From contig NIVC01001884.1 of the NCBI GenBank assembly GCA_002269645.1, forward strand, positions 62,001 through 126,000: a stretch of 64,000 nt of DNA, read 5' to 3'. A program made the position numbers and the translations under genes. Every line of letters begins with the position of its first letter. The stretch's first letter is position 1. Under the pieces are notes generated by a model. The model worked only from the letters and a program-made list of their open reading frames with translations. It ran no database searches and was not told the origin of the DNA. Positions 1 through 64,000 of this stretch are shown here, in pieces. This DNA is from Macrostomum lignano. Taxonomy: Eukaryota.

Positions 1-230
1 TTACACTATTAAACCTTGATGACGCTATATGTTGAGCAAGTTGAACAAAAAAAAGAACACAAATAAATGGCAAGTGGATACAACATCTACAAAAAAATGC
101 GATGCAAAAAGTGGTAAATAATTGGCAAGTTTTACTCCAAAAGATAGTAAAATAATAAAAAAATATTTGATGGCATCAAGCATGTGTAATTATGTTGCTT
201 TGGAAGAGTTATTAAGTTCCCTAGTTTTAC

Positions 231-1352
231 TTAATTGACTGGCCGGAGATTTAGGGTATTTTGCGTGGACAGGTAAAGTAGTCCGTTTACCGGAATCAGT
301 TGATGAGCAGGGTCGAATCGACTGGCGATAAACTCAAGCTGCTCGGTGGTCGCCCTCATGCTAGTTGGTCCCCGAGCCCTCCCTTCTGTGTACTGTAGGC
401 AGTACGAGCAGGCGATTTCAAAACCTGACTGCCTCTTCTGATGTCGCCGTGGCCAGGAAATGGACGCACGCTCCCGGTAGCTGAGCCTCGAAGTGTCCAG
501 GATAAACCGTTTAAGGGCGCGACGGCACTTGCGGAACTTCCGCGCCTGTGTCCCGGGGCTATCCGGCCGTTCGGTGCTGGTCTCTTCAAGGGCCGGCGTG
601 TCGCCCAGGTCTACCCTGAGCAGTGAGGCGTAATCAATGAGTGGGTTTGGCGCAGGCTCAGGCTGGCCCCGCTCTGTCTGGCACTGCTCGGGCTGACGTT
701 GCTCTGGCTGGCACTTTGTTTCGTCTGCGGCCGTCTCCTCCTGCTCGTCTATGGGCTTTACCCCTTCCTCTTGTTGCCGTATCTCCTCCATAACTCCTTG
801 TACACCTACTAGATTATTTTGATTATTATTTTGATGCTGCACTTGTTGATTTGGCACTAACTGCACAATGTTTTGATTTTGCACTGGCATAAACTGCTCA
901 TTATTTTGATGTTGCACGTTAATTTGATTTTGCACTGGCATAAACTGCACTGCGTCTTCGTACTCGTCTTCACTTTCTGAGTCATTCACTCGATGTCATT
1001 CATTCACTTTCTGACTATTGGCTAACTGTTCCCTATTGCACTGCTTCTTATGTTCTTTTGGTTTAGTACTAGCTTCTTCTTCCTGATAATCTGCTTGTGG
1101 TACTCTCATTAAATTATCCCTATGCATAATAAGTTCTTCCTTCCTGGCCTTCTTATTTTGTGTAACTGGCCTAATCTTAAAGACTACTTCTGATAGTTGT
1201 TCTTCAATTTCATAAACTGCTCTTTGCTTCCTGTGAAATTTATTAGCCTCTGTATTAGCAATTACTGGATTATTGATAAATACTAAGCTTCCTACAGGCA
1301 ATATTTTCGTCTTAGGCTTATTAGAGTACTCCTGCTCACGGTTTTGTTGCAC
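231..1352 (-). pseudogene. Integrase C-terminal domain plus a long acidic/Gln-rich Pol extension (element 1)
   Basis: GSLVFINNP...YEIEEQLSEVVFKIRP...HRDNLMRVPQADY aligns by eye with the element 3 integrase tail. A short duplication near 985-1010 shifts it into the 252-aa ORF at 231-989. Confidence 0.7.
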
Positions 1353-3527
1353 TAACTTTAATCTTCAGTGTTGCATCAGTGTCTAACACAAAATAAACTT
1401 GGGGGTCTGTATTAAACTCTGGGTAAGCAAGCACTTCTTCGGAACACATCCGTTTCTTCAACAACTCAAAGCATTCATCATAAATCCTGGTCCATTTGTC
1501 CTGGATACATTTGATGTTCTTCTTAGTTAACTCACAGAGTGGTGCTGCTACCTCGACAAAATTTCTAACGAATTTTCTATAGTAAGTACAGAGTCCGAGA
1601 AAGCTTCGAAGCTCTGTCACAGATTTAGGTTTCGGCCAGTTCCTAATTGCTTCTAGTTTCGACGCATCTCTCTTAATTCCTGATTTGCCTATGACGTGTC
1701 CTAGATATTGTAATTCTGATTTGAAAAGGTGACATTTCTTAGCCTTTAGTTTCGTGTTAGCTTTGATTAGTCTCTTGAGCACTTCTTTCAGGTGTTCTAG
1801 ATGGGCTTCGAAATCTGTACTGTAAACTATTACATCATCTAAGTAAGCTATGGCGAACTTCTGTGCAATGTCCTTAAGAACTAAGTTCATGCACCTCTGA
1901 AAAGTTCCTGGGGCTCCTTGCAATCCCATTGGCAATACTTCGTACTCAAACGAGCCTCGATGTAAAGTTGGAAAGCTAGTCTTGCAGTTATCTTCTTCCT
2001 TAAGAGCTATCTGATAATATCCCGAAAATAGATCTAACGTAGAGAATTGACTGGCTCCATGGAGACATGAAAATGTTTCATTGATATTAGTTATTGGATC
2101 CGGAAAGTACTCCGATTTATTGTTTAGTGCTCGATAGTCGTTAACTAATCTCAGCGAACCGTCTTTCTTAGGTACTATGACTAATGGAGTCGAGTACTGC
2201 GAGTAACTAGGCCTAATGATGCCTCTAGCCAACATGAGATCTAACTGCTCATCTACCTCCTTGATCCAATGAGGTGGGAATCTTTCTAGCTGGTATCTGA
2301 ACTGGGTTGTTGTCCTTCAAGATAATCTCATGAGTGACTAAATGCGTTCTGCCTAAGTCTAATTCAGGCTGCGAGAAAGCTGCTGAATGTTCCTTGACGA
2401 CCTCGATCACCTTTTGTCTCTGCTCCTGAGTCAGTTCAGTTCCTATGTTAATCTCACTAATCCAATTTTCTGACTTCTCCTGCACTTGACTGATCTTTTC
2501 TCTGCTTCCGCAAGACTGCGTGCTCCTATTCTGCTCTTCTTCTGGCTGTTCCTTCAGATAGTTAAGCTCGCTAGCTAAGAGTGGTTTAGCCATCCCAACT
2601 AATGCTGATGCTGGTACTCTAGCTTCCTGTGAACTGTTGTTAATCACTTCTAAATAAGCTTCCCCTTGTCTTAGAGTTACTAAACTTGGCACTACGGTTA
2701 CTTTTTCTGCTCTAGTCTTTAATCCTGATCTGAGTGGCTCAACAACTGATGGCACTCCAAAATTAGTTTCTCTACCTGCTGCTAATCTGACCTTGACTAA
2801 TCCTGAACTATTGTCTTTTTGTCTTCTTTTGTCGTCTTTTCTGCGACATAGATTCTCCTAAGCCGAGGCTTAGCTCTGGTTGATCGAAGCGGAATTCTAG
2901 TTTCTTGTTTCATGGTTAGCATTCCTGCATCGAAGTCAATGGTAGTACAATATTTTGGACAAACGTCACACCTATTACATTGTCTACATCTGCGTCACAT
3001 AAGAGAAACTCAAATTCTTCCTCGAAATCGCCAAATGTTGCCTTAATAACTACGAAACCCTTAATTGGAATAGGCTCTTCCATAAAGGAAACAATTCTAT
3101 TGTCCCAATGCTTAATTAGATGCCTATTCTTGCCAGTGAAAAGATGCTTCCAGGTTTCGCGTCCTAAGATATTTCTTTTACTGCCAGTGTCTAATAGATA
3201 AACTATTTCCTTATTTAAAATGCTGCCAGTGATGTACGGATCGTAACTTTGCTTTTTAGTTTGTTCAATTATTTTTGGTTGTTTTAGCTGCTGCTTGCTA
3301 GAATAAGGTTGTTGCTGTGGTGCGTTTGAAAAGTGCTGAGAATAAATGTTTGGCTGATTAAATGATTGATTAAATGTTTACGCATGAGTACTGTTATACA
3401 CTGAAGAATTCAATTCACTAGTTACAGAAAAAGTATCGCTGCTATTTACAGGTTGTGAGGCTACAGACTGTGAGGGATCTACTGCTGGAAAGCGTTGCCT
3501 CCGACGCTTCCGTCTACTCCGTTTCCC
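1336..3527 (-). pseudogene. pol: pro-pol of element 1: aspartic protease, RT and start of RNase H
   Basis: My translation gives YLLDTGSKRNIL (DTG at 3183-3191) and NVIGVTF. ORF 1336-2235 has YSTPLVIVPKKDGSLRLVNDYRALN, YLDD and VLDTDA. Premature TAA at 3378 and frameshifts near 2955, 2760 and 2240. Confidence 0.88.
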
Positions 3528-6502
3528 GAATTCTGCTTCTGAGGGTAATGTGGCTGCGGATACTGCGGCTGCATCTGCTGCGTTATTGTTGTTGTTGTTG
3601 TAGATGTCTAGCTGCTTTCCGGTGGTTTCCTTTCCACCACTCCTCCATCCCCTCCAGCAGCTGTCCAGAACCGGGCAGGCCACCACGTGCTCGATGGTCT
3701 CCTCCTCCATGCCACACTGCCTGCAATTTCCATCCTGCTGCAGCCCGATTCTCTTTCTAAACGCTGCCAGCTCCAGCGAGTGTCCCGTACGCCATCTTCT
3801 AAAACTAACCTCCTCCTTCCTGCTCGTGAACTCCGGTTCTTTCCTTGGTCCCTCCGAGCCGCCGTACGTTGCCCTCATCCTCTCGTGCCTCCACACCTTC
3901 CTTCTACTCCGCCTCCTCGCCATCCTCGCCATCGTGCTCGCCATGACTCCAATTCCTTCATTGCTCACTTCCCTGACCGCTCGATTAGCCCATTCGTCCG
4001 CCACTTCGTTCCCTACGATCCCGCAGTGGCTCGGTATCCACAGCATCACCATCTCCTGTGTGCATCACCATGCTGCAGACGATCGAGTTCTTGCTGGTCT
4101 TTTTTATAGCTTGGATCCCGCTTTTGCTGTCTGTCGCAATCACAGCTTTGTGCCAGTTGTTGTTAATCGCCAGCCATCTGATTGCCTCCTTCAACGCGTA
4201 CAGCTCCGCCTGCATCGAGGACGCGAGCTGTCCGCCGGCCACCATTTGCCTCTCGACCACCGCGCCGTTATCGTACTTCGTCACCACCACGCTTCCCCCT
4301 CCTTTGCCTCACTTATCAACCGAACCATCCGTGAAAATCAATATGTCCGCTCCGTCGCAAGCCGCTCTTATCCTGCTCTCTCCCATCCTCCTGCATTCCT
4401 CCTTCGTGTCTGGCCTTCCTCCCTCGTCATCGAATACCACGTGTCGTAGCTTGATCCATGGTGGTTCCTTTTCCGCCTCCGACAGCCTCGGCAGGTCGAC
4501 TTCCCATTCTGGCAGGTATCTGCGCGCCCAGGTCATCCAGCTGTCCCTTCTGAGCCTACTGACCGGTCCTTCGGTTGCAAGCCTCCATCTAATCGAACCC
4601 TCTTTCGCTCTCATCAGCCTATCCATCTTCCTCACAACCCGCCATCTTGCCAGCGCCTCCAGCTCATCCGTTCCCGACTCTTCCCTGACTCCGTCGATGG
4701 GGGTCGTGGCGAGCAGCCCACCGATTATTCTGGTTGCTCTGCGCTGCGTCACCTCAAGCTTGTGCCAGCACGCTCTGCTGATCCATGGCATCCATGCCGT
4801 GGCCCCATACATAATTTTACTCTCGATGAGGGCCACGTACGTCTGCCTGAGGAACCCACTTCTCCATCCCCAGTCACTTCCGGCCAGCCGTCTCATTATC
4901 TGTAATCTGCTTTTACAAGCTTTAGCCACCTCTTGCACGTGCTTTGCAAAACTCAGCCTCCTATCGTAGGTCACTCCTAGGAACATGGGGTGAGACACCC
5001 ACTCCATTTCTTCTCCGTTGATTCTGATGCTGATCTGCTTCGGCTCTTTGCACTTGCTACTCAGCACAAACAAGGTAAGCGTACATTTCTTGGCCGCTAT
5101 TGGTAGCCTCCATTGCGCACTCCACTCCTGCACCACACCGACCGCCTGTTTGATGCTGCTGGCTGCTTCCGCCTCGTCTTTGCTACACGACCAGCATGCG
5201 TAGGTCATCCGCGAAGCCACTCACCTCCATGTTCGGCATTCCCTCAATCCTCTGCAGCAGATCGTTAATAAAGATGATAAACAAGATCGGCGACAGCACC
5301 GATCCCTGCGGCAGCCCCTGCCTCATAACCACGCCTGCGCTATCTCTGTCCTGATACCTCACTCTGGCCATCCGGTTTTCCAGCTAACTTCTAACCCACT
5401 TCACCAACTTCGTGCTCAGGCCTTGCTCAAGCATCTTCCAAAGCAGCCCATGTCTCCACACTTTATCGAAGGCCCTCTCAAAGTCAAAAAGGGCCAGCAC
5501 TCCTTTCTCCCCCATCTGGAATGCGTCTTCCATCGCTTGCGTCAGCCTCAGCAGCTGGTCCTCGGTGGATCTTAGCCTTCTGCTGCTGCTATGCATCCTT
5601 CTGCTATGCATCTGCTGCTGAGCCGGGTACCTATGCTGGTTCTGCGGATGTGGCTGTTTACAATTCTTAGCTAAGTGACCTAGCTTGCCACATCTGTTGC
5701 ACGTCACTGGTGGACGCCTCTGCTGATTCTGGCCTTGCTGCTGCTGACCTGACGGTTGCTGCTGCTGCTTGACCTTTTGCTCAACATTCTGATGGTGTCG
5801 GAGTAACTCCTGAAGCACCTTCTGCTGATTCTCTAGCGCCTCACTCTGTTTGCGGACTAATTCCTTCAAGCCGTTCTCAGCCTCGTCTCCTCTAGTTGCC
5901 TTACACTGCTGCGGGTCTCTACCTCGGCGAGACATAGCGTACGCCATTTCGATACGTCGCAAGACTCGACGTGTCTCTTGAAGCGAGTTTACCTGAGCTA
6001 GCAGAAGCTTCTCTCTAGTCTCTGGAGCAACCCTAACACCTCTAATAAATTATTCCACCACCTTCCTGTCTCTGATCGTTAGTTAGATGGGGAAACGCCC
6101 TGCATGCTACCAAGGTAGCTCTGTTAGCTTCTCAGCGTAGTCATCAGTGCTTTCAGTTTTGCACTGGAACCTACTACGGAACTCTTCCCTAGCTTCTTGA
6201 GCACTACCTACATGCGTAAACCGCTCGATTAGCCTATCCTTAAATTCTGCGTATGCTAGATTAGGATCTAAATTTAGCCTTGTCACGATAGCGAACGCTG
6301 ACTGAACATCTAAGTTAGACAGTAGCTCATTCATCCATTCAGCTGCTAGTATCTCATCTGCGATACACCTCTGCTCAAAAGCTTGAATCCACACGTCTAT
6401 ATCCTGATTAGGCGTGTACTTTTGGATCCTAATATGTTTCCTAATGTCTAGCCTGTCTCTAATGCCTTCAGCCAGTGCTTCTACTACGTCATTAGCTTCC
6501 AT
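3479..6502 (-). pseudogene. gag: gag of element 1, split by the LINE insertion
   Basis: Capsid-like N-terminus (WIQAFEQRC...LIERF) at 6107-6502 and knuckle CNRCGKLGHLAKNC. The gag frame resumes after the LINE as QQMQPQYPQPHYPQKQNSGN...FQQ* ending at 3479. Confidence 0.8.
3582..5606 (-). mobile_element. 5'-truncated I-group LINE (RT, RNase H, CCHC) with a (CAA)n tail and 12-bp TSD
   Basis: Motifs FDFERAFDKVW, GLPQGSVLSP, FADDL, IFTDGS, AELYAL, TDSKS, WIPSHCGIVGNEVAD and CRQC...H...C. TSD TGCATCTGCTGC at 3570-3581 and 5607-5618. Confidence 0.9.
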
Positions 6503-6930
6503 ATTAGTTTAGTTTTTAGGTTGGATTTTAGAATTAACGCTTCTAAGTTATTAATTTTTGGCCAGTAAATTGGCAAGACTCCGAATTTAGCTGCTAGTTT
6601 TCCTAATGGTAAGAGTTTAGTTAATAAAATAGCATGGACTACAAATTTTATTACTTCCGCCTTACTTCTGGTCTTAATTGAGACCTTACTAATCTTCTAG
6701 TGAAGAAACTAAGTTAACAATTCTTTTCAGGAGCGTTAATCCGTTCCTAATCCGTTAATCCATTAATCTGAGATTAGACAACCTTAGATCAACTGACTAT
6801 GTACCTAATTAGTAAATCTGTGTTAGTTTTAGTTCTAATTCCAGCACATAGGAGTTAGTCCGTTAATCCCTTACTAATCCACTAATCTTCACTATGCACC
6901 AGTCTAATGCATGCGCTTCTCGGGTATTCT

Positions 6931-6949
6931 AATCCCACCACTGCCACCA
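6931..6949 (-). promoter_or_regulatory. Primer binding site complementary to the 3' end of tRNA-Leu
   Basis: Minus strand reads TGGTGGCAGTGGTGGGATT, the complement of the metazoan tRNA-Leu 3' end AATCCCACCACTGCCACCA. Confidence 0.85.
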
Positions 6950-6951
6950 AT

Positions 6952-7497
6952 TGGACAAGCGTGGTACCTGCAGTCTAGGCTTACTGGTTTTGTCTACTTT
7001 AGAACTTAGTGGATTTTCGGGGTATATTGGTAGATTTCGCTGCCACCAGTTTTCGCTGCCTTCCCTAATTCTGGTATTCAGATTTAAAGAATGGAGTCAG
7101 GACACCAACGAGATTTCAACAATTAATAAGGTTTTAATAAAAAAAGAAAAACGTTAACGTACAAAAGATTGGTTACATTAATTCCCCTTAATTCCTATTT
7201 TCCGTTTAATTGTGCTTGGGCAAGACTCCCATTAGTTTAGAGGCGAGACTCCTCTTGTGCAATCCTACTTTATAATTTACCTTTTATTTCCTTTTCTTAC
7301 CGAATTCCTTGTTATTCGCAAGACGCGCACGCAGGATGCTTTCCCTAGAGCCCAACTGCTCTGTAGTTCTTAAGGATCCCGAAAACTAGCGATTTACCCC
7401 TGCTCTAATTATTTCCCTGGGTTAAAACTACTGATAGTAGGCAAAAAGCATATTTCCCCGCAACTAATTCCCGTTCCTAAAATAATGCTCTACTACA
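6952..7497 (-). repeat. 5' LTR of element 1 (about 546 bp, TGTAGTAG...TTGTCCA)
   Basis: 3' end fixed by CA two nt before the PBS. 5' end inferred from TGTAG at the point where a PHD exon is cut off. Shares motifs (ccgttcctaa, ggagtcttgcc) with the element's leader. An internal TGTAACCA at 7177 is an alternative start. Confidence 0.55.
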
Positions 7498-7724
7498 CTA
7501 CTCATGTTGTACCGGAGGTCCTCGTTCGATAACTGTGAATGCATGCGTCATGAAACCATTTTGAACAGGTGTCGCAATCCGTCTGAAAAAGTAAAAAAAA
7601 ACAGGTCAATATAAACTTTTTATTTGTATAGTCGCATTAAGTACATACTATGATCAATACAAATAACACCACAAATTTAGCGTCCCTTTAACAAACAACA
7701 AAAAAGTACCATTAAGCAAATTTT
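7170..7724. repeat. About 554-bp direct repeat, copy 1 (copy 2 at 18816-19369)
   Basis: The copies are identical by eye except for one A in a poly-A run. Confidence 0.95.
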
Positions 7725-8293
7725 TGAAATACTTTTAATTGTTGTCTCAGCTCTCTGTCGGATCTGCGTCCGAGAATTCTAAGATTAAACAATGAGCGGC
7801 AAGTCCGACTGTGTTTTCCTGCGGTGTTAAACCTTCTCTTGAGATGGTATATTTCCAATCTAAATTACTGATGGAGTTCACGCAAATACAAAAGATGTAA
7901 GCTTCTTAAGTACAAAGTATGAAGCAGTCAGAAACTGAATTTATCGATACTTATCAGTACTCTCGGCTGATCTGGTGTTCGAGGCTAATGCCTGTATTGC
8001 TTGTCGATCAGGTGTGAACGGTAGATTTGATTGGCCTGGTTTCTATCAATGTCCTTAATTATTTTGCCAATAGGTCGGGAGTAGAGGAAATGGATAAAGG
8101 GTCTGTGAGCTGGCTAGAGTGTAAGAAGTACAAGGGGAGTTCCAAGAGAGGTCTAAGGACTGCTTCGTACTTTCGTGCATTGAAATACAGCGCGATGTTA
8201 GGCTGCTATTGGTAGCCTGCGTTTAGCGAATCAGCAGATGGAAGTGCATAGGTGGAGTTATGTGCTAAAACGCATGCGGTGGAAATGGCTACA
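7725..8293 (-). repeat. Candidate 3' LTR of element 2 (TGTAGCCA...GTATTTCA)
   Basis: Preceded by the purine tract GAAAAAGGGGCAATGAAA (8294-8311). Ends in CA exactly at the junction with the duplicated flank, with ATTAAA near the end. No second copy in the window. Confidence 0.5.
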
Positions 8294-8946
8294 TTTCATT
8301 GCCCCTTTTTCAACGAGCGAAGGTCTCCGAGCTCTCGAAAATTTTCTAAAAGATGACAAAACGGAGGAGCAAAGTGGAGTGTAATATGGTACATTGCTTG
8401 GGGTTTTTTGTAAAAATTTTTTTCGATCAAAATGGAAAATGGAGATTAAGGAAGAGAAGGAAAGATGATAAAGAGGAGGAGCTTGGATCAAGAGAGAATC
8501 GGAGAACGCGGTGTGACTATGATAAGTACCGCATGGAAGGTGGAAACATTGATGAAAGTTGTAGTGGCGAGACGGAACGGGGCTGGGGAGGGGGGGGTTG
8601 CGCGAAGTGTGAAGAGACGCGCGCGAGGGGGGGTGATAAACGGGCGAAGGAACAAACAAGACTGCGGTAATAAAATAACTGGCGGGGATCGCGAATGAAA
8701 AGTACGTGCATAGAATCGATAAAGCGTACATTGCTGTGCGGGGCGGGGTGATAATCGGAGAAGTAAAATTGGAGGTCCAAAAGGCGTATTTAAAGTCAAA
8801 ATTTAGAGAGGGAGAGGGATCGCTGGCTGCTGAGATCAAGGTTAGTGTCATAGTCTAGTGTTCTTTTCAGTTGTAACCGGTAAGTAATAGGCTAGTCCTA
8901 GCGTTTCTTAGGTTAGTTTTTTGCAAGTATTCAGGAAGTGATCAAC

Positions 8947-9150
8947 ATGGGAGATCTCGTCCTCGGCCGGGAGCAGTTCCGTGAGCTCGACCAAGTAGCC
9001 TGGACGGCCAAGGCTGGATTCGGACTGGGTGTCGGCGCCATCGCGTTGATTTTCGTCGTCCTGGTTGTCTGGTGTTTGTGCAGGTGCTGCTGTCGGAGAC
9101 ATCATCGGCAGTCGAATGCAGCGGCGACGGTTCGCGAGACCGAGGTGTAG
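8947..9150 (+). CDS. 67-aa single-pass transmembrane protein, antisense within the 3' region of element 2
   Basis: aacATGG start context. Translation MGDLVLGREQFRELDQVAWTAKAGFGLGVGAIALIFVVLVVWCLCRCCCRRHHRQSNAAATVRETEV. Upstream TATTTAAA at 8787, GTAAGT donor at 8880, TTCAG acceptor ending at 8934, GTAAGT donor right after the stop. Confidence 0.55.
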   Translation: MGDLVLGREQFRELDQVAWTAKAGFGLGVGAIALIFVVLVVWCLCRCCCRRHHRQSNAAATVRETEV

Positions 9151-9787
9151 GTAAGTAGTAGGGTAGGCGGTCTCAGCAGCCTATTCGCGGCGGAACTGAC
9201 GCTGTCGGTGATGATGCCGCGGTTTTGAACGATCCACCGGCCCTTTTCAGGGCCACCACCTGTAATGATGTTGTACATTTGCTGCTGGTGTCACTAGAGT
9301 TGTCTGAATGGTGTCGTTGTCGAGCCAGTCGAAGTGTAGGGCAGGGTCGGGCTGGATCAGGTTGAGTTGAGCGGGACCGTTGTCAGGACGTTTGTGTCTC
9401 AAAGAGACGAGCAAGAAGAAGGAGAGAGAAGGGGATCAAGAAAGTCGACTTGAAGTCGCCGTAGTTTGTGAGAAGAAAGTGAAGAATGATAAGTAAGCAG
9501 TCGTTATTTTGTAAGAACAAATATATGTCTTGTTGTGGCATAAATAGATATTGTAATCATAACTGGGTGTGGAAAATAGATGCCTAAATTACTATTTTGT
9601 TCTGTTTTGTCTTGGAATAGTTGTCTTGAGTCTTGAACTAATCTAACGCTAAGGAAGAAGTCAAGTGGATAAAAGTTTTAAAATGGGTGTCTGCGGGTAC
9701 TAAGAAGAAGAAAGTGAAGGCGGGAAGGTTTTGCTAAACTAAAATAACAATAATGGTAGCTTTTCGGTCCATTCTGTGCACGCGTGA

Positions 9788-12658
9788 TCACTCAGGATTG
9801 GCGTTGACGTAGACGTTGCGCGAACGTAGCTGATAGCGTGGTGCTGGTGTCGGTGTTGTTGGTTGAGTAGATGTTTGGTCAGATTGATCTGGGTCGTTTT
9901 GCGTATCATCAGTCTGCTGGCTGACCGTCTTTGTCAGCGGCTGTTGGTGGTTGTGGTGTTCTTGAGTCAGCGTCCGGGTGAGTTGAGGTAGAAATATCTC
10001 AACCGGGAGTTGATCAGGTGATGGTTTCAACTTGGAGGCGTGCGTGACCATTGGTGGAACATCCAGCTTGTTGATGTCCTGTATTAGAGCGTTCTGCGGT
10101 GATACCCACTTAAGGAGACGGAACGGTCCTCGATAAGGGTTAGAAAACTTTGAGGCTTTTTGTCCGGAGATCTCTAGGTAACAGCGAGAACCAGGTTGTA
10201 GTCGGTAAGTCGTTGGTGGAGTCTCCTCATTATGTCGTCGGGCTCGCTCCTCTGCAGTAGCGTGGAGGTAATGGAGGGCGACATCTCGAGCCAGAGTAAT
10301 GCTGGAGCAAATGGTTTCCAATGGTTTTATGTTTTCGGAGTAAACAGAGATCTGGTGATCAAGGATTCGCGTGCTCGGAGCTTGGAAATCGCGAGCAAAG
10401 AATAGGTAAAATGGTGATTCGCGCATCACAGTGTGGGCGGCAGTGTTGAGGGCGAGCGTCACTGCCGGTAGGTGCTCTATCCATTTGTCTGGCTGGTCGT
10501 GCACGAACGTAGTGAGTGCCTGCTTCAGTGTTCGGTGCGCTCTTTCGACGAAGTTGCTTGACGGCTGATAGTAGGAGGTATAGATTAGTTTAATTCCGAG
10601 GGCTGCCATATAGTCTCTGAATTCCGTAGAGATGAACTGTGGTCCGTTGTCTAGGATGATGTTAGCAGGTATGCCAGCGAGTGCGAAGACATGGCGAAAT
10701 AGGTGTTCACACACCGTTGACGATGTTGTGTCAGCTAGTGGGATTGTGAAGAGAAATTTGCTAACTCCGCATTGTGCCGTCAAGATGTACTTGTAGACGT
10801 CTCGCTGATGGTGTGCAGATGGTAGTGGACCGACCAGGTCGATGGCTAGGTGTGAGAAGACGTTAGCGAACTTAACTGCTCTGAGTTCAGGGTGGATTTT
10901 TCGACCAGGTTTCGCTCGATGGCAGATTTCACATTTCTTGACGTAGTCCATGGTGTCATTGTAACAGTTCGGCCAGTAGTAGTATCGAGAGAGCCGTAAC
11001 CAGGTTTTTTCAAAACCGAGGTGGCCGCCAAACGGTGAACTGTGACTCTCATTTAGTAGGGCCTGCTGATATTCGGTTGGGATTACTAGTCGCAGGTTGG
11101 AATTGCCCTTTGCTGACTCATAGTAGAGTGTTTCGTTCGCGTAATGGTAATTGTCAATGTGATTCCGTACATATCTCAGGTCTCTCTTTGGTAAGGTTTG
11201 CGACTGGTCCTCACCATCTCCGCTTAATAGAAAAATTATTGTGGCATATAGCGGTGATTGTTTGACGGCTTCCCGAAGTTTTTGAAACGTGGGGATCGGA
11301 TGCAGCAGTTGTACCTCCGGAATTCGCGATAGGCAATCGGCAACGGTATTCGCCTTTCCGGTAATGTACTTGAGTGTAAACTGATAATCCTGTAGATATA
11401 GAATCCATTTTTGTAATCGCCGGGACAGTGGTTGTTTGTTAGCGAAAAGCGATTGCAGCGGCTGGTGATCAGAGTAGATGGTGAACGGCTGGTAAGAGGC
11501 ATACAAGAAGACATGGAGTTTCTTGATCGCCCAATAGATCGCATAGGCTTCTCGTTCGATTGCCGGGTATCGTTGTTCAGTGGCCGATAGTGTCTTCGAG
11601 ATGTAGGCCACAGGTTGTTGGTGTCCTTCGGAGTCTACTTGGGAGAGTACAGCGCCGATAGCCGTATCCGAGGCGTCAGTGTGGAGGACATACGGCTTGT
11701 AAGGGTCCGGGTGGACTAGTCGGATGTCGGTGGTGAGCATATTTTTGAGTAGATCGAATGCTGACTGCTGTTCCTTGTTCCAGATTATCTTTTTCGTCTT
11801 GGATGCGTTTCGCAGGGCGTTGAGCAGTGGTGCGACTATTGTGGAGTATCCCTTGATGTGCGTTCGATAGAAGTTCGCCATTCCTAGAAAAGATTGTAGT
11901 TGTTTCACTGTCGTTGGGATCGGAAATTTGTTGATTTTCTCAACCAGGGATGGTGCTGGTCTGATGCCGTCTTCAGAGACTTGAAAACCAAGATATTGAA
12001 CTTCCGGTTTCGCAAAGACACATTTTCGAAGTGAAATTCTAAGTCCATGTTGTCTCAGTTTGTGTAGGAAGTGTTCGAGCTCAACCATCATGCCGTTAAA
12101 GTCTCCAGAGATTAGCAGTATGTCATCCAGATATGCGATTAGGTTTGGTGAGTCCGCAGTTAGTAGCGAGACGAGACGACACATGATGCTTGGGCTTGAT
12201 TTGAGACCTTGCGGAAGTCTATTGAATTGCCAAAGAAGTCCGTTTGGCGCAATGAAGGCTGTGTACTTTGAGCTCTGTGGATCCAGTCGAACTTGATAGA
12301 AGGCGTCGGCGAGGTCACAGAGAGAGAACAGTTTTGCGCTTCTCAGCCGGTGTAGTAGGTCAGGTATTTTCGGAGGTCGTATGCTTGGCGTGCTAATGAT
12401 CTTGTTCAATCTGCGGAAGTCGGCAACGAGGCGGAGTTGTCGTCGGCCTTGTTCATCGAGTGTTTTCTTTTCGACAAGTAGACATGGGCTGGAGTATTCG
12501 GATTCACTCGGGCTGAGGATGCCTTTCCGGACGAAGTTGTTTATTAGCTCGTCAAAGCGCTCCTGTAGGCCATGTGCGATTGGGAATGGACGTGATGTGA
12601 TTGGGTCTGAATGCGGGTGGACACTAATTTTGGCTGTGTATTGCGTCGTGCAGCCCAT
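9788..12658 (-). CDS. pol: RT-RNase H-integrase of element 2 (open frame, catalytic motifs intact)
   Basis: YSSPCLLVEKK, DFRRLN, YLDD, LHTDAS, H-H-C-C (HSSPFGGH...CEIC), IDLVGP, LDNG, NFVER, and GPY/F-type YRGPF. Confidence 0.95.
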   Translation of the reverse strand: MGCTTQYTAKISVHPHSDPITSRPFPIAHGLQERFDELINNFVRKGILSPSESEYSSPCLLVEKKTLDEQGRRQLRLVADFRRLNKIISTPSIRPPKIPDLLHRLRSAKLFSLCDLADAFYQVRLDPQSSKYTAFIAPNGLLWQFNRLPQGLKSSPSIMCRLVSLLTADSPNLIAYLDDILLISGDFNGMMVELEHFLHKLRQHGLRISLRKCVFAKPEVQYLGFQVSEDGIRPAPSLVEKINKFPIPTTVKQLQSFLGMANFYRTHIKGYSTIVAPLLNALRNASKTKKIIWNKEQQSAFDLLKNMLTTDIRLVHPDPYKPYVLHTDASDTAIGAVLSQVDSEGHQQPVAYISKTLSATEQRYPAIEREAYAIYWAIKKLHVFLYASYQPFTIYSDHQPLQSLFANKQPLSRRLQKWILYLQDYQFTLKYITGKANTVADCLSRIPEVQLLHPIPTFQKLREAVKQSPLYATIIFLLSGDGEDQSQTLPKRDLRYVRNHIDNYHYANETLYYESAKGNSNLRLVIPTEYQQALLNESHSSPFGGHLGFEKTWLRLSRYYYWPNCYNDTMDYVKKCEICHRAKPGRKIHPELRAVKFANVFSHLAIDLVGPLPSAHHQRDVYKYILTAQCGVSKFLFTIPLADTTSSTVCEHLFRHVFALAGIPANIILDNGPQFISTEFRDYMAALGIKLIYTSYYQPSSNFVERAHRTLKQALTTFVHDQPDKWIEHLPAVTLALNTAAHTVMRESPFYLFFARDFQAPSTRILDHQISVYSENIKPLETICSSITLARDVALHYLHATAEERARRHNEETPPTTYRLQPGSRCYLEISGQKASKFSNPYRGPFRLLKWVSPQNALIQDINKLDVPPMVTHASKLKPSPDQLPVEIFLPQLTRTLTQEHHNHQQPLTKTVSQQTDDTQNDPDQSDQTSTQPTTPTPAPRYQLRSRNVYVNANPE

Positions 12659-15600
12659 ATCGGTTGGCAGGAGGGCCAGTTGTCACGAAATCGGGATAGA
12701 ATTTCAACTACTTGTTTCCGTTGGTCCGGTGATAAGTGTTGATTCTGCTCATCTAGTTGTTTTCTGATAAGGTCTTCGTCGCTTTTTGTCATATCAGGAG
12801 TGACATCCAAGGCGTTGATTTCTGTTGTGGCTGGCGCTGAGGCTAGCGTATAGTCTGCTGGGTCTGATAGTGCGCCGAGATGAGTTCGGGCATATAGCGT
12901 TACGGGTTGAAGTGTCGGGTTTGAAATCTGAAGCAGTATTGAGCGTCCGGTTTTGTCAGTCTGGCATAATGATGCTGCTAGAAGTAGCTTGTAGCGTTGC
13001 ATCGTATGGTCATTTGGTATAAATAGGACTGGCTGTAGCGGTGTGCCAGGTGTGGACAATTCGGCTGACACCCATGTTGTTGTCTGTGCTGGGATGTGGG
13101 TGGCTTTCGGAAGTTGGACGTTGACTGTGTTCGCTGGAACAGTCATCGTACTGAGCATCGGAAATGTTGTACCATCGATTTGGGCTTCCGATTTGTTATA
13201 GTCGATCGTTAGTGGTATATTGAGCGTCTTGAAGGTCTCTACTCCGAGGATGAGATCATATTCTTTGGACATGTTGTCCAGAACGAAGGCAGACATTTTG
13301 TGTTCCTTTGAGCCAATCAGTATGCGGAAGCTGGCTTCTTTCTTAATGTGGATCAGTTGTCCGCCTGCACATTGCACGTGAAGTGAGTGTGGTGTGATCT
13401 TGGCGTTCAGTTTCTGTGCAAAAGTCGGTGAGATGCAACTAATCGAGGCGCCGCTGTCGATGAGAGCCGTGCATTTGTGTCTTGTCGCTGGAGGCATGGT
13501 GCACCATAGTGTTATCAACGTGCGCGTGGTGAGATGTTTTAGGACGGTGTTGTATGCGATCGGCCATGGAGGAACCGGTGGTTTAGGCGCTGGTAGTGGT
13601 TTCCTCGTTGTCGTAGAAGGTGTCGGTGTTGGTTCGGTCTGCTGTGCTGTCGAGGTTATTTCGATTGGCGGTGCTGACGGGGCGGCTGGCGGAGCCCGTC
13701 GTGGCGGTGATGAGTTTAATAGTACCATTGGTAGTTGGTTTGGAGTTCGAGTGGGTGAGGATGCATGGCGCCGTCTATTCCTTGGGGTATCTGTTGTTCG
13801 GAGGACCATCAGACGGTGCGTACGTCCGTATCGTACCGTGGTCGCGACGCAGAAACGACCAATATTGCAGATGAAGATTAGTAGCGCGGCATATACAATG
13901 ACCGCGGAGCTGAACAGAAAACGTTCCATGTGGTTGTCGCGGAATCGTTCCCAATTAAAGATGGTGGTGCTCCAGAGATTCTTAAATGCTTGTGTAGCGT
14001 CCAGTCTGAAGCTTGAGGCGTCCGCCAGCAGTTCTTGGCGGGTTTTGTTGTTGTTCAGCTTAAAGACAGTAACTAGGAAGTCTCTTGTTTGCATGAATTG
14101 TTCCATCATGTCGGTTACGGTGACCGGACTTCGCAGAGTACTGTAGTTGACATCGCCAATGGGTGTGAAAATGCTCCGTCTCAGGTCGCTATAAAGTGAT
14201 TGTAGAAGGTACGTTTCGTCGGTGACCTGATGTGAGTCTAGTTCGCGAATGTCGCTGAAATTGGTCGTTGCTTTGAAGATAGAGGTATTTTTCGGTAGAT
14301 AGTATCCATCTTGATATTCGCACGGTATTAGTGGTGGTTTGGCGGTTGAGACGATGAGCGTGGTGGTATCCAGATAAGCTAGTACGCTCCTGTTTTGTAG
14401 TTGAAATTTCATAGGTGGTCGCGTATAACATCTATTGGACTTGTACTCCGGTTGGACGAATGTGAAGTCGTAAAGTGGTTTGCATTGATGTACGAAAAGG
14501 TGACCAGCGATCGACTGAGCGTATAAGAAGCGGTCGTTGAAGAGTTGTCGTGCAGCCAGTGTCGGATTGGTGTAGTACAGTGTGCGACTGTATCTCAGGT
14601 TGAGGGCGTACATTTTGCATTGTGTCTTAGTAAGTTGCGTGTGTAATGTCTTGAGGTCTTGGTGTAATTTCATCTCGAGGGCTTGTAGGCGGCTGGAAAG
14701 TAATTCTGCTGAGGCCAAGTTTGTAGATAGTTGAGGTGCTGATTGGTTGTCGGCGGGCGTTTCACTTGAGCGTCGAATACGTACTTTGTCTAACGTCGGC
14801 GGTGCGTCTCGTTGTAAATATGGTATTGCCAGTGGATCATATTGATATTCTTCGGTTTGTGGTGTTGTGACGTCCGTTGGCGGATCGATTGACATTGTGT
14901 GGGTTCTTCGGCTTGTCAATGGAGTTAGAGCAGTTTCCGTTAATCTTGGAGGTTCCGATGTCATCACTGTCGATGTTTGCGGTTGCGTTGTGGTTGTGGA
15001 GGCCACCAATTGTGTCGTTGGTGTAGGACTGTCCGTGATTGGTTTCGTCGTGGTCGTCTCTTGCGTTGTTGGATCAGTTTTCGTCGTCGTTTGGTGCGTA
15101 GTCGTTCGGGTCGTGTCGGTCGTCGATTTTACGACTGTCGTTGTAGGACTTGTAGGATTGGTTGATGTCTTCAGCGCATCTGTTGTTGTTCGTGTGGTCG
15201 GCGTCGATTTCAGCGTAGTTGTGCTGGTAGCTGTTGTGGTGGTACTCGTCCTTGGATTTGTTAATGTTGTCGATGTCGTCGGTGTCGTTGATGTTGTCGG
15301 TGTCGTCGTCGTTGTCGATGTTGTCGATGTTGTCGGAGTTGGGGAAGTTGTCGAAGTTGTCGCAGTTGTCGAAGTTGCCATGGCGATTTGTTTGTAGGGT
15401 AGTGAACGGCTAGGACGGGATTTTGTTTCTGCCGTACTGGGAGTGGCGTCCGATGACTGGTTTGTCTGAGCAGTCGGAGTTGGAGGTGTTGGCCTTATCG
15501 CATTAAGGAAGTGTTGTTCTTGTTCAAGTACTTCGACGTAAAGTCCTTGCTCGGAAAGGTAAAGCTTTTTGGTGCCAGTGGAGCAGCTAAGAGTGTGCTG

Positions 15601-16722
15601 AAGTGGTGTAGGTGCAAATGTTAAAGCTAGCGTTTGGTCGTCGTTGATGAAAAAGTTGGAGTGCTGTAGTCCATTCAGCGCGCGGAACGGTATTAATGAA
15701 CAATCTGATTGTGGTGGTACATTCCAAGACAACGTTAGTTTTCGCTCGCCTGCTGCGTGGAGAGTGGCGACGGCCGGTGGAGTTAGTTGTTTCCAGGCCT
15801 CTGTCAGAAGCTGATGTGGTAGATTAAAACGCATCATCTGTTCCACAGTTGTCGGGATGGTGCAGCCTTTTGTTGAATAGACACAATGTTTGATTGGAAA
15901 CGCCAGTGATTCCATCGGATCTGTTGGACTAGCAAAAGCGGCGATGTTAGTAATCAAGGTGGATGCCGTTATCGTTTGAGTACGAGAGGCGAGGCAGTTG
16001 TCCAGCAAAGTTGTCTGTATGGCTGACCGGAATATTTGTTGGCCAGAAACTGTGGCTACTATTTGTAGTTGGCCATCAGGTGAATTTCTGGACTCGACCC
16101 ATTGTAGACAAGCGAGTGGCGTTGTCGGTTTCGGTTTCACAGTTATGTGAGCTTCACGAAAAGTGCGTAGGTGTGAGCCAAGACGATTGCAGTTTATAGT
16201 TATCTCTTCCCGATAACAAATGTTCATCATTATTCGGGTCTTTGCTAGGTTAGAGGTGTAGAGCCGTAGACGCATTGGGATAGCTCTTGTTTCTTGCGGG
16301 TTGAAGGACTCGCACCGTATTTCGGTAGGGATCTTGAAAATTCGAACTGGGCCGTTGAGCGGGCAGACCATTGGTGTGTCGACAAATGTCGGGTGATCGA
16401 GTGGTGCCGTTCCGTTACGTGTTTCGACACTTCCGATCAGAGTGGTGATCAGTAAACCAAGGAGTAATACGCCTAGTTGACCGTGAGTGTTTGGATGAGT
16501 CGTCTTGCGGGCCGGTTGTCTCAGAGAACGCTGAGTTGTGGGCGCGCAGTCTGGGCAGTCGGGAGTCCAGGGGACGACCTGGATGCCCATGACTTCGGCC
16601 TTGGTGCTCTGCTGTCGGCGCTTAAGGGCACGCAGGAGATTGTATTGCGGTCCAGTCCCGGTGAAGTAGTATGGTCCACTACTTACTGGAGTAGACACAT
16701 TGACTTCCGGCTTTGATTCCAT
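12544..16722 (-). CDS. Fused envelope-like glycoprotein plus aspartic protease (1392 aa)
   Basis: Hydrophobic signal aa 82-101, Cys-rich ectodomain, Thr/Pro mucin aa 411-625, RPSR and RIRR furin sites, NPTLAARQLF...AGHLFVHQC, TM aa 935-953, then ALIDSGASISCI (D at 13456-13458) and LILGVETF. Confidence 0.85.
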   Translation of the reverse strand: MESKPEVNVSTPVSSGPYYFTGTGPQYNLLRALKRRQQSTKAEVMGIQVVPWTPDCPDCAPTTQRSLRQPARKTTHPNTHGQLGVLLLGLLITTLIGSVETRNGTAPLDHPTFVDTPMVCPLNGPVRIFKIPTEIRCESFNPQETRAIPMRLRLYTSNLAKTRIMMNICYREEITINCNRLGSHLRTFREAHITVKPKPTTPLACLQWVESRNSPDGQLQIVATVSGQQIFRSAIQTTLLDNCLASRTQTITASTLITNIAAFASPTDPMESLAFPIKHCVYSTKGCTIPTTVEQMMRFNLPHQLLTEAWKQLTPPAVATLHAAGERKLTLSWNVPPQSDCSLIPFRALNGLQHSNFFINDDQTLALTFAPTPLQHTLSCSTGTKKLYLSEQGLYVEVLEQEQHFLNAIRPTPPTPTAQTNQSSDATPSTAETKSRPSRSLPYKQIAMATSTTATTSTTSPTPTTSTTSTTTTTPTTSTTPTTSTTLTNPRTSTTTTATSTTTLKSTPTTRTTTDALKTSTNPTSPTTTVVKSTTDTTRTTTHQTTTKTDPTTQETTTTKPITDSPTPTTQLVASTTTTQPQTSTVMTSEPPRLTETALTPLTSRRTHTMSIDPPTDVTTPQTEEYQYDPLAIPYLQRDAPPTLDKVRIRRSSETPADNQSAPQLSTNLASAELLSSRLQALEMKLHQDLKTLHTQLTKTQCKMYALNLRYSRTLYYTNPTLAARQLFNDRFLYAQSIAGHLFVHQCKPLYDFTFVQPEYKSNRCYTRPPMKFQLQNRSVLAYLDTTTLIVSTAKPPLIPCEYQDGYYLPKNTSIFKATTNFSDIRELDSHQVTDETYLLQSLYSDLRRSIFTPIGDVNYSTLRSPVTVTDMMEQFMQTRDFLVTVFKLNNNKTRQELLADASSFRLDATQAFKNLWSTTIFNWERFRDNHMERFLFSSAVIVYAALLIFICNIGRFCVATTVRYGRTHRLMVLRTTDTPRNRRRHASSPTRTPNQLPMVLLNSSPPRRAPPAAPSAPPIEITSTAQQTEPTPTPSTTTRKPLPAPKPPVPPWPIAYNTVLKHLTTRTLITLWCTMPPATRHKCTALIDSGASISCISPTFAQKLNAKITPHSLHVQCAGGQLIHIKKEASFRILIGSKEHKMSAFVLDNMSKEYDLILGVETFKTLNIPLTIDYNKSEAQIDGTTFPMLSTMTVPANTVNVQLPKATHIPAQTTTWVSAELSTPGTPLQPVLFIPNDHTMQRYKLLLAASLCQTDKTGRSILLQISNPTLQPVTLYARTHLGALSDPADYTLASAPATTEINALDVTPDMTKSDEDLIRKQLDEQNQHLSPDQRKQVVEILSRFRDNWPSCQPIWAARRNTQPKLVSTRIQTQSHHVHSQSHMAYRSALTS

Positions 16723-16753
16723 GGCCTTGTCGGCACCCGTCGGCTGCGGTTGT

Positions 16754-17933
16754 TCAGTACTGGGGGGGTGCGCTTGTCGTCACGACCTGTAGGGCGTTCA
16801 GCGAGGCTGCTGGGGCTCGCGGTGACGGCGATCGTGAGTGGCTTCCGTTTGATCTGTTTGGTCCATAGGAATTTCTGTTGGAGAAGCGGACCTGTCGTCT
16901 GTCTGAGTGTTGATATTTGATTGCGCGGCATTCTCTGGTATCGTGAGATGTTGTGCGGTGGAATTTGCAGTACTTTTTCTCAATCCCACGAGTGGAAGGT
17001 GATTGTGAGCGCTGGCGTTGAGGGTTCTGGTCAAATCTCCTTTGACGGCAGTCTCTGGCGATGTGGCCGACCTTGTTGCAGTTGTAACATTCGCGACTGG
17101 AAGGTCGTCTGGGTGGTTGAGGCATAGGCGTCTGGACAGCGGCAAGTGTAGGTTTTGTAGTCTGGTTCCCGGACTCTAGGGCGGCTAATCGTTTTGTGAG
17201 CTCGGCCATTTCAGTGGAGGCTGTGGCTTGAGTATTGTCTCCGATTTGTTCTGCTCGGATGGCCTGGCTCAGTAACTCTTGTTCCGTCTGGATTGGGATA
17301 CGCATCAATTCTCGGCGAATGTAGGGTAACGTCCCGTTCAGAATATTGGCAATCAGTGTCGTTGTAAAGTCATTGTCCCGTTGGCGGATTACAGCCTGGT
17401 TGGGCGGTTCGTGGAGGCCGTCGGGAATTGGCTCCGGTGCGATGGCGGGGTATACCGTGCGGAGTTTTTTTGCGGACGTCACTGAAGTATTGAGTGAACG
17501 ACTCGCCGGGCTGTTGTCTTCGATTTGCAATTTGTTGCAGAAGTGAGGTGGATCCGTTTGTCAGGTCTCGAATGCGGGCACGCATGTGCTCAAGCATGCC
17601 CGTGTAGGTACCTTGTTGCGCGGGCGTCAAATTGGAGAATTCGATTTTGAGCAAATCGTTTAAGAATCGCGGGAAAATTCGAAGCTTAGTATCATCATCC
17701 AAGTTGAAAGTGCGGGTGGCCAGGTCAAACTCCATGACAAACGTCGCGAAGCCGTGCAATTGATCGATATCCTTCAGGGCTTCGCGGATTTCGTTGATCG
17801 TCGATGATGATACTGAAGGCGTCGGTCTTTGGGCTGGCTGCGCGGCACCAAGCTGTTGTAGTAGTTGCTGTTGCTGCAGCTGCTGTTGCTGTGTAAGGTT
17901 TTGGATGAGCTCTTGCAGCTGGTTGGCATCCAT
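16754..17933 (-). CDS. gag: gag of element 2 (one +1 shift at an A7 run)
   Basis: ATG at 17933 (MDANQLQELIQ). Capsid-like QQPGESFTQYF, knuckle CYNCNKVGHIARDC, and a second CKFHRTTSHDTREC motif. Confidence 0.88.
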
Positions 17934-18815
17934 GATGATTTCCGGTACAAACAGATAGGCTGGTGGTGAATAACCAGAGGGCCAAGCAGTTGGTGAAGTA
18001 GTTACGTCGGGAGTAGAGCCGGAAAGTCGTCGGGTACTCGAGGTTGTGTTGTCAAGTGCTTGGTCTGTGTCAGCGGCTGGCGCTGAGTTTCGTTGCAATT
18101 TGCGCGATTTAGCTGTAGGGGATTGTGATGCTGCTCGTCGACCAGAGCGTAAGAGCATGCAGGATCCTGCTATCAAAAGAAGTGGTTCTGGGTTATAATA
18201 AGAGTATGAGAAATAATTGAATTAAGCAATATTTTGAGAATACACTGAGCATTATAGCATCTGGGTCGTGTTTATCTGGACTATCCCTTTGGTCATCATT
18301 TTGTAATATCGGTATGACGTGTAATGAGAATTCTGACATGTATGCACACGAGTGACTACTGCTTAAGTAGTATCAGACGAAAGTCAAACAGAATATATGT
18401 GTATCAGCGTATTGATCAAAATTGTAGCCTGTAGACTTTTGTAAACGAATACGAGCATCTATTGCAAAATAGGCTATACGACAGGGCCACAGACTACAGT
18501 GTGGGCTTGCTAGGAAACGGTACGGCGGATGCCACAGGTGTGTTTGTGGGCTTAGTACTTGAGACGATACAGCGAGTGCCACAGGTGCGTTTGTGGGCTT
18601 ATTGCGCGAGTTCGGTGCACGAACTGTAATGTGTGATGAGTTGCCAGCCAGGAATGAATGTCGCGGCAGGGCGACCGTCGCAGCTTGTGCGACCTTTTAA
18701 CCGGAATCGCCGATTTGCGATCTCCGACCAGCTCTTCGGGCACAGCTTGTGTGGCCGGGTTAACAACTGAGTGCCACTACCGAATTAGTGGCCGCCACGA
18801 CTGGGTGGCTTCACG

Positions 18816-19369
18816 TGGTTACATTAATTCCCCTTAATTCCTATTTTCCGTTTAATTGTGCTTGGGCAAGACTCCCATTAGTTTAGAGGCGAGACTCCTC
18901 TTGTGCAATCCTACTTTATAATTTACCTTTTATTTCCTTTTCTTACCGAATTCCTTGTTATTCGCAAGACGCGCACGCAGGATGCTTTCCCTAGAGCCCA
19001 ACTGCTCTGTAGTTCTTAAGGATCCCGAAAACTAGCGATTTACCCCTGCTCTAATTATTTCCCTGGGTTAAAACTACTGATAGTAGGCAAAAAGCATATT
19101 TCCCCGCAACTAATTCCCGTTCCTAAAATAATGCTCTACTACACTACTCATGTTGTACCGGAGGTCCTCGTTCGATAACTGTGAATGCATGCGTCATGAA
19201 ACCATTTTGAACAGGTGTCGCAATCCGTCTGAAAAAGTAAAAAAAACAGGTCAATATAAACTTTTTATTTGTATAGTCGCATTAAGTACATACTATGATC
19301 AATACAAATAACACCACAAATTTAGCGTCCCTTTAACAAACAACAAAAAAGTACCATTAAGCAAATTTT
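18816..19369. repeat. About 554-bp direct repeat, copy 2
   Basis: Matches 7170-7724. It consists of MULE intron and PHD exon sequence plus the first 327 bp of the element 1 LTR. Confidence 0.95.
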
Positions 19370-20960
19370 AAAATTGGGATGATTGCTGAAATAATAAACC
19401 AAGTAAGAATAATATATGAAAGTTATCATAAGGCGATACAGATAGGAATTTTCTCGAGTCCCATTTTCAAGTTTTAAATCAGGCTCTTGCTTTCCAAGCA
19501 ACTCACCCAATTATCTTCTGTCTGTTTTTCGTCTTGTGCGGGACCCTCCTCTTTCCCGCACATCCAGCATAGGTCGTCGGAATTAGGTGCCCTCTGCAGT
19601 AAGTCACACCACATCTTCATTCGCTTCAAAGACATTACTCTAGGCGCTGAGTTGAAGTTAAGTGGCTTGTTGGACAGAATCCTCTTCGCAAATTTAACGA
19701 CAGGAACACCGCAACTGCTACCATCTTGCTGGAGCGCGTGATGCAAAGTGGTTGGCTTCAATTCGCACCAATGGAAGCAGCGCCTCAAAGAGCTAGTAAA
19801 AATAGGAAAGGCAAAATTAAACTTAATGTAGAATTTTATTATAAGCTGGTAAAAAAGCGTACAAGACTAGTAAAAATCTGTATTTATTGTTCAAAACTGT
19901 TAGGAAAATTTTAAACATCAGTGAGCTAATTTATAAAGATCAGTGAAAACTTTATCGTCCTGTCTTAAACAGCTATACAGCAGCCAAATAAATTATAAAA
20001 GCATGTAACTCAGTCTGTTTCTGCAGCTTGCAATTGATGATTTGAAGCTTTGAAGCTATCGAAGTGGGATTGGTTATCTATATAGAATATTTAATTGACT
20101 TTGATCTTATTCAGCAGATTTGTGCACCTGTTTCATCGTCCTTCATAGCCATCTGTATGCATATTATTTCTTCTAACGTACACGACAGAGAGACTGATAT
20201 ACTATCAAACGTCTATTGAGGTAAAGCTATCCGATTTTAATTGAATTTTGGCCTTACTTAGCGATAAGACGTATCTATATATGACGCACAGTACAAAATC
20301 ATTCTATCCAAGCTGCAAAAACACAACTAATGAAAAACGAGCAATCGCATGCTCGTGAAATTTGATTTACATGAATATATCTCCAATCATAGAAGTAAAA
20401 CATGTCGCATTGTGAAAAAATGCTTGTGAAAAATCTATGTCGTTCTCAAAAAGCATAAAAAGACAACAATCGCTTACTTAAAATTAACGCAGAACGGTTC
20501 GTTCAAATTCTCTGATGACGCGAGAGGATCCATAACAGTTACGATTCCCTTGATAAGGTCGACAAAAAAGGAGCATGAAATTGTCATGTCGATAGACCGT
20601 GCCGATAATGATGGTCCTTGCCTACAAAGAGAAGTTGGTAACTGAGAATTTCAGCAGTTAGAAAGTCTTGAGCACTTAGTTTTCCAAATATTTTCCACAT
20701 TAACTTTAAAACAAGCCGGAGTAATAAAGTTTTATTGACCACAATTTTAGACCGGTAATATCAGAAGCAAAAGGACAAGACTTTATACCTGAAGCAGTTT
20801 TTAATTAATTCTGGCTTATAATCATTTTGCTCTCCATGGAATATCGCATCCACTTCGTAATGCATAAGGGAAACACCCCGTCGTGCTGAGGGGCAGCCGC
20901 GGCGATTAGTAAGTTTAGAATCTAAATGAAAATTTTGAAGAAACATTCTTAGATTCATAA

Positions 20961-22107
20961 AAGCTTAATATCAACATTTGAATATGATTGCAATTTCTAA
21001 AAACTTTGCAATTTCTAACAACTTTAACGCGTTTCGCACGCCATGGTGCATCGTCAGGATTTTATTAGAACGATTTGAGAAATTGAGATTGAAAGCGATT
21101 GATTAAATATTGGTTCCTCACCAGACTGTTCCATCAAAATGACTACCCCGTTTGTCTGGTCCAAGAAATCATCAACAAGTTCATCTCGGACAAAATCACC
21201 AAACAAAAACCTGAGCAATCTGTTACCACTGAAGAATTTGAACCCATTCTGCGTCTCCCCTTCCTCGGACCTCCATCTCTAGCCTTTAAAAACAGAAAGC
21301 GTAGGTTATTCTTTGCCTCTTTCAATCGTAACATCCGGGTCGTCTTCCACACGAACAAGATTGGGAACTTTGTTAGCAGATTAAAGTCGCGTGTTCCTTG
21401 TACTCTGCGTGCAGGTGTTGTCTACCAATTTAACTGCTCTGTGGACCAGAGCGTCTCCTACGTGGGGAAAACCAAAAGACACCTACACACGAGGAATAGG
21501 GAACACTGGCTCAAACCATCTGCTATACAAACTCACCTCCTTGAATGCACTAACTGCAATGACTGCAAACCAGAAGAACACTTTAAAATCATTGACCAAA
21601 GTCATACTGACGCCAAACTTAGAATTCTCGAGGCCCTGCACATAAAAGCTCAGACCCCGAATCTCAACACCCAATTACAACATAGTGGTGCAGGTCACGT
21701 TCTCCGCGTTTTCTGAACAGTGAGTGACACCGTCGTGCACGCTGTGTACACTTAGCTTGACGTTCAGTTACTTAAGCTACCGCCCCTGATTCTGCCTTTT
21801 GACCACTGGACAAGAATTGTGTACATTTGGCTTAACTTTCAATCTCAATCTATAATTCTCTCTCCTACCTACTATACCTATGTATGTTGTTAAAGCCAAG
21901 TTGTAATCAATTGTTTTCAATCTTACCCTCCTTACCTGTGTACGTTGCAAAAACCAATATTTAATCAATCGCTCTCAATCTCAACCTCTCAAATCGTTCT
22001 AATAAAATCCTGACGATGCACCATGGCGCGCGAAACGCGTTGAAGTTGTTAGAAATTGCAAAGTTGTTAGAAATTGCAATCATATTCAAATGTTGATATT
22101 AAGCTTT
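20961..22107 (+). mobile_element. 5'-truncated Penelope-like element (GIY-YIG endonuclease) with inverted terminal duplication
   Basis: ORF 21099-21716 has LRLPFLG, GVVYQFNC...SYVGKTKRHLHTRNREH and ILEALHIK...PNLN. 20961-21115 is the reverse complement of 21952-22107. Confidence 0.88.
21997..22054 (+). ncRNA. Type I hammerhead ribozyme-like motif of the Penelope 3' end (mirror copy at 21013-21070, minus strand)
   Basis: CTGACGA, then stem II, then GAAA, then palindromic ACGCGT. Stem I can form between TTCTAATAAAATC and GAAGTTGTTAGAA. Confidence 0.6.
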
Positions 22108-22319
22108 CTATTTATTCTTCTCGCCAAGCGAGCGACTCTACCAGCATTCTTAGATTTACTCGTTGCTACTGTAAATAGCAATAAAAAATTACGGCAGCTT
22201 AAATTAAGACTTATCCAGCTGTGCTCAGTAAGAAGTGACTGGCGATCGTAGCGTCTAATAGTAAACATACCATACTTCTCTTCGGTAACGAAACAAGTGA
22301 CAACTTCATCTTCTTCATT

Positions 22320-22580
22320 AGCGCCCTTCGGCTCTGGATCAGCGCTCTTCGGTTCTTCATCAGCGCGCTTCGGCTTGGACTTAGCGCTCTTCGGCTCTGC
22401 ATCAGCGCTCTTCGGCTTGGCATCAGCGCTCTTCGGCTTGGCATCAGCGCGCTTCGGCTTGGACTTAGCGCTCTTCGGCTCTGAATTAGCGCTCTTCGGC
22501 TCTGCATCAGCGCTCTTCGGCTCTGCATTAGCGCTCTTCGGCTCTGCATCAGCGCCCTTCGGCTTGACATCAGCGGTCAT
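22320..22580 (-). repeat. 21-bp coding tandem repeat (PKSADAE-like, about 12 units) in the MULE ORF
   Basis: Repeated gcgctcttcggctctgcatca-type units. ORF 22086-22580 stays in frame and continues into an Ulp1-like N-terminus (QSLLTEHSWI). Confidence 0.85.
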
Positions 22581-24289
22581 CGGCTTGGAGTTGGCTTGCT
22601 TAATTTCTTCGCCGCTGCTGTCAGTCTTGATAAAATGACAGTTTCGGTAGTGCCAGGACGTCTGACTTGCGACTGCCTTAAGTCCTTCCGACTAGGCGTC
22701 TGAACAGCAGATATACGCAATCGCGCCTGGATAAATTTTTTGCGACGGAAGGTCGGACGCAGTTGGAAGGGAATAGTCTTACGCAAATAAGATGGCTTGC
22801 AACCTCTTTTAGCCCAAGTATCACCATTTGGGCGATGCGATGCACTTTATCTGATTTCGGACGTCTTGATAATCTTGGGGGCAAAACTTGCTGCTGCTCG
22901 TGGTTTACTCTACTGATTCTTTGCTTTACACAATCTAACTCTTCGCGTAAAAGCCTGCCAATTTTCAGCTGCGAGCCTTTGCGCCGGCGTACTCGGGTTT
23001 TGACCCATCGAAACAACGTTTCAACTGAAGCGTTTGCGTTTTTCGCGGTACAACTGTTACTCAGCATTTGACAGACACTCCAGAGTGGTAAAAGTGGCAA
23101 ATAAAGTCTGAAGATCTTCAACATTGCTTCTGGTGCAAAATTGGGGTTTTCTTCGCAACCTTCTTGCGCTGCATCCTGATCGACCAGTTCTGGCACTTGA
23201 AAAGGCTTAGCGAATGGTGAGCTGCTACGAAGTGAAGGTCCTAATCCCTCAAGGCAAGGATCATCTGGAACTGGTTCTACAATCTTCTCTGGGTCTTCAT
23301 CGGTGATTTCTGTAAAAAAAACCATCACAGCTGTCAGATAGACTTTCGGTGTGCCGGGAAAGAACTGAAAATGCTTGCTGAACTTCAGGAGTAAGATAGT
23401 TGCTCAGAAATACTTGAAGCATAGCCTTCTATATAGAATTCACAGAGCTGATGCTGTCTGCAGTGATGAGTTGCGCAAAGAGAGTCTGAAATGTCCGCCT
23501 CACGATTTGTTCTTTATGCCAACAGCCAGTGCAACACAGTGCAGCAGATGTGAACTGCAGATAAAAACGATTGGATGCCTTGGAGGCTGGCATCAGCAGC
23601 AGTTAAACGCTTGTATTGTTTTTTCCAGGTAGGTCTCCAAGTCCATAATACGCGCTGCTCGAACAAAACCATGCAAAAAAACCCAACTGAAATCAGTGAC
23701 GAAGACGCGGGGTCCCACTTTACCTGCTTCCCAAATTCCGCGATCACTAAAGCGAGCGAAATTGAGCAAAAAGGAATCAATCCAAGCAGTTACATATTCA
23801 GTCTTTGTATACTCTTCCGTAATTGGCGTTAAAATAACAGATTCTGTTCTTACAACCATACTGTAAAGAAACACCTTTTCTGGAACGAACTCAGACCTTT
23901 GCACAAGACTGCCAGTTGCATCGACAAAAACAGGAGTGTAAGGATCTTTTCTAAGCAACTGACTAAGCGGGTGCTGCTGATCGGAGCAGTAGAAAACAAC
24001 TCCAAAAGGGGCCAAATTGATGCGCTGGATATAACCTGAAACACATTCGCTGGGCTGCATAGAAGCTTTCGACTTTCGAAGCTTTCGAGACTCGAAACTT
24101 TATACACGATTGTGTCAAAATAGTTGAAAATTGGATTGTGTCCAATTTGAAGAGGATTGGTAAAGGTAAAAGTGGAGCGACGCTATAGAGGACTTAGTGA
24201 AATTCTTGCGAAACTGGACAAGCAAATTGTCTCTAGCTAATTACAACTTCCTGAGTTCGGCTAGCCAAATTGCTGCTTGCCGGCTTTGG

Positions 24290-24465
24290 TTGGGTTCTCG
24301 CTAGCAGATTTCGGCAAGCAAAATCCTCGCTAGCAAAATCCTCGCTAGCAAATTTCGGCTAGCAGATTTCGGCTAGCAAACTTCGGCTAGCAGATTTCGA
24401 CAAGCAACTTTCTCGCTAGCAAACTTCGGCTAGCAGATTTCCTGCTAGCAAATCTCGTACTCCCA
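24290..24465. repeat. Degenerate 14-bp GCTAGCAAA(C/T)TTCG-type tandem array
   Basis: Directly visible. It lies at the 5' side of the MULE transposase. Confidence 0.8.
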
Positions 24466-24915
24466 GCTTTTCAGTCCTTCATCTGGTTAATAATATCGAC
24501 TAGGTCATTTCGGCCTTTATCTGAAGCACCTTGAGATCGACTGCAGGACTATCGAACAACTGCCAAGTAGCAGCTATCAGACTTTAACTTTTGCACGCTT
24601 TTTTCGTAAAGTTCAGTAGGCCGCGCATCTTTATTTTTAGATTTTTCTGATACAAACTCGCGTGACTCAGATAACGCACACTTTTTTCTGCAGTAATTAG
24701 TTCATGCCCAGAATGATTGTTGTGTTTTGTTTGGGACACCGTAGAAACAGACACGAGAACAGTTGCTTGACGTGAAGATGCCAGCGGGCGTATATTTGCT
24801 CAAGAATAAAAGAAGGGCAGAGGCTTTTCTTGAGCTTGCACCAATTATCATATATATGGTTTCAACCATAGACTAAATTCTTAGCAGATGGATCAAACAC
24901 AAGTGCATGCAAATA

Positions 24916-26951
24916 TGTAACACCCCCACCAATGCCAAAAGAAGACTGTCATGCATTGTAGAGGTATCACTTGTAGACAAGCCAATCAGGTGGTCGACTT
25001 ACCCGTGCGCTCCGACGGAGTTCCTGGGCGCCGGATGGCAACGGTCCTAACTGGATCTGACTGGTGGGTGTTGCGACTTTCCTATTCATTTCTTAGTTCA
25101 CCTTCACTTGTCTCTGTTTTCTCTCTCTGTCTAGCTCAATCTTGTTATTCTTATCTCTCTCTTTCCCTTGCTGCCTTCTGATTGGCTCTCCATTCTCGCC
25201 TCTCTCTTCAGTCGCGCACTCCACCCCCTCTCCTTATTATTCTGGGCTCAACCCCCCAAAGTTAAATGTTCTATAAATATATCGGTTTGGGCCCTGCGCC
25301 CACTTACTGGCTGGCTCCTCTTAGTATTCAATTTAACTCCAAGTAACTCTCTAGTTTTTAGGCTTGTTCTTATTTTCTCTACAGTGGGATTGGGTGGTGT
25401 AGTGACGGTCTCACTGAGAGGGCTGGATTGACCTCCGTAGATTTTGAATCCGAGGGCTTCGAATCAGCCACGGGTAGCTGGTCCGTACGAGCTTGAATGT
25501 CTGACCGATGAACGAGTCTGCCCTGTGCATCCCTAAATGTATTAGAACAAACGGCAGACTTCAGCTCAGTAGGGAAACGCTCCTCCTTGTGCTCCACTCG
25601 AATGAACACGGGAGTTGGTTGCTGACTTGGCCTCGACCATTCAGTGCAAGCGGCGGACAAACGTGTCCTTGGCAACTGCTGAAAGATCAGTAGAGCTGGT
25701 ATTGATCCGTTGCAATGTGGTGTAGTGTTCTGGAAGAGACAAAATCCCGCAATGTGCCGATCTAAGGCAGAGAGGTCCGCGTTGGCTTTGATCTTACGCA
25801 GATAAAACTTCAGTTCTTCTATGACTCTCTCGACCTGGCCATTGGACTGATGGTGTCCTGGGGGTGTGCAGACGTGTTCGACACAATTGTCTTTCAGAGA
25901 CATGGGGAACTCCTCAGCAACGAACGATCCACCGTTATCCATGACTATAGACTTCGGTAATCCAGTGTACTTGAATGTTTTTCTGCTTGCGGCAACAATT
26001 GATGAAGCCGTCATTGAGTTCACATGTTTGACGTCGACCCATTTTGAAAAGGCGTCGACAATCACCAGAAGTCTGCGACCTTTAAATTTTGCAATATCAA
26101 CGTGAACTCTTTCAAAGAAACTCTGCGCTTCCGACCACGAGGACAAGTTAGCATTGACTCTCTTTCTGGCGTGAAGCTGACATTGTACACATCGTTGTAC
26201 GTACGCATTAACTTTTGCGTCTATCTCGGGCCACCAGAAGTATTGCCGTGCTAGGCGTAACATTCTCACAATCCCAGGATGACCTTCGTGCAGCATTTGC
26301 AGGATCTCGGTCCTCAAGCTAGTGGGCGGAACGATTCGAAGTCCCTTGAAAATGATCCCATTTTGGATGGTGTATTCAATTTTCCTCGAGAATAGGGCTA
26401 CATTGTTGACGGAATGTAGGAAGGCCATTCCTTTTGTATGTACGTCTTGAGCAGATTCAGTTTGGAGTCGTTGGTACGTGCGATTCGATTCAACACTTGC
26501 TCTGAATTCCAGAATCCATCCAGTGCATTAACATCAAGCAGGTTGATCCTCGCATCCTTTTGCTGTCGTGCTAGTGGAAGTCTGGACAATGTGTCCGCGG
26601 CATGCATAGTGTCACCCTTGGCATAGAAAATCTCGTAGTCATACGCTCGCAGCAGGAGTGCCCAACGTTGCAGTGTAGCGGACACTCTTTCTGACACTTT
26701 TCTGATTGAATATGAATTGGAGCGGACGATTGTCTGAGACGATGGTGAACTTGCGGCCAGCGAGAAATTGGTGGAAATATTTTACGCCTTCCACAATAGC
26801 CAATTCTCCCTCTCGATGTTTGCGTAGTTGCTTTCAGCCTGAGTCAGTACCCGACTACCGAGCCAAACCACTTGCCTTTGTGCTCTGTCATGGGACAGGA
26901 CGTAGCCCAAGCCATCCTTCGAGGCGTCACATGTTAAGTACAACGGCTTCC
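24916..26951 (-). mobile_element. Mag/K02A2.6-like gypsy fragment (RNase H to integrase) with an LTR-like segment at 24916-25383
   Basis: LQRWALLLRAYDY...AADTLSRLP, HEGHPGIVRM...CVQC, VHVDIA, DNG, SNGQVER. The TG...CA-bounded 468-bp segment has no clear PPT or TSD. Confidence 0.8.
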
Positions 26952-28660
26952 TCCAGGGGTGTAGGAACTACTTTCAAAGTGGGGGGGCTCAATAAAAAAG
27001 GGCAGATCTGAGTTACTTCAATGCAAATCGAAGGGCAAAAATTTCAACTAATGTAAGTTCATTCATGCATTAAAAAGTAATTTAATTTCACAACAAAGTA
27101 CAACCCATTACATATAACTAATAATAATCGTAAAATAACTATATATTTACTATTTAGTTGGGCATTTTAGTTTACACAATGAGCAGACAGCGACAGCAGT
27201 TAAAAAACAAAAATTTACAACTAATTGTACTGTACTTAGATACTCATAGAACTATACATGTATATGTAGTGGAGCAAATAAATTACTGATCATTAGAGCA
27301 ATAGTTTATTAAAGTGTTTCAGGACGCAGGTATTGCATTGATTTGATGTTGACAGTACATGAAAGTTTATAAGAATATGAAATGAACATTTGAATTTCAA
27401 TTTGCTCCATTAAGCAAGTCACGTTCATATCAGATACTCGTAATGCAAAAATATATAGCAGTAGGTAGCCAGTAGTAGTAGCAAACTATGAAAACTAAAT
27501 AAAAGTCAATAGTCAGAAGCTCCAAATTTCACACTCTGCCAAAGAAAGTTTGCCGACGGCTGTTGCGACTTACAAACTCGCGAACAGCTTGTGCGAGGTT
27601 CAGATTGTCAGTACGATTCTTATGCACATTGAGTAACATGAAGCTGTTGTATGTTTTGGCAGTCATAGTACTTCGCAAGTAATTCTTGATCCGTCGTTGG
27701 GCTGAAAATGACCTTTCTGCAGTGCCAGATGTCATTGGCACTACCAAGTAGACGTGCAGCATTGCAAGTACATCTCGATAGAGCGGCTGGTGAATCTGTT
27801 CTCTTGTAAATATGTCATGCAGAGTTGTCAACCTTGAAATGAGCTTTACTTCAGGTGAACAACGCTTCACAAATCCATGCAGCAAACATAGCTGTGCTTG
27901 AAGATTGTCAGCATCCCAATCCACAGGATGGTACACCATCAGTGATGCTGGAATAGAATTAGGTGCTGCTCCATTGGCCGCGTGAATAAGAAGCTTCTCC
28001 ATGTCTTTGAGCACATTATATGCTTCCTGGTCAAATCTACTGTCTAGTTCGCGAACTAAAGCATCAATAGCGGTATAATAATGCTGCCTGTAGTATTCTT
28101 TTACAGAGTTAGATTGATGCTGAACCGGATGCATTTTACTGCCTTCATGTTCGAGTCGTATTGGAGCCCTTCGTTCTCTTGGTAGCTTTTGTTCAATGCC
28201 GACTGCCTCTGCACCCTCGACTACTTCCTGAAACCGCTCTGAAAACATGCTTCGCTCACGCAAAAGTGCGTCTTTGAGGCAGTTTACTCCGGTGATAGTG
28301 GACTCTGCTGTGACACTAGTGCTTTGAAGAGTAATAGCCAGCTGCTCTGATAATGTAAAAATCACTCGCGCTGATTGCAGCGAGTGATTGCAACTGATTG
28401 CATGAACTTTTGGAATGGCCCTCGTACATGCAAATGCAGCCAGAGGGGGTTTGAAGCAGCCTTTGTAAACCCCAGATAGTCTCTTGTGATGGCTTTAACT
28501 GATGGCTTGTGATGGTTGCTCATTAGTAATGCCTGAAATTTACGTGCCCTAAGTGAATGCCTCTGTCCAGTTGTGCAGACTAAAGCAAGCCAAAAAGTGG
28601 TAAGATTGACACCAATGAAAAATTCGTAACAGAATTTGTGCAATGGTACCATCTTGCTGG
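26952..28660 (-). mobile_element. hAT transposon 3' part (ZMYM1-like transposase with dimerisation domain)
   Basis: VPMTSGTAERSFSAQRRIKNYLRSTM in ORF 27529-28365. CAGGGG terminus at 26952, where it truncates the gypsy pol. Confidence 0.82.
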
Positions 28661-30519
28661 CGAAGCCTTCTGCAAAAAAACCTTAATTCTTATCCTTTTA
28701 TGACTTTGCATTTGTGAATATACAGAGTAAGTAATTTATGACTTTGAAATTGTAAATATACAGAATAAATAGAATGACTACTTGCAGTTGATTGGGTTTA
28801 TAAATTTGCTTTTGTAATTACAGTGCAGAGTTGTTCTTGTTCTTTGTCCGAGTACGCAGAGAAAAGGATTATTTGTTACTAATTAATGGGAGACTGCGCC
28901 CTAATTTGTGACTGTAGCTGAAGCATTTAAAAAAAGTTGCGTCTGCATTAAAAATGTAGAAAATTTTACTGAATATTTATTATCAGCCATTCTAATTTTT
29001 GGTTGGTTAGTTATAGATTTAGTATAGTTGGATTACTTTAAATGCAGGTTTGGGCGTGTGATCAATATGTTGGCTGTAGGTTGAAGTGTTTTACTTTAAG
29101 TTCATTTAGTACGAGCGTAATATGTTTGTTCTATTCGTTTCCGCCAATGACTGCGCCCCTCACCACCGGCTGGGGCGCAATTGAAGAAGTTATTCCGACA
29201 CTGTACATTGCTAAGTACACGGGCGTGTCCCCCCTGGGGGAATGGGTAGGCGTATATGATAGTACAGTCTTGTCAGGCAGCTAGAAGTTTGGTTGAGAAA
29301 TTTTTACCAAGCCTCTGGACTGGGGCGCCAACGAACTCGAATTTATTCCTAGCACAATACATGCTATGTACACTGGCTTATGCCGCGTATCCCCTATGAT
29401 TTGGGGTAATGAGTGAGTGAGAGTGGCCCAATGCCAGAAAAAGCTATTATAGCGTCCATAGCCATAGAGACCATAGCGAACCAATTTGTAAACAGACAGA
29501 AGACTGGGTTCGTTTTAACATTTTAAATCTATACATTAATCACACACTCTTATTTCCGTAGTTAAGGAATTAATCAAGTAGAGTTGAAGATATCGATGAC
29601 GAATTTAGTCTACGAGTCGCACAGATATATAGCATCAATTAACCAGACTGAGTCCATGTATTTCAAGGTTGCATGATTTGCAAAATGGGTCAAGCAAAGT
29701 CGTGAAATAACTGAAATGAAAAACTGCTAGAAAACTACAAGTTCCTAGAGTTGAGTTAGTGAAATTAAAATTGCATTTTAATTACCCTGTGAGTGAACAA
29801 AGATGAAAAGCGTTGGGGCACATGCGAACTGCAAGAAAGAACTGTAGCTAAAAGGAATTATTAGGCTATGCGAAAGTATTGGCTATTTGAGTCACAAATA
29901 AAAGTACAAAAGTAAAAAATCTAAATTACGGACACAATAACTTTAAGCAAGTCGAACCAATTAATGTAAGTCAGTTGTAAGTTGTACCAGGCAATATCCA
30001 CTATTAAATAACCACTGGCTCCAGTCACAATAGCCGATGCCAATGTTTGTATGCAAATATTAAAACAGTTAAGCGTACACAACATTAAACTTGGTGCAAC
30101 GCCAATGACGCCTCTGCATGATAGGCAACTGTGTTGTTGCCTTTGGGTAACAATATTTTTTGCTGTTGCTGCTTTTCCAGCCGTTGCAGAGCGTACTGGT
30201 AGAAGTAGTACGCTATTGCTCTGAAATAAGGCAAGTATGGTTGAATTGTCAATGTCAGTTATAAAATTCTGCACAAGCATGTTTTATTGGTACATAAGCC
30301 CAGAATTAAAATAAGAATTCGATTCCTAGCCCTCCTTCCTAAGAATTCTTTTCATTTTAAAGGTTTAACTACATAGGACCTATATCTTGCATAAGTCTAT
30401 TTAGGATAAGAGGGAATTATTTGACAATAAATTTGTTTGTTTGTATGTCTTTTTTCATGGAAATTATCGATATGAATATCGGTCGGAATATCGATCGGAA
30501 TATCTGTCGGTAAAAGTTA

Positions 30520-30840
30520 AGCACGTCATCTTGATAATTCTTAAACCTGAGGTATTTTTCTTCTGCTGAAAGAAGAGAGCAAATAGTTGGGTGATCCTCA
30601 CAGGTTAATTCATGTTCTGCGAGCTTTTCATCGCGGGTTGGTCCACTGTAATTTTTCTAAAATAATCTGCAGATTGCTATAGCCGGATTGTAATTGTTAA
30701 ATTGTCTATAAATTAACCTGGATAAATCTTTAATCCACACATAATGGGCATTTACCTGTAAGCTTCCAATCACTAGAAGATCTACATCTAAACGTCTTAC
30801 CTTCGGGATCCATTGTGTTTTTACTACACCTGACGAGTTG
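30520..30840 (-). pseudogene. Polinton/Maverick-type DNA polymerase B N-terminal fragment
   Basis: My translation: VDLLVIGSLQVNAHYVWIKDLSRLIYRQ...C..F*...KLAEHELTC...YLRFKNY, resembling the HYxWIKxxSRL / C-H-C motif of polinton PolB. One stop codon. Confidence 0.55.
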
Positions 30841-32022
30841 TACGAGGGTGATCAAAAAGTTCTGTAACCCTTTGTTATAGCTTTTAGTTATAGAATCGGC
30901 AAAAGCCAAAAACTTACACATATACGGCTATATCTCTTTGCTATTGAAGTAGAATGGTGTTTGCTTCCATGTTTAGGCACTTAAGATTACTCTTCTTTCG
31001 TGGGAAGATTTGTTACATAAATGATGCGGAGTTAAACGAAAAAGCGTAATAATTAAATGGTTTGTTTCTTTATTTAAATGTTTATTAGAAAAAACAATCT
31101 AATAAAAAGTATATTATTTGTCACATTAAAAACTAATAGTATAAGAATTTGAACTTCCTGTACAGAGATTTTTAATTCAGAATCTTCAGCATTTGTAACA
31201 TCATAAGCTATTAAGATATTCTGATCGTTCAGAATTTTTATTCAGAATTTGTCACATCAACAATTACTATTGGTAATGAAAAAATCGAAACTATCCTAAT
31301 CATTCAAGATTTTTATTCCGGATTTTCCGGGATTTTTCAAGTTTAACCTACTATTCGTAGTTTTTGAATGAGTTACATATATACGACTTATATATCGTAA
31401 AATAAACAGTTCAGAAACATTAAAGTGGATCAAAAAAGTTTGGAATGTTGATTAAAATTTCAAAGTGAAGTTTCTATCGGATCAAGCACAATGTTGATCT
31501 AGTTTTGTAGCTTGCAGCAAAAATTTCGTCCTCCAAGGCCTCTTTCTCGATCGCTTTTTTAAACGCGATGAGCGTTTTCGAAAGAGTATCCCGAAAACAC
31601 TAAATTCGGGTACTTCAAAATGAGGATCTATGAATCTCGGTTTTCACCAAGTCGAGAATTATAAGGTGAAAATGTTGTCGATCATCAATAGTATGCGAGC
31701 TAATAACTTGATAAGCAAATTACTTATCGCGTCTTGACTACTATTTCCTCGTTCCTGATTTAAATTGTCTTTGCGCGTTTTTTGTGTGCCTCCTAACTTG
31801 GCTTTAAAGATCTCGTGTGCCTTTTGTGTCGTTAAATAAATTACTGCCATAACATAGGTTAAAAAATTAAATTCGAAGTATTGTGTTAGGATAGTTGATT
31901 TTTTATATATAAGAACATTATGTATAACTAGATTTTAGTAGATGTTGATGATCGAAGGTGGATTTTGTCCAGGTTGTCCTAGAACTCCCGTCATGCCTAC
32001 AACTAGAGAGAAATGATAAGAG

Positions 32023-32025
<3 letters not shown>

Positions 32026-32060
<35 letters not shown>

Positions 32061-32075
32061 TGAGAGAGAGAGAGA
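32026..32075. repeat. (AG)n microsatellite
   Basis: Directly visible. Confidence 0.95.
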
Positions 32076-34036
32076 CATATGAACCAAATCAAATAAGCAT
32101 TCAGAAACAACGAGCAATCATCATAATTATCCATTAAAATAGCTGATTTTACTTCTTGGTTTTTGGTCCGTTTGGAAGACATTCTAAAATTATGTAATAA
32201 TCGCTACTAATTTATATTCTGTATCATAATTACTTCTTATGCGTGTGTAATAGTTATATTCTACATTGAAAAGTTATACTAATAAATATTTTATTTCTGA
32301 ATATATTGAATAAACAAGTACAAAATTTAATGCTTTGTTAGCAACTTAAGCCAAAAACTAAATTCAAAATGTAATTGTAAGATTACCTAATATCTTACTT
32401 GACTTAGCTGCAAGGGCGTCCAGGTATCCAGATGCAGCAAGATGTTCCCGCTCATTTTGCTAATACCTGGCGACCACGGGCAGCCAGTTTCTACAGCGCA
32501 ATCCCCCTCTGGAGAGTCCAGGAGGTAGATGGTTATTTGATGCTCGCTAAGTAGACCTTAGGTAGTGGACAAGCAGAAGTAGCAGAAATTCCAGGCCTGA
32601 AAATGTTGGAGAAGTCTTTTTTGGGATGAGGTAGGGCTACCTAATATTTATCCAACACCTATTAACAACTATTATATTACCTTACATATAGCTAAAAATA
32701 TAATACAATGACAGTACATCATTTAGGATATGAATCTACTTTGCTATCAGGCAATTTAAAGATTAACAAAATTTAAAAATATAAAAACTATATATTATTG
32801 AATTTCAATTTAATATTTAGAACATATTAGATATGCATATACTAGGCCAGGATCGCCATAGCTCTAATAACTATATAGATAATAGCCATATAGCCCTGTC
32901 ATTTTTAGCTTATTCATCCTTTAACTACCATAATTCTGGCATGTTTTAGACGCTTTTACGCTTTAAAGCTTTGTAAAACTCTACGTCTGAAAATTATTAT
33001 AACAGTTTTTATTCCTGTTATCTTCTCCCGCTGGAAAACGGAGCGCGAAATACGCCTAAAATGCGCTTTAAAAACGCTCCGGGGGAGGGGTGGGTGGGGG
33101 TGCGCGGCTATGGGGAGGATGGGGGAGCTTCGCGTAAACTTGGCGTAAACATAGCAGGTTGTGCGTAAAGAAGCGTAAAACAGGCGTAAAACTGAGGCAC
33201 ATTTTCAGAAACCGCCAAAAATACGCCTAGAAACCGCCCACACACGCCTAACCAGCTGGGGTTTGGGGTGGGGTTAACGCTCGCGGTACGCTTGAAATAC
33301 GCCTTGCCCGCTAAGCTTACGCCCGCGGTACGCTTGAGATACGCATGTTGCCAGCCTGGCATACGCCAGTGCTACGCTTGAAATACGCCTTGCCCGGTAA
33401 TTGCTTACGCCGCGGTACTTCGGGAATACACTGTACTAGCTGCGTCCCGTACGTAGAAAATAATCAAAAGTGTAAGAGATAATGGCTGAAAATTTTTAGC
33501 TAGTTACCTTAATTGGTTTTTTAATTTATAACACAACTAGGAACGTATGTATTTAATTAAATATTATTTTTTAACATTAACATTAACATTAATTCGCTGG
33601 CAAATGACTGAGCAAAAAGACAAGCTGCATAAAAGTCGTAGCTGTAACAAGAAAGTAATACAAACAGCAAAGAAAGTTGTAAACGTAAATCTTGAACTGG
33701 AACATAATAAAATGCTGTGGAGCTGGAGCAGCAAAAACAGTGGAGCTGGAAATGTAATGAGAGCCACAATGTAATTTTTTTGTTTTTTTGTAATGCGATG
33801 CAAAGTACTAAAGAACAATAAAAGCATGGCGCTGTTGAGTCAAACTCAACAGATATCCCGGTGCAGCAATAATGAACTTTTCGCCGGGACAAATTTTGTG
33901 GGGAATCACTAGTAACTTGCAACTGAAAAAACAGTGGATGAGTTGAAGCTAGCTTGCAAGAGCGCTTTTAAACCAGCATGAAGACGAAAACGTGTAACCA
34001 TTTTTGTGATGTTATTTTGACACAGATTATACGTTT

Positions 34037-35741
34037 TTAGGCAGACGCAGTCGCCGCCGGTTCAGAGCCATCATTAACCACTGGTGCAGATCCCCTATTC
34101 GCCGCCGGTTCAGGATTAGACGCATTCGCCGGCCGTGATTGCAGTGTGATAGCAGACTCTGCATGGCGGGGGCGCTTTTCGGCTTGCGTATCGCCACCTC
34201 CAGGGGCAGGACGAGCAGCCTTCGGGCGCGAGCCCCGCCGACTGTTGTCGGCCATGTTCTTAAACACGGCCCGGACCTCGTCGTTGCAGTCAGCAATGCC
34301 GGCCTCCGTCAACAGGAAAGACGCCAGGACGTCAAGCTTTGCAGCCGACGGAGCCTGCATCATTTTCTCGGGGCTGTTAGCAGCGCCGGGCCGGCGGGTC
34401 TTGCCGGACCAGCTGCTGATTTGCAGCTCCTCTTTGGTGAAGAGGGCCTGCAGCAGCTTCCGGATCAGGCGGCTCCGATTGTGAGCGTCCGGGTCCCGCT
34501 TGAAGTCACTTAGTGCCGACCGAACGACGACGGCGGTGAGGGCAGGAACCTGACAGTGTAATGAAATACACGGAATAACGGAAGTGATTGCAAGTAAAAA
34601 TACTTGGTTTTGTAAAAAATCAGTGTGACGCCTTACCAAGATATTATAGCCGGCCAAAAGTGGCGTCATCGTGCCGCTCGCCCCGCCTGCAGCCAGGTCC
34701 TGCTGATGCACAGCAGCAGCGGCGGCCATGGGCTGGGCGGACACGGTGGCGGCTGCAGTGGCAGCAGAGAACGACACCGCCTCCGTGGAGTAGAGCTGCG
34801 ACAAAAACGTAGACTCGGTTGCCGCAGCCTCATCACGACGATTTTCCAGACAATGATGGCGTTGTAGCGCGCTTCGAGGTGCCAGGTCCCCCTGCAGGTG
34901 CTGCCGAGTGGACTGCACCCACTCAACGACGTTGCGCTGCAATGCCAGGAGGTCAGAATCCAGACGGTGTCGGTCGGCGTCTCGGTCCGCCAACACATTC
35001 CGCAGGTGGTCAATCTCCATCCGGAGAGATGCAACCTCTGCATGGTGTGCACTCGCGGCCTCGGCGACCTGTTCGCGCAGCTCGACGATCGTCGCGTCAA
35101 GGCGGTTGGCGGTCGTCCGGGCCTCGCCGAGTTGCTCCTCCAGCAAGCTGCACTGGTGGCACGGACCTGTGGGAGCGTCGTCAGCTTCGCCGGCAGCTTC
35201 TTCGTTGACTGTCGCTAGCGCGGCAGGCTGACTGTTTTCCGCGCCTTCAGAGACAGACGGGGCAGCGGGCTCCGTATTGATTACTGGAGGGATTGTGTGG
35301 GCGTGGGAGAGGGGGACTTGTAGTGCATCCGAGACAGTGTGGACTTGGACTTCGCAAATGTTTAACCCGGTATCAATATCTTCTGAGCTTACCTTCGTGT
35401 AGACGCACAGGCTGATGACTGCGTCGGTCGGGGTGATTATGGAACTGTGTATTGCAGCCGTCGCACGTATGCTGACCTACAGGGGGGCAGCGGTCGCAAT
35501 GGAACTCGGGGGGCCAGGACCCGCAGAATGTGCACAGAATGGGTTGCTGGCTAGGAGTGGGATTCTCCACGTGTACAGCGACTTTTGGCTGGGAGTTAAC
35601 ATTGCGGCCCTTCTTCGGCTTGGTGCTTGCTGCTACTGCTGCTGCAGAAGCCTGCGCTGTTGCGCGCTGACTCGGCCTGCGCTGGGTCTTCGTCTGCTGC
35701 GTCTGCAAGGGGGGGGGCAAAACACCGCAGTCGCTGTACAT
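34037..35741 (-). CDS. Accessory gene of the CMC element: B-box zinc finger, coiled coil and BEN-like domain
   Basis: CTFC...HCDRC...CDGC...H...H and heptad-rich LEEQLGEARTTANRLDATIVELREQ. LIRKLLQALFTKEELQISSWSGK...KLDVL. A 43-nt intron (35350-35392) joins the exons in frame, with a probable 87-nt intron at 34550-34636. Confidence 0.7.
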
Positions 35742-36299
35742 ATATGGAAACGTACTGATATGTATCTAGGATGTAGTTTAGCTGGGGATTGAATGGTCAC
35801 AAATGTGGAAATGGAACGTTACGCGGGTACTGAATTTTAGTTTCACAAAAGCAACTAAGACAATGAGTCAGTCAGTGGAACAGAGCAAACAGAACAGAGC
35901 AGAGCAATCAATTCAGTGCATCGAATCTAGCGAGACAAGTCGCAAAACGGACGCTCTGAAACGGATGTTTTTTACAACGGGACCTGACATCGCAGGATCG
36001 CTGGCTGAACGAAGGAGAAATGTGAGCAAAATTAATTAAATTATGCACGGCATATTAAAGAAAAGCAGTGTTTGCTTCCATTAAATATAAATATGTACAA
36101 TAGACAAATGCAGAAAAAGGTGTACATACTAGATTACCATTCAAATTTCTCATTTCTGTATGCGGATTTTATAAGATTCGACATCCAAGAGTGTTTAAAG
36201 AAAAGACATATAACTCAAACAGTCGGCGGCAGAGGCAAATTTTAATTACAAAACAGTCAGTTTACAGACATTGAGACAGTCATGCAGCACCGCAATTTG

Positions 36300-39200
36300 T
36301 CATGCATGGGACGCCTGCGCGTGCGACAAGAGCACGATGTGCGTGTCTGTGAGGACACACGCGCCCAAGATGCGCCGCGCATCCAGTTCACGCATGTCTG
36401 CCTCCGGAAGTTCTCCAAAGGGGTCGCAGCGCAGACGGCGGACATGCCGGAAGGAGCATCCCCCGGGTGCATTGTCTTGGCTTGCAGCGCCACTGAAGAT
36501 TGGCTGTGGAGGCGGTGGCTCCACCGGCAGCAGTCCGATGCGGAGGATAACGCGGGGGCCCCTTGGCATAATAGCTTCCACACGGGCAAAGAGGAAGTCA
36601 TGTGCGGAGCGATCACTCGGGTGAGACCAGTTGTCCGCAAACATGCCGACGAAGCTGGAGACTGTGCGTCGCGCCCGCAACCGAGGTGAGTAGGCCTCAA
36701 TACGGAAGCCGTTCGGCAGCAACGCGTGTCTGAAGCACCCGTCAGTCCGTCGCAATGGGTGAGTCACAACCACCCCATCCACTTCCTGCCGGTTGTCAGG
36801 GACAGCAGGAGGAAGCGGGACTCTACCGCGCAGTTCCCGACAGGCGACCTCCGTCTGGATGACGGCGTGCAGCTCAGCGCCGAGGCTCCGGCTGCCGTGC
36901 AGCTGGGAGAGCAGAGCATGATGATGCGCCTCGAATTGCGCCGCTGACAGGAGGTGGATAGGGCCGAACATTTCGGCATAGTCGGTCATGTGATGAGTAA
37001 CCTGTGTGGAAAAAATTTCAATGACCGTGTGGTGACAGTGAGAACAAAATCTGCAACTTTGTTTAAAAACCCTTAACGACACTCTCCAGCACCTTGTGCA
37101 TATTGTAAGTACTGGCGCGTCGCGAGTACAGGCCGTGGAGTTGATGGCCGAACTGGCGCAGGTTCGCCCTTGTCCCTGCAACTTCCGTCATCGGCGCCCC
37201 CTCCAGAGTCAGCCAAAAGACGGAGGATGACAGCAACAGGAAGTGTTGCAGGTATCGCTCATACTCGCCATGCAACACATGGGGCAGCACCAGAGGGCCG
37301 TATGCCAGCAGCCACGCTTCAAACTCGTGCCCGCGGAAGTGATGAAGATCCCGGAGACTGCGGGGAGGTCGCTGAATGGAGCCCCTTGGAACCCGGATCT
37401 GGGCCGTCATTACGTCCACGGTCGGAATGTCGTGCCGCAGATCAGGATTGACTGTAAGAAAGCCCGTTATTGGGGATTCCAACTGCGTATTCTTCATATG
37501 TACTGTAAGTGGGATGGATTTGTAGCGATAGACGCAGCTGTATCTCACCTGCATATTTGTCTGGCTTTCTGTCCATCTGGCTGAACAACTGGCAGATGAT
37601 GTACTTAACGCCACCCAGCGTCTGGTGCAAGTAGCAGAACGGCGAGTCCACAATGTAGTCGAACCCCTGTCGCACCAGTCCGATCAGAGGCGAAACGGAC
37701 TTCACGCCGAGCAGGTTGCTGGCGGCCGGTGCCTTATTACCGGCGAGGTGCACCGTGTCCTCCAGAGTCCGGCGTGTTACGTTCTGGCAGCCATGCCGTT
37801 CCGCTTCGGCGAGGTGCACATTCGTGACATCAGGAGGGAAGAAACGGCCGCCACCACCGGGAACAGGGGCCGTCTGGATGTAACAGTGGTCACACCCGAA
37901 AAGCGCATTAAACTGCTGCAGACAGGTTGCTTCGACACGCTGGGGTGCATCCAGAAGCAGCACCAGGATTGTCACGAACAGACGACCGGCGGAAAGTCCG
38001 TTGGGCCGCCACCTAAAATTTAATACGCAGCCTAAGTGCGGATGCTTTTCTTTGGACCGTCTTATCCGTCAATGTTGGAGTAAATATTTACCAGTGGAGT
38101 ACTCCACGCCACGCGACTGCAGAATATTTAACTGCTGTACAAGAAGTCGGAGGAAGGCGGTGCAATTCAGTTTCCGGCGTCCACACCAGAACCCGCAGAT
38201 GATTAAAAATTTTCCTTTCAGTCGTTCGGGCACCTCGTTGATGCTCAGGTACACCGGGCAAATTGAATAGGTGGCTGTTTGAAAGACCTGCACAATGGCA
38301 ACGAATTATTAATTTTGTTACTCACACTATCGGACTGTAACTATAGGCCGCAGCCCGGAGTGTAACGATTTTAACGCCATAAAGTTGACTGACCTGGAAA
38401 GAGTCAATATTCACCGTTCCGCTGACATGCTGCTTCGCCGCCACGTCGATACGGGCCTTGAAATACTGGTATCTGCTGGAGGTACTGCGACTCAGCGACT
38501 CCTCTGTGGCCGACTGATCAGCCGGAAACACCACCTTGCGCAGCAGTCCCTGCGTTTCGATTAACTGTCTCACTTGGCTCAGTATGTCCAACTGCCAGTA
38601 GGTCCCGCGCAGGTCAGCTGTGAGAGCGGCAGCACAGCATGGACAGGCGGGGGCCTGCTCCGGGACTTCAGCCAGGCAGGACAGGCAGTAGTGTGTGCAG
38701 TTCACCTTTTTGTTGACCCCGAGAGCCTTGCGCAGTAGATAGGGTGACGTGGGGATCTTGGAGCCAGGAGGCAGGGTGCTTTCGAATAGCTGCAGCAGGT
38801 CCGTCAGTGCGCATCGTGTGAGTCGGTGTCGCGTCTGTATAGTCGCAAAAAGGTGACGCATTCGTGGCACTCGCATTCCATACGTGACAGACATTGACAA
38901 TTTCAGACTGACATTCACCTTAAACATCTGGACAGCAACGCAGAAACTGCCGTATGTGTGACGGCTGCCGTCAGTCACTGGCTGCTGCCGGTCAGGACCG
39001 CCATAGTCATGTTCCTGCGCAGTGTCATCTGACTCTGAGTCTCCAGAATCTGTGAATTGTCAGCAGGGTCGCCACCAAGCACGTGCACATCCTCCATGTC
39101 GCTGCTGCTCTCTTCGTCTGCATCATACGATGCTTCGCGTTGCCCATGCCCCTGGCCACACCCGTGCACGTGGTCGCCAGCTGGCGTCGCATTTGCACCA

Positions 39201-39505
39201 GCGACGGGTCCAACTGTGTCGCCGGCAGGTCTTGGGATAAATCGATTAATTTCCTCGTCCGAATGCTCTGCGTCGTACACTGTGTCCTCAGTTGCAGGCT
39301 CTGCATTCGCACCACTGGGAGGTACAGCAATTGCGCCTGCAGCTTCCTGCCGTTTGCGCGCCTGATAGCGGTACTGGTGTTTGGCAGCACGTGCCTTACG
39401 CGCAGCTGCCTTCACAGGGTCCTCCGTGGCAATCCGTTGCCGCTTGTAGTCTGCATAATACTGACGCCTGTCAGGGCGCCTGACGCCTCCAGGAACATCA
39501 TCCAT
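36300..39505 (-). CDS. CMC/EnSpm transposase, multi-exon (one apparent 2-nt frameshift near 39053)
   Basis: Spliced motifs NIDSFQ|VFQTATYSICPVY, LLDAPQR, GCDHC, YLH, NMHK|VTHH, GPIHLLSAAQFE. Introns of 46 nt near 37502-37547 and 91 nt at 37002-37092. Confidence 0.8.
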
Positions 39506-42500
39506 GGCTGTGGGTTTTTGGGTGGTCGCATCGCATTATCTGTCTGCCTGTCTTTTGCTGCATTTAGAGGATCTTGCCATTGCTTAGTCTATATATATAA
39601 TGCTGCAACCACAAGAGGCTGTTGTCCAATATTGAAACTGGCAATCTGGCAATGCTGCCATAACTAGAACTAGAAGTGGAAGCAACAGTCTCCTCTAATG
39701 TCCTCATGTTCAAGGTCTATTTCATTTGAGTTTACTAATGTTGCTACCTTAAACAGAAGGAAGGAGAAAGGGACATTAAAAGAAGAAATTAAAAATAAAT
39801 ACTTTGAGAAGCAAAAACTTTTGAAGCAAATTGATATAGAAGTGGAAGGAATTTGCAACATTATTCTTGTTAGTAGTACCAATCATGAAAATGTGTCATA
39901 GGTTATATTCTTACTTTTTTTATACATTAAATGGACAGTTGTAAATCAAGCTATTTCTTGGATTTATGTATGCAGAAGTCTATAAATTAAGCTAGCCAAG
40001 TATGGATATTTTTTTAAACAAATGTTCTTGGACATTAAAGGCAATAGTCCATTTTTTGTATGGTATCATTACTATACTATACGACTTTATATTAAATTAT
40101 ATTAATTAAAATTTCCTATTACGCCTAAATATGCATATTAATAATTACTCCTAGGCATATTAAGAAACCTAGACTTAAGATCTTGAATTGAAAGCTTGAG
40201 ATCTACACTTATTTATTTCAAGATCTTGTTTTCCCTTTTCGTATGATATTCAAAATGAGATGCAAGAAATTGTTTCAGCTGTTTTGACATGATTGTATCT
40301 TTAAAAAAAGATAGCTAGGAATGATAGTAGCAAGCAAGAAATCATTTTTTCAGCTTGATAGTGCCTAAAATGACAAAAAAGCAATGTAGACTTTCTATTA
40401 ATAACCAATAAAAATGAAATATTATATACAAAATTCATATCACATCATATATGCATATTTTCACAATTTCACACTGATTGATTTCTAGAAAAAAAGCTCT
40501 AAATTATGTGTCTAAAGACAGTTTAAATACATCAATATAATGAATCAAAACACATGAACTCTCAAGCTTAGGCCTTCTCAGCCTAAAAATCTTATCAGAT
40601 GCGACTTGTAAATAGGTCTAGTCATATACTTTAATTGGCAACAAATTCTTATTTATATATACATGCCAAAGGCAAAAATCAAGAATTTTGCCACACAAAT
40701 GATACAAAGGTCATATAATTAATTAAGTACAAGCCAAAAAAGTGTACAGCTAGAAAGCTGCCTACAATGAAAGATGAAGAAACATTTAACAGATTACTCT
40801 TACTAATCTCCTATACTTATTTTAACATTGCACAAAGCCACAACAATTAGGCAACAAATAAACGACTACTAAACACAAAAGTTGGTCCAGTCATTCCAAG
40901 TATTGACTAAAATACTTTTAGTATTAGAGAGCTCCGGTTTAGGCAGAGGCCTGTTATGCCAGCCAGTTAAATGTAAGTGCAGATCACAGAAGTGCAGCAC
41001 TACTCTTCTTTGGGCATGATCTGAGCGAAAAATACAATGCAATTTGAATCTGTGCCTATTCCACTCGAGCAAGATAACGCAATTGTCGTTAATTGTAGAC
41101 ACACGTTGGGTGCTCGCTCAGTTCATTCATGCCTATAATAGATGTTTTCAACAAGTTGCGCAATTGAAATACATTTCATAATTAGTCATCATTGGTCTTT
41201 TAAAGTGGGCCTTCGACGGCAGTTAAATTCCAAATAAAACATTTGCTTCCGGTCTTTTGCCAACAGAATTACTGTATTCCATCAAAAAGTCTACTTTAAT
41301 TATTACTTTCAATTGTATTGTTGCGTTTCAGAACGTAATGCAAGGTGTCAGAAAGGGTATAATCTACCGCAGTGATAATACAGCGGCAACATGTTGCTAG
41401 TAAATGTGCAGCTTCCTGGCAAAGTCAACCATGCAAGCTAATACTGTAACAATATTGACACCGAATATGGAGCCATGAAATTTTCAATCGCGCTCGTGAT
41501 CTCCCCTACTAGCTCCTTGTATCTGGCTGCGATATTAGCCGCATCCTTGCGGCTGGCCGTCAGCCGACTGCTGACCGTGCGGGGCGGCGGGATGACGTCG
41601 AGAAATTATTCATGTCACTGCCACGCGCGCGGCGGCCGCGCGGCCGTTGAATTCAGCGACGGCGGCGACCAGCGCGCGACGGTACTTTGCATGATCCCGT
41701 TGGCGTAAACTTAGCTGGCTAGGCGTCATTCCAACTGGTTGGGCGTAAGCTTAGCTGTCTAAGCGTCACTTCAGTTGGTTGAGCGTAAAATTGGCTGTCA
41801 GAGCAGCCAAAGCGTCATTTGGGCGGGCAGAGCGTAATTTCGGCGGCCCAAGCGTACTTTCCTACATGGCCGTAAACTTAGCTGCCTATGCGTCTTTCCA
41901 GCTGGTTGCGCGTAAAATTAGCTGCCTAAGTTGCCCAGGCGTTTATTAGCTGGTTAAGCGGGTTTGGCGTTTTTCTCTCCCCCCACCCACCACCCCAATT
42001 TTACGCCTAACTGACACTCAGCCAGCCCAAAGCACGCTCTGCACACCCAAAACTCGCCTTCTCTGCTTAAAAAACGCCAAAATCACGCTTGCGCTGAGGC
42101 ACCATTTTCCAGCGGGTTCTGCTCACAAGTCAGAAAGACTTTCGAACACACTGGCCTCTAAGGGCCCTATTATGAGTGTGAGACTCACATCTCCGAATCT
42201 CTTTGTGCCGCAAATTATTAAAGACTGTGTATTGTATAGTCAAGCAAGCAAACTGGTTTAGTTGACAAAATGAAGAGCAATGCGTAGTTTAAGCGGATAG
42301 GGTTATCGCTGGAGCAATTTTTCTCTGTCCCGTTGTTAAACAACCATATCACCCCCAAAGCATTGCTGCGAGTCCACTGTGTCACGCGTTCGCAGGCTGC
42401 TGGCTTGGCCTTCGAACCTCAGCTTTGCTATCTGCCCTTTAGTGTAGAGCTGGTCTGGCTGGATAGAACCGGTTGAGACGAGAGGACGCCGTTGTTTTTT

Positions 42501-44329
42501 CGCTTCGATGTAAGCACAATTCCAGTGCTTACATATCTCCCCTTTTTGGAGACTGACACTCGTGTCAGTCTGAACGAAGGTTTTGCTTCTTCTTGATATG
42601 AGATTCTTGATATGTCTACTCACCGGCCACGTTGCAGTGGCCACAACTGAAAACAGCACTGCTAGCCGCCGCCCCCCTAAATTCGGAGACGGACGGGTAG
42701 TAGAGACCAAAAGAAGGGTACAGATGGAAAGACTCGACACGATGTTCGAGCGGTTTTTCGTGTTCGAAGACCAATCGGTTTGTCGTGCGATCTCCCCAGA
42801 GTGCCCTCCACAACCCAGCATCGGACGAGCCAGCCCTGTGTTCAGGATTGGTTCAAAAGGTAAAGGGAAAATAGGTCTAGCAGTTTTCTAACCACTTTGA
42901 TTCAATTTGCACTAGAGACATTAATAGGCATGATTCGTCAAAGCAGTGCCATTAGTGGGCACGAAACAAATACAAAATCCAAGAAGAATAATTCAACACT
43001 TAATACTAGCGAACAAAAACTACGCTTTACACAACAATTTATTTATGCGTATCAGTACAAACGTACTAGCAGCGCCATGAACATTGATTACAACTAGGTA
43101 AAAGCACCATGCATATAGCATGTAGTAGGTAGTAACAGTAGTTTAATGATTACGCACGCGTGATCCTGCGCATAATAATTTATAGATGTAGACTATTAGC
43201 ATACTGAAGTATTTAAGTTACAAAGAATTAGTAATATAGATACCCATATATTGTTACACTATTTAAAACTTCACATTTTACTATCAATTATTATACTGAT
43301 TAATGGCCACACTTAATTTCTAATCCCATATCTTCAATACTATTTTATGCTATTTCATTTCAAACCCAGAAGAATAATCCTCGTTGCACAAGGATTTCAA
43401 AAAAGGGGAATAATATAGGGATTAGAAATTAGGAAGTCTGAGCAAATAAAAAGGTTCGCTAAAGGGCAAAGTAAGAAGCAAAAATCAGGGGGCGAAAGTT
43501 CGAATTAGAAATAAGACACTTAAGTAAAAGAAATTAAAAGAACGGCAAGAAAGTGAAATAAATCATAGATATGATAAGAACTTAACTGTCACTTTCCCCC
43601 AAGATTTCAAACCAAACGAGATGACTTCAAAGTCGGCCGAGGTACCAGGCAGAGTCAGTCGGCGCGGTTCCAGGAGAATCGATATGGCAAGATACCCTGA
43701 CTGGCGGGCGAGATAGAGCGATGATCAACAGGCCAAGGTCAGCGGTGACGTACGTGGATCGGCCCAGGGAGCGAAAGCACGACTCACCGAGGGACGCACG
43801 GGTGGTCTGACGTGCGAATCGACTCGAATAATGAACCCTGAACTGACCTTTAACCATCGCCTGATGCGACCAACTAACAGATATTAAATTATCTCTCTCG
43901 CCCCGTAGCAACGTGCTAATCTAATGTCGCTGCGTCTGTTTTGGCACCCCGCCGTTGCTAATCAGCGGCGGGGGATGACGTATCTAAAAATCTATAAAAT
44001 AGATACGGCTCGGCCCCAAAATGGGCGCGCTCTAAAAAGACCTTAAGTGATGGTTAGAACTCCTGTGTAGTTCATTCAAATCCAGCGACTTATATTTGTC
44101 CTTTGTGCTAAAGGCACAATTTGTAGCCAACCGGTTGACGATCTTGGTTGTAAGATCTTATAGGCTTAAGAATTAGTTAGAACGGACCAACTTAGGTAAA
44201 AGTCAGTAAGGCCTAAAAGAAAACTTACAATTATAAATATTATTTACATGAAATTCAGCTACACTAAATCGACAAAAAACGTACAAGGAATGCCTCCCAG
44301 TATTTTTCTTGCGTGACTAAATACCGTAG

Positions 44330-45480
44330 GGTTTCTTCTCGACTGATGAGAACGTGACAGGCCCTAGTTGATGGGAACAAGCGCTTTGAGCTTAAATTCC
44401 AGTCTGCTTGTTGGAGTCGATAGTCCATCGCTGGTGACAGAGTTCTAAAGCAAATATTTATAGCTCATCATCCTTTGGTTTCTTATGTTGCGACAGGGCA
44501 GGGAAAAGTGCCGAAAAATGTACAGGCGCAGGATGAGGATGAGGTCGCATCCAGATTACCTGTAGTCCCTTGTTTCGACAGTCAACTCTTTCACTACCTT
44601 TTCAAGTAAGTAAGGAGTTAGAAGTTTTGAGAATTTATGCTCACTTGAGTCCGGCTCAAATGAACAAACTCCAGTTTTGTAGAGAATCGAAGCCATTTTT
44701 GTGTAGCTGCATTCTTGATGAAGTAATAAATTTCAAAAGTTGCTGCAAAAAAGCAAAAGGTTTGAACTGCGTGGAACAACGGACTTCACTTTCTGGTTTA
44801 AGCTTTTCACACGGTTGTTAGTGTTGTTACCGCAATTTCGAGCCTGAGACCGACAACCCACTCGTCACGAATGGGATGCCAGTTCTTATTAAAATAGTCT
44901 TTTAGTCTAGCACTACAAATTGATTCGAGAAGTCTTTTATTGCGAGTGTAGCTGACTTCGTCTGAAGAATCTGCTACTCACTTAAGGGCCTCCATGGCAG
45001 ACTCCCATTCGCTTTCCCTCAACGCCTCTTTACGAAATAGACATTTGCAGCTTAACGTTTAGCTGCTCCGCAAAAAAATTACGCTCAACACAGTTCTTGT
45101 CGGTAATAATTACTTCGGTGACCTTCCACGAGTTATTGGATAGCTTCAAACGAACAACAAGCTCGTTTAGAGTCTCTCTACACTCCGATTTCACGATCCA
45201 AATTCCAGTAATCGCACTTCTGCCATTCCCGTCTTGCACAACGTCTAGGTACATCGGCATGTTTAAATTGACCATTAAAAACCCTTAAATTGTTCCATAA
45301 AATTGTTACCTACGTAAATCCCGACGAACTGGACCTCAGCCCCTGGTTGGCTTCGAAGCAACTCTGTGGCTGCTAAGTTATGAAGGTCCTGCAGAATAAT
45401 GCGCTTGCCCAGGTCATAAAAATATGTTTAGATATGCTTTTTGTTTGCACCTAGGACGAGAAATGTTTTGGCCTCTTCCT
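44330..45480 (-). pseudogene. MULE transposase with SWIM finger (ZSWIM3-like), degenerate
   Basis: GKRIILQDLHN, QDGNGRS...IITDKNCVE, YFNKNWHPIRDEW...NTNNRV*SLNQKVK, and CACTFF...PC. Confidence 0.75.
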
Positions 45481-45659
45481 CTTGGTCTGCCTCTAGTTGG
45501 CGTTGACGGGGAAACAATTCAAATGATTCCTGAAAACAAATGGTTAGTAAACATTTATTACTTGTTCGATTTACAGAAGTTTTGAGTTTATGTGCAAGTA
45601 AACAAACTATTCAAAAGTGAAATAATCGCTGTTTACTTCCCGGTTTAGGCACTTAAGTT

Positions 45660-48600
45660 TACCTTAAGTCTCGAGCCTCTTCTGTCGGAAGCCTTCTTAG
45701 CTCTTCGTAGCGTAGGTAGTGCTTCCACCAGTTCCTTCAGGTCTCGGCCTTCGGTGAGGTGAGCTTCCCGTCGGAACGAAAAAAAGTCAACGAACTCTGC
45801 ACCGTGTGCAGATTTGCAGCTTAACGTACAGGGCGTCTCGTCAGCAGATCCTGCCGGGCTTGTTGGGTGGATGGGAGGGCTGTGTTAGCCTCTCGTAGGC
45901 TCGAGGTTGGCTTTAGAAGGGTCCAGTCAGACCAATAGCAGAGAGTTAACTGTACGCAGAACAGGCACTTAGAGAACGGGTGACTCAGACTCGGAAACTT
46001 CAGTCTTCAAACGCTCCTTGACGGAAACAAGGGGGAGAGGAGTCCTATTTATAGGGCGGGATTCTCCTCTGTCCCATTGCACGCCAGACCTCGTGACTTA
46101 TTCTATTTTTAGAACTGACGTCACTTGAGGTCTCCGGACAGAGTGCGCCAGGCTGTGACTCAGTGTCTATTTTAGAAACACGAGTCACTCCTCTCCTTAA
46201 AGAAGGGAAGGGCCTTAGGCACGTGATTCTCCCGGTAAACAGGACCAGCAAGTGCAGTAAATATGTTTACTGCACTTTAGGACTCCAAGAACACAAGATC
46301 TGTCATGTGACTTGCTCACATGACAGAGGAAAACGAAAGGGGAACGAAACAGAGACAGCCCACAGCAGAGAGGCTGAGGGCTGAGAAACAGAGGCGCAGG
46401 AAACGATCAGAACAGGAAAAAGGGGCAAAAAACGGACAGACAAGGGAGGCGGGAAGCTGACCAGCGGCAGACAGCAACCCAGGGCGAGGGCGAGGGAAAC
46501 TGCTGACATAGTGCGACGCCTAACACTGATTAGGCGGATCACTAGCGGATCACTATATTCTCCCCTTTGAAATGAAGAGGCGGAGTGAAAGCAAAGCGCG
46601 CTTCATTTAGAAAAAAAGTAAAGTGTTGGTTTTACTTATAATATGATTAAGGCCTGGCAAAAAGGTGGTAGAGTCACAAGGCGAGTAATGGCAGCGGCTG
46701 GGTCATGGCTGGGATTTTGACCCGTAATGGGAATGCAAGGGGGCGCCGGCCCCGGAGAAAAGAGGCGCCTAAATTCCGGGCTTTGGACAGCAGCAGAGCC
46801 CGTTGATGGGAGGTGCATCGGAGAGGCGCAGAAAATGGGAGTACAAAAAGAAGCGATGGCAAGCGGTAGTAACACCGGTGGGTTGCCCACGCCAAGGCAG
46901 AGCCCAAAAAATTCTAAAAAACGGAGGGGCTGGCAAGTCCCTCGAGCGTAAGTAGCATTGGGGCCTCAGTCCCGCAGCGATTCGGGGGCGCCGGCCCGGG
47001 AAATGCAAGACGCCTAAATAGTTTCAGCACCATGACATCAGGAGCACGGGTCAATCAGCGAGTTAAGCATGCAGGAAGTGGGTGTCTACCCGAGGTCACT
47101 CCTCTTCACGGTCACAGTTCTCTGTGATAGCCGGGATCACAGGGGTCATCCCAGCAATTTGAGAGGCCGCCAGGCGGCCGAAAAAACGAACCGCATCCGG
47201 GTACATCGTCCGGCATAAGTTGGGTGCGGCGACCTCAGCGGCATCATCGAGCAGCCGCTGACGATACGTGTCGGTGAGCGCGCGCAGGGTCACCCACCTC
47301 GGCCACTCGGTCACCGCTGGGAGCGTTCCAAGGTGAGCCGCCGTGGTCAAGAGTCGCGCGATGTAGTAAATTTAGTGATCGATGGCCGTCCTCAGTCCGG
47401 CGGGCATGGGCTCACGGCGTTCTTCCGCGGGCTCAACTCTGGCTGGCATGGTGACGGCGGCGGCTACCCTTGGGCTCTCTGGCGTGTTGGGCGGCGCCGA
47501 TGGCAGGTTGGCAACCTGCAGATCTGTGGCCGAGTCACCTGGCTGCGCGCTAACAGGGCTCTCCCTCTCCGGCGGGAGGTCGTCGGACTCGTCGCTCGTC
47601 TGAGTAGCCGCCTCACGCAGGGCGGCGCCGGTCGGCTCGTCCTCAGGGACGGTCGGCAGAAGCGGCGGTCCTTCGCCCGGAGGGGACGCGAGCTCGACCC
47701 GCAGTTCAGGGCAGACGAGCCGGAGTATCTGAGGTTCCTGCGGGCAAAGGCCGAGAGCGAGAGGCTGGCTGGCCTCCTGCTAGAGCACCACGCCCGAAGT
47801 CGAGGCCGAAGCCCCGGCTCCGGAGTGGTCACATTCGATCACCTCGGCGACGGGGGTCGCAGGCTTCGGCTTCAGGCGCTGAGCAGCTCGGGATTCGATG
47901 GCCAGCTGAGTCTCCAAATGCCGGCGATGGAGCGGGAGCTCGGTGCTGACCCGCGCACTCAGGGCCGCGTGTGTCTCAAGCGCACTCCCGGCAACAGGCG
48001 ACCGTATGCGCCGGATCGGGGCCGGATCCTCCTCACACGTGAGGTCGATGTACATCTCACGGTGAGCACCGGTGGTCCGGTTGTGCCCCGTACCCCGTCA
48101 GCGCGAATCAAGCTGGGAGCGTCGCTCTGGCGGCGGTGAACGCCGGCGCGGTTGCGGTTCAAGCGGCGGGAGCCTAGCTGACGGCCTTCCTATGCGGCTT
48201 AGAACGTGCCGCCGCGGGGCATTAGCTGGGCCGCCAAACGGCTCGTACTGGCCACCTGCGGCCCCGATAGGCCGGTCATAGGCGGCTGGAGAGTTTTCCG
48301 CGGACGATGGCGCCGGGTCAGTGAGCGATTCTCGTCGGTCGGCGAGCGCTCAGTGCGCTTGTAAGAGCGGCGGTGCATTTCTGCGCTGAAATGCGTTTTA
48401 ATTTGTGCGCGGATGCGGGCGGTGCGGCTAACGTACGTTTTGGCGCTAGGATTAATGATTAGCCGGTCAGGCTGCCTACGATTCCTAGCTGGACTACCAA
48501 CGTCTACAGATGTTACAGACGCTTCCTCCGGAGTGGTGCATAGCGACGGCCCGGGGTCCGGACCACAGAAAAAGCACCACGAGGGGCGGGAGCAGAAACG

Positions 48601-50540
48601 GGAGGAAAAGAAACAGCAGGCATAGACGCATTTAGAGCAGGCTCATGCAAATTACATTCTCCATACGGCACTGGCTCACGCCGAAGTGCACTTGCCTGGT
48701 TCGCTGGTGTCGTGACCGGTCCACCTCCTGGCTGCACCTCCGGGATCGCCAAAGGCCGGAAGTGCCATCGGAAAACCGGCCTTGCGTCATAGCCGTCATC
48801 ATTGTCATCGTCGGGATCGTCCTGGTCGTCCTCGGGGATCGGCATCAGGGTCGCGGGTCCTGGGCCGTCGGGAGCGTCAGGCGGTCGCCGGCGCTTCTTT
48901 GGCTTATCGACTTCGGGGTCCGAAGTCCTCGTGTAGTCAGCGTCAGGCACGAGCAGAAGGTTCCGGCGATGGACGACTAGTTCGTCTCGTCTAGCTCTCG
49001 GGTTGGGCAGTCTCCGTCGGATCTTGTAGACGACCTCGCCCTTGTGCTCGACGACTTCGTACAGTGCTTTGCGAGGTCGATGAAGCTTCGCTGCTTCGTC
49101 CGGTTCGAGTATCGGGGTTGTTGAGGAAGACCAGATCACCAGGCTTGAGCTTCTTGGCCACGGGCACGTTCGAATAGTGCTCGTCTTGCAGTTTTTGGTG
49201 CATGTGCAGGCGCTCCTTGGCCAGCTCAGTCGCCTCGTCCAGGCGGCGCTGGAAGTCCTTGACGTAGTCGGGCAGATCGGCGTACTCGAGCAGCTTCTTT
49301 AGCGCGTTGTCGATCGGGAGACGGAAGTCACGGCCGAACACCAGGTAGTGAGGCGTGAAACCCGTCACCGGGTGCACGCTGGAGCGGAGAGCCATCAGAC
49401 AAGCCGGAAGGAAGGTGTCCCAGTCGTGGTTGCGCTCGAGCAGACAGGTGACAACACTCTTCAACTGCTTGTTGTGGTTCTCGACTTGTCCGTTGGAAGC
49501 TGGATTATATGGAGTTGTTGTCGTATGCCGGATGCCAAACAGGTCGCAGAACTTCTTGAAGGCTGAGCCGGTGAAGTTGGTGCCTTGGTTGGTGTGGATC
49601 CAGCAAGGTACACCGAACTCATGATGAAGCGCTCCTGCAAAAGCTTGATTACTGTCTTAGCTTTCTGGTTTCTTATTGGGTAGGCGAATGGATACTTCGA
49701 CGTCGCATTGCACAAGGTCAGGATGTAGCGGTTGCCGCTTTTGCTCTTCTGCGCAATGGGTCCTACTACATCACAGTGGATTCTACCCAGAACCTCGCAG
49801 ACTGGACTGGAACTCTCTCTCGCCGTCACGATTTACTTTCAAGGCACGTGCGGCACTTACTGATAAAGGTCTCGTAGCCGCAATAACGTCTTCGTCTCGC
49901 CGAGCTGTCCACTGTCCACACAGTGGCGAACTGTGGAGTTCCTGTGTAGGCAGCGCCTACTATCGTGTGTGTTGGGGGGTTGTTAGCGGCTGCGCCGCGT
50001 GGCTCTGCTAGCTCAACCCTTATGCGTACAATATCAAATGTGCATGGTGCGACTTTAGCCATCATTCTGACTCAGCTCAATAATACAATAAATATACTGA
50101 TCGCTATTATTCTCGCCTGCAAGCTTTCGGCAACTAACGACTACAACAAGCAGTCTAGCCTCGTTTCACTCACTACATCCTGGAGCACATGGGCGTCAAG
50201 GGCCTCAGGCAGGACAACCTTTGGCGGCTGCTGGCCATCGGACAGGTCAATCAGCAGCAGGCTGTTGTCCTTGCTGGTTCTCGTAATATCCGAGCAGATT
50301 CCACTGCTCCTTCGTTAGTCGCAACCGGGCGTCGAACTCAGGCTTCGGGGCTTCGTTCTCGACCAAGTTGAGCTCGTAGCTGATGGCTCGGTCAGCGCGT
50401 TGGGCATCAACGAACTGTTGGCGAGTCATAGGCAGCTTCAGAAAATCAGTGAGCACGGCGCGGCATGGCTGTGGGTTCCGGATTCCCGCAGTCTCCGCTT
50501 CAGTGGCTCCAGGTCGATCACACGGCACCGTCTTGTCGGC
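45660..50540 (-). mobile_element. Ty3/gypsy 'element 3' 3' part (integrase, long 3' extension, PPT and probable 3' LTR)
   Basis: RIHCDVVGP, WIHTNQGTNF, SNGQVEN, GDLVFLNNP...YEVVEHKGEVVYKIR. PPT AAAGGGGAGAA at 46558-46568 is followed by TATAGTG, with TATAAATA near 46050. The left LTR end is uncertain, and a possible solo-LTR insert lies at about 49910-50177. Confidence 0.78.
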
Positions 50541-50799
50541 GTCAGGTTTATGTCGCTCCGAATTAGGTCCCTCCAGAACAGGGGGGGGGGAGGCAGCAAA
50601 CAGACAGCCAAAGGGAGGCGGGAAGCTGACTTAGAGGCAGGGGGGTTGTGTGCACCCTGGCGCACTTTAAGCGACATAGGCACACAACCGGCGAGAGGCA
50701 TTACTGCCCATTCCGCTGACTCCCCTGAGCAGGCATACAAGTGCGCGGATACGTACGCAGGCACACACTCACACAGGAGTGTACAGCGGCCCTAACTTT

Positions 50800-50984
50800 A
50801 TATTATCGTTAGGCATGTACACTTCACTGCGCCTTGGGGGGTTGGCTCTCAAGGCCGTTAATTGCACGAGCAGAGCCAAGCCGAGATTCCAATTCAGCCC
50901 CAAATTAATGTGACTGCACTTGGAATCGAGCCTGGGTCTCTGGCACACCAGAGCAGCTGCGCTACCGCTGGGCTACGGCCCCCC
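50800..50984 (-). mobile_element. tRNA-derived SINE (or tRNA pseudogene head)
   Basis: GGGGCCGTAGCCCAGCGG (A box) and GGCTCGATTCC (B box), followed by a non-tRNA body. Confidence 0.7.
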
Positions 50985-51499
50985 TAATTGAAAGTGTAAC
51001 TGCTGCCACAACATAAATCAATAAATCTTACCTTTGAAACAGGGTGACTGTGCTCAAGGTTGACTTTCGTGACCACAGGAAATTGCCCAAGACGAACGTG
51101 CATTGGACAACCATCACGAAAGGTCCTGTGGTAACAAGTATGGAAAAGTCATATTTGTTACTAAATCAAATTTCATGATAACGAAAAGATATATAAAGGT
51201 ATTGTACCATACTAAGAAACTAGGAGCTGGGAAAGACTGATTAAAATCGAAAGCATGTGAACAGAGCGAGTAGGGGCATGAGAGGAAAAAGCAAATGAAT
51301 TTCAAGTTTAGCAGGTACAGCACGCTTATTTTCTGTGTTTCCGATCAAAATAAATCAAGTATTAACAATTAACAAATCAGATGCATGGGAATTATTTTCC
51401 GTGCAATAAGCTATTTTTTGCGTTTAAAGATTCTAGAAATGCAATTAACCAATGTAAATGGAAAAAAGACGCTTTTAAATTGCGCTATAAAAGAGCATA

Positions 51500-51860
51500 T
51501 TATTTTGTTCGACAGTGGTCTTTTCCAGGCTTAAAGGGGATGATTCTAGCCGTGCGTTTGTTCTTCGCTACATTCGCGCTGTTGAAGGACGTGTTGAAGT
51601 TGGTGATGACCGGTAGGATAGTAGCTGGCATTTCTTTAGGCAGCCTAGGGTGAATACGGTCTTCTGTTGCGGCTTTGTTGCCATTCATCTCGGCGAGCGC
51701 TCTTTTGACCTCGAGAATCTGAATGGGCTTATCCATCTTGGCTGGTTTTACGACAATTGTCTGCGTACAATTGCCTGCGCGACAACTGCCTGTGGCGACA
51801 ACTTTCTGCCACGACAGCTAGCTGTGGAGACAACTGACTGCGTGCTGAGCTTGTTTATCA
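51500..51860 (-). pseudogene. LINE RT N-terminal fragment
   Basis: EVKRALAEMNGNKAATEDRIHPRL...ARIIPFKPGKD. Confidence 0.65.
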
Positions 51861-54012
51861 ACTCAGAGCGCAACATCATAGTTTTATTAGTAATTAGAAG
51901 AAAATATAAAATACCAAACAGAGAAATAAAAAAACGGTTTAGTGTAATGAATTCAAGAGTATGTTATTTTATATTTCCTTAACTGCACATGCAAAATTCT
52001 AAATCGACAAACCATTTGCTACTACTAGAGTACATTGGTTCACTTAGTTATTAACTTGAACAAAAGAAGCAGGGAACACACGCACAAAAATTTGTAGCCG
52101 CAGGCAGTTTTCGCGCAGGCAGTTGTGCGTAGGAAATTGTCTACCATCTTGGCTACCACTGACGCCTCTATATCACGCAGGGCAGCATTTGCGCTATGTC
52201 TAATTTTTTTACGCTTTTGGTAGGAAGTTTAAAAGGCTACTTACGGGCGGTAAAAAATTAAAAAGCAATTAAAAGTGACACTTTTGAAAATAAAAAATAC
52301 CAGTAATTATTTAGAGGTAGGAGAAAACGCTTTACTTTTTAAAAGAGCACAAAATACTTCTAAACAAGACTAAAAGTGCAGTAGTATCATTACTTAACAA
52401 GAAGTTATACTCCTACAAGTTGAAATTAGACTAGCTTTTCAAAAAAAGATCGTTCTGTGACCAAAGACGAAAATATGATATCTTGCGTAATGTGAAATTT
52501 TCAAAGAAGGCTTTTATTTGCGTTAAATAACGATGTTTAATGCAAATTAGATATAGAAAAGTGTTGTTTTTCAATTTTTAGACATTACTTTAAATTGAGG
52601 TTTGCAAACATCGAGTGCAAACATTCCCATATTTAAAAAATCTCACTGGAGTCCCTATTTTTCGGATAGTTGCTGACCATTTTCAGCAACCCTTTTCAGT
52701 TGCTGACCCATTCGTTCACAAACGCGTTGGCCTTCGCCCGGTCTAAGAGAAGCTTTCTACCACGGTGTTGGATGGCTTTTCCCACCTGATTGTTAGCTCC
52801 CTACCCATTGAGACGCTTCGCGTACTTTCATTGATCGCCTGGCGGTACCTGGTGGAGCGGGCGATGGTGCCCACCGCTTTTCCGGCTGCACCGATAATGA
52901 CGTCCCGGATCTGTTTCTCGCTAATCCTGATGTTGCCGGCGTTGCTATTGGTGGTTTTAAGTCCAGATTCAATAGCTTCTCTGTAAGCTACCCAAGTCTT
53001 TCTTTTTCCAGTTCCAGCTTATGATTGGCTCTAATATTAAAATACGATGTTTTTAAGGCTTTCAATGGGCGCTCCATTTTATGCTTTAATTGTTCAACCA
53101 TTTAGGCCTCTCCTTGGCCAATGTACAGTGCAAAATTTACATTCACAATAAAGCCTACGAGTTTTATGACCCTACGCGCGGCGGGTTCGCAATTTGTGGT
53201 GTTAATTGAATTTTATCTTTTACCAACCAGTCTCATAGACAGTTGATGAAAGAAAGGGAGGTTATAAAGCTGGCCTCAAATGCAATTAGTGCGAACCAAG
53301 CCTTTTTTCATCAACCCCAGGACGGCGCTGTGCACTTTTAAATTTGGTCTGCCTTTTGTCAGAGAGACAAATTAAGCACCCCAACCTCCGCCTCTCTCCT
53401 TCCCATATCTGACCAGATGCGTAACAGGGGTTTTAAAATTGACTAACTTTCGGCTGCCATAAGTTTGATCCGCGTAAAGCAATTGACTTCAAACTTGAAA
53501 CACGTCTTGATTGACTCACTCTTCTGTCTAAATATAGTTTCAACTTTGTAATTGTAACTCAGTCAGGACAGAATCTGTAGTCTCTAAACATGTGAAGTTT
53601 GCCTGCTTTTTGTGATGTTTGTGCCCCTCATCCAACTCATTCCCCCAGACAAAGGGTCAGGCGATAAGGCTCAATGTACATTATAGCAGATGTAGTTTTG
53701 GAATAACTTTTTATAGCCTTCTCTGCACCCCCGTCTAGAGGCTAGAGTACTATACGTTTAGCCAGGCCCATGACAGTTTAATAAGTTTAAGTAAGAAATT
53801 CGAACTACTGTCCTACTATCTGACTGAGACTTGAGAGTATTCTGTACCCACAATGACAAACTAACTTTAATTCCAAGCACTTAAACTGATGCTGGTGCTG
53901 TTTAGTTATAAATTATTTGAGATTTTCTCTGGATTCTTTTAGCAAAAACCATGCATTACCATTGCCTTGCCTAAAAACAAGCAATGTTTTGACACTGGCT
54001 GCAAAAATTTCG

Positions 54013-54320
54013 GCTAGCAAACTTCAACTAGCAGTTTTCGGCTAGCAAACTTCAGCTAGAAGGTTTCGGCTAGCAAACTTCAGCTAGAAGGTTTCGGCTA
54101 GCAAACTTCAGCTAGAAGGTTTCGGCTAGCAAACTTCAGCTAGAAGGTTTTGGCTAGCAAACTTCAGCTAGAAGGTTTCGGCTAGCAAACTTCAGCTAGA
54201 AGGTTTCGGCTAGCAAACTTCAGCTAGAAGGTTTCGGCTAGCAAACTTCAGCTAGAAGGTTTCGGCTAGCAAACTTCAGCTAGAAGGTTTCGGCTAGCAA
54301 ACTTCAGCTAGCAGGTTTCG
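54013..54320. repeat. 28-bp tandem repeat GCTAGCAAACTTCAGCTAGAAGGTTTCG, about 10 copies
   Basis: Units recur every 28 bp from 54041 to 54293. Each is made of two 14-bp halves. Confidence 0.95.
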
Positions 54321-54759
54321 ACAAAATTCAAGTCAGCAATCGGCAAAGGAAGCAAGAGGCCCAGCAGCGGCTGAAAAGCGAGACTCGGTATGTTCGATTT
54401 AAGTGAATGTGAACTCTCAATAAAAACTTAATTTGATATTTCTTTTTTACATGCAGGAAGGGCAAAAACGTGAGAAAATTCTTTTCTTCTGTGCAATGTG
54501 CAGCTGCGCACCTTTGATAAAATTTAGCTTGCGCGGCTGCGCGCCTGACAGGGCGTCCACACATTTTTTAGATTCGCTGCAATAGTGGTCGAAGCGCAGA
54601 AGGTCGGCACCCCAGCGATATGCATCATACTGACATGTGATTTTGAGATCAGGAGGAAATGTTGTACTTTAACTACTGCAGTCTTGTTATTGTTGCCGTT
54701 GCTTGTTGCCATAGACATCTAGACATCCTAGTTTTGTACTTGTACTACGTTGATTTAGG

Positions 54760-55415
54760 CGAGCGTAGCGCAGCCTTTCCGCAAAATAAAAAACCTTCTG
54801 CTCTGCCATCGCTCCGTAACTACATAGTTGCCACCAGCTTGCACACATTTCCGCATCCAGTGAAACCACTGTTTCTAGGCTCCAGTTCACTGTTCTGCCA
54901 CTGCTGACACCACCCGCTCTCAAACCGAGTCCCACGCAGTTGGTTCTTCTCCAAAGGGAAGAGAAAGAAGTCGCAGGGTGCCAGGTCAGGGGAATATGCA
55001 GGATGCGTCACCAACTAGACTCCATTCTTGGCCAGAAATGCCAGTGTTGCAGCAGCTGTGCGCGCACTAGCATTGTCGTGGTGCAGCAGCAGGCCTGCGC
55101 CACGCATCGAACACGAGCGGCAGGCAGTGATTGATATACCAGTCTGCATTGACTGTCCGCCTGTCTTGGCGCGCCACAGTCGCCAGGTGGCCAGACTGGC
55201 TGAAGAAAGTCGCCACCATGTGCTTCCCGACGCTGCGGGCCCGCTTGACCTTCGTTGGGGTGGCATCGTCTGGAAGGAGCCAAACTGCCGACTGCTGCTT
55301 GGTTTCCGGGTCGTACTGGTGGACCCAGGTCTCATCGCCTGTGATGATCTCCCAGCATTGCTTCGAGGTCGAAGCCAGAATCGAATCTTTCGAGCATGAA
55401 CTCGCACCAACGCAC
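54760..55415 (-). pseudogene. Mariner transposase catalytic region
   Basis: ITGDETWVHQYDPETKQQS, GKHMVATFF, LLHHDNA, HPAYSPDLAPCDFFLFP. Confidence 0.9.
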
Positions 55416-56350
55416 TGTTGTGTCTTTTGTTTTTTTAATGACAAATCAAATGAGCGAGTCTGGAACTTAAAAGTTAAATTAACCGGCCGTTCTTCGACTC
55501 TTGTCTTATTATTTATTTCTGCAAGCCTAGCTTGCTCTTGTTACGCGTAGATCGCTAAAGCGTACGGTGCGCTCGGAAGCAAATCATTTTGTTCATGGTT
55601 CGGCTTGGCTTATAGCCACAGCATCTCCCCTTTTATAAAAATAACTTAAACAGTTTAAGTCCCAAACTTGAGTGATTAAGGAAGTCTCAAAATAGTCACT
55701 CCTTGTAATTCACTCTTGGCTTTTGCTCCAGCCGCGTGGTGCGCCGTGGTAATTCTGGTATAGCTGGCTTAAAAGTATGGTCCACTCGGACTGACTCAGA
55801 CTCAGAATCCATTTGCAGTTCCAAAATGCCATCGTCATCGTGCACATGCTTTCCACCAGGGTTGCCATCGTTTTCACGCATCATTGGGTTTCCAATGCTG
55901 ACATCCTTGTTCAAATCTGATTAATCATCTCCCTGAGACTTCGGGTCTGAGCTTGTTCGTTGAATTTGATCTCTGTGCACTTTCTGGAATCTTCCGTCTT
56001 CCAGCTTGACAATTGCAGTATTCCTTCCTAATGGATTGATCAGCCTGGCCTCGTGTGTTGACTTCTCCGTCTTGTACACTGCAACATAGACTCAGTCGAA
56101 AGTGCCATCTTGATCTTATTGAAGGCTTGTTCGTGCTTGTCTGTCCAAGTGAACTCGGCCCCTCTGCGTCTAAGCTGTGACAGAGGCTCAATGAGTTCTG
56201 CGAGGTTGCGAATAAATTTACCGCAGAAATTAATGAGGCCGAGAAACGATTCCAATTCCGGTAGATTTTTAGGGGCTGACATCTCCGTTAACGCGCGCAC
56301 CTCTCTTCATCTGGCTTCACTGTCCCTGACTCGAGAATGTGACCCAGAAA
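55416..56350 (-). mobile_element. Internally deleted Mag-like gypsy 3' end with a 208-bp LTR (55416-55623) abutting the mariner fragment
   Basis: RT thumb LESFLGLINFCGKFIRNLA, integrase tail RRTTRLEQKPRVNYKE*, PPT AAAAGGGGAGA, and LTR TGCTGTG...CACAACA containing AATAAA. Confidence 0.8.
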
Positions 56351-56517
56351 GCGGACCCGAGTCCACAGAATATACACAGAATGGCGAATCGGCAGTTCTC
56401 TATGAAAGCGAAAATAAATGCGATTGCACTACTAACGTTGTGAAGCTGATAAGTAGTTGCGATTTTTCAAAAAACGGCATAAGGAGATTATTGGCTACAA
56501 TAAGGCCACTGTACGCT

Positions 56518-57762
56518 CGTAGCGGCTCGCCTAAGGCTGTGCGAGCGAGTAAAGAAAGTCCACTTGCCAGGCCTCAAGTTCGGCCTGGCTTCTCAATTTG
56601 AGCGTCTATTTGGGCCATAGAAATAAAATTAAGAGAGGCATTTAGGCAAAGCTCTGCAGTCCGCATTATGTTAATAAATTGGCGGCAGTGGACCTCCACA
56701 TAGCTCCCCCCAGAGCTTTACTAAATGTGCCTCATTGTATGGACCCATTGCGCTGCAGGGCACTGATCTGACAGGTTGCGTGCAGATGCAGACTTAGTCA
56801 CAGTGGTGCCGGATTGACTGACCCAGGTTGACGGAAAGGTGGCCAGCATGCAGACGCGTCCAGTGTCGAGCCCTGTGCGCCAGCAGAATGTCAACTGCGG
56901 GGGCGATGCAGCGTGGAACTTCGTACGCTGGCAAAAGGACGCCGGGATGCGGTCGCGGGACTGTAATGCCGATGGCGGGGCCGATAGCGGTCGCGCACGA
57001 CTATGATGGCGGTGTATGCACTGTCAGTGCCTTGCCAAGATCTTATGCCCACTGCACCACTAGGGACGGACCAACTGGGCGCTGCAGTCGCACGCGAGTC
57101 GGTGACCGAGCAAGCGGCTACGGCCTTGACGAAGGCGACAGCAGTTGCCGGGCAGAAACGCTGAACCGGCGGGGCCCCAGGATGGGGCGGCGAGAATGTT
57201 GCCAGTCATGCAGAAGGCACCCACTCGGGACGACACACCGCCAGGCAGTAGCGGATGGGGCTGGGGGAAACTGAGGAGCTCACGGCAGCAGCTCTGGACC
57301 CCGTGTTGCGCTATGTGCTGTGGCTGTCGAGAGTCGGAGGCCGGGCAGGCGGCCACGGCCGTGACATAGGCGGCAGCGGATGCCGGCCTGAAACGCTGGA
57401 CCGGCGGTGGCCCGGCGCGTGCGTCGTGGAGCTTGTGTTGGCAGCGCCAGCGTAGAAAGCCAGATGGAGGCTGCAGACGGATGGCCGTCTGCTCTAATGG
57501 GCGCTGATGTCCTCTGTGCTGCGTGCCGCGTCCGCGGGGTTGGCCCGCCGCAAGCGGCGGCGGGAGTCGGGCTCACCAATGTAGCGGCTCGCCTAAGGCT
57601 GTGCGAGCGAGTAAAGAAAGTCCACTTGCCAGGCCTCAAATTCGGGCTGGCTTCTCAATTTGAGCGTCTATTTAGGCCATAGATATAACAGTAAGAGAGG
57701 CATTTAGGCAAAGCTCTGCAGTCCGCATTATGGTCATAAGTTGGCGGCAGTGGACCGCCACA
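56518..57762 (-). mobile_element. TRIM-like non-autonomous LTR element (two 183-bp LTRs, 879-bp internal region)
   Basis: Direct repeats at 56518-56700 and 57580-57762. PBS TGGTGAGCCCGAC resembles tRNA-Trp, PPT is GGGGGGAG, and there are no recognisable gag/pol motifs. Confidence 0.8.
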
Positions 57763-58129
57763 CCACGCAATATATTGAAGTATTTTTGAAAAGTTTTAAT
57801 AAAACTAAAGGCAGCGCTAATCATGGAGTTGGTGTACAAAGCGCGCAAAAAGGCAAAGCTGCAAGTCATTATTCAATTTGTTACATATTACCGGAGATTT
57901 TTTATTGTTCATATGTTTTAAAGATTGAAAGTTAGCGTAATAAGTTTTGAGATGCATTAGTAAATTGAATGAAATGTTAGAGTAGAATATCGTATTAGTT
58001 TTGAGTTGTACATACAGTTTTAAATGTTTTAATGAGAGATAGCATATTTTTCAGAATAAATGTTGGGCTCAACCGTCCTAGTGTTTATGAGTTTTAATAT
58101 CACACAAAACGGTTAAGCTCGTCCGGGAC

Positions 58130-59250
58130 TTAGGCGGCTTGGCCTAGGAAAAATAAAATTATGAGGACGGCTAGTTCCAAGGACGTCGCATGCGGCGGTT
58201 GAGGCGGAAAGGCGGCGGCGGTGCGGCGGGCCACTTCGGCGATGGCCTGCCGTCTGGCTTCGGCTGTAGCTGCGAGGAATTCATCGCAAATTCGTGTGGG
58301 CCATTTCCGGCTTAGTTGCCCTTTGAGGCCGGCCTTCACAAGCAGGTCCGTCAGGAGGCCGATGGTCTCCTCACTGACGGAGCCCAGGTGATCAACCTGG
58401 GTTGTGGCGTCTGCTTGCTGAGGCCTGGCTCGGATGGCAGCGCGTATAGCGTCAGCTAGTTCTGCTCGGGAGAAGAGCCTAGGAGGCGACGGAACCGGCG
58501 AGGGGCGGCGGAAACGCGGCGACAGAGGCGTTGGCGGCGTCAGGTAGTCGTCTAGATTGACGACATCGGGCGGCGACAAGACTCCCAAGTAATTGACCAG
58601 AGGCGGCGAATCCGGAGGAGGCGATGTGCGCAGAACGTCGACCCTCGGGTCTAAAAGATCCGGAGGGCGCGCTTCTGGCGGGGCCTGCGCACCTGGGGCC
58701 ATCAGCTCCTGGATCACCGGCAGCAGCTCCTCGCTGGGTTCCTCCTGCAGCGAGCTGGATACGCTGCCGATTAGGTCGAACAAGTCGCCGTCGCCGGCGA
58801 GCTGCGCGCAGGTGGTCCACAGGTCGGCTGCGCCGGTGACGATTGCGACTGAGCGGATGAGCCGTGGGTGGGTTGCGTTGGCGGTGGTTCCTGCGGGGCA
58901 GCGGCTCTTCTAGCTGCTTCTGCGGCCGGTAGCCGAGCGTCAGCCGTGATCGCCTTCGGCGGGTCCAGACGGAGCTTGATGGTGGTAGCTCTTTCTCTAG
59001 CGACAGCTAGTCGATCTCCTGTCTGAGGTGGCTGCAATTGTGCTAGTCGGCGCACCTCAATGTCGGCATCTCGTTGGGGACGCACATCCAAGCGGCTGCG
59101 TCGGCTGCGAGATGGGTCCTGGCTTGGAACAGGGATAATGCGCGTCCTGCTAGCTGGCGGTACGGGCCGCGTGCGCTTGCGCCCACTGGCCGGCGAGGGC
59201 GTCCTGGAAGGTGCACGATCTCGACGTTTTCTATTTTCCTTGCCAGTCAT
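58130..59250 (-). CDS. Orphan Pro/Arg-rich ORF (about 370 aa if one frameshift is joined), function unknown
   Basis: GC-rich island in AT-rich surroundings. ORFs 58771-59250 and 58130-58783 overlap in adjacent frames and end in a helical C-terminus. Confidence 0.45.
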
Positions 59251-59312
59251 GATGCTTAGTGTTGCTTTTCAGCGCTGGAACAGGCATGAGGCCGGCGGAA
59301 GAAGTTAATTAA

Positions 59313-60330
59313 CCGGCTCAAGTAGGACTTTGACTTTGGTTTAAGAACCAAGCGGTCAGGTTCCTTTCAAGCCCTAACTGGCCTGTCATTGACGGCCCAT
59401 TCGACTTGACTAGTGGATGGCAAATTGGCCGACAAAACATGACTAGTGGATGGCAAATCAGCCGACAGAACATGACTAGTGGATTGCAAATTGTCTGACA
59501 AAACATGACTAGTGGATGGCAAATCAGCCGACAAAACATGACTAATGGATGGCAAATTGGCCGACAAAACATGACTGTGACATAGATTTATCCTATCAGT
59601 CTCTAAATTAATCCTATCGCTATTTCTACTTTCAGGTCGCCTCAGCATTTCAACTGTAGGAGCGGATGGAGCGTCGCAAGAATCATACGGCAGTGACTCA
59701 AGCTCTACTCTCCTCTCCATATCTTCAGGTTCGTGAATGCGTTGACAGCCTTGACATCCGAGTCCTTCACCAAGCTGTTGATTAACCTCAGGAGACGTGT
59801 TGTATGACGAAGTTCCATAAATACGAGTATGAACTCTCAGTCTCGCAGAGCTAGTGCAGCATTATGTTATACTTACTTCGCTTAGACGGGATGTATTTCC
59901 TTTGTAAGCCCTTTGTAAAGCACCAGCGTTTCATCAATTGAAAGTCGCTGTCGGGCATGTAGTTATTTCTGCAGAGATGCCTCACACGATCGAGAAAGGG
60001 CTCCATCTTTGCCAATAGACCAGCACCTAAAGCCTCGGAACAGTCGTAGAAACGGAGACAAGACAGGAGCTGCTTAAATCTGTCTCTTGATAGAGAGAAA
60101 GGCTTGGAAAGAAACGGGCAGTGAATATCAGATCGGTTGACCAGTAGCTGGCTATTTCTGGCTTCTTTTCGACTCCCATCAGTGTCAGCTTTAACCATGT
60201 GCCAGTCACCAACATGCTCGACTCCTGCTAGAACTATATGGAATGTATTTGACTTTAACAGCTCCCGACGTGACGTCTACGGGAGTGAAAGCCAGACTAA
60301 GAAAAAATTGTCTATGGCCCGATGTCGGAC
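59313..60330 (-). mobile_element. piggyBac transposon remnant (PGBD4-like) ending at a TTAA site
   Basis: LSRDRFKQLLSCLRFYD...KMEPFLD and RKYIPSKRSKY...LCE. TTAA at 59309-59312 is followed by CCGG. Confidence 0.78.
59408..59575. repeat. 33-bp tandem repeat, 5 copies
   Basis: GACTAGTGGATGGCAAATTGGCCGACAAAACAT-type units at 59408, 59441, 59474, 59507 and 59540. Confidence 0.92.
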
Positions 60331-60925
60331 CAAGCTGTCTGAAACAGGGTCCCTGTTCTGTTCCTTTCTTGAACTTTTTTGTTGATTGTAGACGCTTCAG
60401 TTCGGTCCTGTTTTCAATCCTGTTGCAATCGTGTAAAGCCAGCAAAGCCAGTCTTGTAGTCGCAGAGGCTGTATTTGGCTTGGAGTGGCAGGAGCGATGG
60501 GGTTAGCCGGAAGAGAAACGAAGCGAAAAGGGCAGCGGAGACAGGAGGGCGGCGCGCACGCCAATAAATACAAGCCAGCACAAATGGGGTGGAGTTAAAG
60601 CTGCAGGGTAAGAAAAACAGCGGGTGGGGCAGGAGAGAGGATTAGCCGCAGCCACGCTGAACACATAGGGGGTAGAAAACTAGGGTGACAGATAACAAAT
60701 AGACAGCCAATGGGAGGGCACGGTGAGAAAGGAAAATCAGGGTGAGAAAATCACAGACAATAGTTGGGTAAAAATAGACTTCAATAATCAAATAATCAAA
60801 TAGACCAATATTAATCAAACAAATAGGTCCAGTGAAATGGCAATAAAATACTATTATGCTAAATAAAATATACGAGCTAGCTAACAATAAGTTACGAGTA
60901 TCGACGGGGTTGGGAGGGTTTACAG

Positions 60926-60928
<3 letters not shown>

Positions 60929-60995
<67 letters not shown>
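60929..60995. repeat. (AG)n microsatellite
   Basis: Directly visible. Confidence 0.95.
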
Positions 60996-60999
<4 letters not shown>

Positions 61000-62100
61000 T
61001 CACGTACTGTACGGCCCAATACACTGGATCACAACATAATCTTGCTCTGGGTCCGATTCTGTTTCGGTTTGGAGTCCTATTTTTGGTCCTTTCGCTTCCC
61101 TAGGTTCTTCACGTCTTCTTGTATACGAATCATGATCTGGGTTGCGTCGGTGGATCTATTCCGTCTGAAGCCACTCTTGTTCTCACTCCTCAGTATCTCC
61201 GTCCATGTTCGTAGCCGTGTTGCGAGCACCCTTGCCAGAATGCAGCTGCCCATTGCCATAAGACATAGTCTTCTGTAGTTATTTGGGTTGCTCCTATCCC
61301 CCTTTTTGTGGAGTGGGATGATCTGTCCTGTTTTGAGACTTTCACTCCACTTGTCTGCTTTGCTCTTTTGGATTCTGCCTCAGAATCTGTCTGTCCTCAG
61401 AATCTGTCCTCATGAATGTCCTCATGAATCTGTCCTCAGAATCAAGTCTGTCGCTGCTCTGTTCCTTTCTTGGACTTTTGTGTTGATTTTAGACGCTTCA
61501 TTTTGGTTCCGTGACCGATTATCGACGGGTTGGTGACAGTTTTTTTCCTCGTGCGACATATTTCCTTTGCTGATTCGTTCAGTATTTTCGATTTTTCTTC
61601 CCATTCTTCTGGCTTCTCTCGTCTTTCGCTCGTTTCCTTTATTGTTTTTTCTGTTTCTAGTGATTTTTTGCGAGTTTTTCTTTGGTTTTGATACAGAACT
61701 TACTTTGTTTTCTTATCTTCCAGTTGGTGTAAGGTAATCGGGTTTTTTCCCTGTCACGTCATTTCTTTTTTCTTCCCTTCAGGCTGATCGAGACCGGTTT
61801 ATGGTCGGATAGTGCCATTTCTTCCGTTGTCTAGATCTTCATAACCTAGCGGTGTCTATCGTTTTTCTTTACATTAGAGCCGTCGAGTTCATGCCATTTA
61901 CCTGTTCTCCTATTGAACCCCGTGCCTCTCTTCTTATGTGGTGAGAAGGTATTTGCCATCTGTAAACCTTGCGCGGTGCACCATTCGATAATTTCTTCTC
62001 CCGCTCGATTGGTTTGTGTCTCTAACCCGTATTTTCCAGTTGCATCGGTGTTAGTGTTCCTGCCTACTTAGACGTTGTGGTCGCCTATGGTCTTTTGGGC
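61000..62100 (-). pseudogene. RTE-like LINE fragment (endonuclease C-terminus and RT N-terminus)
   Basis: GDHNV*VG...GKYG...N..G...WC....L..ANTF, IIPLHKKGDRSNPNNYR, and ILARVLATRL...GFRRNRSTDA. Confidence 0.78.
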
Positions 62101-62183
62101 AGCGTGGTTTGGCTGTTGCATGAGAATTTGGCAAATCGGGTACGATTGATACTGAAGCACCGGAGGAAGGAACAGGAGACTCA

Positions 62184-63237
62184 TCAGACTCCGGGGTAGT
62201 TTGACGCCGTGGCCGTCCTCGCATTGATGTCAGATTGATGCACCATTCTGTTTCGGCTATCAGTAGATGTATTTGAACCGAACTTGGAAGTGATCTTCTC
62301 CTCGGCCTTGCTAGACTTAGTCTCGATGCGGATGTAGACCGGTTTGGAAGAGTCTTCCGCTGGCTGATGCAGTTCTGTGCACGTAGCTGATAGACGGGTA
62401 CGTGGAATTTTTATAAAAACTTGACTGGCAGGAATCGCACCGATTGAAGAAGGTGTGGTGTTTTGCCTTAAACAGAAAGAAGCAACTGAGTGTTTCACAC
62501 CGACTTCAGCAGATGAACACTTGAGAGCCATCTTAAAAACTTGAATAATGCGCTCAACGAGACCGTTGGACTGCTGCTGCCCAGGTGGCGTGAGGATTTG
62601 TTGAATTTTGTTTGATTTCAGAAATGATTGAAACTCCTCAGATCGAAAGTTTGTCCCGTTGTCGGTCACCAGAAACTTGGGCAACCCAACGTATTTGAAA
62701 GTCTTTCGACACGCACTGATAACCGAAGAAGACGTGATGGATCTGAGTGTCTGAACGTCGATCCAGCGCGAAAAAGCGTCAACCAGCACTAGGAACTTGT
62801 AGTCCGATGTCCAGGTGAACGCGCTTGAAAAACTCTTTAGCATCATTGAATTGAAGGCCACCAGAAATATTGGCGCGCAACTCGGATCATCCTGACAATT
62901 CCTGGATGTCCTTCATGAAGCAGGTGCAGGATTTCGTCAGTTGAGATGGTGGTACAAAATCCGAATGCTTCTGAATACAATTACGTTCTGTATTGTGTAC
63001 TGGGATCGATCCTTGCTGTATGGAAGCATGTGTTTGGGAGGATATTCTGGCTAGCCTTGTGTTATGAACTTCTTCAGCAGAACTATTTCAGAATCTTTTG
63101 AATGGGAAATACGTTTGAGAAGTCCTTTGGAATTTCTGAATTCTTCGAGGTTGTTTATCTCCAGTAGATTCACTGAATTTACGATAGGAGATTTTCCAGT
63201 ACTTGGGATTCTCGACAAGGTATCAGCTGCAAACATT
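62184..63237 (-). pseudogene. Mag/K02A2.6-like gypsy RNase H to integrase fragment (relative of 25379-26951)
   Basis: AADTLSRIP, LHEGHPG, VLVDAFSRW, VTDNGTNF, SNGLVER. Confidence 0.85.
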
Positions 63238-64000
63238 GGGCCGTATGAATAAAAAAAGAAATTTTTTTCTTGCAAGAAATCCAAGAATTTCTTGCGTTTA
63301 TAAGAATAAAAAACTGCGAGTTTCTTGCAAGATTTTCTCGCCAAGAAAATCTCGAGCTTTCACAAGAAAAGATTTGCTCGGCAAGAAAATCTCACGAGGA
63401 AAAGATTTTCTTGCTTTCTGATGAATAAAAGACGTGATTTTCTCGCCGAGAGAGCCGACACTTGAGTTTTATGCGAGCAACTCTTTCTCTGGCTCAAGCG
63501 AATCTTCAGCGCCCATAACACGAGACACGAGATGTTCCTTCAGATCAGAAAGACCAAGGAGTACCTGCCCCGACAGGCCACTCCAGTGGAGACATATCCA
63601 TCATATGTTGGATTCGAATCCGCGTCCATTATGCGGGCCAACCTGGATTCCCATGGAAGAAGTTTTATGGGACGATTCCCTGTCCTATTTCGATCCACCT
63701 TGCCCTTCATACGCGTCTTCATGTTGGCGATCTTCTTCGATGTTTTGCCGGTCTCGAACAGCTTTCCTGTCAGCATTTCTAACTCAGCGCACAATGCTGC
63801 AATGGCCGCCTCCTTCTTCTTCTTCACGACGGGCGTGCTACTCTTTGATAAGAGAACCGGGTGCTTAGAGAGTACGTTGACAATGTAGTCGGCTTCCTCC
63901 TCGGCTTCCTGTTGACTTTCAGACTCGGCATCCGATGCGGCAGACATGTTTCTCGAGAGAAGATTGCGCGGTTTCAATGAAATCTGGTAGCATACTTCAC
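63238..64000 (-). mobile_element. Harbinger/PIF-like element end with a Myb/SANT-like accessory ORF (63540-63977)
   Basis: VLLSKSSTPVVKKKKEAA...SKKIANMKTRMK...TGNRPIKLLPW (trihelix Myb-like). The terminus GGGCCGTATGAATAAA interrupts the gypsy pol. Confidence 0.65.

Follow-up and report, generated by a model that had tools for sequence, protein, structure and literature searches.

An antisense membrane-protein gene with a putative histone-type 3′ end in a Ty3/gypsy element of Macrostomum lignano

The host element and its antisense open reading frame

The analysed stretch, 64,000 nucleotides of contig NIVC01001884.1 from Macrostomum lignano (hereafter the window), carries a Ty3/gypsy element on its reverse strand with the gene order gag-env-pol. 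Antisense to this element, between the pol stop codon and the polypurine tract (PPT), lies an ORF encoding a 67-aa microprotein (Table 1). The parts listed in the initial annotation were all present, namely the TATA-like box, the GT and AG of the candidate intron, a favourable ATG context (A at −3 and G at +4), the ORF itself and the GTAAGT behind its stop codon. The protein likewise had the noted composition, with an MG start, a hydrophobic segment, the Cys cluster, a basic patch (RRHHR) and the ETEV terminus. A structure model of the protein contained a helix over residues 8-59, with a pLDDT of 89 over residues 31-40 and a mean of 64.7.

Table 1. Features of the element and of the antisense gene (window coordinates)
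Feature	Position	Strand	Basis or remark
3′ LTR, 574 nt, TG..CA	7725..8298	-	many other genomic copies
PPT, directly ahead of 3′ LTR	8302..8311	-	sequence
TATA-like box TATTTAAA of antisense gene	8787..8794	+	sequence
Candidate 55-nt leader intron, GT 8880 to AG 8934	8880..8934	+	not seen spliced
67-aa microprotein ORF	8947..9150	+	
Predicted transmembrane (TM) helix, residues 25-45	9019..9081	+	hydropathy; N-out/C-in by charge, 5 K/R after TM
Juxtamembrane Cys cluster (CLCRCCC, 5 Cys), putative palmitoylation site	9073..9093	+	
C-terminal ETEV, class I PDZ-ligand pattern	9136..9147	+	
GTAAGT donor-like site right after stop	9151..9156	+	no joint seen
Putative histone mRNA 3′-end module	9226..9270	+	host histone comparison, Rfam
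TGAACG flank of module	9226-9231	+	
6-bp stem with TTTC loop	9239-9254	+	
ACCAC after stem, predicted RNA end	9255-9259	+	
GATG, weakly HDE-like, at host-like place	9267-9270	+	
pol: RT, RNase H, integrase	9788..12682	-	Pfam; pol stop at 9788
env-like region, then aspartyl protease, one frame	12544..16779	-	
gag, two frames in window copy, CCHC knuckle	16754..18221	-	

The 3′ LTR was recovered in eight loci (L005-L012), in six of them over the full 574 nt at 93-96% and in two over 532 nt. A 555-nt direct repeat (99.8%; window 7170-7724 and 18816-19369) flanks the element; these repeats were considered as LTRs and rejected in favour of the TG..CA sequence given in Table 1. Since the 5′ LTR is missing and the direct repeat lies on both sides, the window copy sits within a local duplication. 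A search of the genome with pol identified two sister subfamilies, B (73% identical) and C (about 62-71%), as well as a distant, 38%-identical family that also carries env; subfamily A comprises the window copy and two others.

The microprotein gene had been described as lying alongside a conventional env. An env is indeed present, but it is placed between gag and the protease and is not a conventional third ORF. This order is shared with the GAG-ENV-POL errantiviruses of Platyhelminthes, for which a gB-type Env is reported (PMC13524379); the main text of that report has no mention of “antisense”, “accessory”, “small ORF” or “Macrostomum”. The gB-type Env model PF24664 matched the env of a relative at E 5e-5, under the cut-off. 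No PDB sequence match was found for env, the env homolog search returned nothing, and the single-sequence model of env (pLDDT 40) was unusable.

Several further elements were recorded in the window and among the relatives. The env of subfamilies A and B contains a long Thr-rich, mucin-like insert (about 14830-15410 in the window) that is missing from the 38% family. In subfamily C, pol is separated from the antisense cassette by a conserved additional ORF on the sense strand, about 325-395 codons long (e.g., L057 889-1977 +), which is open in 10 of 11 C loci, split in one, and without a Pfam match. Short antisense ORFs (58 and 93 aa), Cys-rich and signal-peptide-like, lie close to the element ends in L078 and L049. 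Elsewhere in the window, fragmented retroelement ORFs matching RT and CCHC occupy 231-6049 (-), and MITE-like 156-nt inverted repeats (96%) with a spacing of 836 nt are found at 20960-22107.

Conservation of the antisense gene and selection on its reading frame

An antisense TM ORF follows pol in 17 of the 20 loci of subfamilies A, B and C, two of the 17 being frameshifted or read through; among the other three loci, two lack the whole region and one has a stop inside the ORF. In the 38% family, none was found in ten loci searched within about 4.4 kb. The initial annotation had staked its proposal of an accessory gene on conservation among copies of the element, and this distribution speaks in its favour. 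The ORF is intact in one of three A copies, eight of nine B copies and 14 of 18 C copies, some of which may be haplotype duplicates. The two damaged A copies carry an insertion in the Cys codons and a 1-nt deletion, respectively. The B and C proteins are 21-34% identical to the window protein, and the order of parts is kept throughout: a short N-terminal part, the TM segment, the Cys cluster, basic residues, an Ala-rich linker and a terminal E-x-x-V. Across the three subfamilies the proteins measure 67-92 aa, with one TM segment, an N-terminal part of 24-32 aa, 4-5 K/R within 20 residues after the TM segment and 5-12 Cys; the cluster itself holds 5 Cys in the window protein and 9-12 in B and C. 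Length variants of the ORF differ by whole codons.

The dN/dS comparison proposed earlier was informative for subfamily C, with too few changes in subfamily B for an estimate. Among nine C copies, the ratio was defined for 32 of 36 pairs, which are not independent, and ranged from 0.08 to 0.54, with values of at most 0.31 in 31 of the 32. Substitutions at codon positions 1, 2 and 3 numbered 299, 217 and 704. Of the six frames, the TM frame alone stayed open in A, B and each of the seven C copies tested; the mirror frame on the sense strand also gave a low ratio (0.33 versus 0.24), but it contained stops in A, B and one C copy. We regard the antisense ORF as a real gene under purifying selection; its product is a Cys-rich protein predicted to cross the membrane once, with a tail of the PDZ-ligand type.

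Copies of subfamily C differ much more in the cassette than in pol, with cassette bins mostly 72-88% identical versus 92-99% for pol and the next 1.5 kb, and dS within the ORF rises above 1. Such a contrast suggests old alleles exchanged by recombination among near-identical elements. The same divergence would also be expected of an interference or counter-defence factor, Vpu-like or acting in superinfection exclusion, that removes or masks a host surface protein and whose alleles diversify by conflict, and a weak Pfam match to Vpu was obtained (E 0.07, under the cut-off). That match, however, reflects TM composition, the divergence is mostly synonymous and a sign of positive selection is absent, and we regard this explanation as unlikely.

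A histone-type stem-loop and the putative antisense transcript

In animals, the stem-loop end is commonly presented as a feature exclusive to the mRNAs of replication-dependent histones. Downstream of the antisense ORF, a stem-loop (9239-9259) that the initial annotation had left unmentioned starts 88 nt past the stop codon. It is part of a 26-40-nt stretch, the sole match when the three subfamilies were compared by blastn between pol and the LTR. A 22-nt pattern built from this stretch matched the genome 157 times, versus none for the reversed control, and of 28 motif sites in the 20 host loci sampled, 19 come after H2A, H2B, H3 or H4 ORFs. Two other readings of the hairpin, one as a splice acceptor and one as a GAAA loop on the sense strand, were dropped once host histone genes showed the motif. 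The remaining nine sampled sites (L128, L131-L134, L140, L143, L145) lacked a core histone ORF upstream in the motif test and could belong to H1, pseudogenes or other non-histone users; the hairpin is therefore not confined to core histone genes even in the host.

The Rfam Histone3 model (RF00032) matched window 9234-9280 on the plus strand (E 2.5e-6) as its only match in the window, at 31.3 bits against a gathering score of 34, a threshold passed by one of 20 sources and missed by the host histone locus L127 as well. The stem-loop is present in antisense orientation in 18 of the 20 A/B/C loci and in none of the ten loci of the 38%-identical, env-bearing family. In subfamily B one stem pair has changed from C-G to U-A in a compensatory manner, and two C copies have a U-G pair. 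On the coding strand, the 6-bp stem, 4-nt loop, G-C at pair 2, U at loop position 3 and ACC(A) tail were all found. The unpaired upstream flank scored like host histone ends (at most 0.06% of element positions were as good), and the downstream (HDE) flank gave a weak match, with 1-17% of positions scoring as well. The stop-to-stem distance is 88 nt in A, 54 nt in B and 47-50 nt in C, versus 65-123 nt for 16 of the 17 host genes. In B and C, the TATA box precedes the ATG by 82-115 nt, and in most host histone genes by 85-98 nt. The word ATCGAT, found near the promoter in A and in four of six C copies and absent from B, was too weak a signal against a background of 11 of 159 tiles.

Judged by its sequence, 9239-9259 is a copy of the host replication-dependent histone mRNA stem-loop. 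Its core is identical to that of host histone genes and the stop distance is short; unlike in histone mRNAs, the module trails a membrane-protein ORF inside a mobile element, with a weak HDE match. A plus-strand transcript is argued for, since the loop and flanks of the module match histone ends only in that orientation. The host encodes the stem-loop-binding protein SLBP (PF15247 above cut-off at nine places); U7 snRNA was not found in the host with the Rfam model. Planarians reportedly have histone 3′ processing (PMC6312358), and a histone-type RNA is described as cut five bases after the stem, without poly(A), and degraded after S phase (10.64898/2026.10.14.759114). No exact match to the stem-loop was present in IMG/VR, and the main texts of the open-access literature yielded no report of viruses or mobile elements carrying a histone stem-loop. 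Within those texts, a mobile-element gene with such a putative histone-type 3′ end appears unreported.

The hairpin might instead be a signal in the sense genomic RNA, its GAAA loop directing packaging or export, or serve only as an SLBP tether, with the microprotein RNA ending elsewhere. The reverse strand folds equally well with its GAAA loop, and a contig of the C513 type (X2, 9081-9484), although unstranded, runs through the hairpin. We consider this very unlikely: read in the plus-strand orientation, the unpaired sequence on either side of the stem matches host histone ends, the distance to the stop codon is kept histone-like, and AATAAA or ATTAAA does not occur within 650 nt past the stop in A and first appears 470-560 nt on in B and C. 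About 400 nt past pol, subfamily B (L053-L056, L061, L062, L067) has another histone-like hairpin, weaker and on the sense strand.

The initial annotation had called the gene apparently spliced. No run containing the sequence was on record as RNA, and 13 were guessed to be RNA. Sequencing data were available as unstranded contigs from four runs, three of them, from two studies, guessed to be RNA and the fourth (X16), of unrecorded kind, taken as DNA. No splice joint at the candidate intron occurred in any of the four runs, among 32 of 210 pieces. Contigs X1 (8823-9065) and X2 (8804-9093) span both intron ends unspliced, and X5 (8857-9155) spans the acceptor with intron sequence retained; X1 and X5 are identical to the window copy and X2 has the variants of the C513 copy. 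The three contigs could be genomic RNA or DNA. Because the contigs are unstranded and their RNA status is a guess, we regard splicing as unsupported rather than refuted. The candidate intron was seen only in subfamily A, where its sites are kept in all three copies; no counterpart was seen by eye in B and C. Loss of the 55 nt would make the TATA-to-ATG distance 105 nt, like that of B and C. The A leader has no upstream ATG, so the ORF would be translatable without splicing.

Also in favour of the intron is P0001, a 67-aa UniRef entry labelled Macrostomum lignano that is 91% identical to the window protein and is the only outside homolog found. Its gene model starts at the base right after 8934. 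Since the host trans-splices many genes (PMC5730564), 8934 could also be a spliced-leader acceptor. Among 11 GTRAGT words on the antisense strand of the element, one has an acceptor 45-70 nt on. The sense strand has a single GTRAGT in the same interval (window 7751-18800), a strand bias that would be expected if the genomic RNA avoids splicing. Cover at 8301-8600 was absent from the three putative RNA runs and present in X16. The putative-RNA contigs start at 8804, 8823 and 8857, and one of them has a loose end resembling an adapter; these starts are at most a weak hint of a transcript start near the TATA box and were not counted as evidence.

The membrane protein and its possible role

The most specific conserved feature of the protein is its C-terminal tail. 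All 23 intact copies end in E-x-x-V, with Glu at −3 and Val at 0. The class I pattern (S/T-x-hydrophobic) is found in 19 of them (the window copy, 8/8 B and 10/14 C), whereas four of the 14 intact C copies end in EAAV, which is not class I; two more C copies have no stop. Class I PDZ ligands, as defined in PMC4810129, include those of HTLV-1 Tax (TEV) and Env, Ad9 E4-ORF1 and HPV E6, and the Env tail of HTLV-1 links to DLG1 at cell contacts. An S/T-x-V C-terminus is common to these and to the window protein, with no sequence relationship claimed; unlike in HTLV-1 Env, the PDZ-type tail resides here on a separate microprotein.

A search of 1.84 billion representatives gave 16 matches including P0001; of the other 15, the 11 examined had a generic TM-plus-Cys look, one of them being labelled SMIM22. 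Pfam returned only sub-cut-off TM matches and BFVD no fold match. In the ESM Atlas the best score was 0.89, and scores under 0.9 are leads only.

The initial annotation had likened the protein to the FAST fusogens of reoviruses. Its size, N-out/C-in topology, basic residues and Cys agree with that class, whereas Gly2 and the Gly-rich TM segment are confined to subfamily A (B proteins start with MA and C proteins with MS, and their TM segments are almost purely aliphatic) and the ectodomain has no Cys. The myristoylation motif MGxxxS/T is absent, A having Leu at position 6 and B and C lacking Gly2. As library searches gave generic TM and Cys proteins, the agreeing traits are common ones, and the case for membership of the FAST class is weak.

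The closest parallels are the sORF2 proteins of Drosophila MDG1-group retrotransposons (10.1101/2025.03.14.642691), described as 63-107 aa long with an ectodomain of about 30 residues. As in these and in FAST proteins, we are dealing with a small single-pass accessory protein, here of a Ty3/gypsy element, with a short N-terminal part and basic residues after the TM segment, and some sORF2 genes are likewise downstream of pol. A fusogen of this kind, passing capsids directly between cells with or without a histone-type RNA end, would fit the size, the single TM segment, the 24-32-aa N-terminal part and the basic residues and Cys that follow; p10-type FAST proteins rely on palmitoylated Cys in place of myristate (PMC12945298). 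It nevertheless seems improbable. There is no conserved myristoylation Gly, the ectodomain is devoid of Cys, and Tyr is absent after the TM segment. Of 2000 shuffles, 143 equalled or exceeded the amphipathic moment of the A protein, and 700-1344 did so for B and C. The long Cys cluster and PDZ-type tail also set the protein apart from sORF2 and FAST proteins. All 105 sORF2 candidates are on the sense strand and the Drosophila elements lack Env, whereas the gene studied here is antisense, has its own TATA box and a histone-type stem-loop, and lies in elements that keep env.

Antisense accessory genes in the 3′ internal region have precedents of other kinds. HBZ of HTLV-1 is an antisense accessory ORF in this region. 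In plant Retand elements, antisense ORFs between pol and the 3′ LTR encode mostly TRP28 or other DNA-linked domains, and a histone-type end was not met in the available part of that report (PMC11963269). Gypsy elements with a small TM accessory gene (sORF2) and elements with an antisense ORF following pol (Retand) are already known; no report of PDZ-tailed or antisense small TM ORFs in gypsy elements was found in the main texts of the open-access literature.

The order of parts in the window protein is that of the coronavirus E protein. An E-like assembly factor or viroporin, oligomeric, palmitoylated and PDZ-tailed, could aid budding or release, and CoV_E was among the ESM Atlas look-alikes. 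It ranked 23rd of 30 there with a score of 0.84, however, the range in which scores are leads only; the almost purely aliphatic TM segments of B and C and the lack of a viral fold match also count against this role, and an antisense S-phase RNA would be a poor supply route for a particle component. We rate it as quite unlikely.

We favour a different scheme, which starts from the antisense cassette that this clade of flatworm gag-env-pol Ty3/gypsy elements has between pol and the PPT. Its product would be a short RNA of the plus strand (about 8815-9259), bound by SLBP, cut five bases past the stem, left without poly(A), and made and kept mainly in S phase; this is probable. Its early stop would keep antisense transcription out of pol. 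In flatworms, the cells in S phase are neoblasts and germ cells, where insertions are inherited. That the element captured a host histone 3′-end module, so that SLBP/U7 processing restricts a non-histone membrane protein to stem and germ cells in S phase, seems somewhat more plausible than its opposite. The protein itself is likely to be palmitoylated and to bind host PDZ scaffolds, and targeting to junctions or polarity complexes, as the initial annotation proposed, is our best guess. It may remodel PDZ-organised contact sites of cycling cells where Env-bearing particles assemble or pass. This role, modelled on the HTLV-1 Env tail with DLG1, is the weakest step of the scheme and would be the most likely purpose of the protein. 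For the complete chain, from histone-type RNA end through palmitoylated PDZ adaptor to cycling-cell contacts for Env-dependent spread, we see about an even chance.

If the scheme is correct, an mRNA of a mobile element would here have a functional histone-type end, which couples an accessory protein to the cycle of the cells that hold the heritable genome. Confirmation of the 3′ end would break the textbook exclusivity of the histone stem-loop. The stem-loop, kept with a compensatory change and as the only conserved non-coding sequence of the region, would show a new transposon route to dividing stem and germ cells. Such RNAs would be under-counted where sequencing and annotation rely on poly(A). 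The module would further offer a natural non-histone substrate for probing the needs of SLBP/U7 processing in a flatworm with transgenesis, and the microprotein would add to the small membrane accessory proteins of Ty3/gypsy elements a third kind, which occurs together with Env.

Outside the elements, an 81-aa TM ORF ending in ETDL was noted at L036 1414-1656 (-) and in L037 and L038, the three being assembly copies of a single host locus near a phosphoglycerate dehydrogenase-like gene; downstream of the ORF comes AATAAA and not the stem-loop. A gypsy pol nearby was rejected as its parent, the insertion being absent from one of the three locus copies. The N-terminal part of the ORF resembles that of the window protein in shuffling (0 of 5000 shuffles), with a genome-wide E of 0.23 and an hhalign probability of 7%, and the ORF is a possible cellular source or domesticated copy of the microprotein gene.

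Follow-up and report, generated by a model that had tools for sequence, protein, structure and literature searches.

A decayed, probably GAG-ENV-POL-type Ty3/Gypsy element of Macrostomum lignano and its single-frame relatives

The window, i.e., the whole stretch of 64,000 nucleotides of Macrostomum lignano DNA analysed here (GCA_002269645.1 NIVC01001884.1:62001-126000), holds an LTR element on its minus strand, the features of which are collected in Table 1. Its coding part is covered by four minus-strand frames (17370-18221, 16754-17560, 12544-16779 and 9788-12682). The third of these, 1411 aa long and free of stops, joins env by way of a Pro-rich linker to the protease, as a first-pass annotation of this DNA had described. 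The order gag (zf-CCHC), env, PR, RT, RH and IN given in that annotation is borne out by Pfam, and the hydrophobic segment, the transmembrane (TM) segment and the DSG motif lie exactly where they had been placed. The env-PR frame contains exactly two hydrophobic segments. Three features go beyond the earlier description, namely a Thr-rich insert of ~250 aa, a furin-type RIRR motif and the missing 5' LTR.

Table 1. Features of the element and its surroundings, in positions of the window.
Feature	Position	Strand	Basis or remark
Ty3/Gypsy LTR element, 5'-truncated	7725..18818	-	past 18818, other copies continue with a leader and 5' LTR of their own
3' LTR, 574 bp, TG...CA	7725..8298	-	solo copies with 4-bp target duplications
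Purine tract, adjoining the 3' LTR on its upstream side	8299-8311	-	
Flanking direct duplication, 555 bp	7170..7724 and 18816-19369	.	99.8% identical
gag piece one, capsid region, Met at 17933	17370..17933	-	open frame to 18221
gag frame break	near 17465	-	
gag piece two, CCHC zinc knuckle (17092-17042) and a second, CxxH-type knuckle, stop at end	16754..17560	-	PF00098, E 1.5e-7
gag/env frame break in a homopolymer run	near 16765	-	
Internal signal-like hydrophobic segment after basic residues	16420..16479	-	hydropathy 1.93
N-terminal half of Env, rich in beta structure, with Cys conserved between families	15469..16416	-	pLDDT mostly 80-97; alignment; fold matches
Thr/Ser/Pro-rich, presumably mucin-like insert in cleavage loop	14719..15468	-	65% S+T+P; pLDDT <50
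Furin-type RIRR ending the insert	14781-14770	-	
Env C-terminal half, long central helix, predicted class III fusogen	13930..14718	-	Pfam and predicted structure
Transmembrane stop-transfer segment, then Cys and basic residues	13864..13920	-	hydropathy 2.36
PSAP, presumably late-domain-like, in Pro-rich TM-to-protease linker	13669..13680	-	
Aspartyl protease, DSG at 13458, env frame	13228..13479	-	PF13975, E 2.4e-7
PR/RT frame break	near 12680	-	
RT (12445-11978), RNase H (11707-11384), integrase (11083-10562)	frame 9788..12682	-	Pfam

The PR-RT-RH-IN order of Ty3/Gypsy elements (Metaviridae) is present (Pfam), and the Pol is nearest to Ty3 Gag-Pol in the PDB (E 4e-91), retroviral reverse transcriptases reaching 1e-33 or weaker. 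The RT motif is YLDD; the BEL form, in the passages available of PMC9094657, is YVDN. An LTR with TG...CA ends, a primer site, a purine tract and a short target duplication, all expected of Ty3/Gypsy elements, are likewise found in the family, the window copy itself being without a 5' LTR. Among the six LTR loci listed, five show 4-bp target duplications, two of them at one and the same site; at the sixth, a 5' LTR precedes a primer site that matches a genomic tRNA-Glu. Measured against other copies, the window copy, which ends at ~18818, also lacks ~2.6 kb of leader. The 555-bp direct repeat, the final 330 bp of which are a separate repeat, was rejected as the LTR of the element, because other copies lack it and carry the different 574-bp LTR.

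The truncated copy sits between the two arms of this duplication, and rearrangement or faulty assembly has therefore affected the 5' end of the locus. This would suit an isolated insertion of a gene for a viral glycoprotein, or a chimera created in assembly, a reading which is already refuted and to which we give practically no weight. When contigs of four public runs were aligned to 6900-19600, one short-read contig of 8,748 nt from an independent run was found to cover 8708-17455 with both env boundaries, so that neither boundary is a chimeric join, the flaw against which the first-pass annotation had cautioned. Other contigs and other families carry env in the same place between gag and PR, and the order is common to five families and to homologues outside the genome. 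RT lies downstream of env at 108 of the 125 env loci listed and upstream at none, 17 loci having neither, and the arrangement is therefore not an isolated insertion, nor is it a chimera. At 48 of these 125 loci env and RT share an open frame, which in 16 cases measures at least 2400 aa. All of these counts are lower bounds. Seven of 132 env rows were dropped as second fragments of counted loci, and the pairing left out 36 of 151 RT rows that were not near env matches or not listed. Nor are copy and locus counts independent, since many loci are nearly identical including their flanks (C114, C45 and C1272 are 96-98% alike, and C2285 and C4060 99.97%).

At least five divergent families of this type of element are present in the M. 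lignano genome, and in relatives found there a single ORF of 2500-2860 aa encodes Gag-Env-PR-RT-RH-IN. At locus L031, a single frame of 2859 aa contains two knuckles, env, TM, PR, RT, RH and IN; L045 (family D) is a single ORF of 2538 aa and L046 an ORF of at least 2371 aa within the stretch examined, both with all domains in order. The env of L045 and L046 has diverged to 28-31% identity, and the window family shares with family D 46% identity in RT and 28-29% in env. A database protein identical to L031 is labelled Macrostomum lignano and was the sole return of a word-index homologue search. Outside the genome, 76 proteins matched the ectodomain, of which 28, picked mostly by length, were scanned: 16 match the viral fusion family PF24664, five of them above its cut-off, and the protease follows the env match in all 14 that have a protease. 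One of these, P0003, seems to be a family D gene model and not an element from outside the genome. The outside homologues include a Globodera protein of 2517 aa with the same order, whose RT is 29% identical to that of the window family and is separate from it in a small, midpoint-drawn 10-row tree without named reference clades, which serves no claim of ancestry.

The window copy itself departs from the continuous polyprotein that had been proposed for it. Its frame breaks at three places, inside gag, between gag and env and between PR and RT; gag is divided between two frames and ends at a stop off the env frame, RT-RH-IN is separate, and no full polyprotein can therefore be encoded there. 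Seven other contigs of the window family were compared across these places. The gag break is open in three of the four contigs with both anchors; across TM/PR, four of six contigs are in frame, three of the four with a stop; and across PR/RT one of four is in frame, again with a stop. At the PR/RT break, the length found in contigs of all four public runs disagrees with that of the window, pointing to an assembly error, while at least two of the four runs differ from the window at each of the gag and gag/env breaks, which may be real in some copies. Since the window copy and all seven other copies examined are broken or deleted, a single ORF is something that we infer for the window family, having observed it in its relatives.

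A single ORF in the DNA might still be expressed in split form, with splicing or slippage in the gag/env homopolymer yielding excess free Gag, or Gag-Pol without Env, and the full membrane-bound polyprotein being a minor product. Capsids require far more Gag than Pol; moreover, the gag/env break is common to the window and C4060/C2285, and the run in which it lies varies in length among read contigs. The Cer1 element, a single-ORF gypsy element, also yields a spliced product according to the part of PMC10309623 consulted. Yet of six other contigs of the window family only two are shifted across gag/env and four are open, the frame is unbroken there in families B, D and E, and the joints seen in contigs of runs guessed to be DNA or left unlabelled correspond to genomic deletion copies. 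We therefore consider split expression rather unlikely, and translation of the whole frame as one membrane-bound polyprotein remains the preferred reading.

The capsid region of Gag finds no sequence match in the PDB. For a Gag model from a sister family, all listed fold matches are capsids, retroviral and Arc capsids among them; they are weak, with E values of 0.011 or higher. Env is better resolved. Neither the whole env-PR frame nor the whole ectodomain matches a fusion family in Pfam; the C-terminal half alone matches PF24664 (E 8e-5, under its curated cut-off) and PF00606 (E 0.043). In a structure predicted for the natural ectodomain sequence from an alignment of 34 sequences, both halves are confident, residues 317-566 are disordered and a helix spans residues 570-616. 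The PDB fold matches listed are all herpesvirus gB (the best being HSV gB, E 8e-14), with a TM-score of ~0.3 by query length. In a library of viral structures, the leading matches are gB and the glycoproteins of nyamiviruses, rhabdo-like and chuvirus-like viruses, nyamivirus G being second-best. The ectodomain thus has the fusogen fold that the first-pass annotation had called for, and the assignment of env as a class III fusion protein resembling herpesvirus gB and nyamivirus G holds at the level of predicted structure and fold matches, low TM-scores included. As to the eight N-glycosylation sequons from which a glycoprotein had been read, they are present, but their number is at chance level for the composition (2000 shuffles give a mean of 8.6 with sd 2.4, and eight or more in 66% of cases) and they were discarded as evidence.

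Three contigs (C114, C45 and C1272) carry copies in which ~1.2 kb of env is missing, and these may go back to one duplicated insertion. Such losses would be expected if env were a passenger without a role in fusion and the element were mobile only within cells. Compared with family B, however, env has a pN of 0.23-0.33 against a saturated pS of 0.71-0.76 (PR is alike, 0.26/0.77), and since pN lies well under pS, env has been under purifying selection. In addition, its cysteines, cleavage site and TM are kept in an alignment of five families, and env is retained in the 16 long open frames, which makes a passenger very improbable. The Thr-rich insert, which we take to be mucin-like, is confined to families A, B and C (52-71 S+T per 100 aa, against 17-29 in 24 other sequences) and is absent from families D and E in the alignment; among copies of the window family, its length varies in frame.

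The linker between TM and protease contains short motifs which we presume to act as late domains. P(S/T)AP occurs in five of 20 sequences, where shuffles predict 0.35, and PPxY in four of 20 (0.73 expected); YPxnL was dropped as a candidate (two of 20, 1.3 expected). P(S/T)AP is present in four of the five families of the genome, family E being the exception, and in none of 14 outside database proteins. As kin share motifs, the excess of P(S/T)AP and PPxY is to be taken as a lead.

The sequence fits the topology proposed in the first-pass annotation, in which Gag would be cytosolic, an internal signal would be followed by a luminal Env and a stop-transfer TM, and Pol would hang from the Env tail. 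Of 20 relatives with knuckles, 16 have a similar hydrophobic segment after the last of these, family B falling below the threshold, and net positive charge precedes the signal in 14 of these 16, a figure counted without a chance control. For the working of the element, cleavages by signal peptidase, a furin-type protease and the element's own protease are taken as assumptions. Gag would be synthesized in the cytosol until the internal signal enters the ER and the ectodomain is translocated; the TM would then halt transfer, so that linker, PR, RT, RH and IN stay in the cytosol on the Env tail. Signal peptidase would cut between Env-Pol and Gag, leaving the latter tethered to the membrane, and the fusogen would be primed by furin-type cleavage. 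In this way, Gag and Pol could be brought to the membrane that bears Env without a matrix domain, budding could proceed through ESCRT recruited by P(S/T)AP or PPxY in the tail, and the element protease would subsequently release Gag and the enzymes. By analogy with the errantiviruses of Drosophila, the likely role would be cell-to-cell spread towards the germline.

A further proposal is tentative, and we think it more probably wrong than right. The Env tail would stand in for both the matrix and the late domain of Gag: with Pol and P(S/T)AP/PPxY carried on a trimeric fusogen, the clustering of Env would drive budding, package Pol and join the protease monomers, while in a flatworm sub-lineage the cleavage loop would have gained a mucin-like shield in the style of filoviruses. 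If true, assembly driven by the Env tail would be a route not found for reverse-transcribing elements in the literature searched. That literature, outside which most subscription journals lie, likewise yielded no report of a single-ORF retroelement processed by signal peptidase, of a late-domain motif in such a tail or of the ~250-aa Thr-rich insert of the three families.

We regard the window element with good confidence as a decayed, 5'-truncated Ty3/Gypsy copy of GAG-ENV-POL type whose env is gB-like and belongs to class III, with intact relatives that have Gag-Env-PR-RT-RH-IN in one ORF and with the proposed membrane-based working outlined above. The first-pass annotation knew of no description of this architecture, but GAG-ENV-POL Ty3/Gypsy elements with a gB-type ENV are reported from Nematoda, Bryozoa and Platyhelminthes in the passages available of Chary and Hayashi (eLife 2026, PMC13524379). 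The window element resembles these in its Ty3/Gypsy pol, its gB-type env between gag and pol, its ectodomain between two hydrophobic segments and its LTRs. An ENV of HSV/gB fold with flanking signal/TM segments, which marks the class in those passages, is present, and the intact ORFs flanked by two LTRs that also mark it are lacking in the window copy. Nine flatworm elements are catalogued there, one of them from Macrostomum lignano with 16 copies and an 863-bp LTR. This is probably family D, because the primer-site sequence of the catalogued element precedes the L045 ORF by ~580 bp; 31 of 200 shuffles match at one mismatch, and the weight of the match lies in its position and exactness. The published primer-site pattern was not found in the first 44 loci. 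The window family, with its 574-bp LTR and tRNA-Glu primer, differs from the catalogued M. lignano element and is not among the nine flatworm rows in the part of the catalogue available. As far as the accessible text goes, the word "polyprotein" is absent from the journal version and "frameshift", "splic" and "mucin" from the preprint, and the passages contain no topology model (PMC13524379). The architecture is thus real, the copy broken and the gene order already published, and only some details are new. With this order known, the value as a discovery is modest. The elements bear on the processing of an env that lies within a polyprotein and on particle assembly, and concrete predictions follow from the late-domain motif of the tail and from the mucin-like insert, which is specific to a lineage. 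M. lignano is a small culturable flatworm with at least five divergent families, and native RNA and protein can therefore address env processing.

The nematode elements of Sacco and colleagues are said to have one continuous gag-env-pro-pol ORF and a nyamivirus-like glycoprotein. The nyamivirus G fold match and the 2517-aa Globodera protein are consistent with this description. The window element has a flatworm host and an RT only distantly similar to that of the Globodera protein, which would place it outside that nematode NERV clade. In the passages available, PMC13524379 credits these non-canonical nematode ERVs, with the same flipped env/pol order, to Sacco et al. (2022, doi 10.1099/jgv.0.001739). 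Atlas virus, a BEL/Pao element, also encodes its Env as part of one polyprotein of 2828 aa, uninterrupted by stops or introns and in the order Gag-Pol-Env, and the premise of the first-pass annotation that captured env genes are usually expressed by splicing is accordingly too broad; unlike the window element, Atlas virus has a BEL/Pao pol and a class II phlebovirus-like env at the C-terminus (PMC9094657, in the part consulted). With herpesvirus gB and the G proteins of nyamiviruses and chuviruses (PF24664), the window Env shares the predicted fold, the long central helix, the cleavage loop and the C-terminal TM, whereas it differs from these class III fusogens in being only 8-11% identical to them, in lying within a retroelement polyprotein and in its 250-aa mucin-like insert.

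Internally deleted derivatives of the element's family are found on six genome contigs of G000 (C3805, C2285, C4060; C114, C45, C1272) and are of two kinds. In the first, about 1 kb of gag is missing, including the zinc knuckles, while the second lacks about 1.2 kb of env. The joints of both deletions are also present in contigs from the public sequencing runs.

In place of its own 5' LTR and leader, the main element is flanked by a 555-bp duplication (window 7170-7724 and 18816-19369, 99.8% identity). The final 330 bp of this duplication are a repeat present at many loci, which is probably the LTR of the neighbouring element. The duplication itself could reflect misassembly, or it could have arisen when a template switch joined an empty allele to a filled one. 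The long 5' leader of the family, as seen at element locus L037, contains an ATG frame of 164 aa (5660-6154) that is missing from the window. Where a copy has its gag frame closed by a stop, a PPxY-like motif (window 16754-16770) would form the Gag C-terminus; this ending may be due to chance. Two gag-env-type proteins, P0028 and P0014, are entered in the database as hypothetical proteins of bacterial MAGs, and their source is probably animal DNA in MAG bins.

Further transposon remains and repeats in the window, with putative transposon labels assigned by reading motifs, including the names of parts within 231-6508
Feature	Position	Strand	Remarks
Second gypsy-like element, decayed	231-6508	minus	gag, protease and RT pieces; no env visible
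Non-LTR RT/RNase H fragment	about 3378-5575		interrupts second gypsy-like element
Transposon fragments	25379-26527, 27529-28494, 34037-39059, 48513-49656, 62184-62912		frames among them integrase-like, hAT-like and DNA-transposon-like
Inverted repeats	20960-22107		156 nt each, spaced 836 nt; enclose 207-aa frame
Tandem array	22276-22664		21-nt units
Tandem array	24312-24426		14-nt units
Tandem array	53952-54374		14/28-nt units
Tandem array	59371-59609		33-nt units

The frame enclosed by the inverted repeats resembles the end of a GIY-YIG endonuclease.
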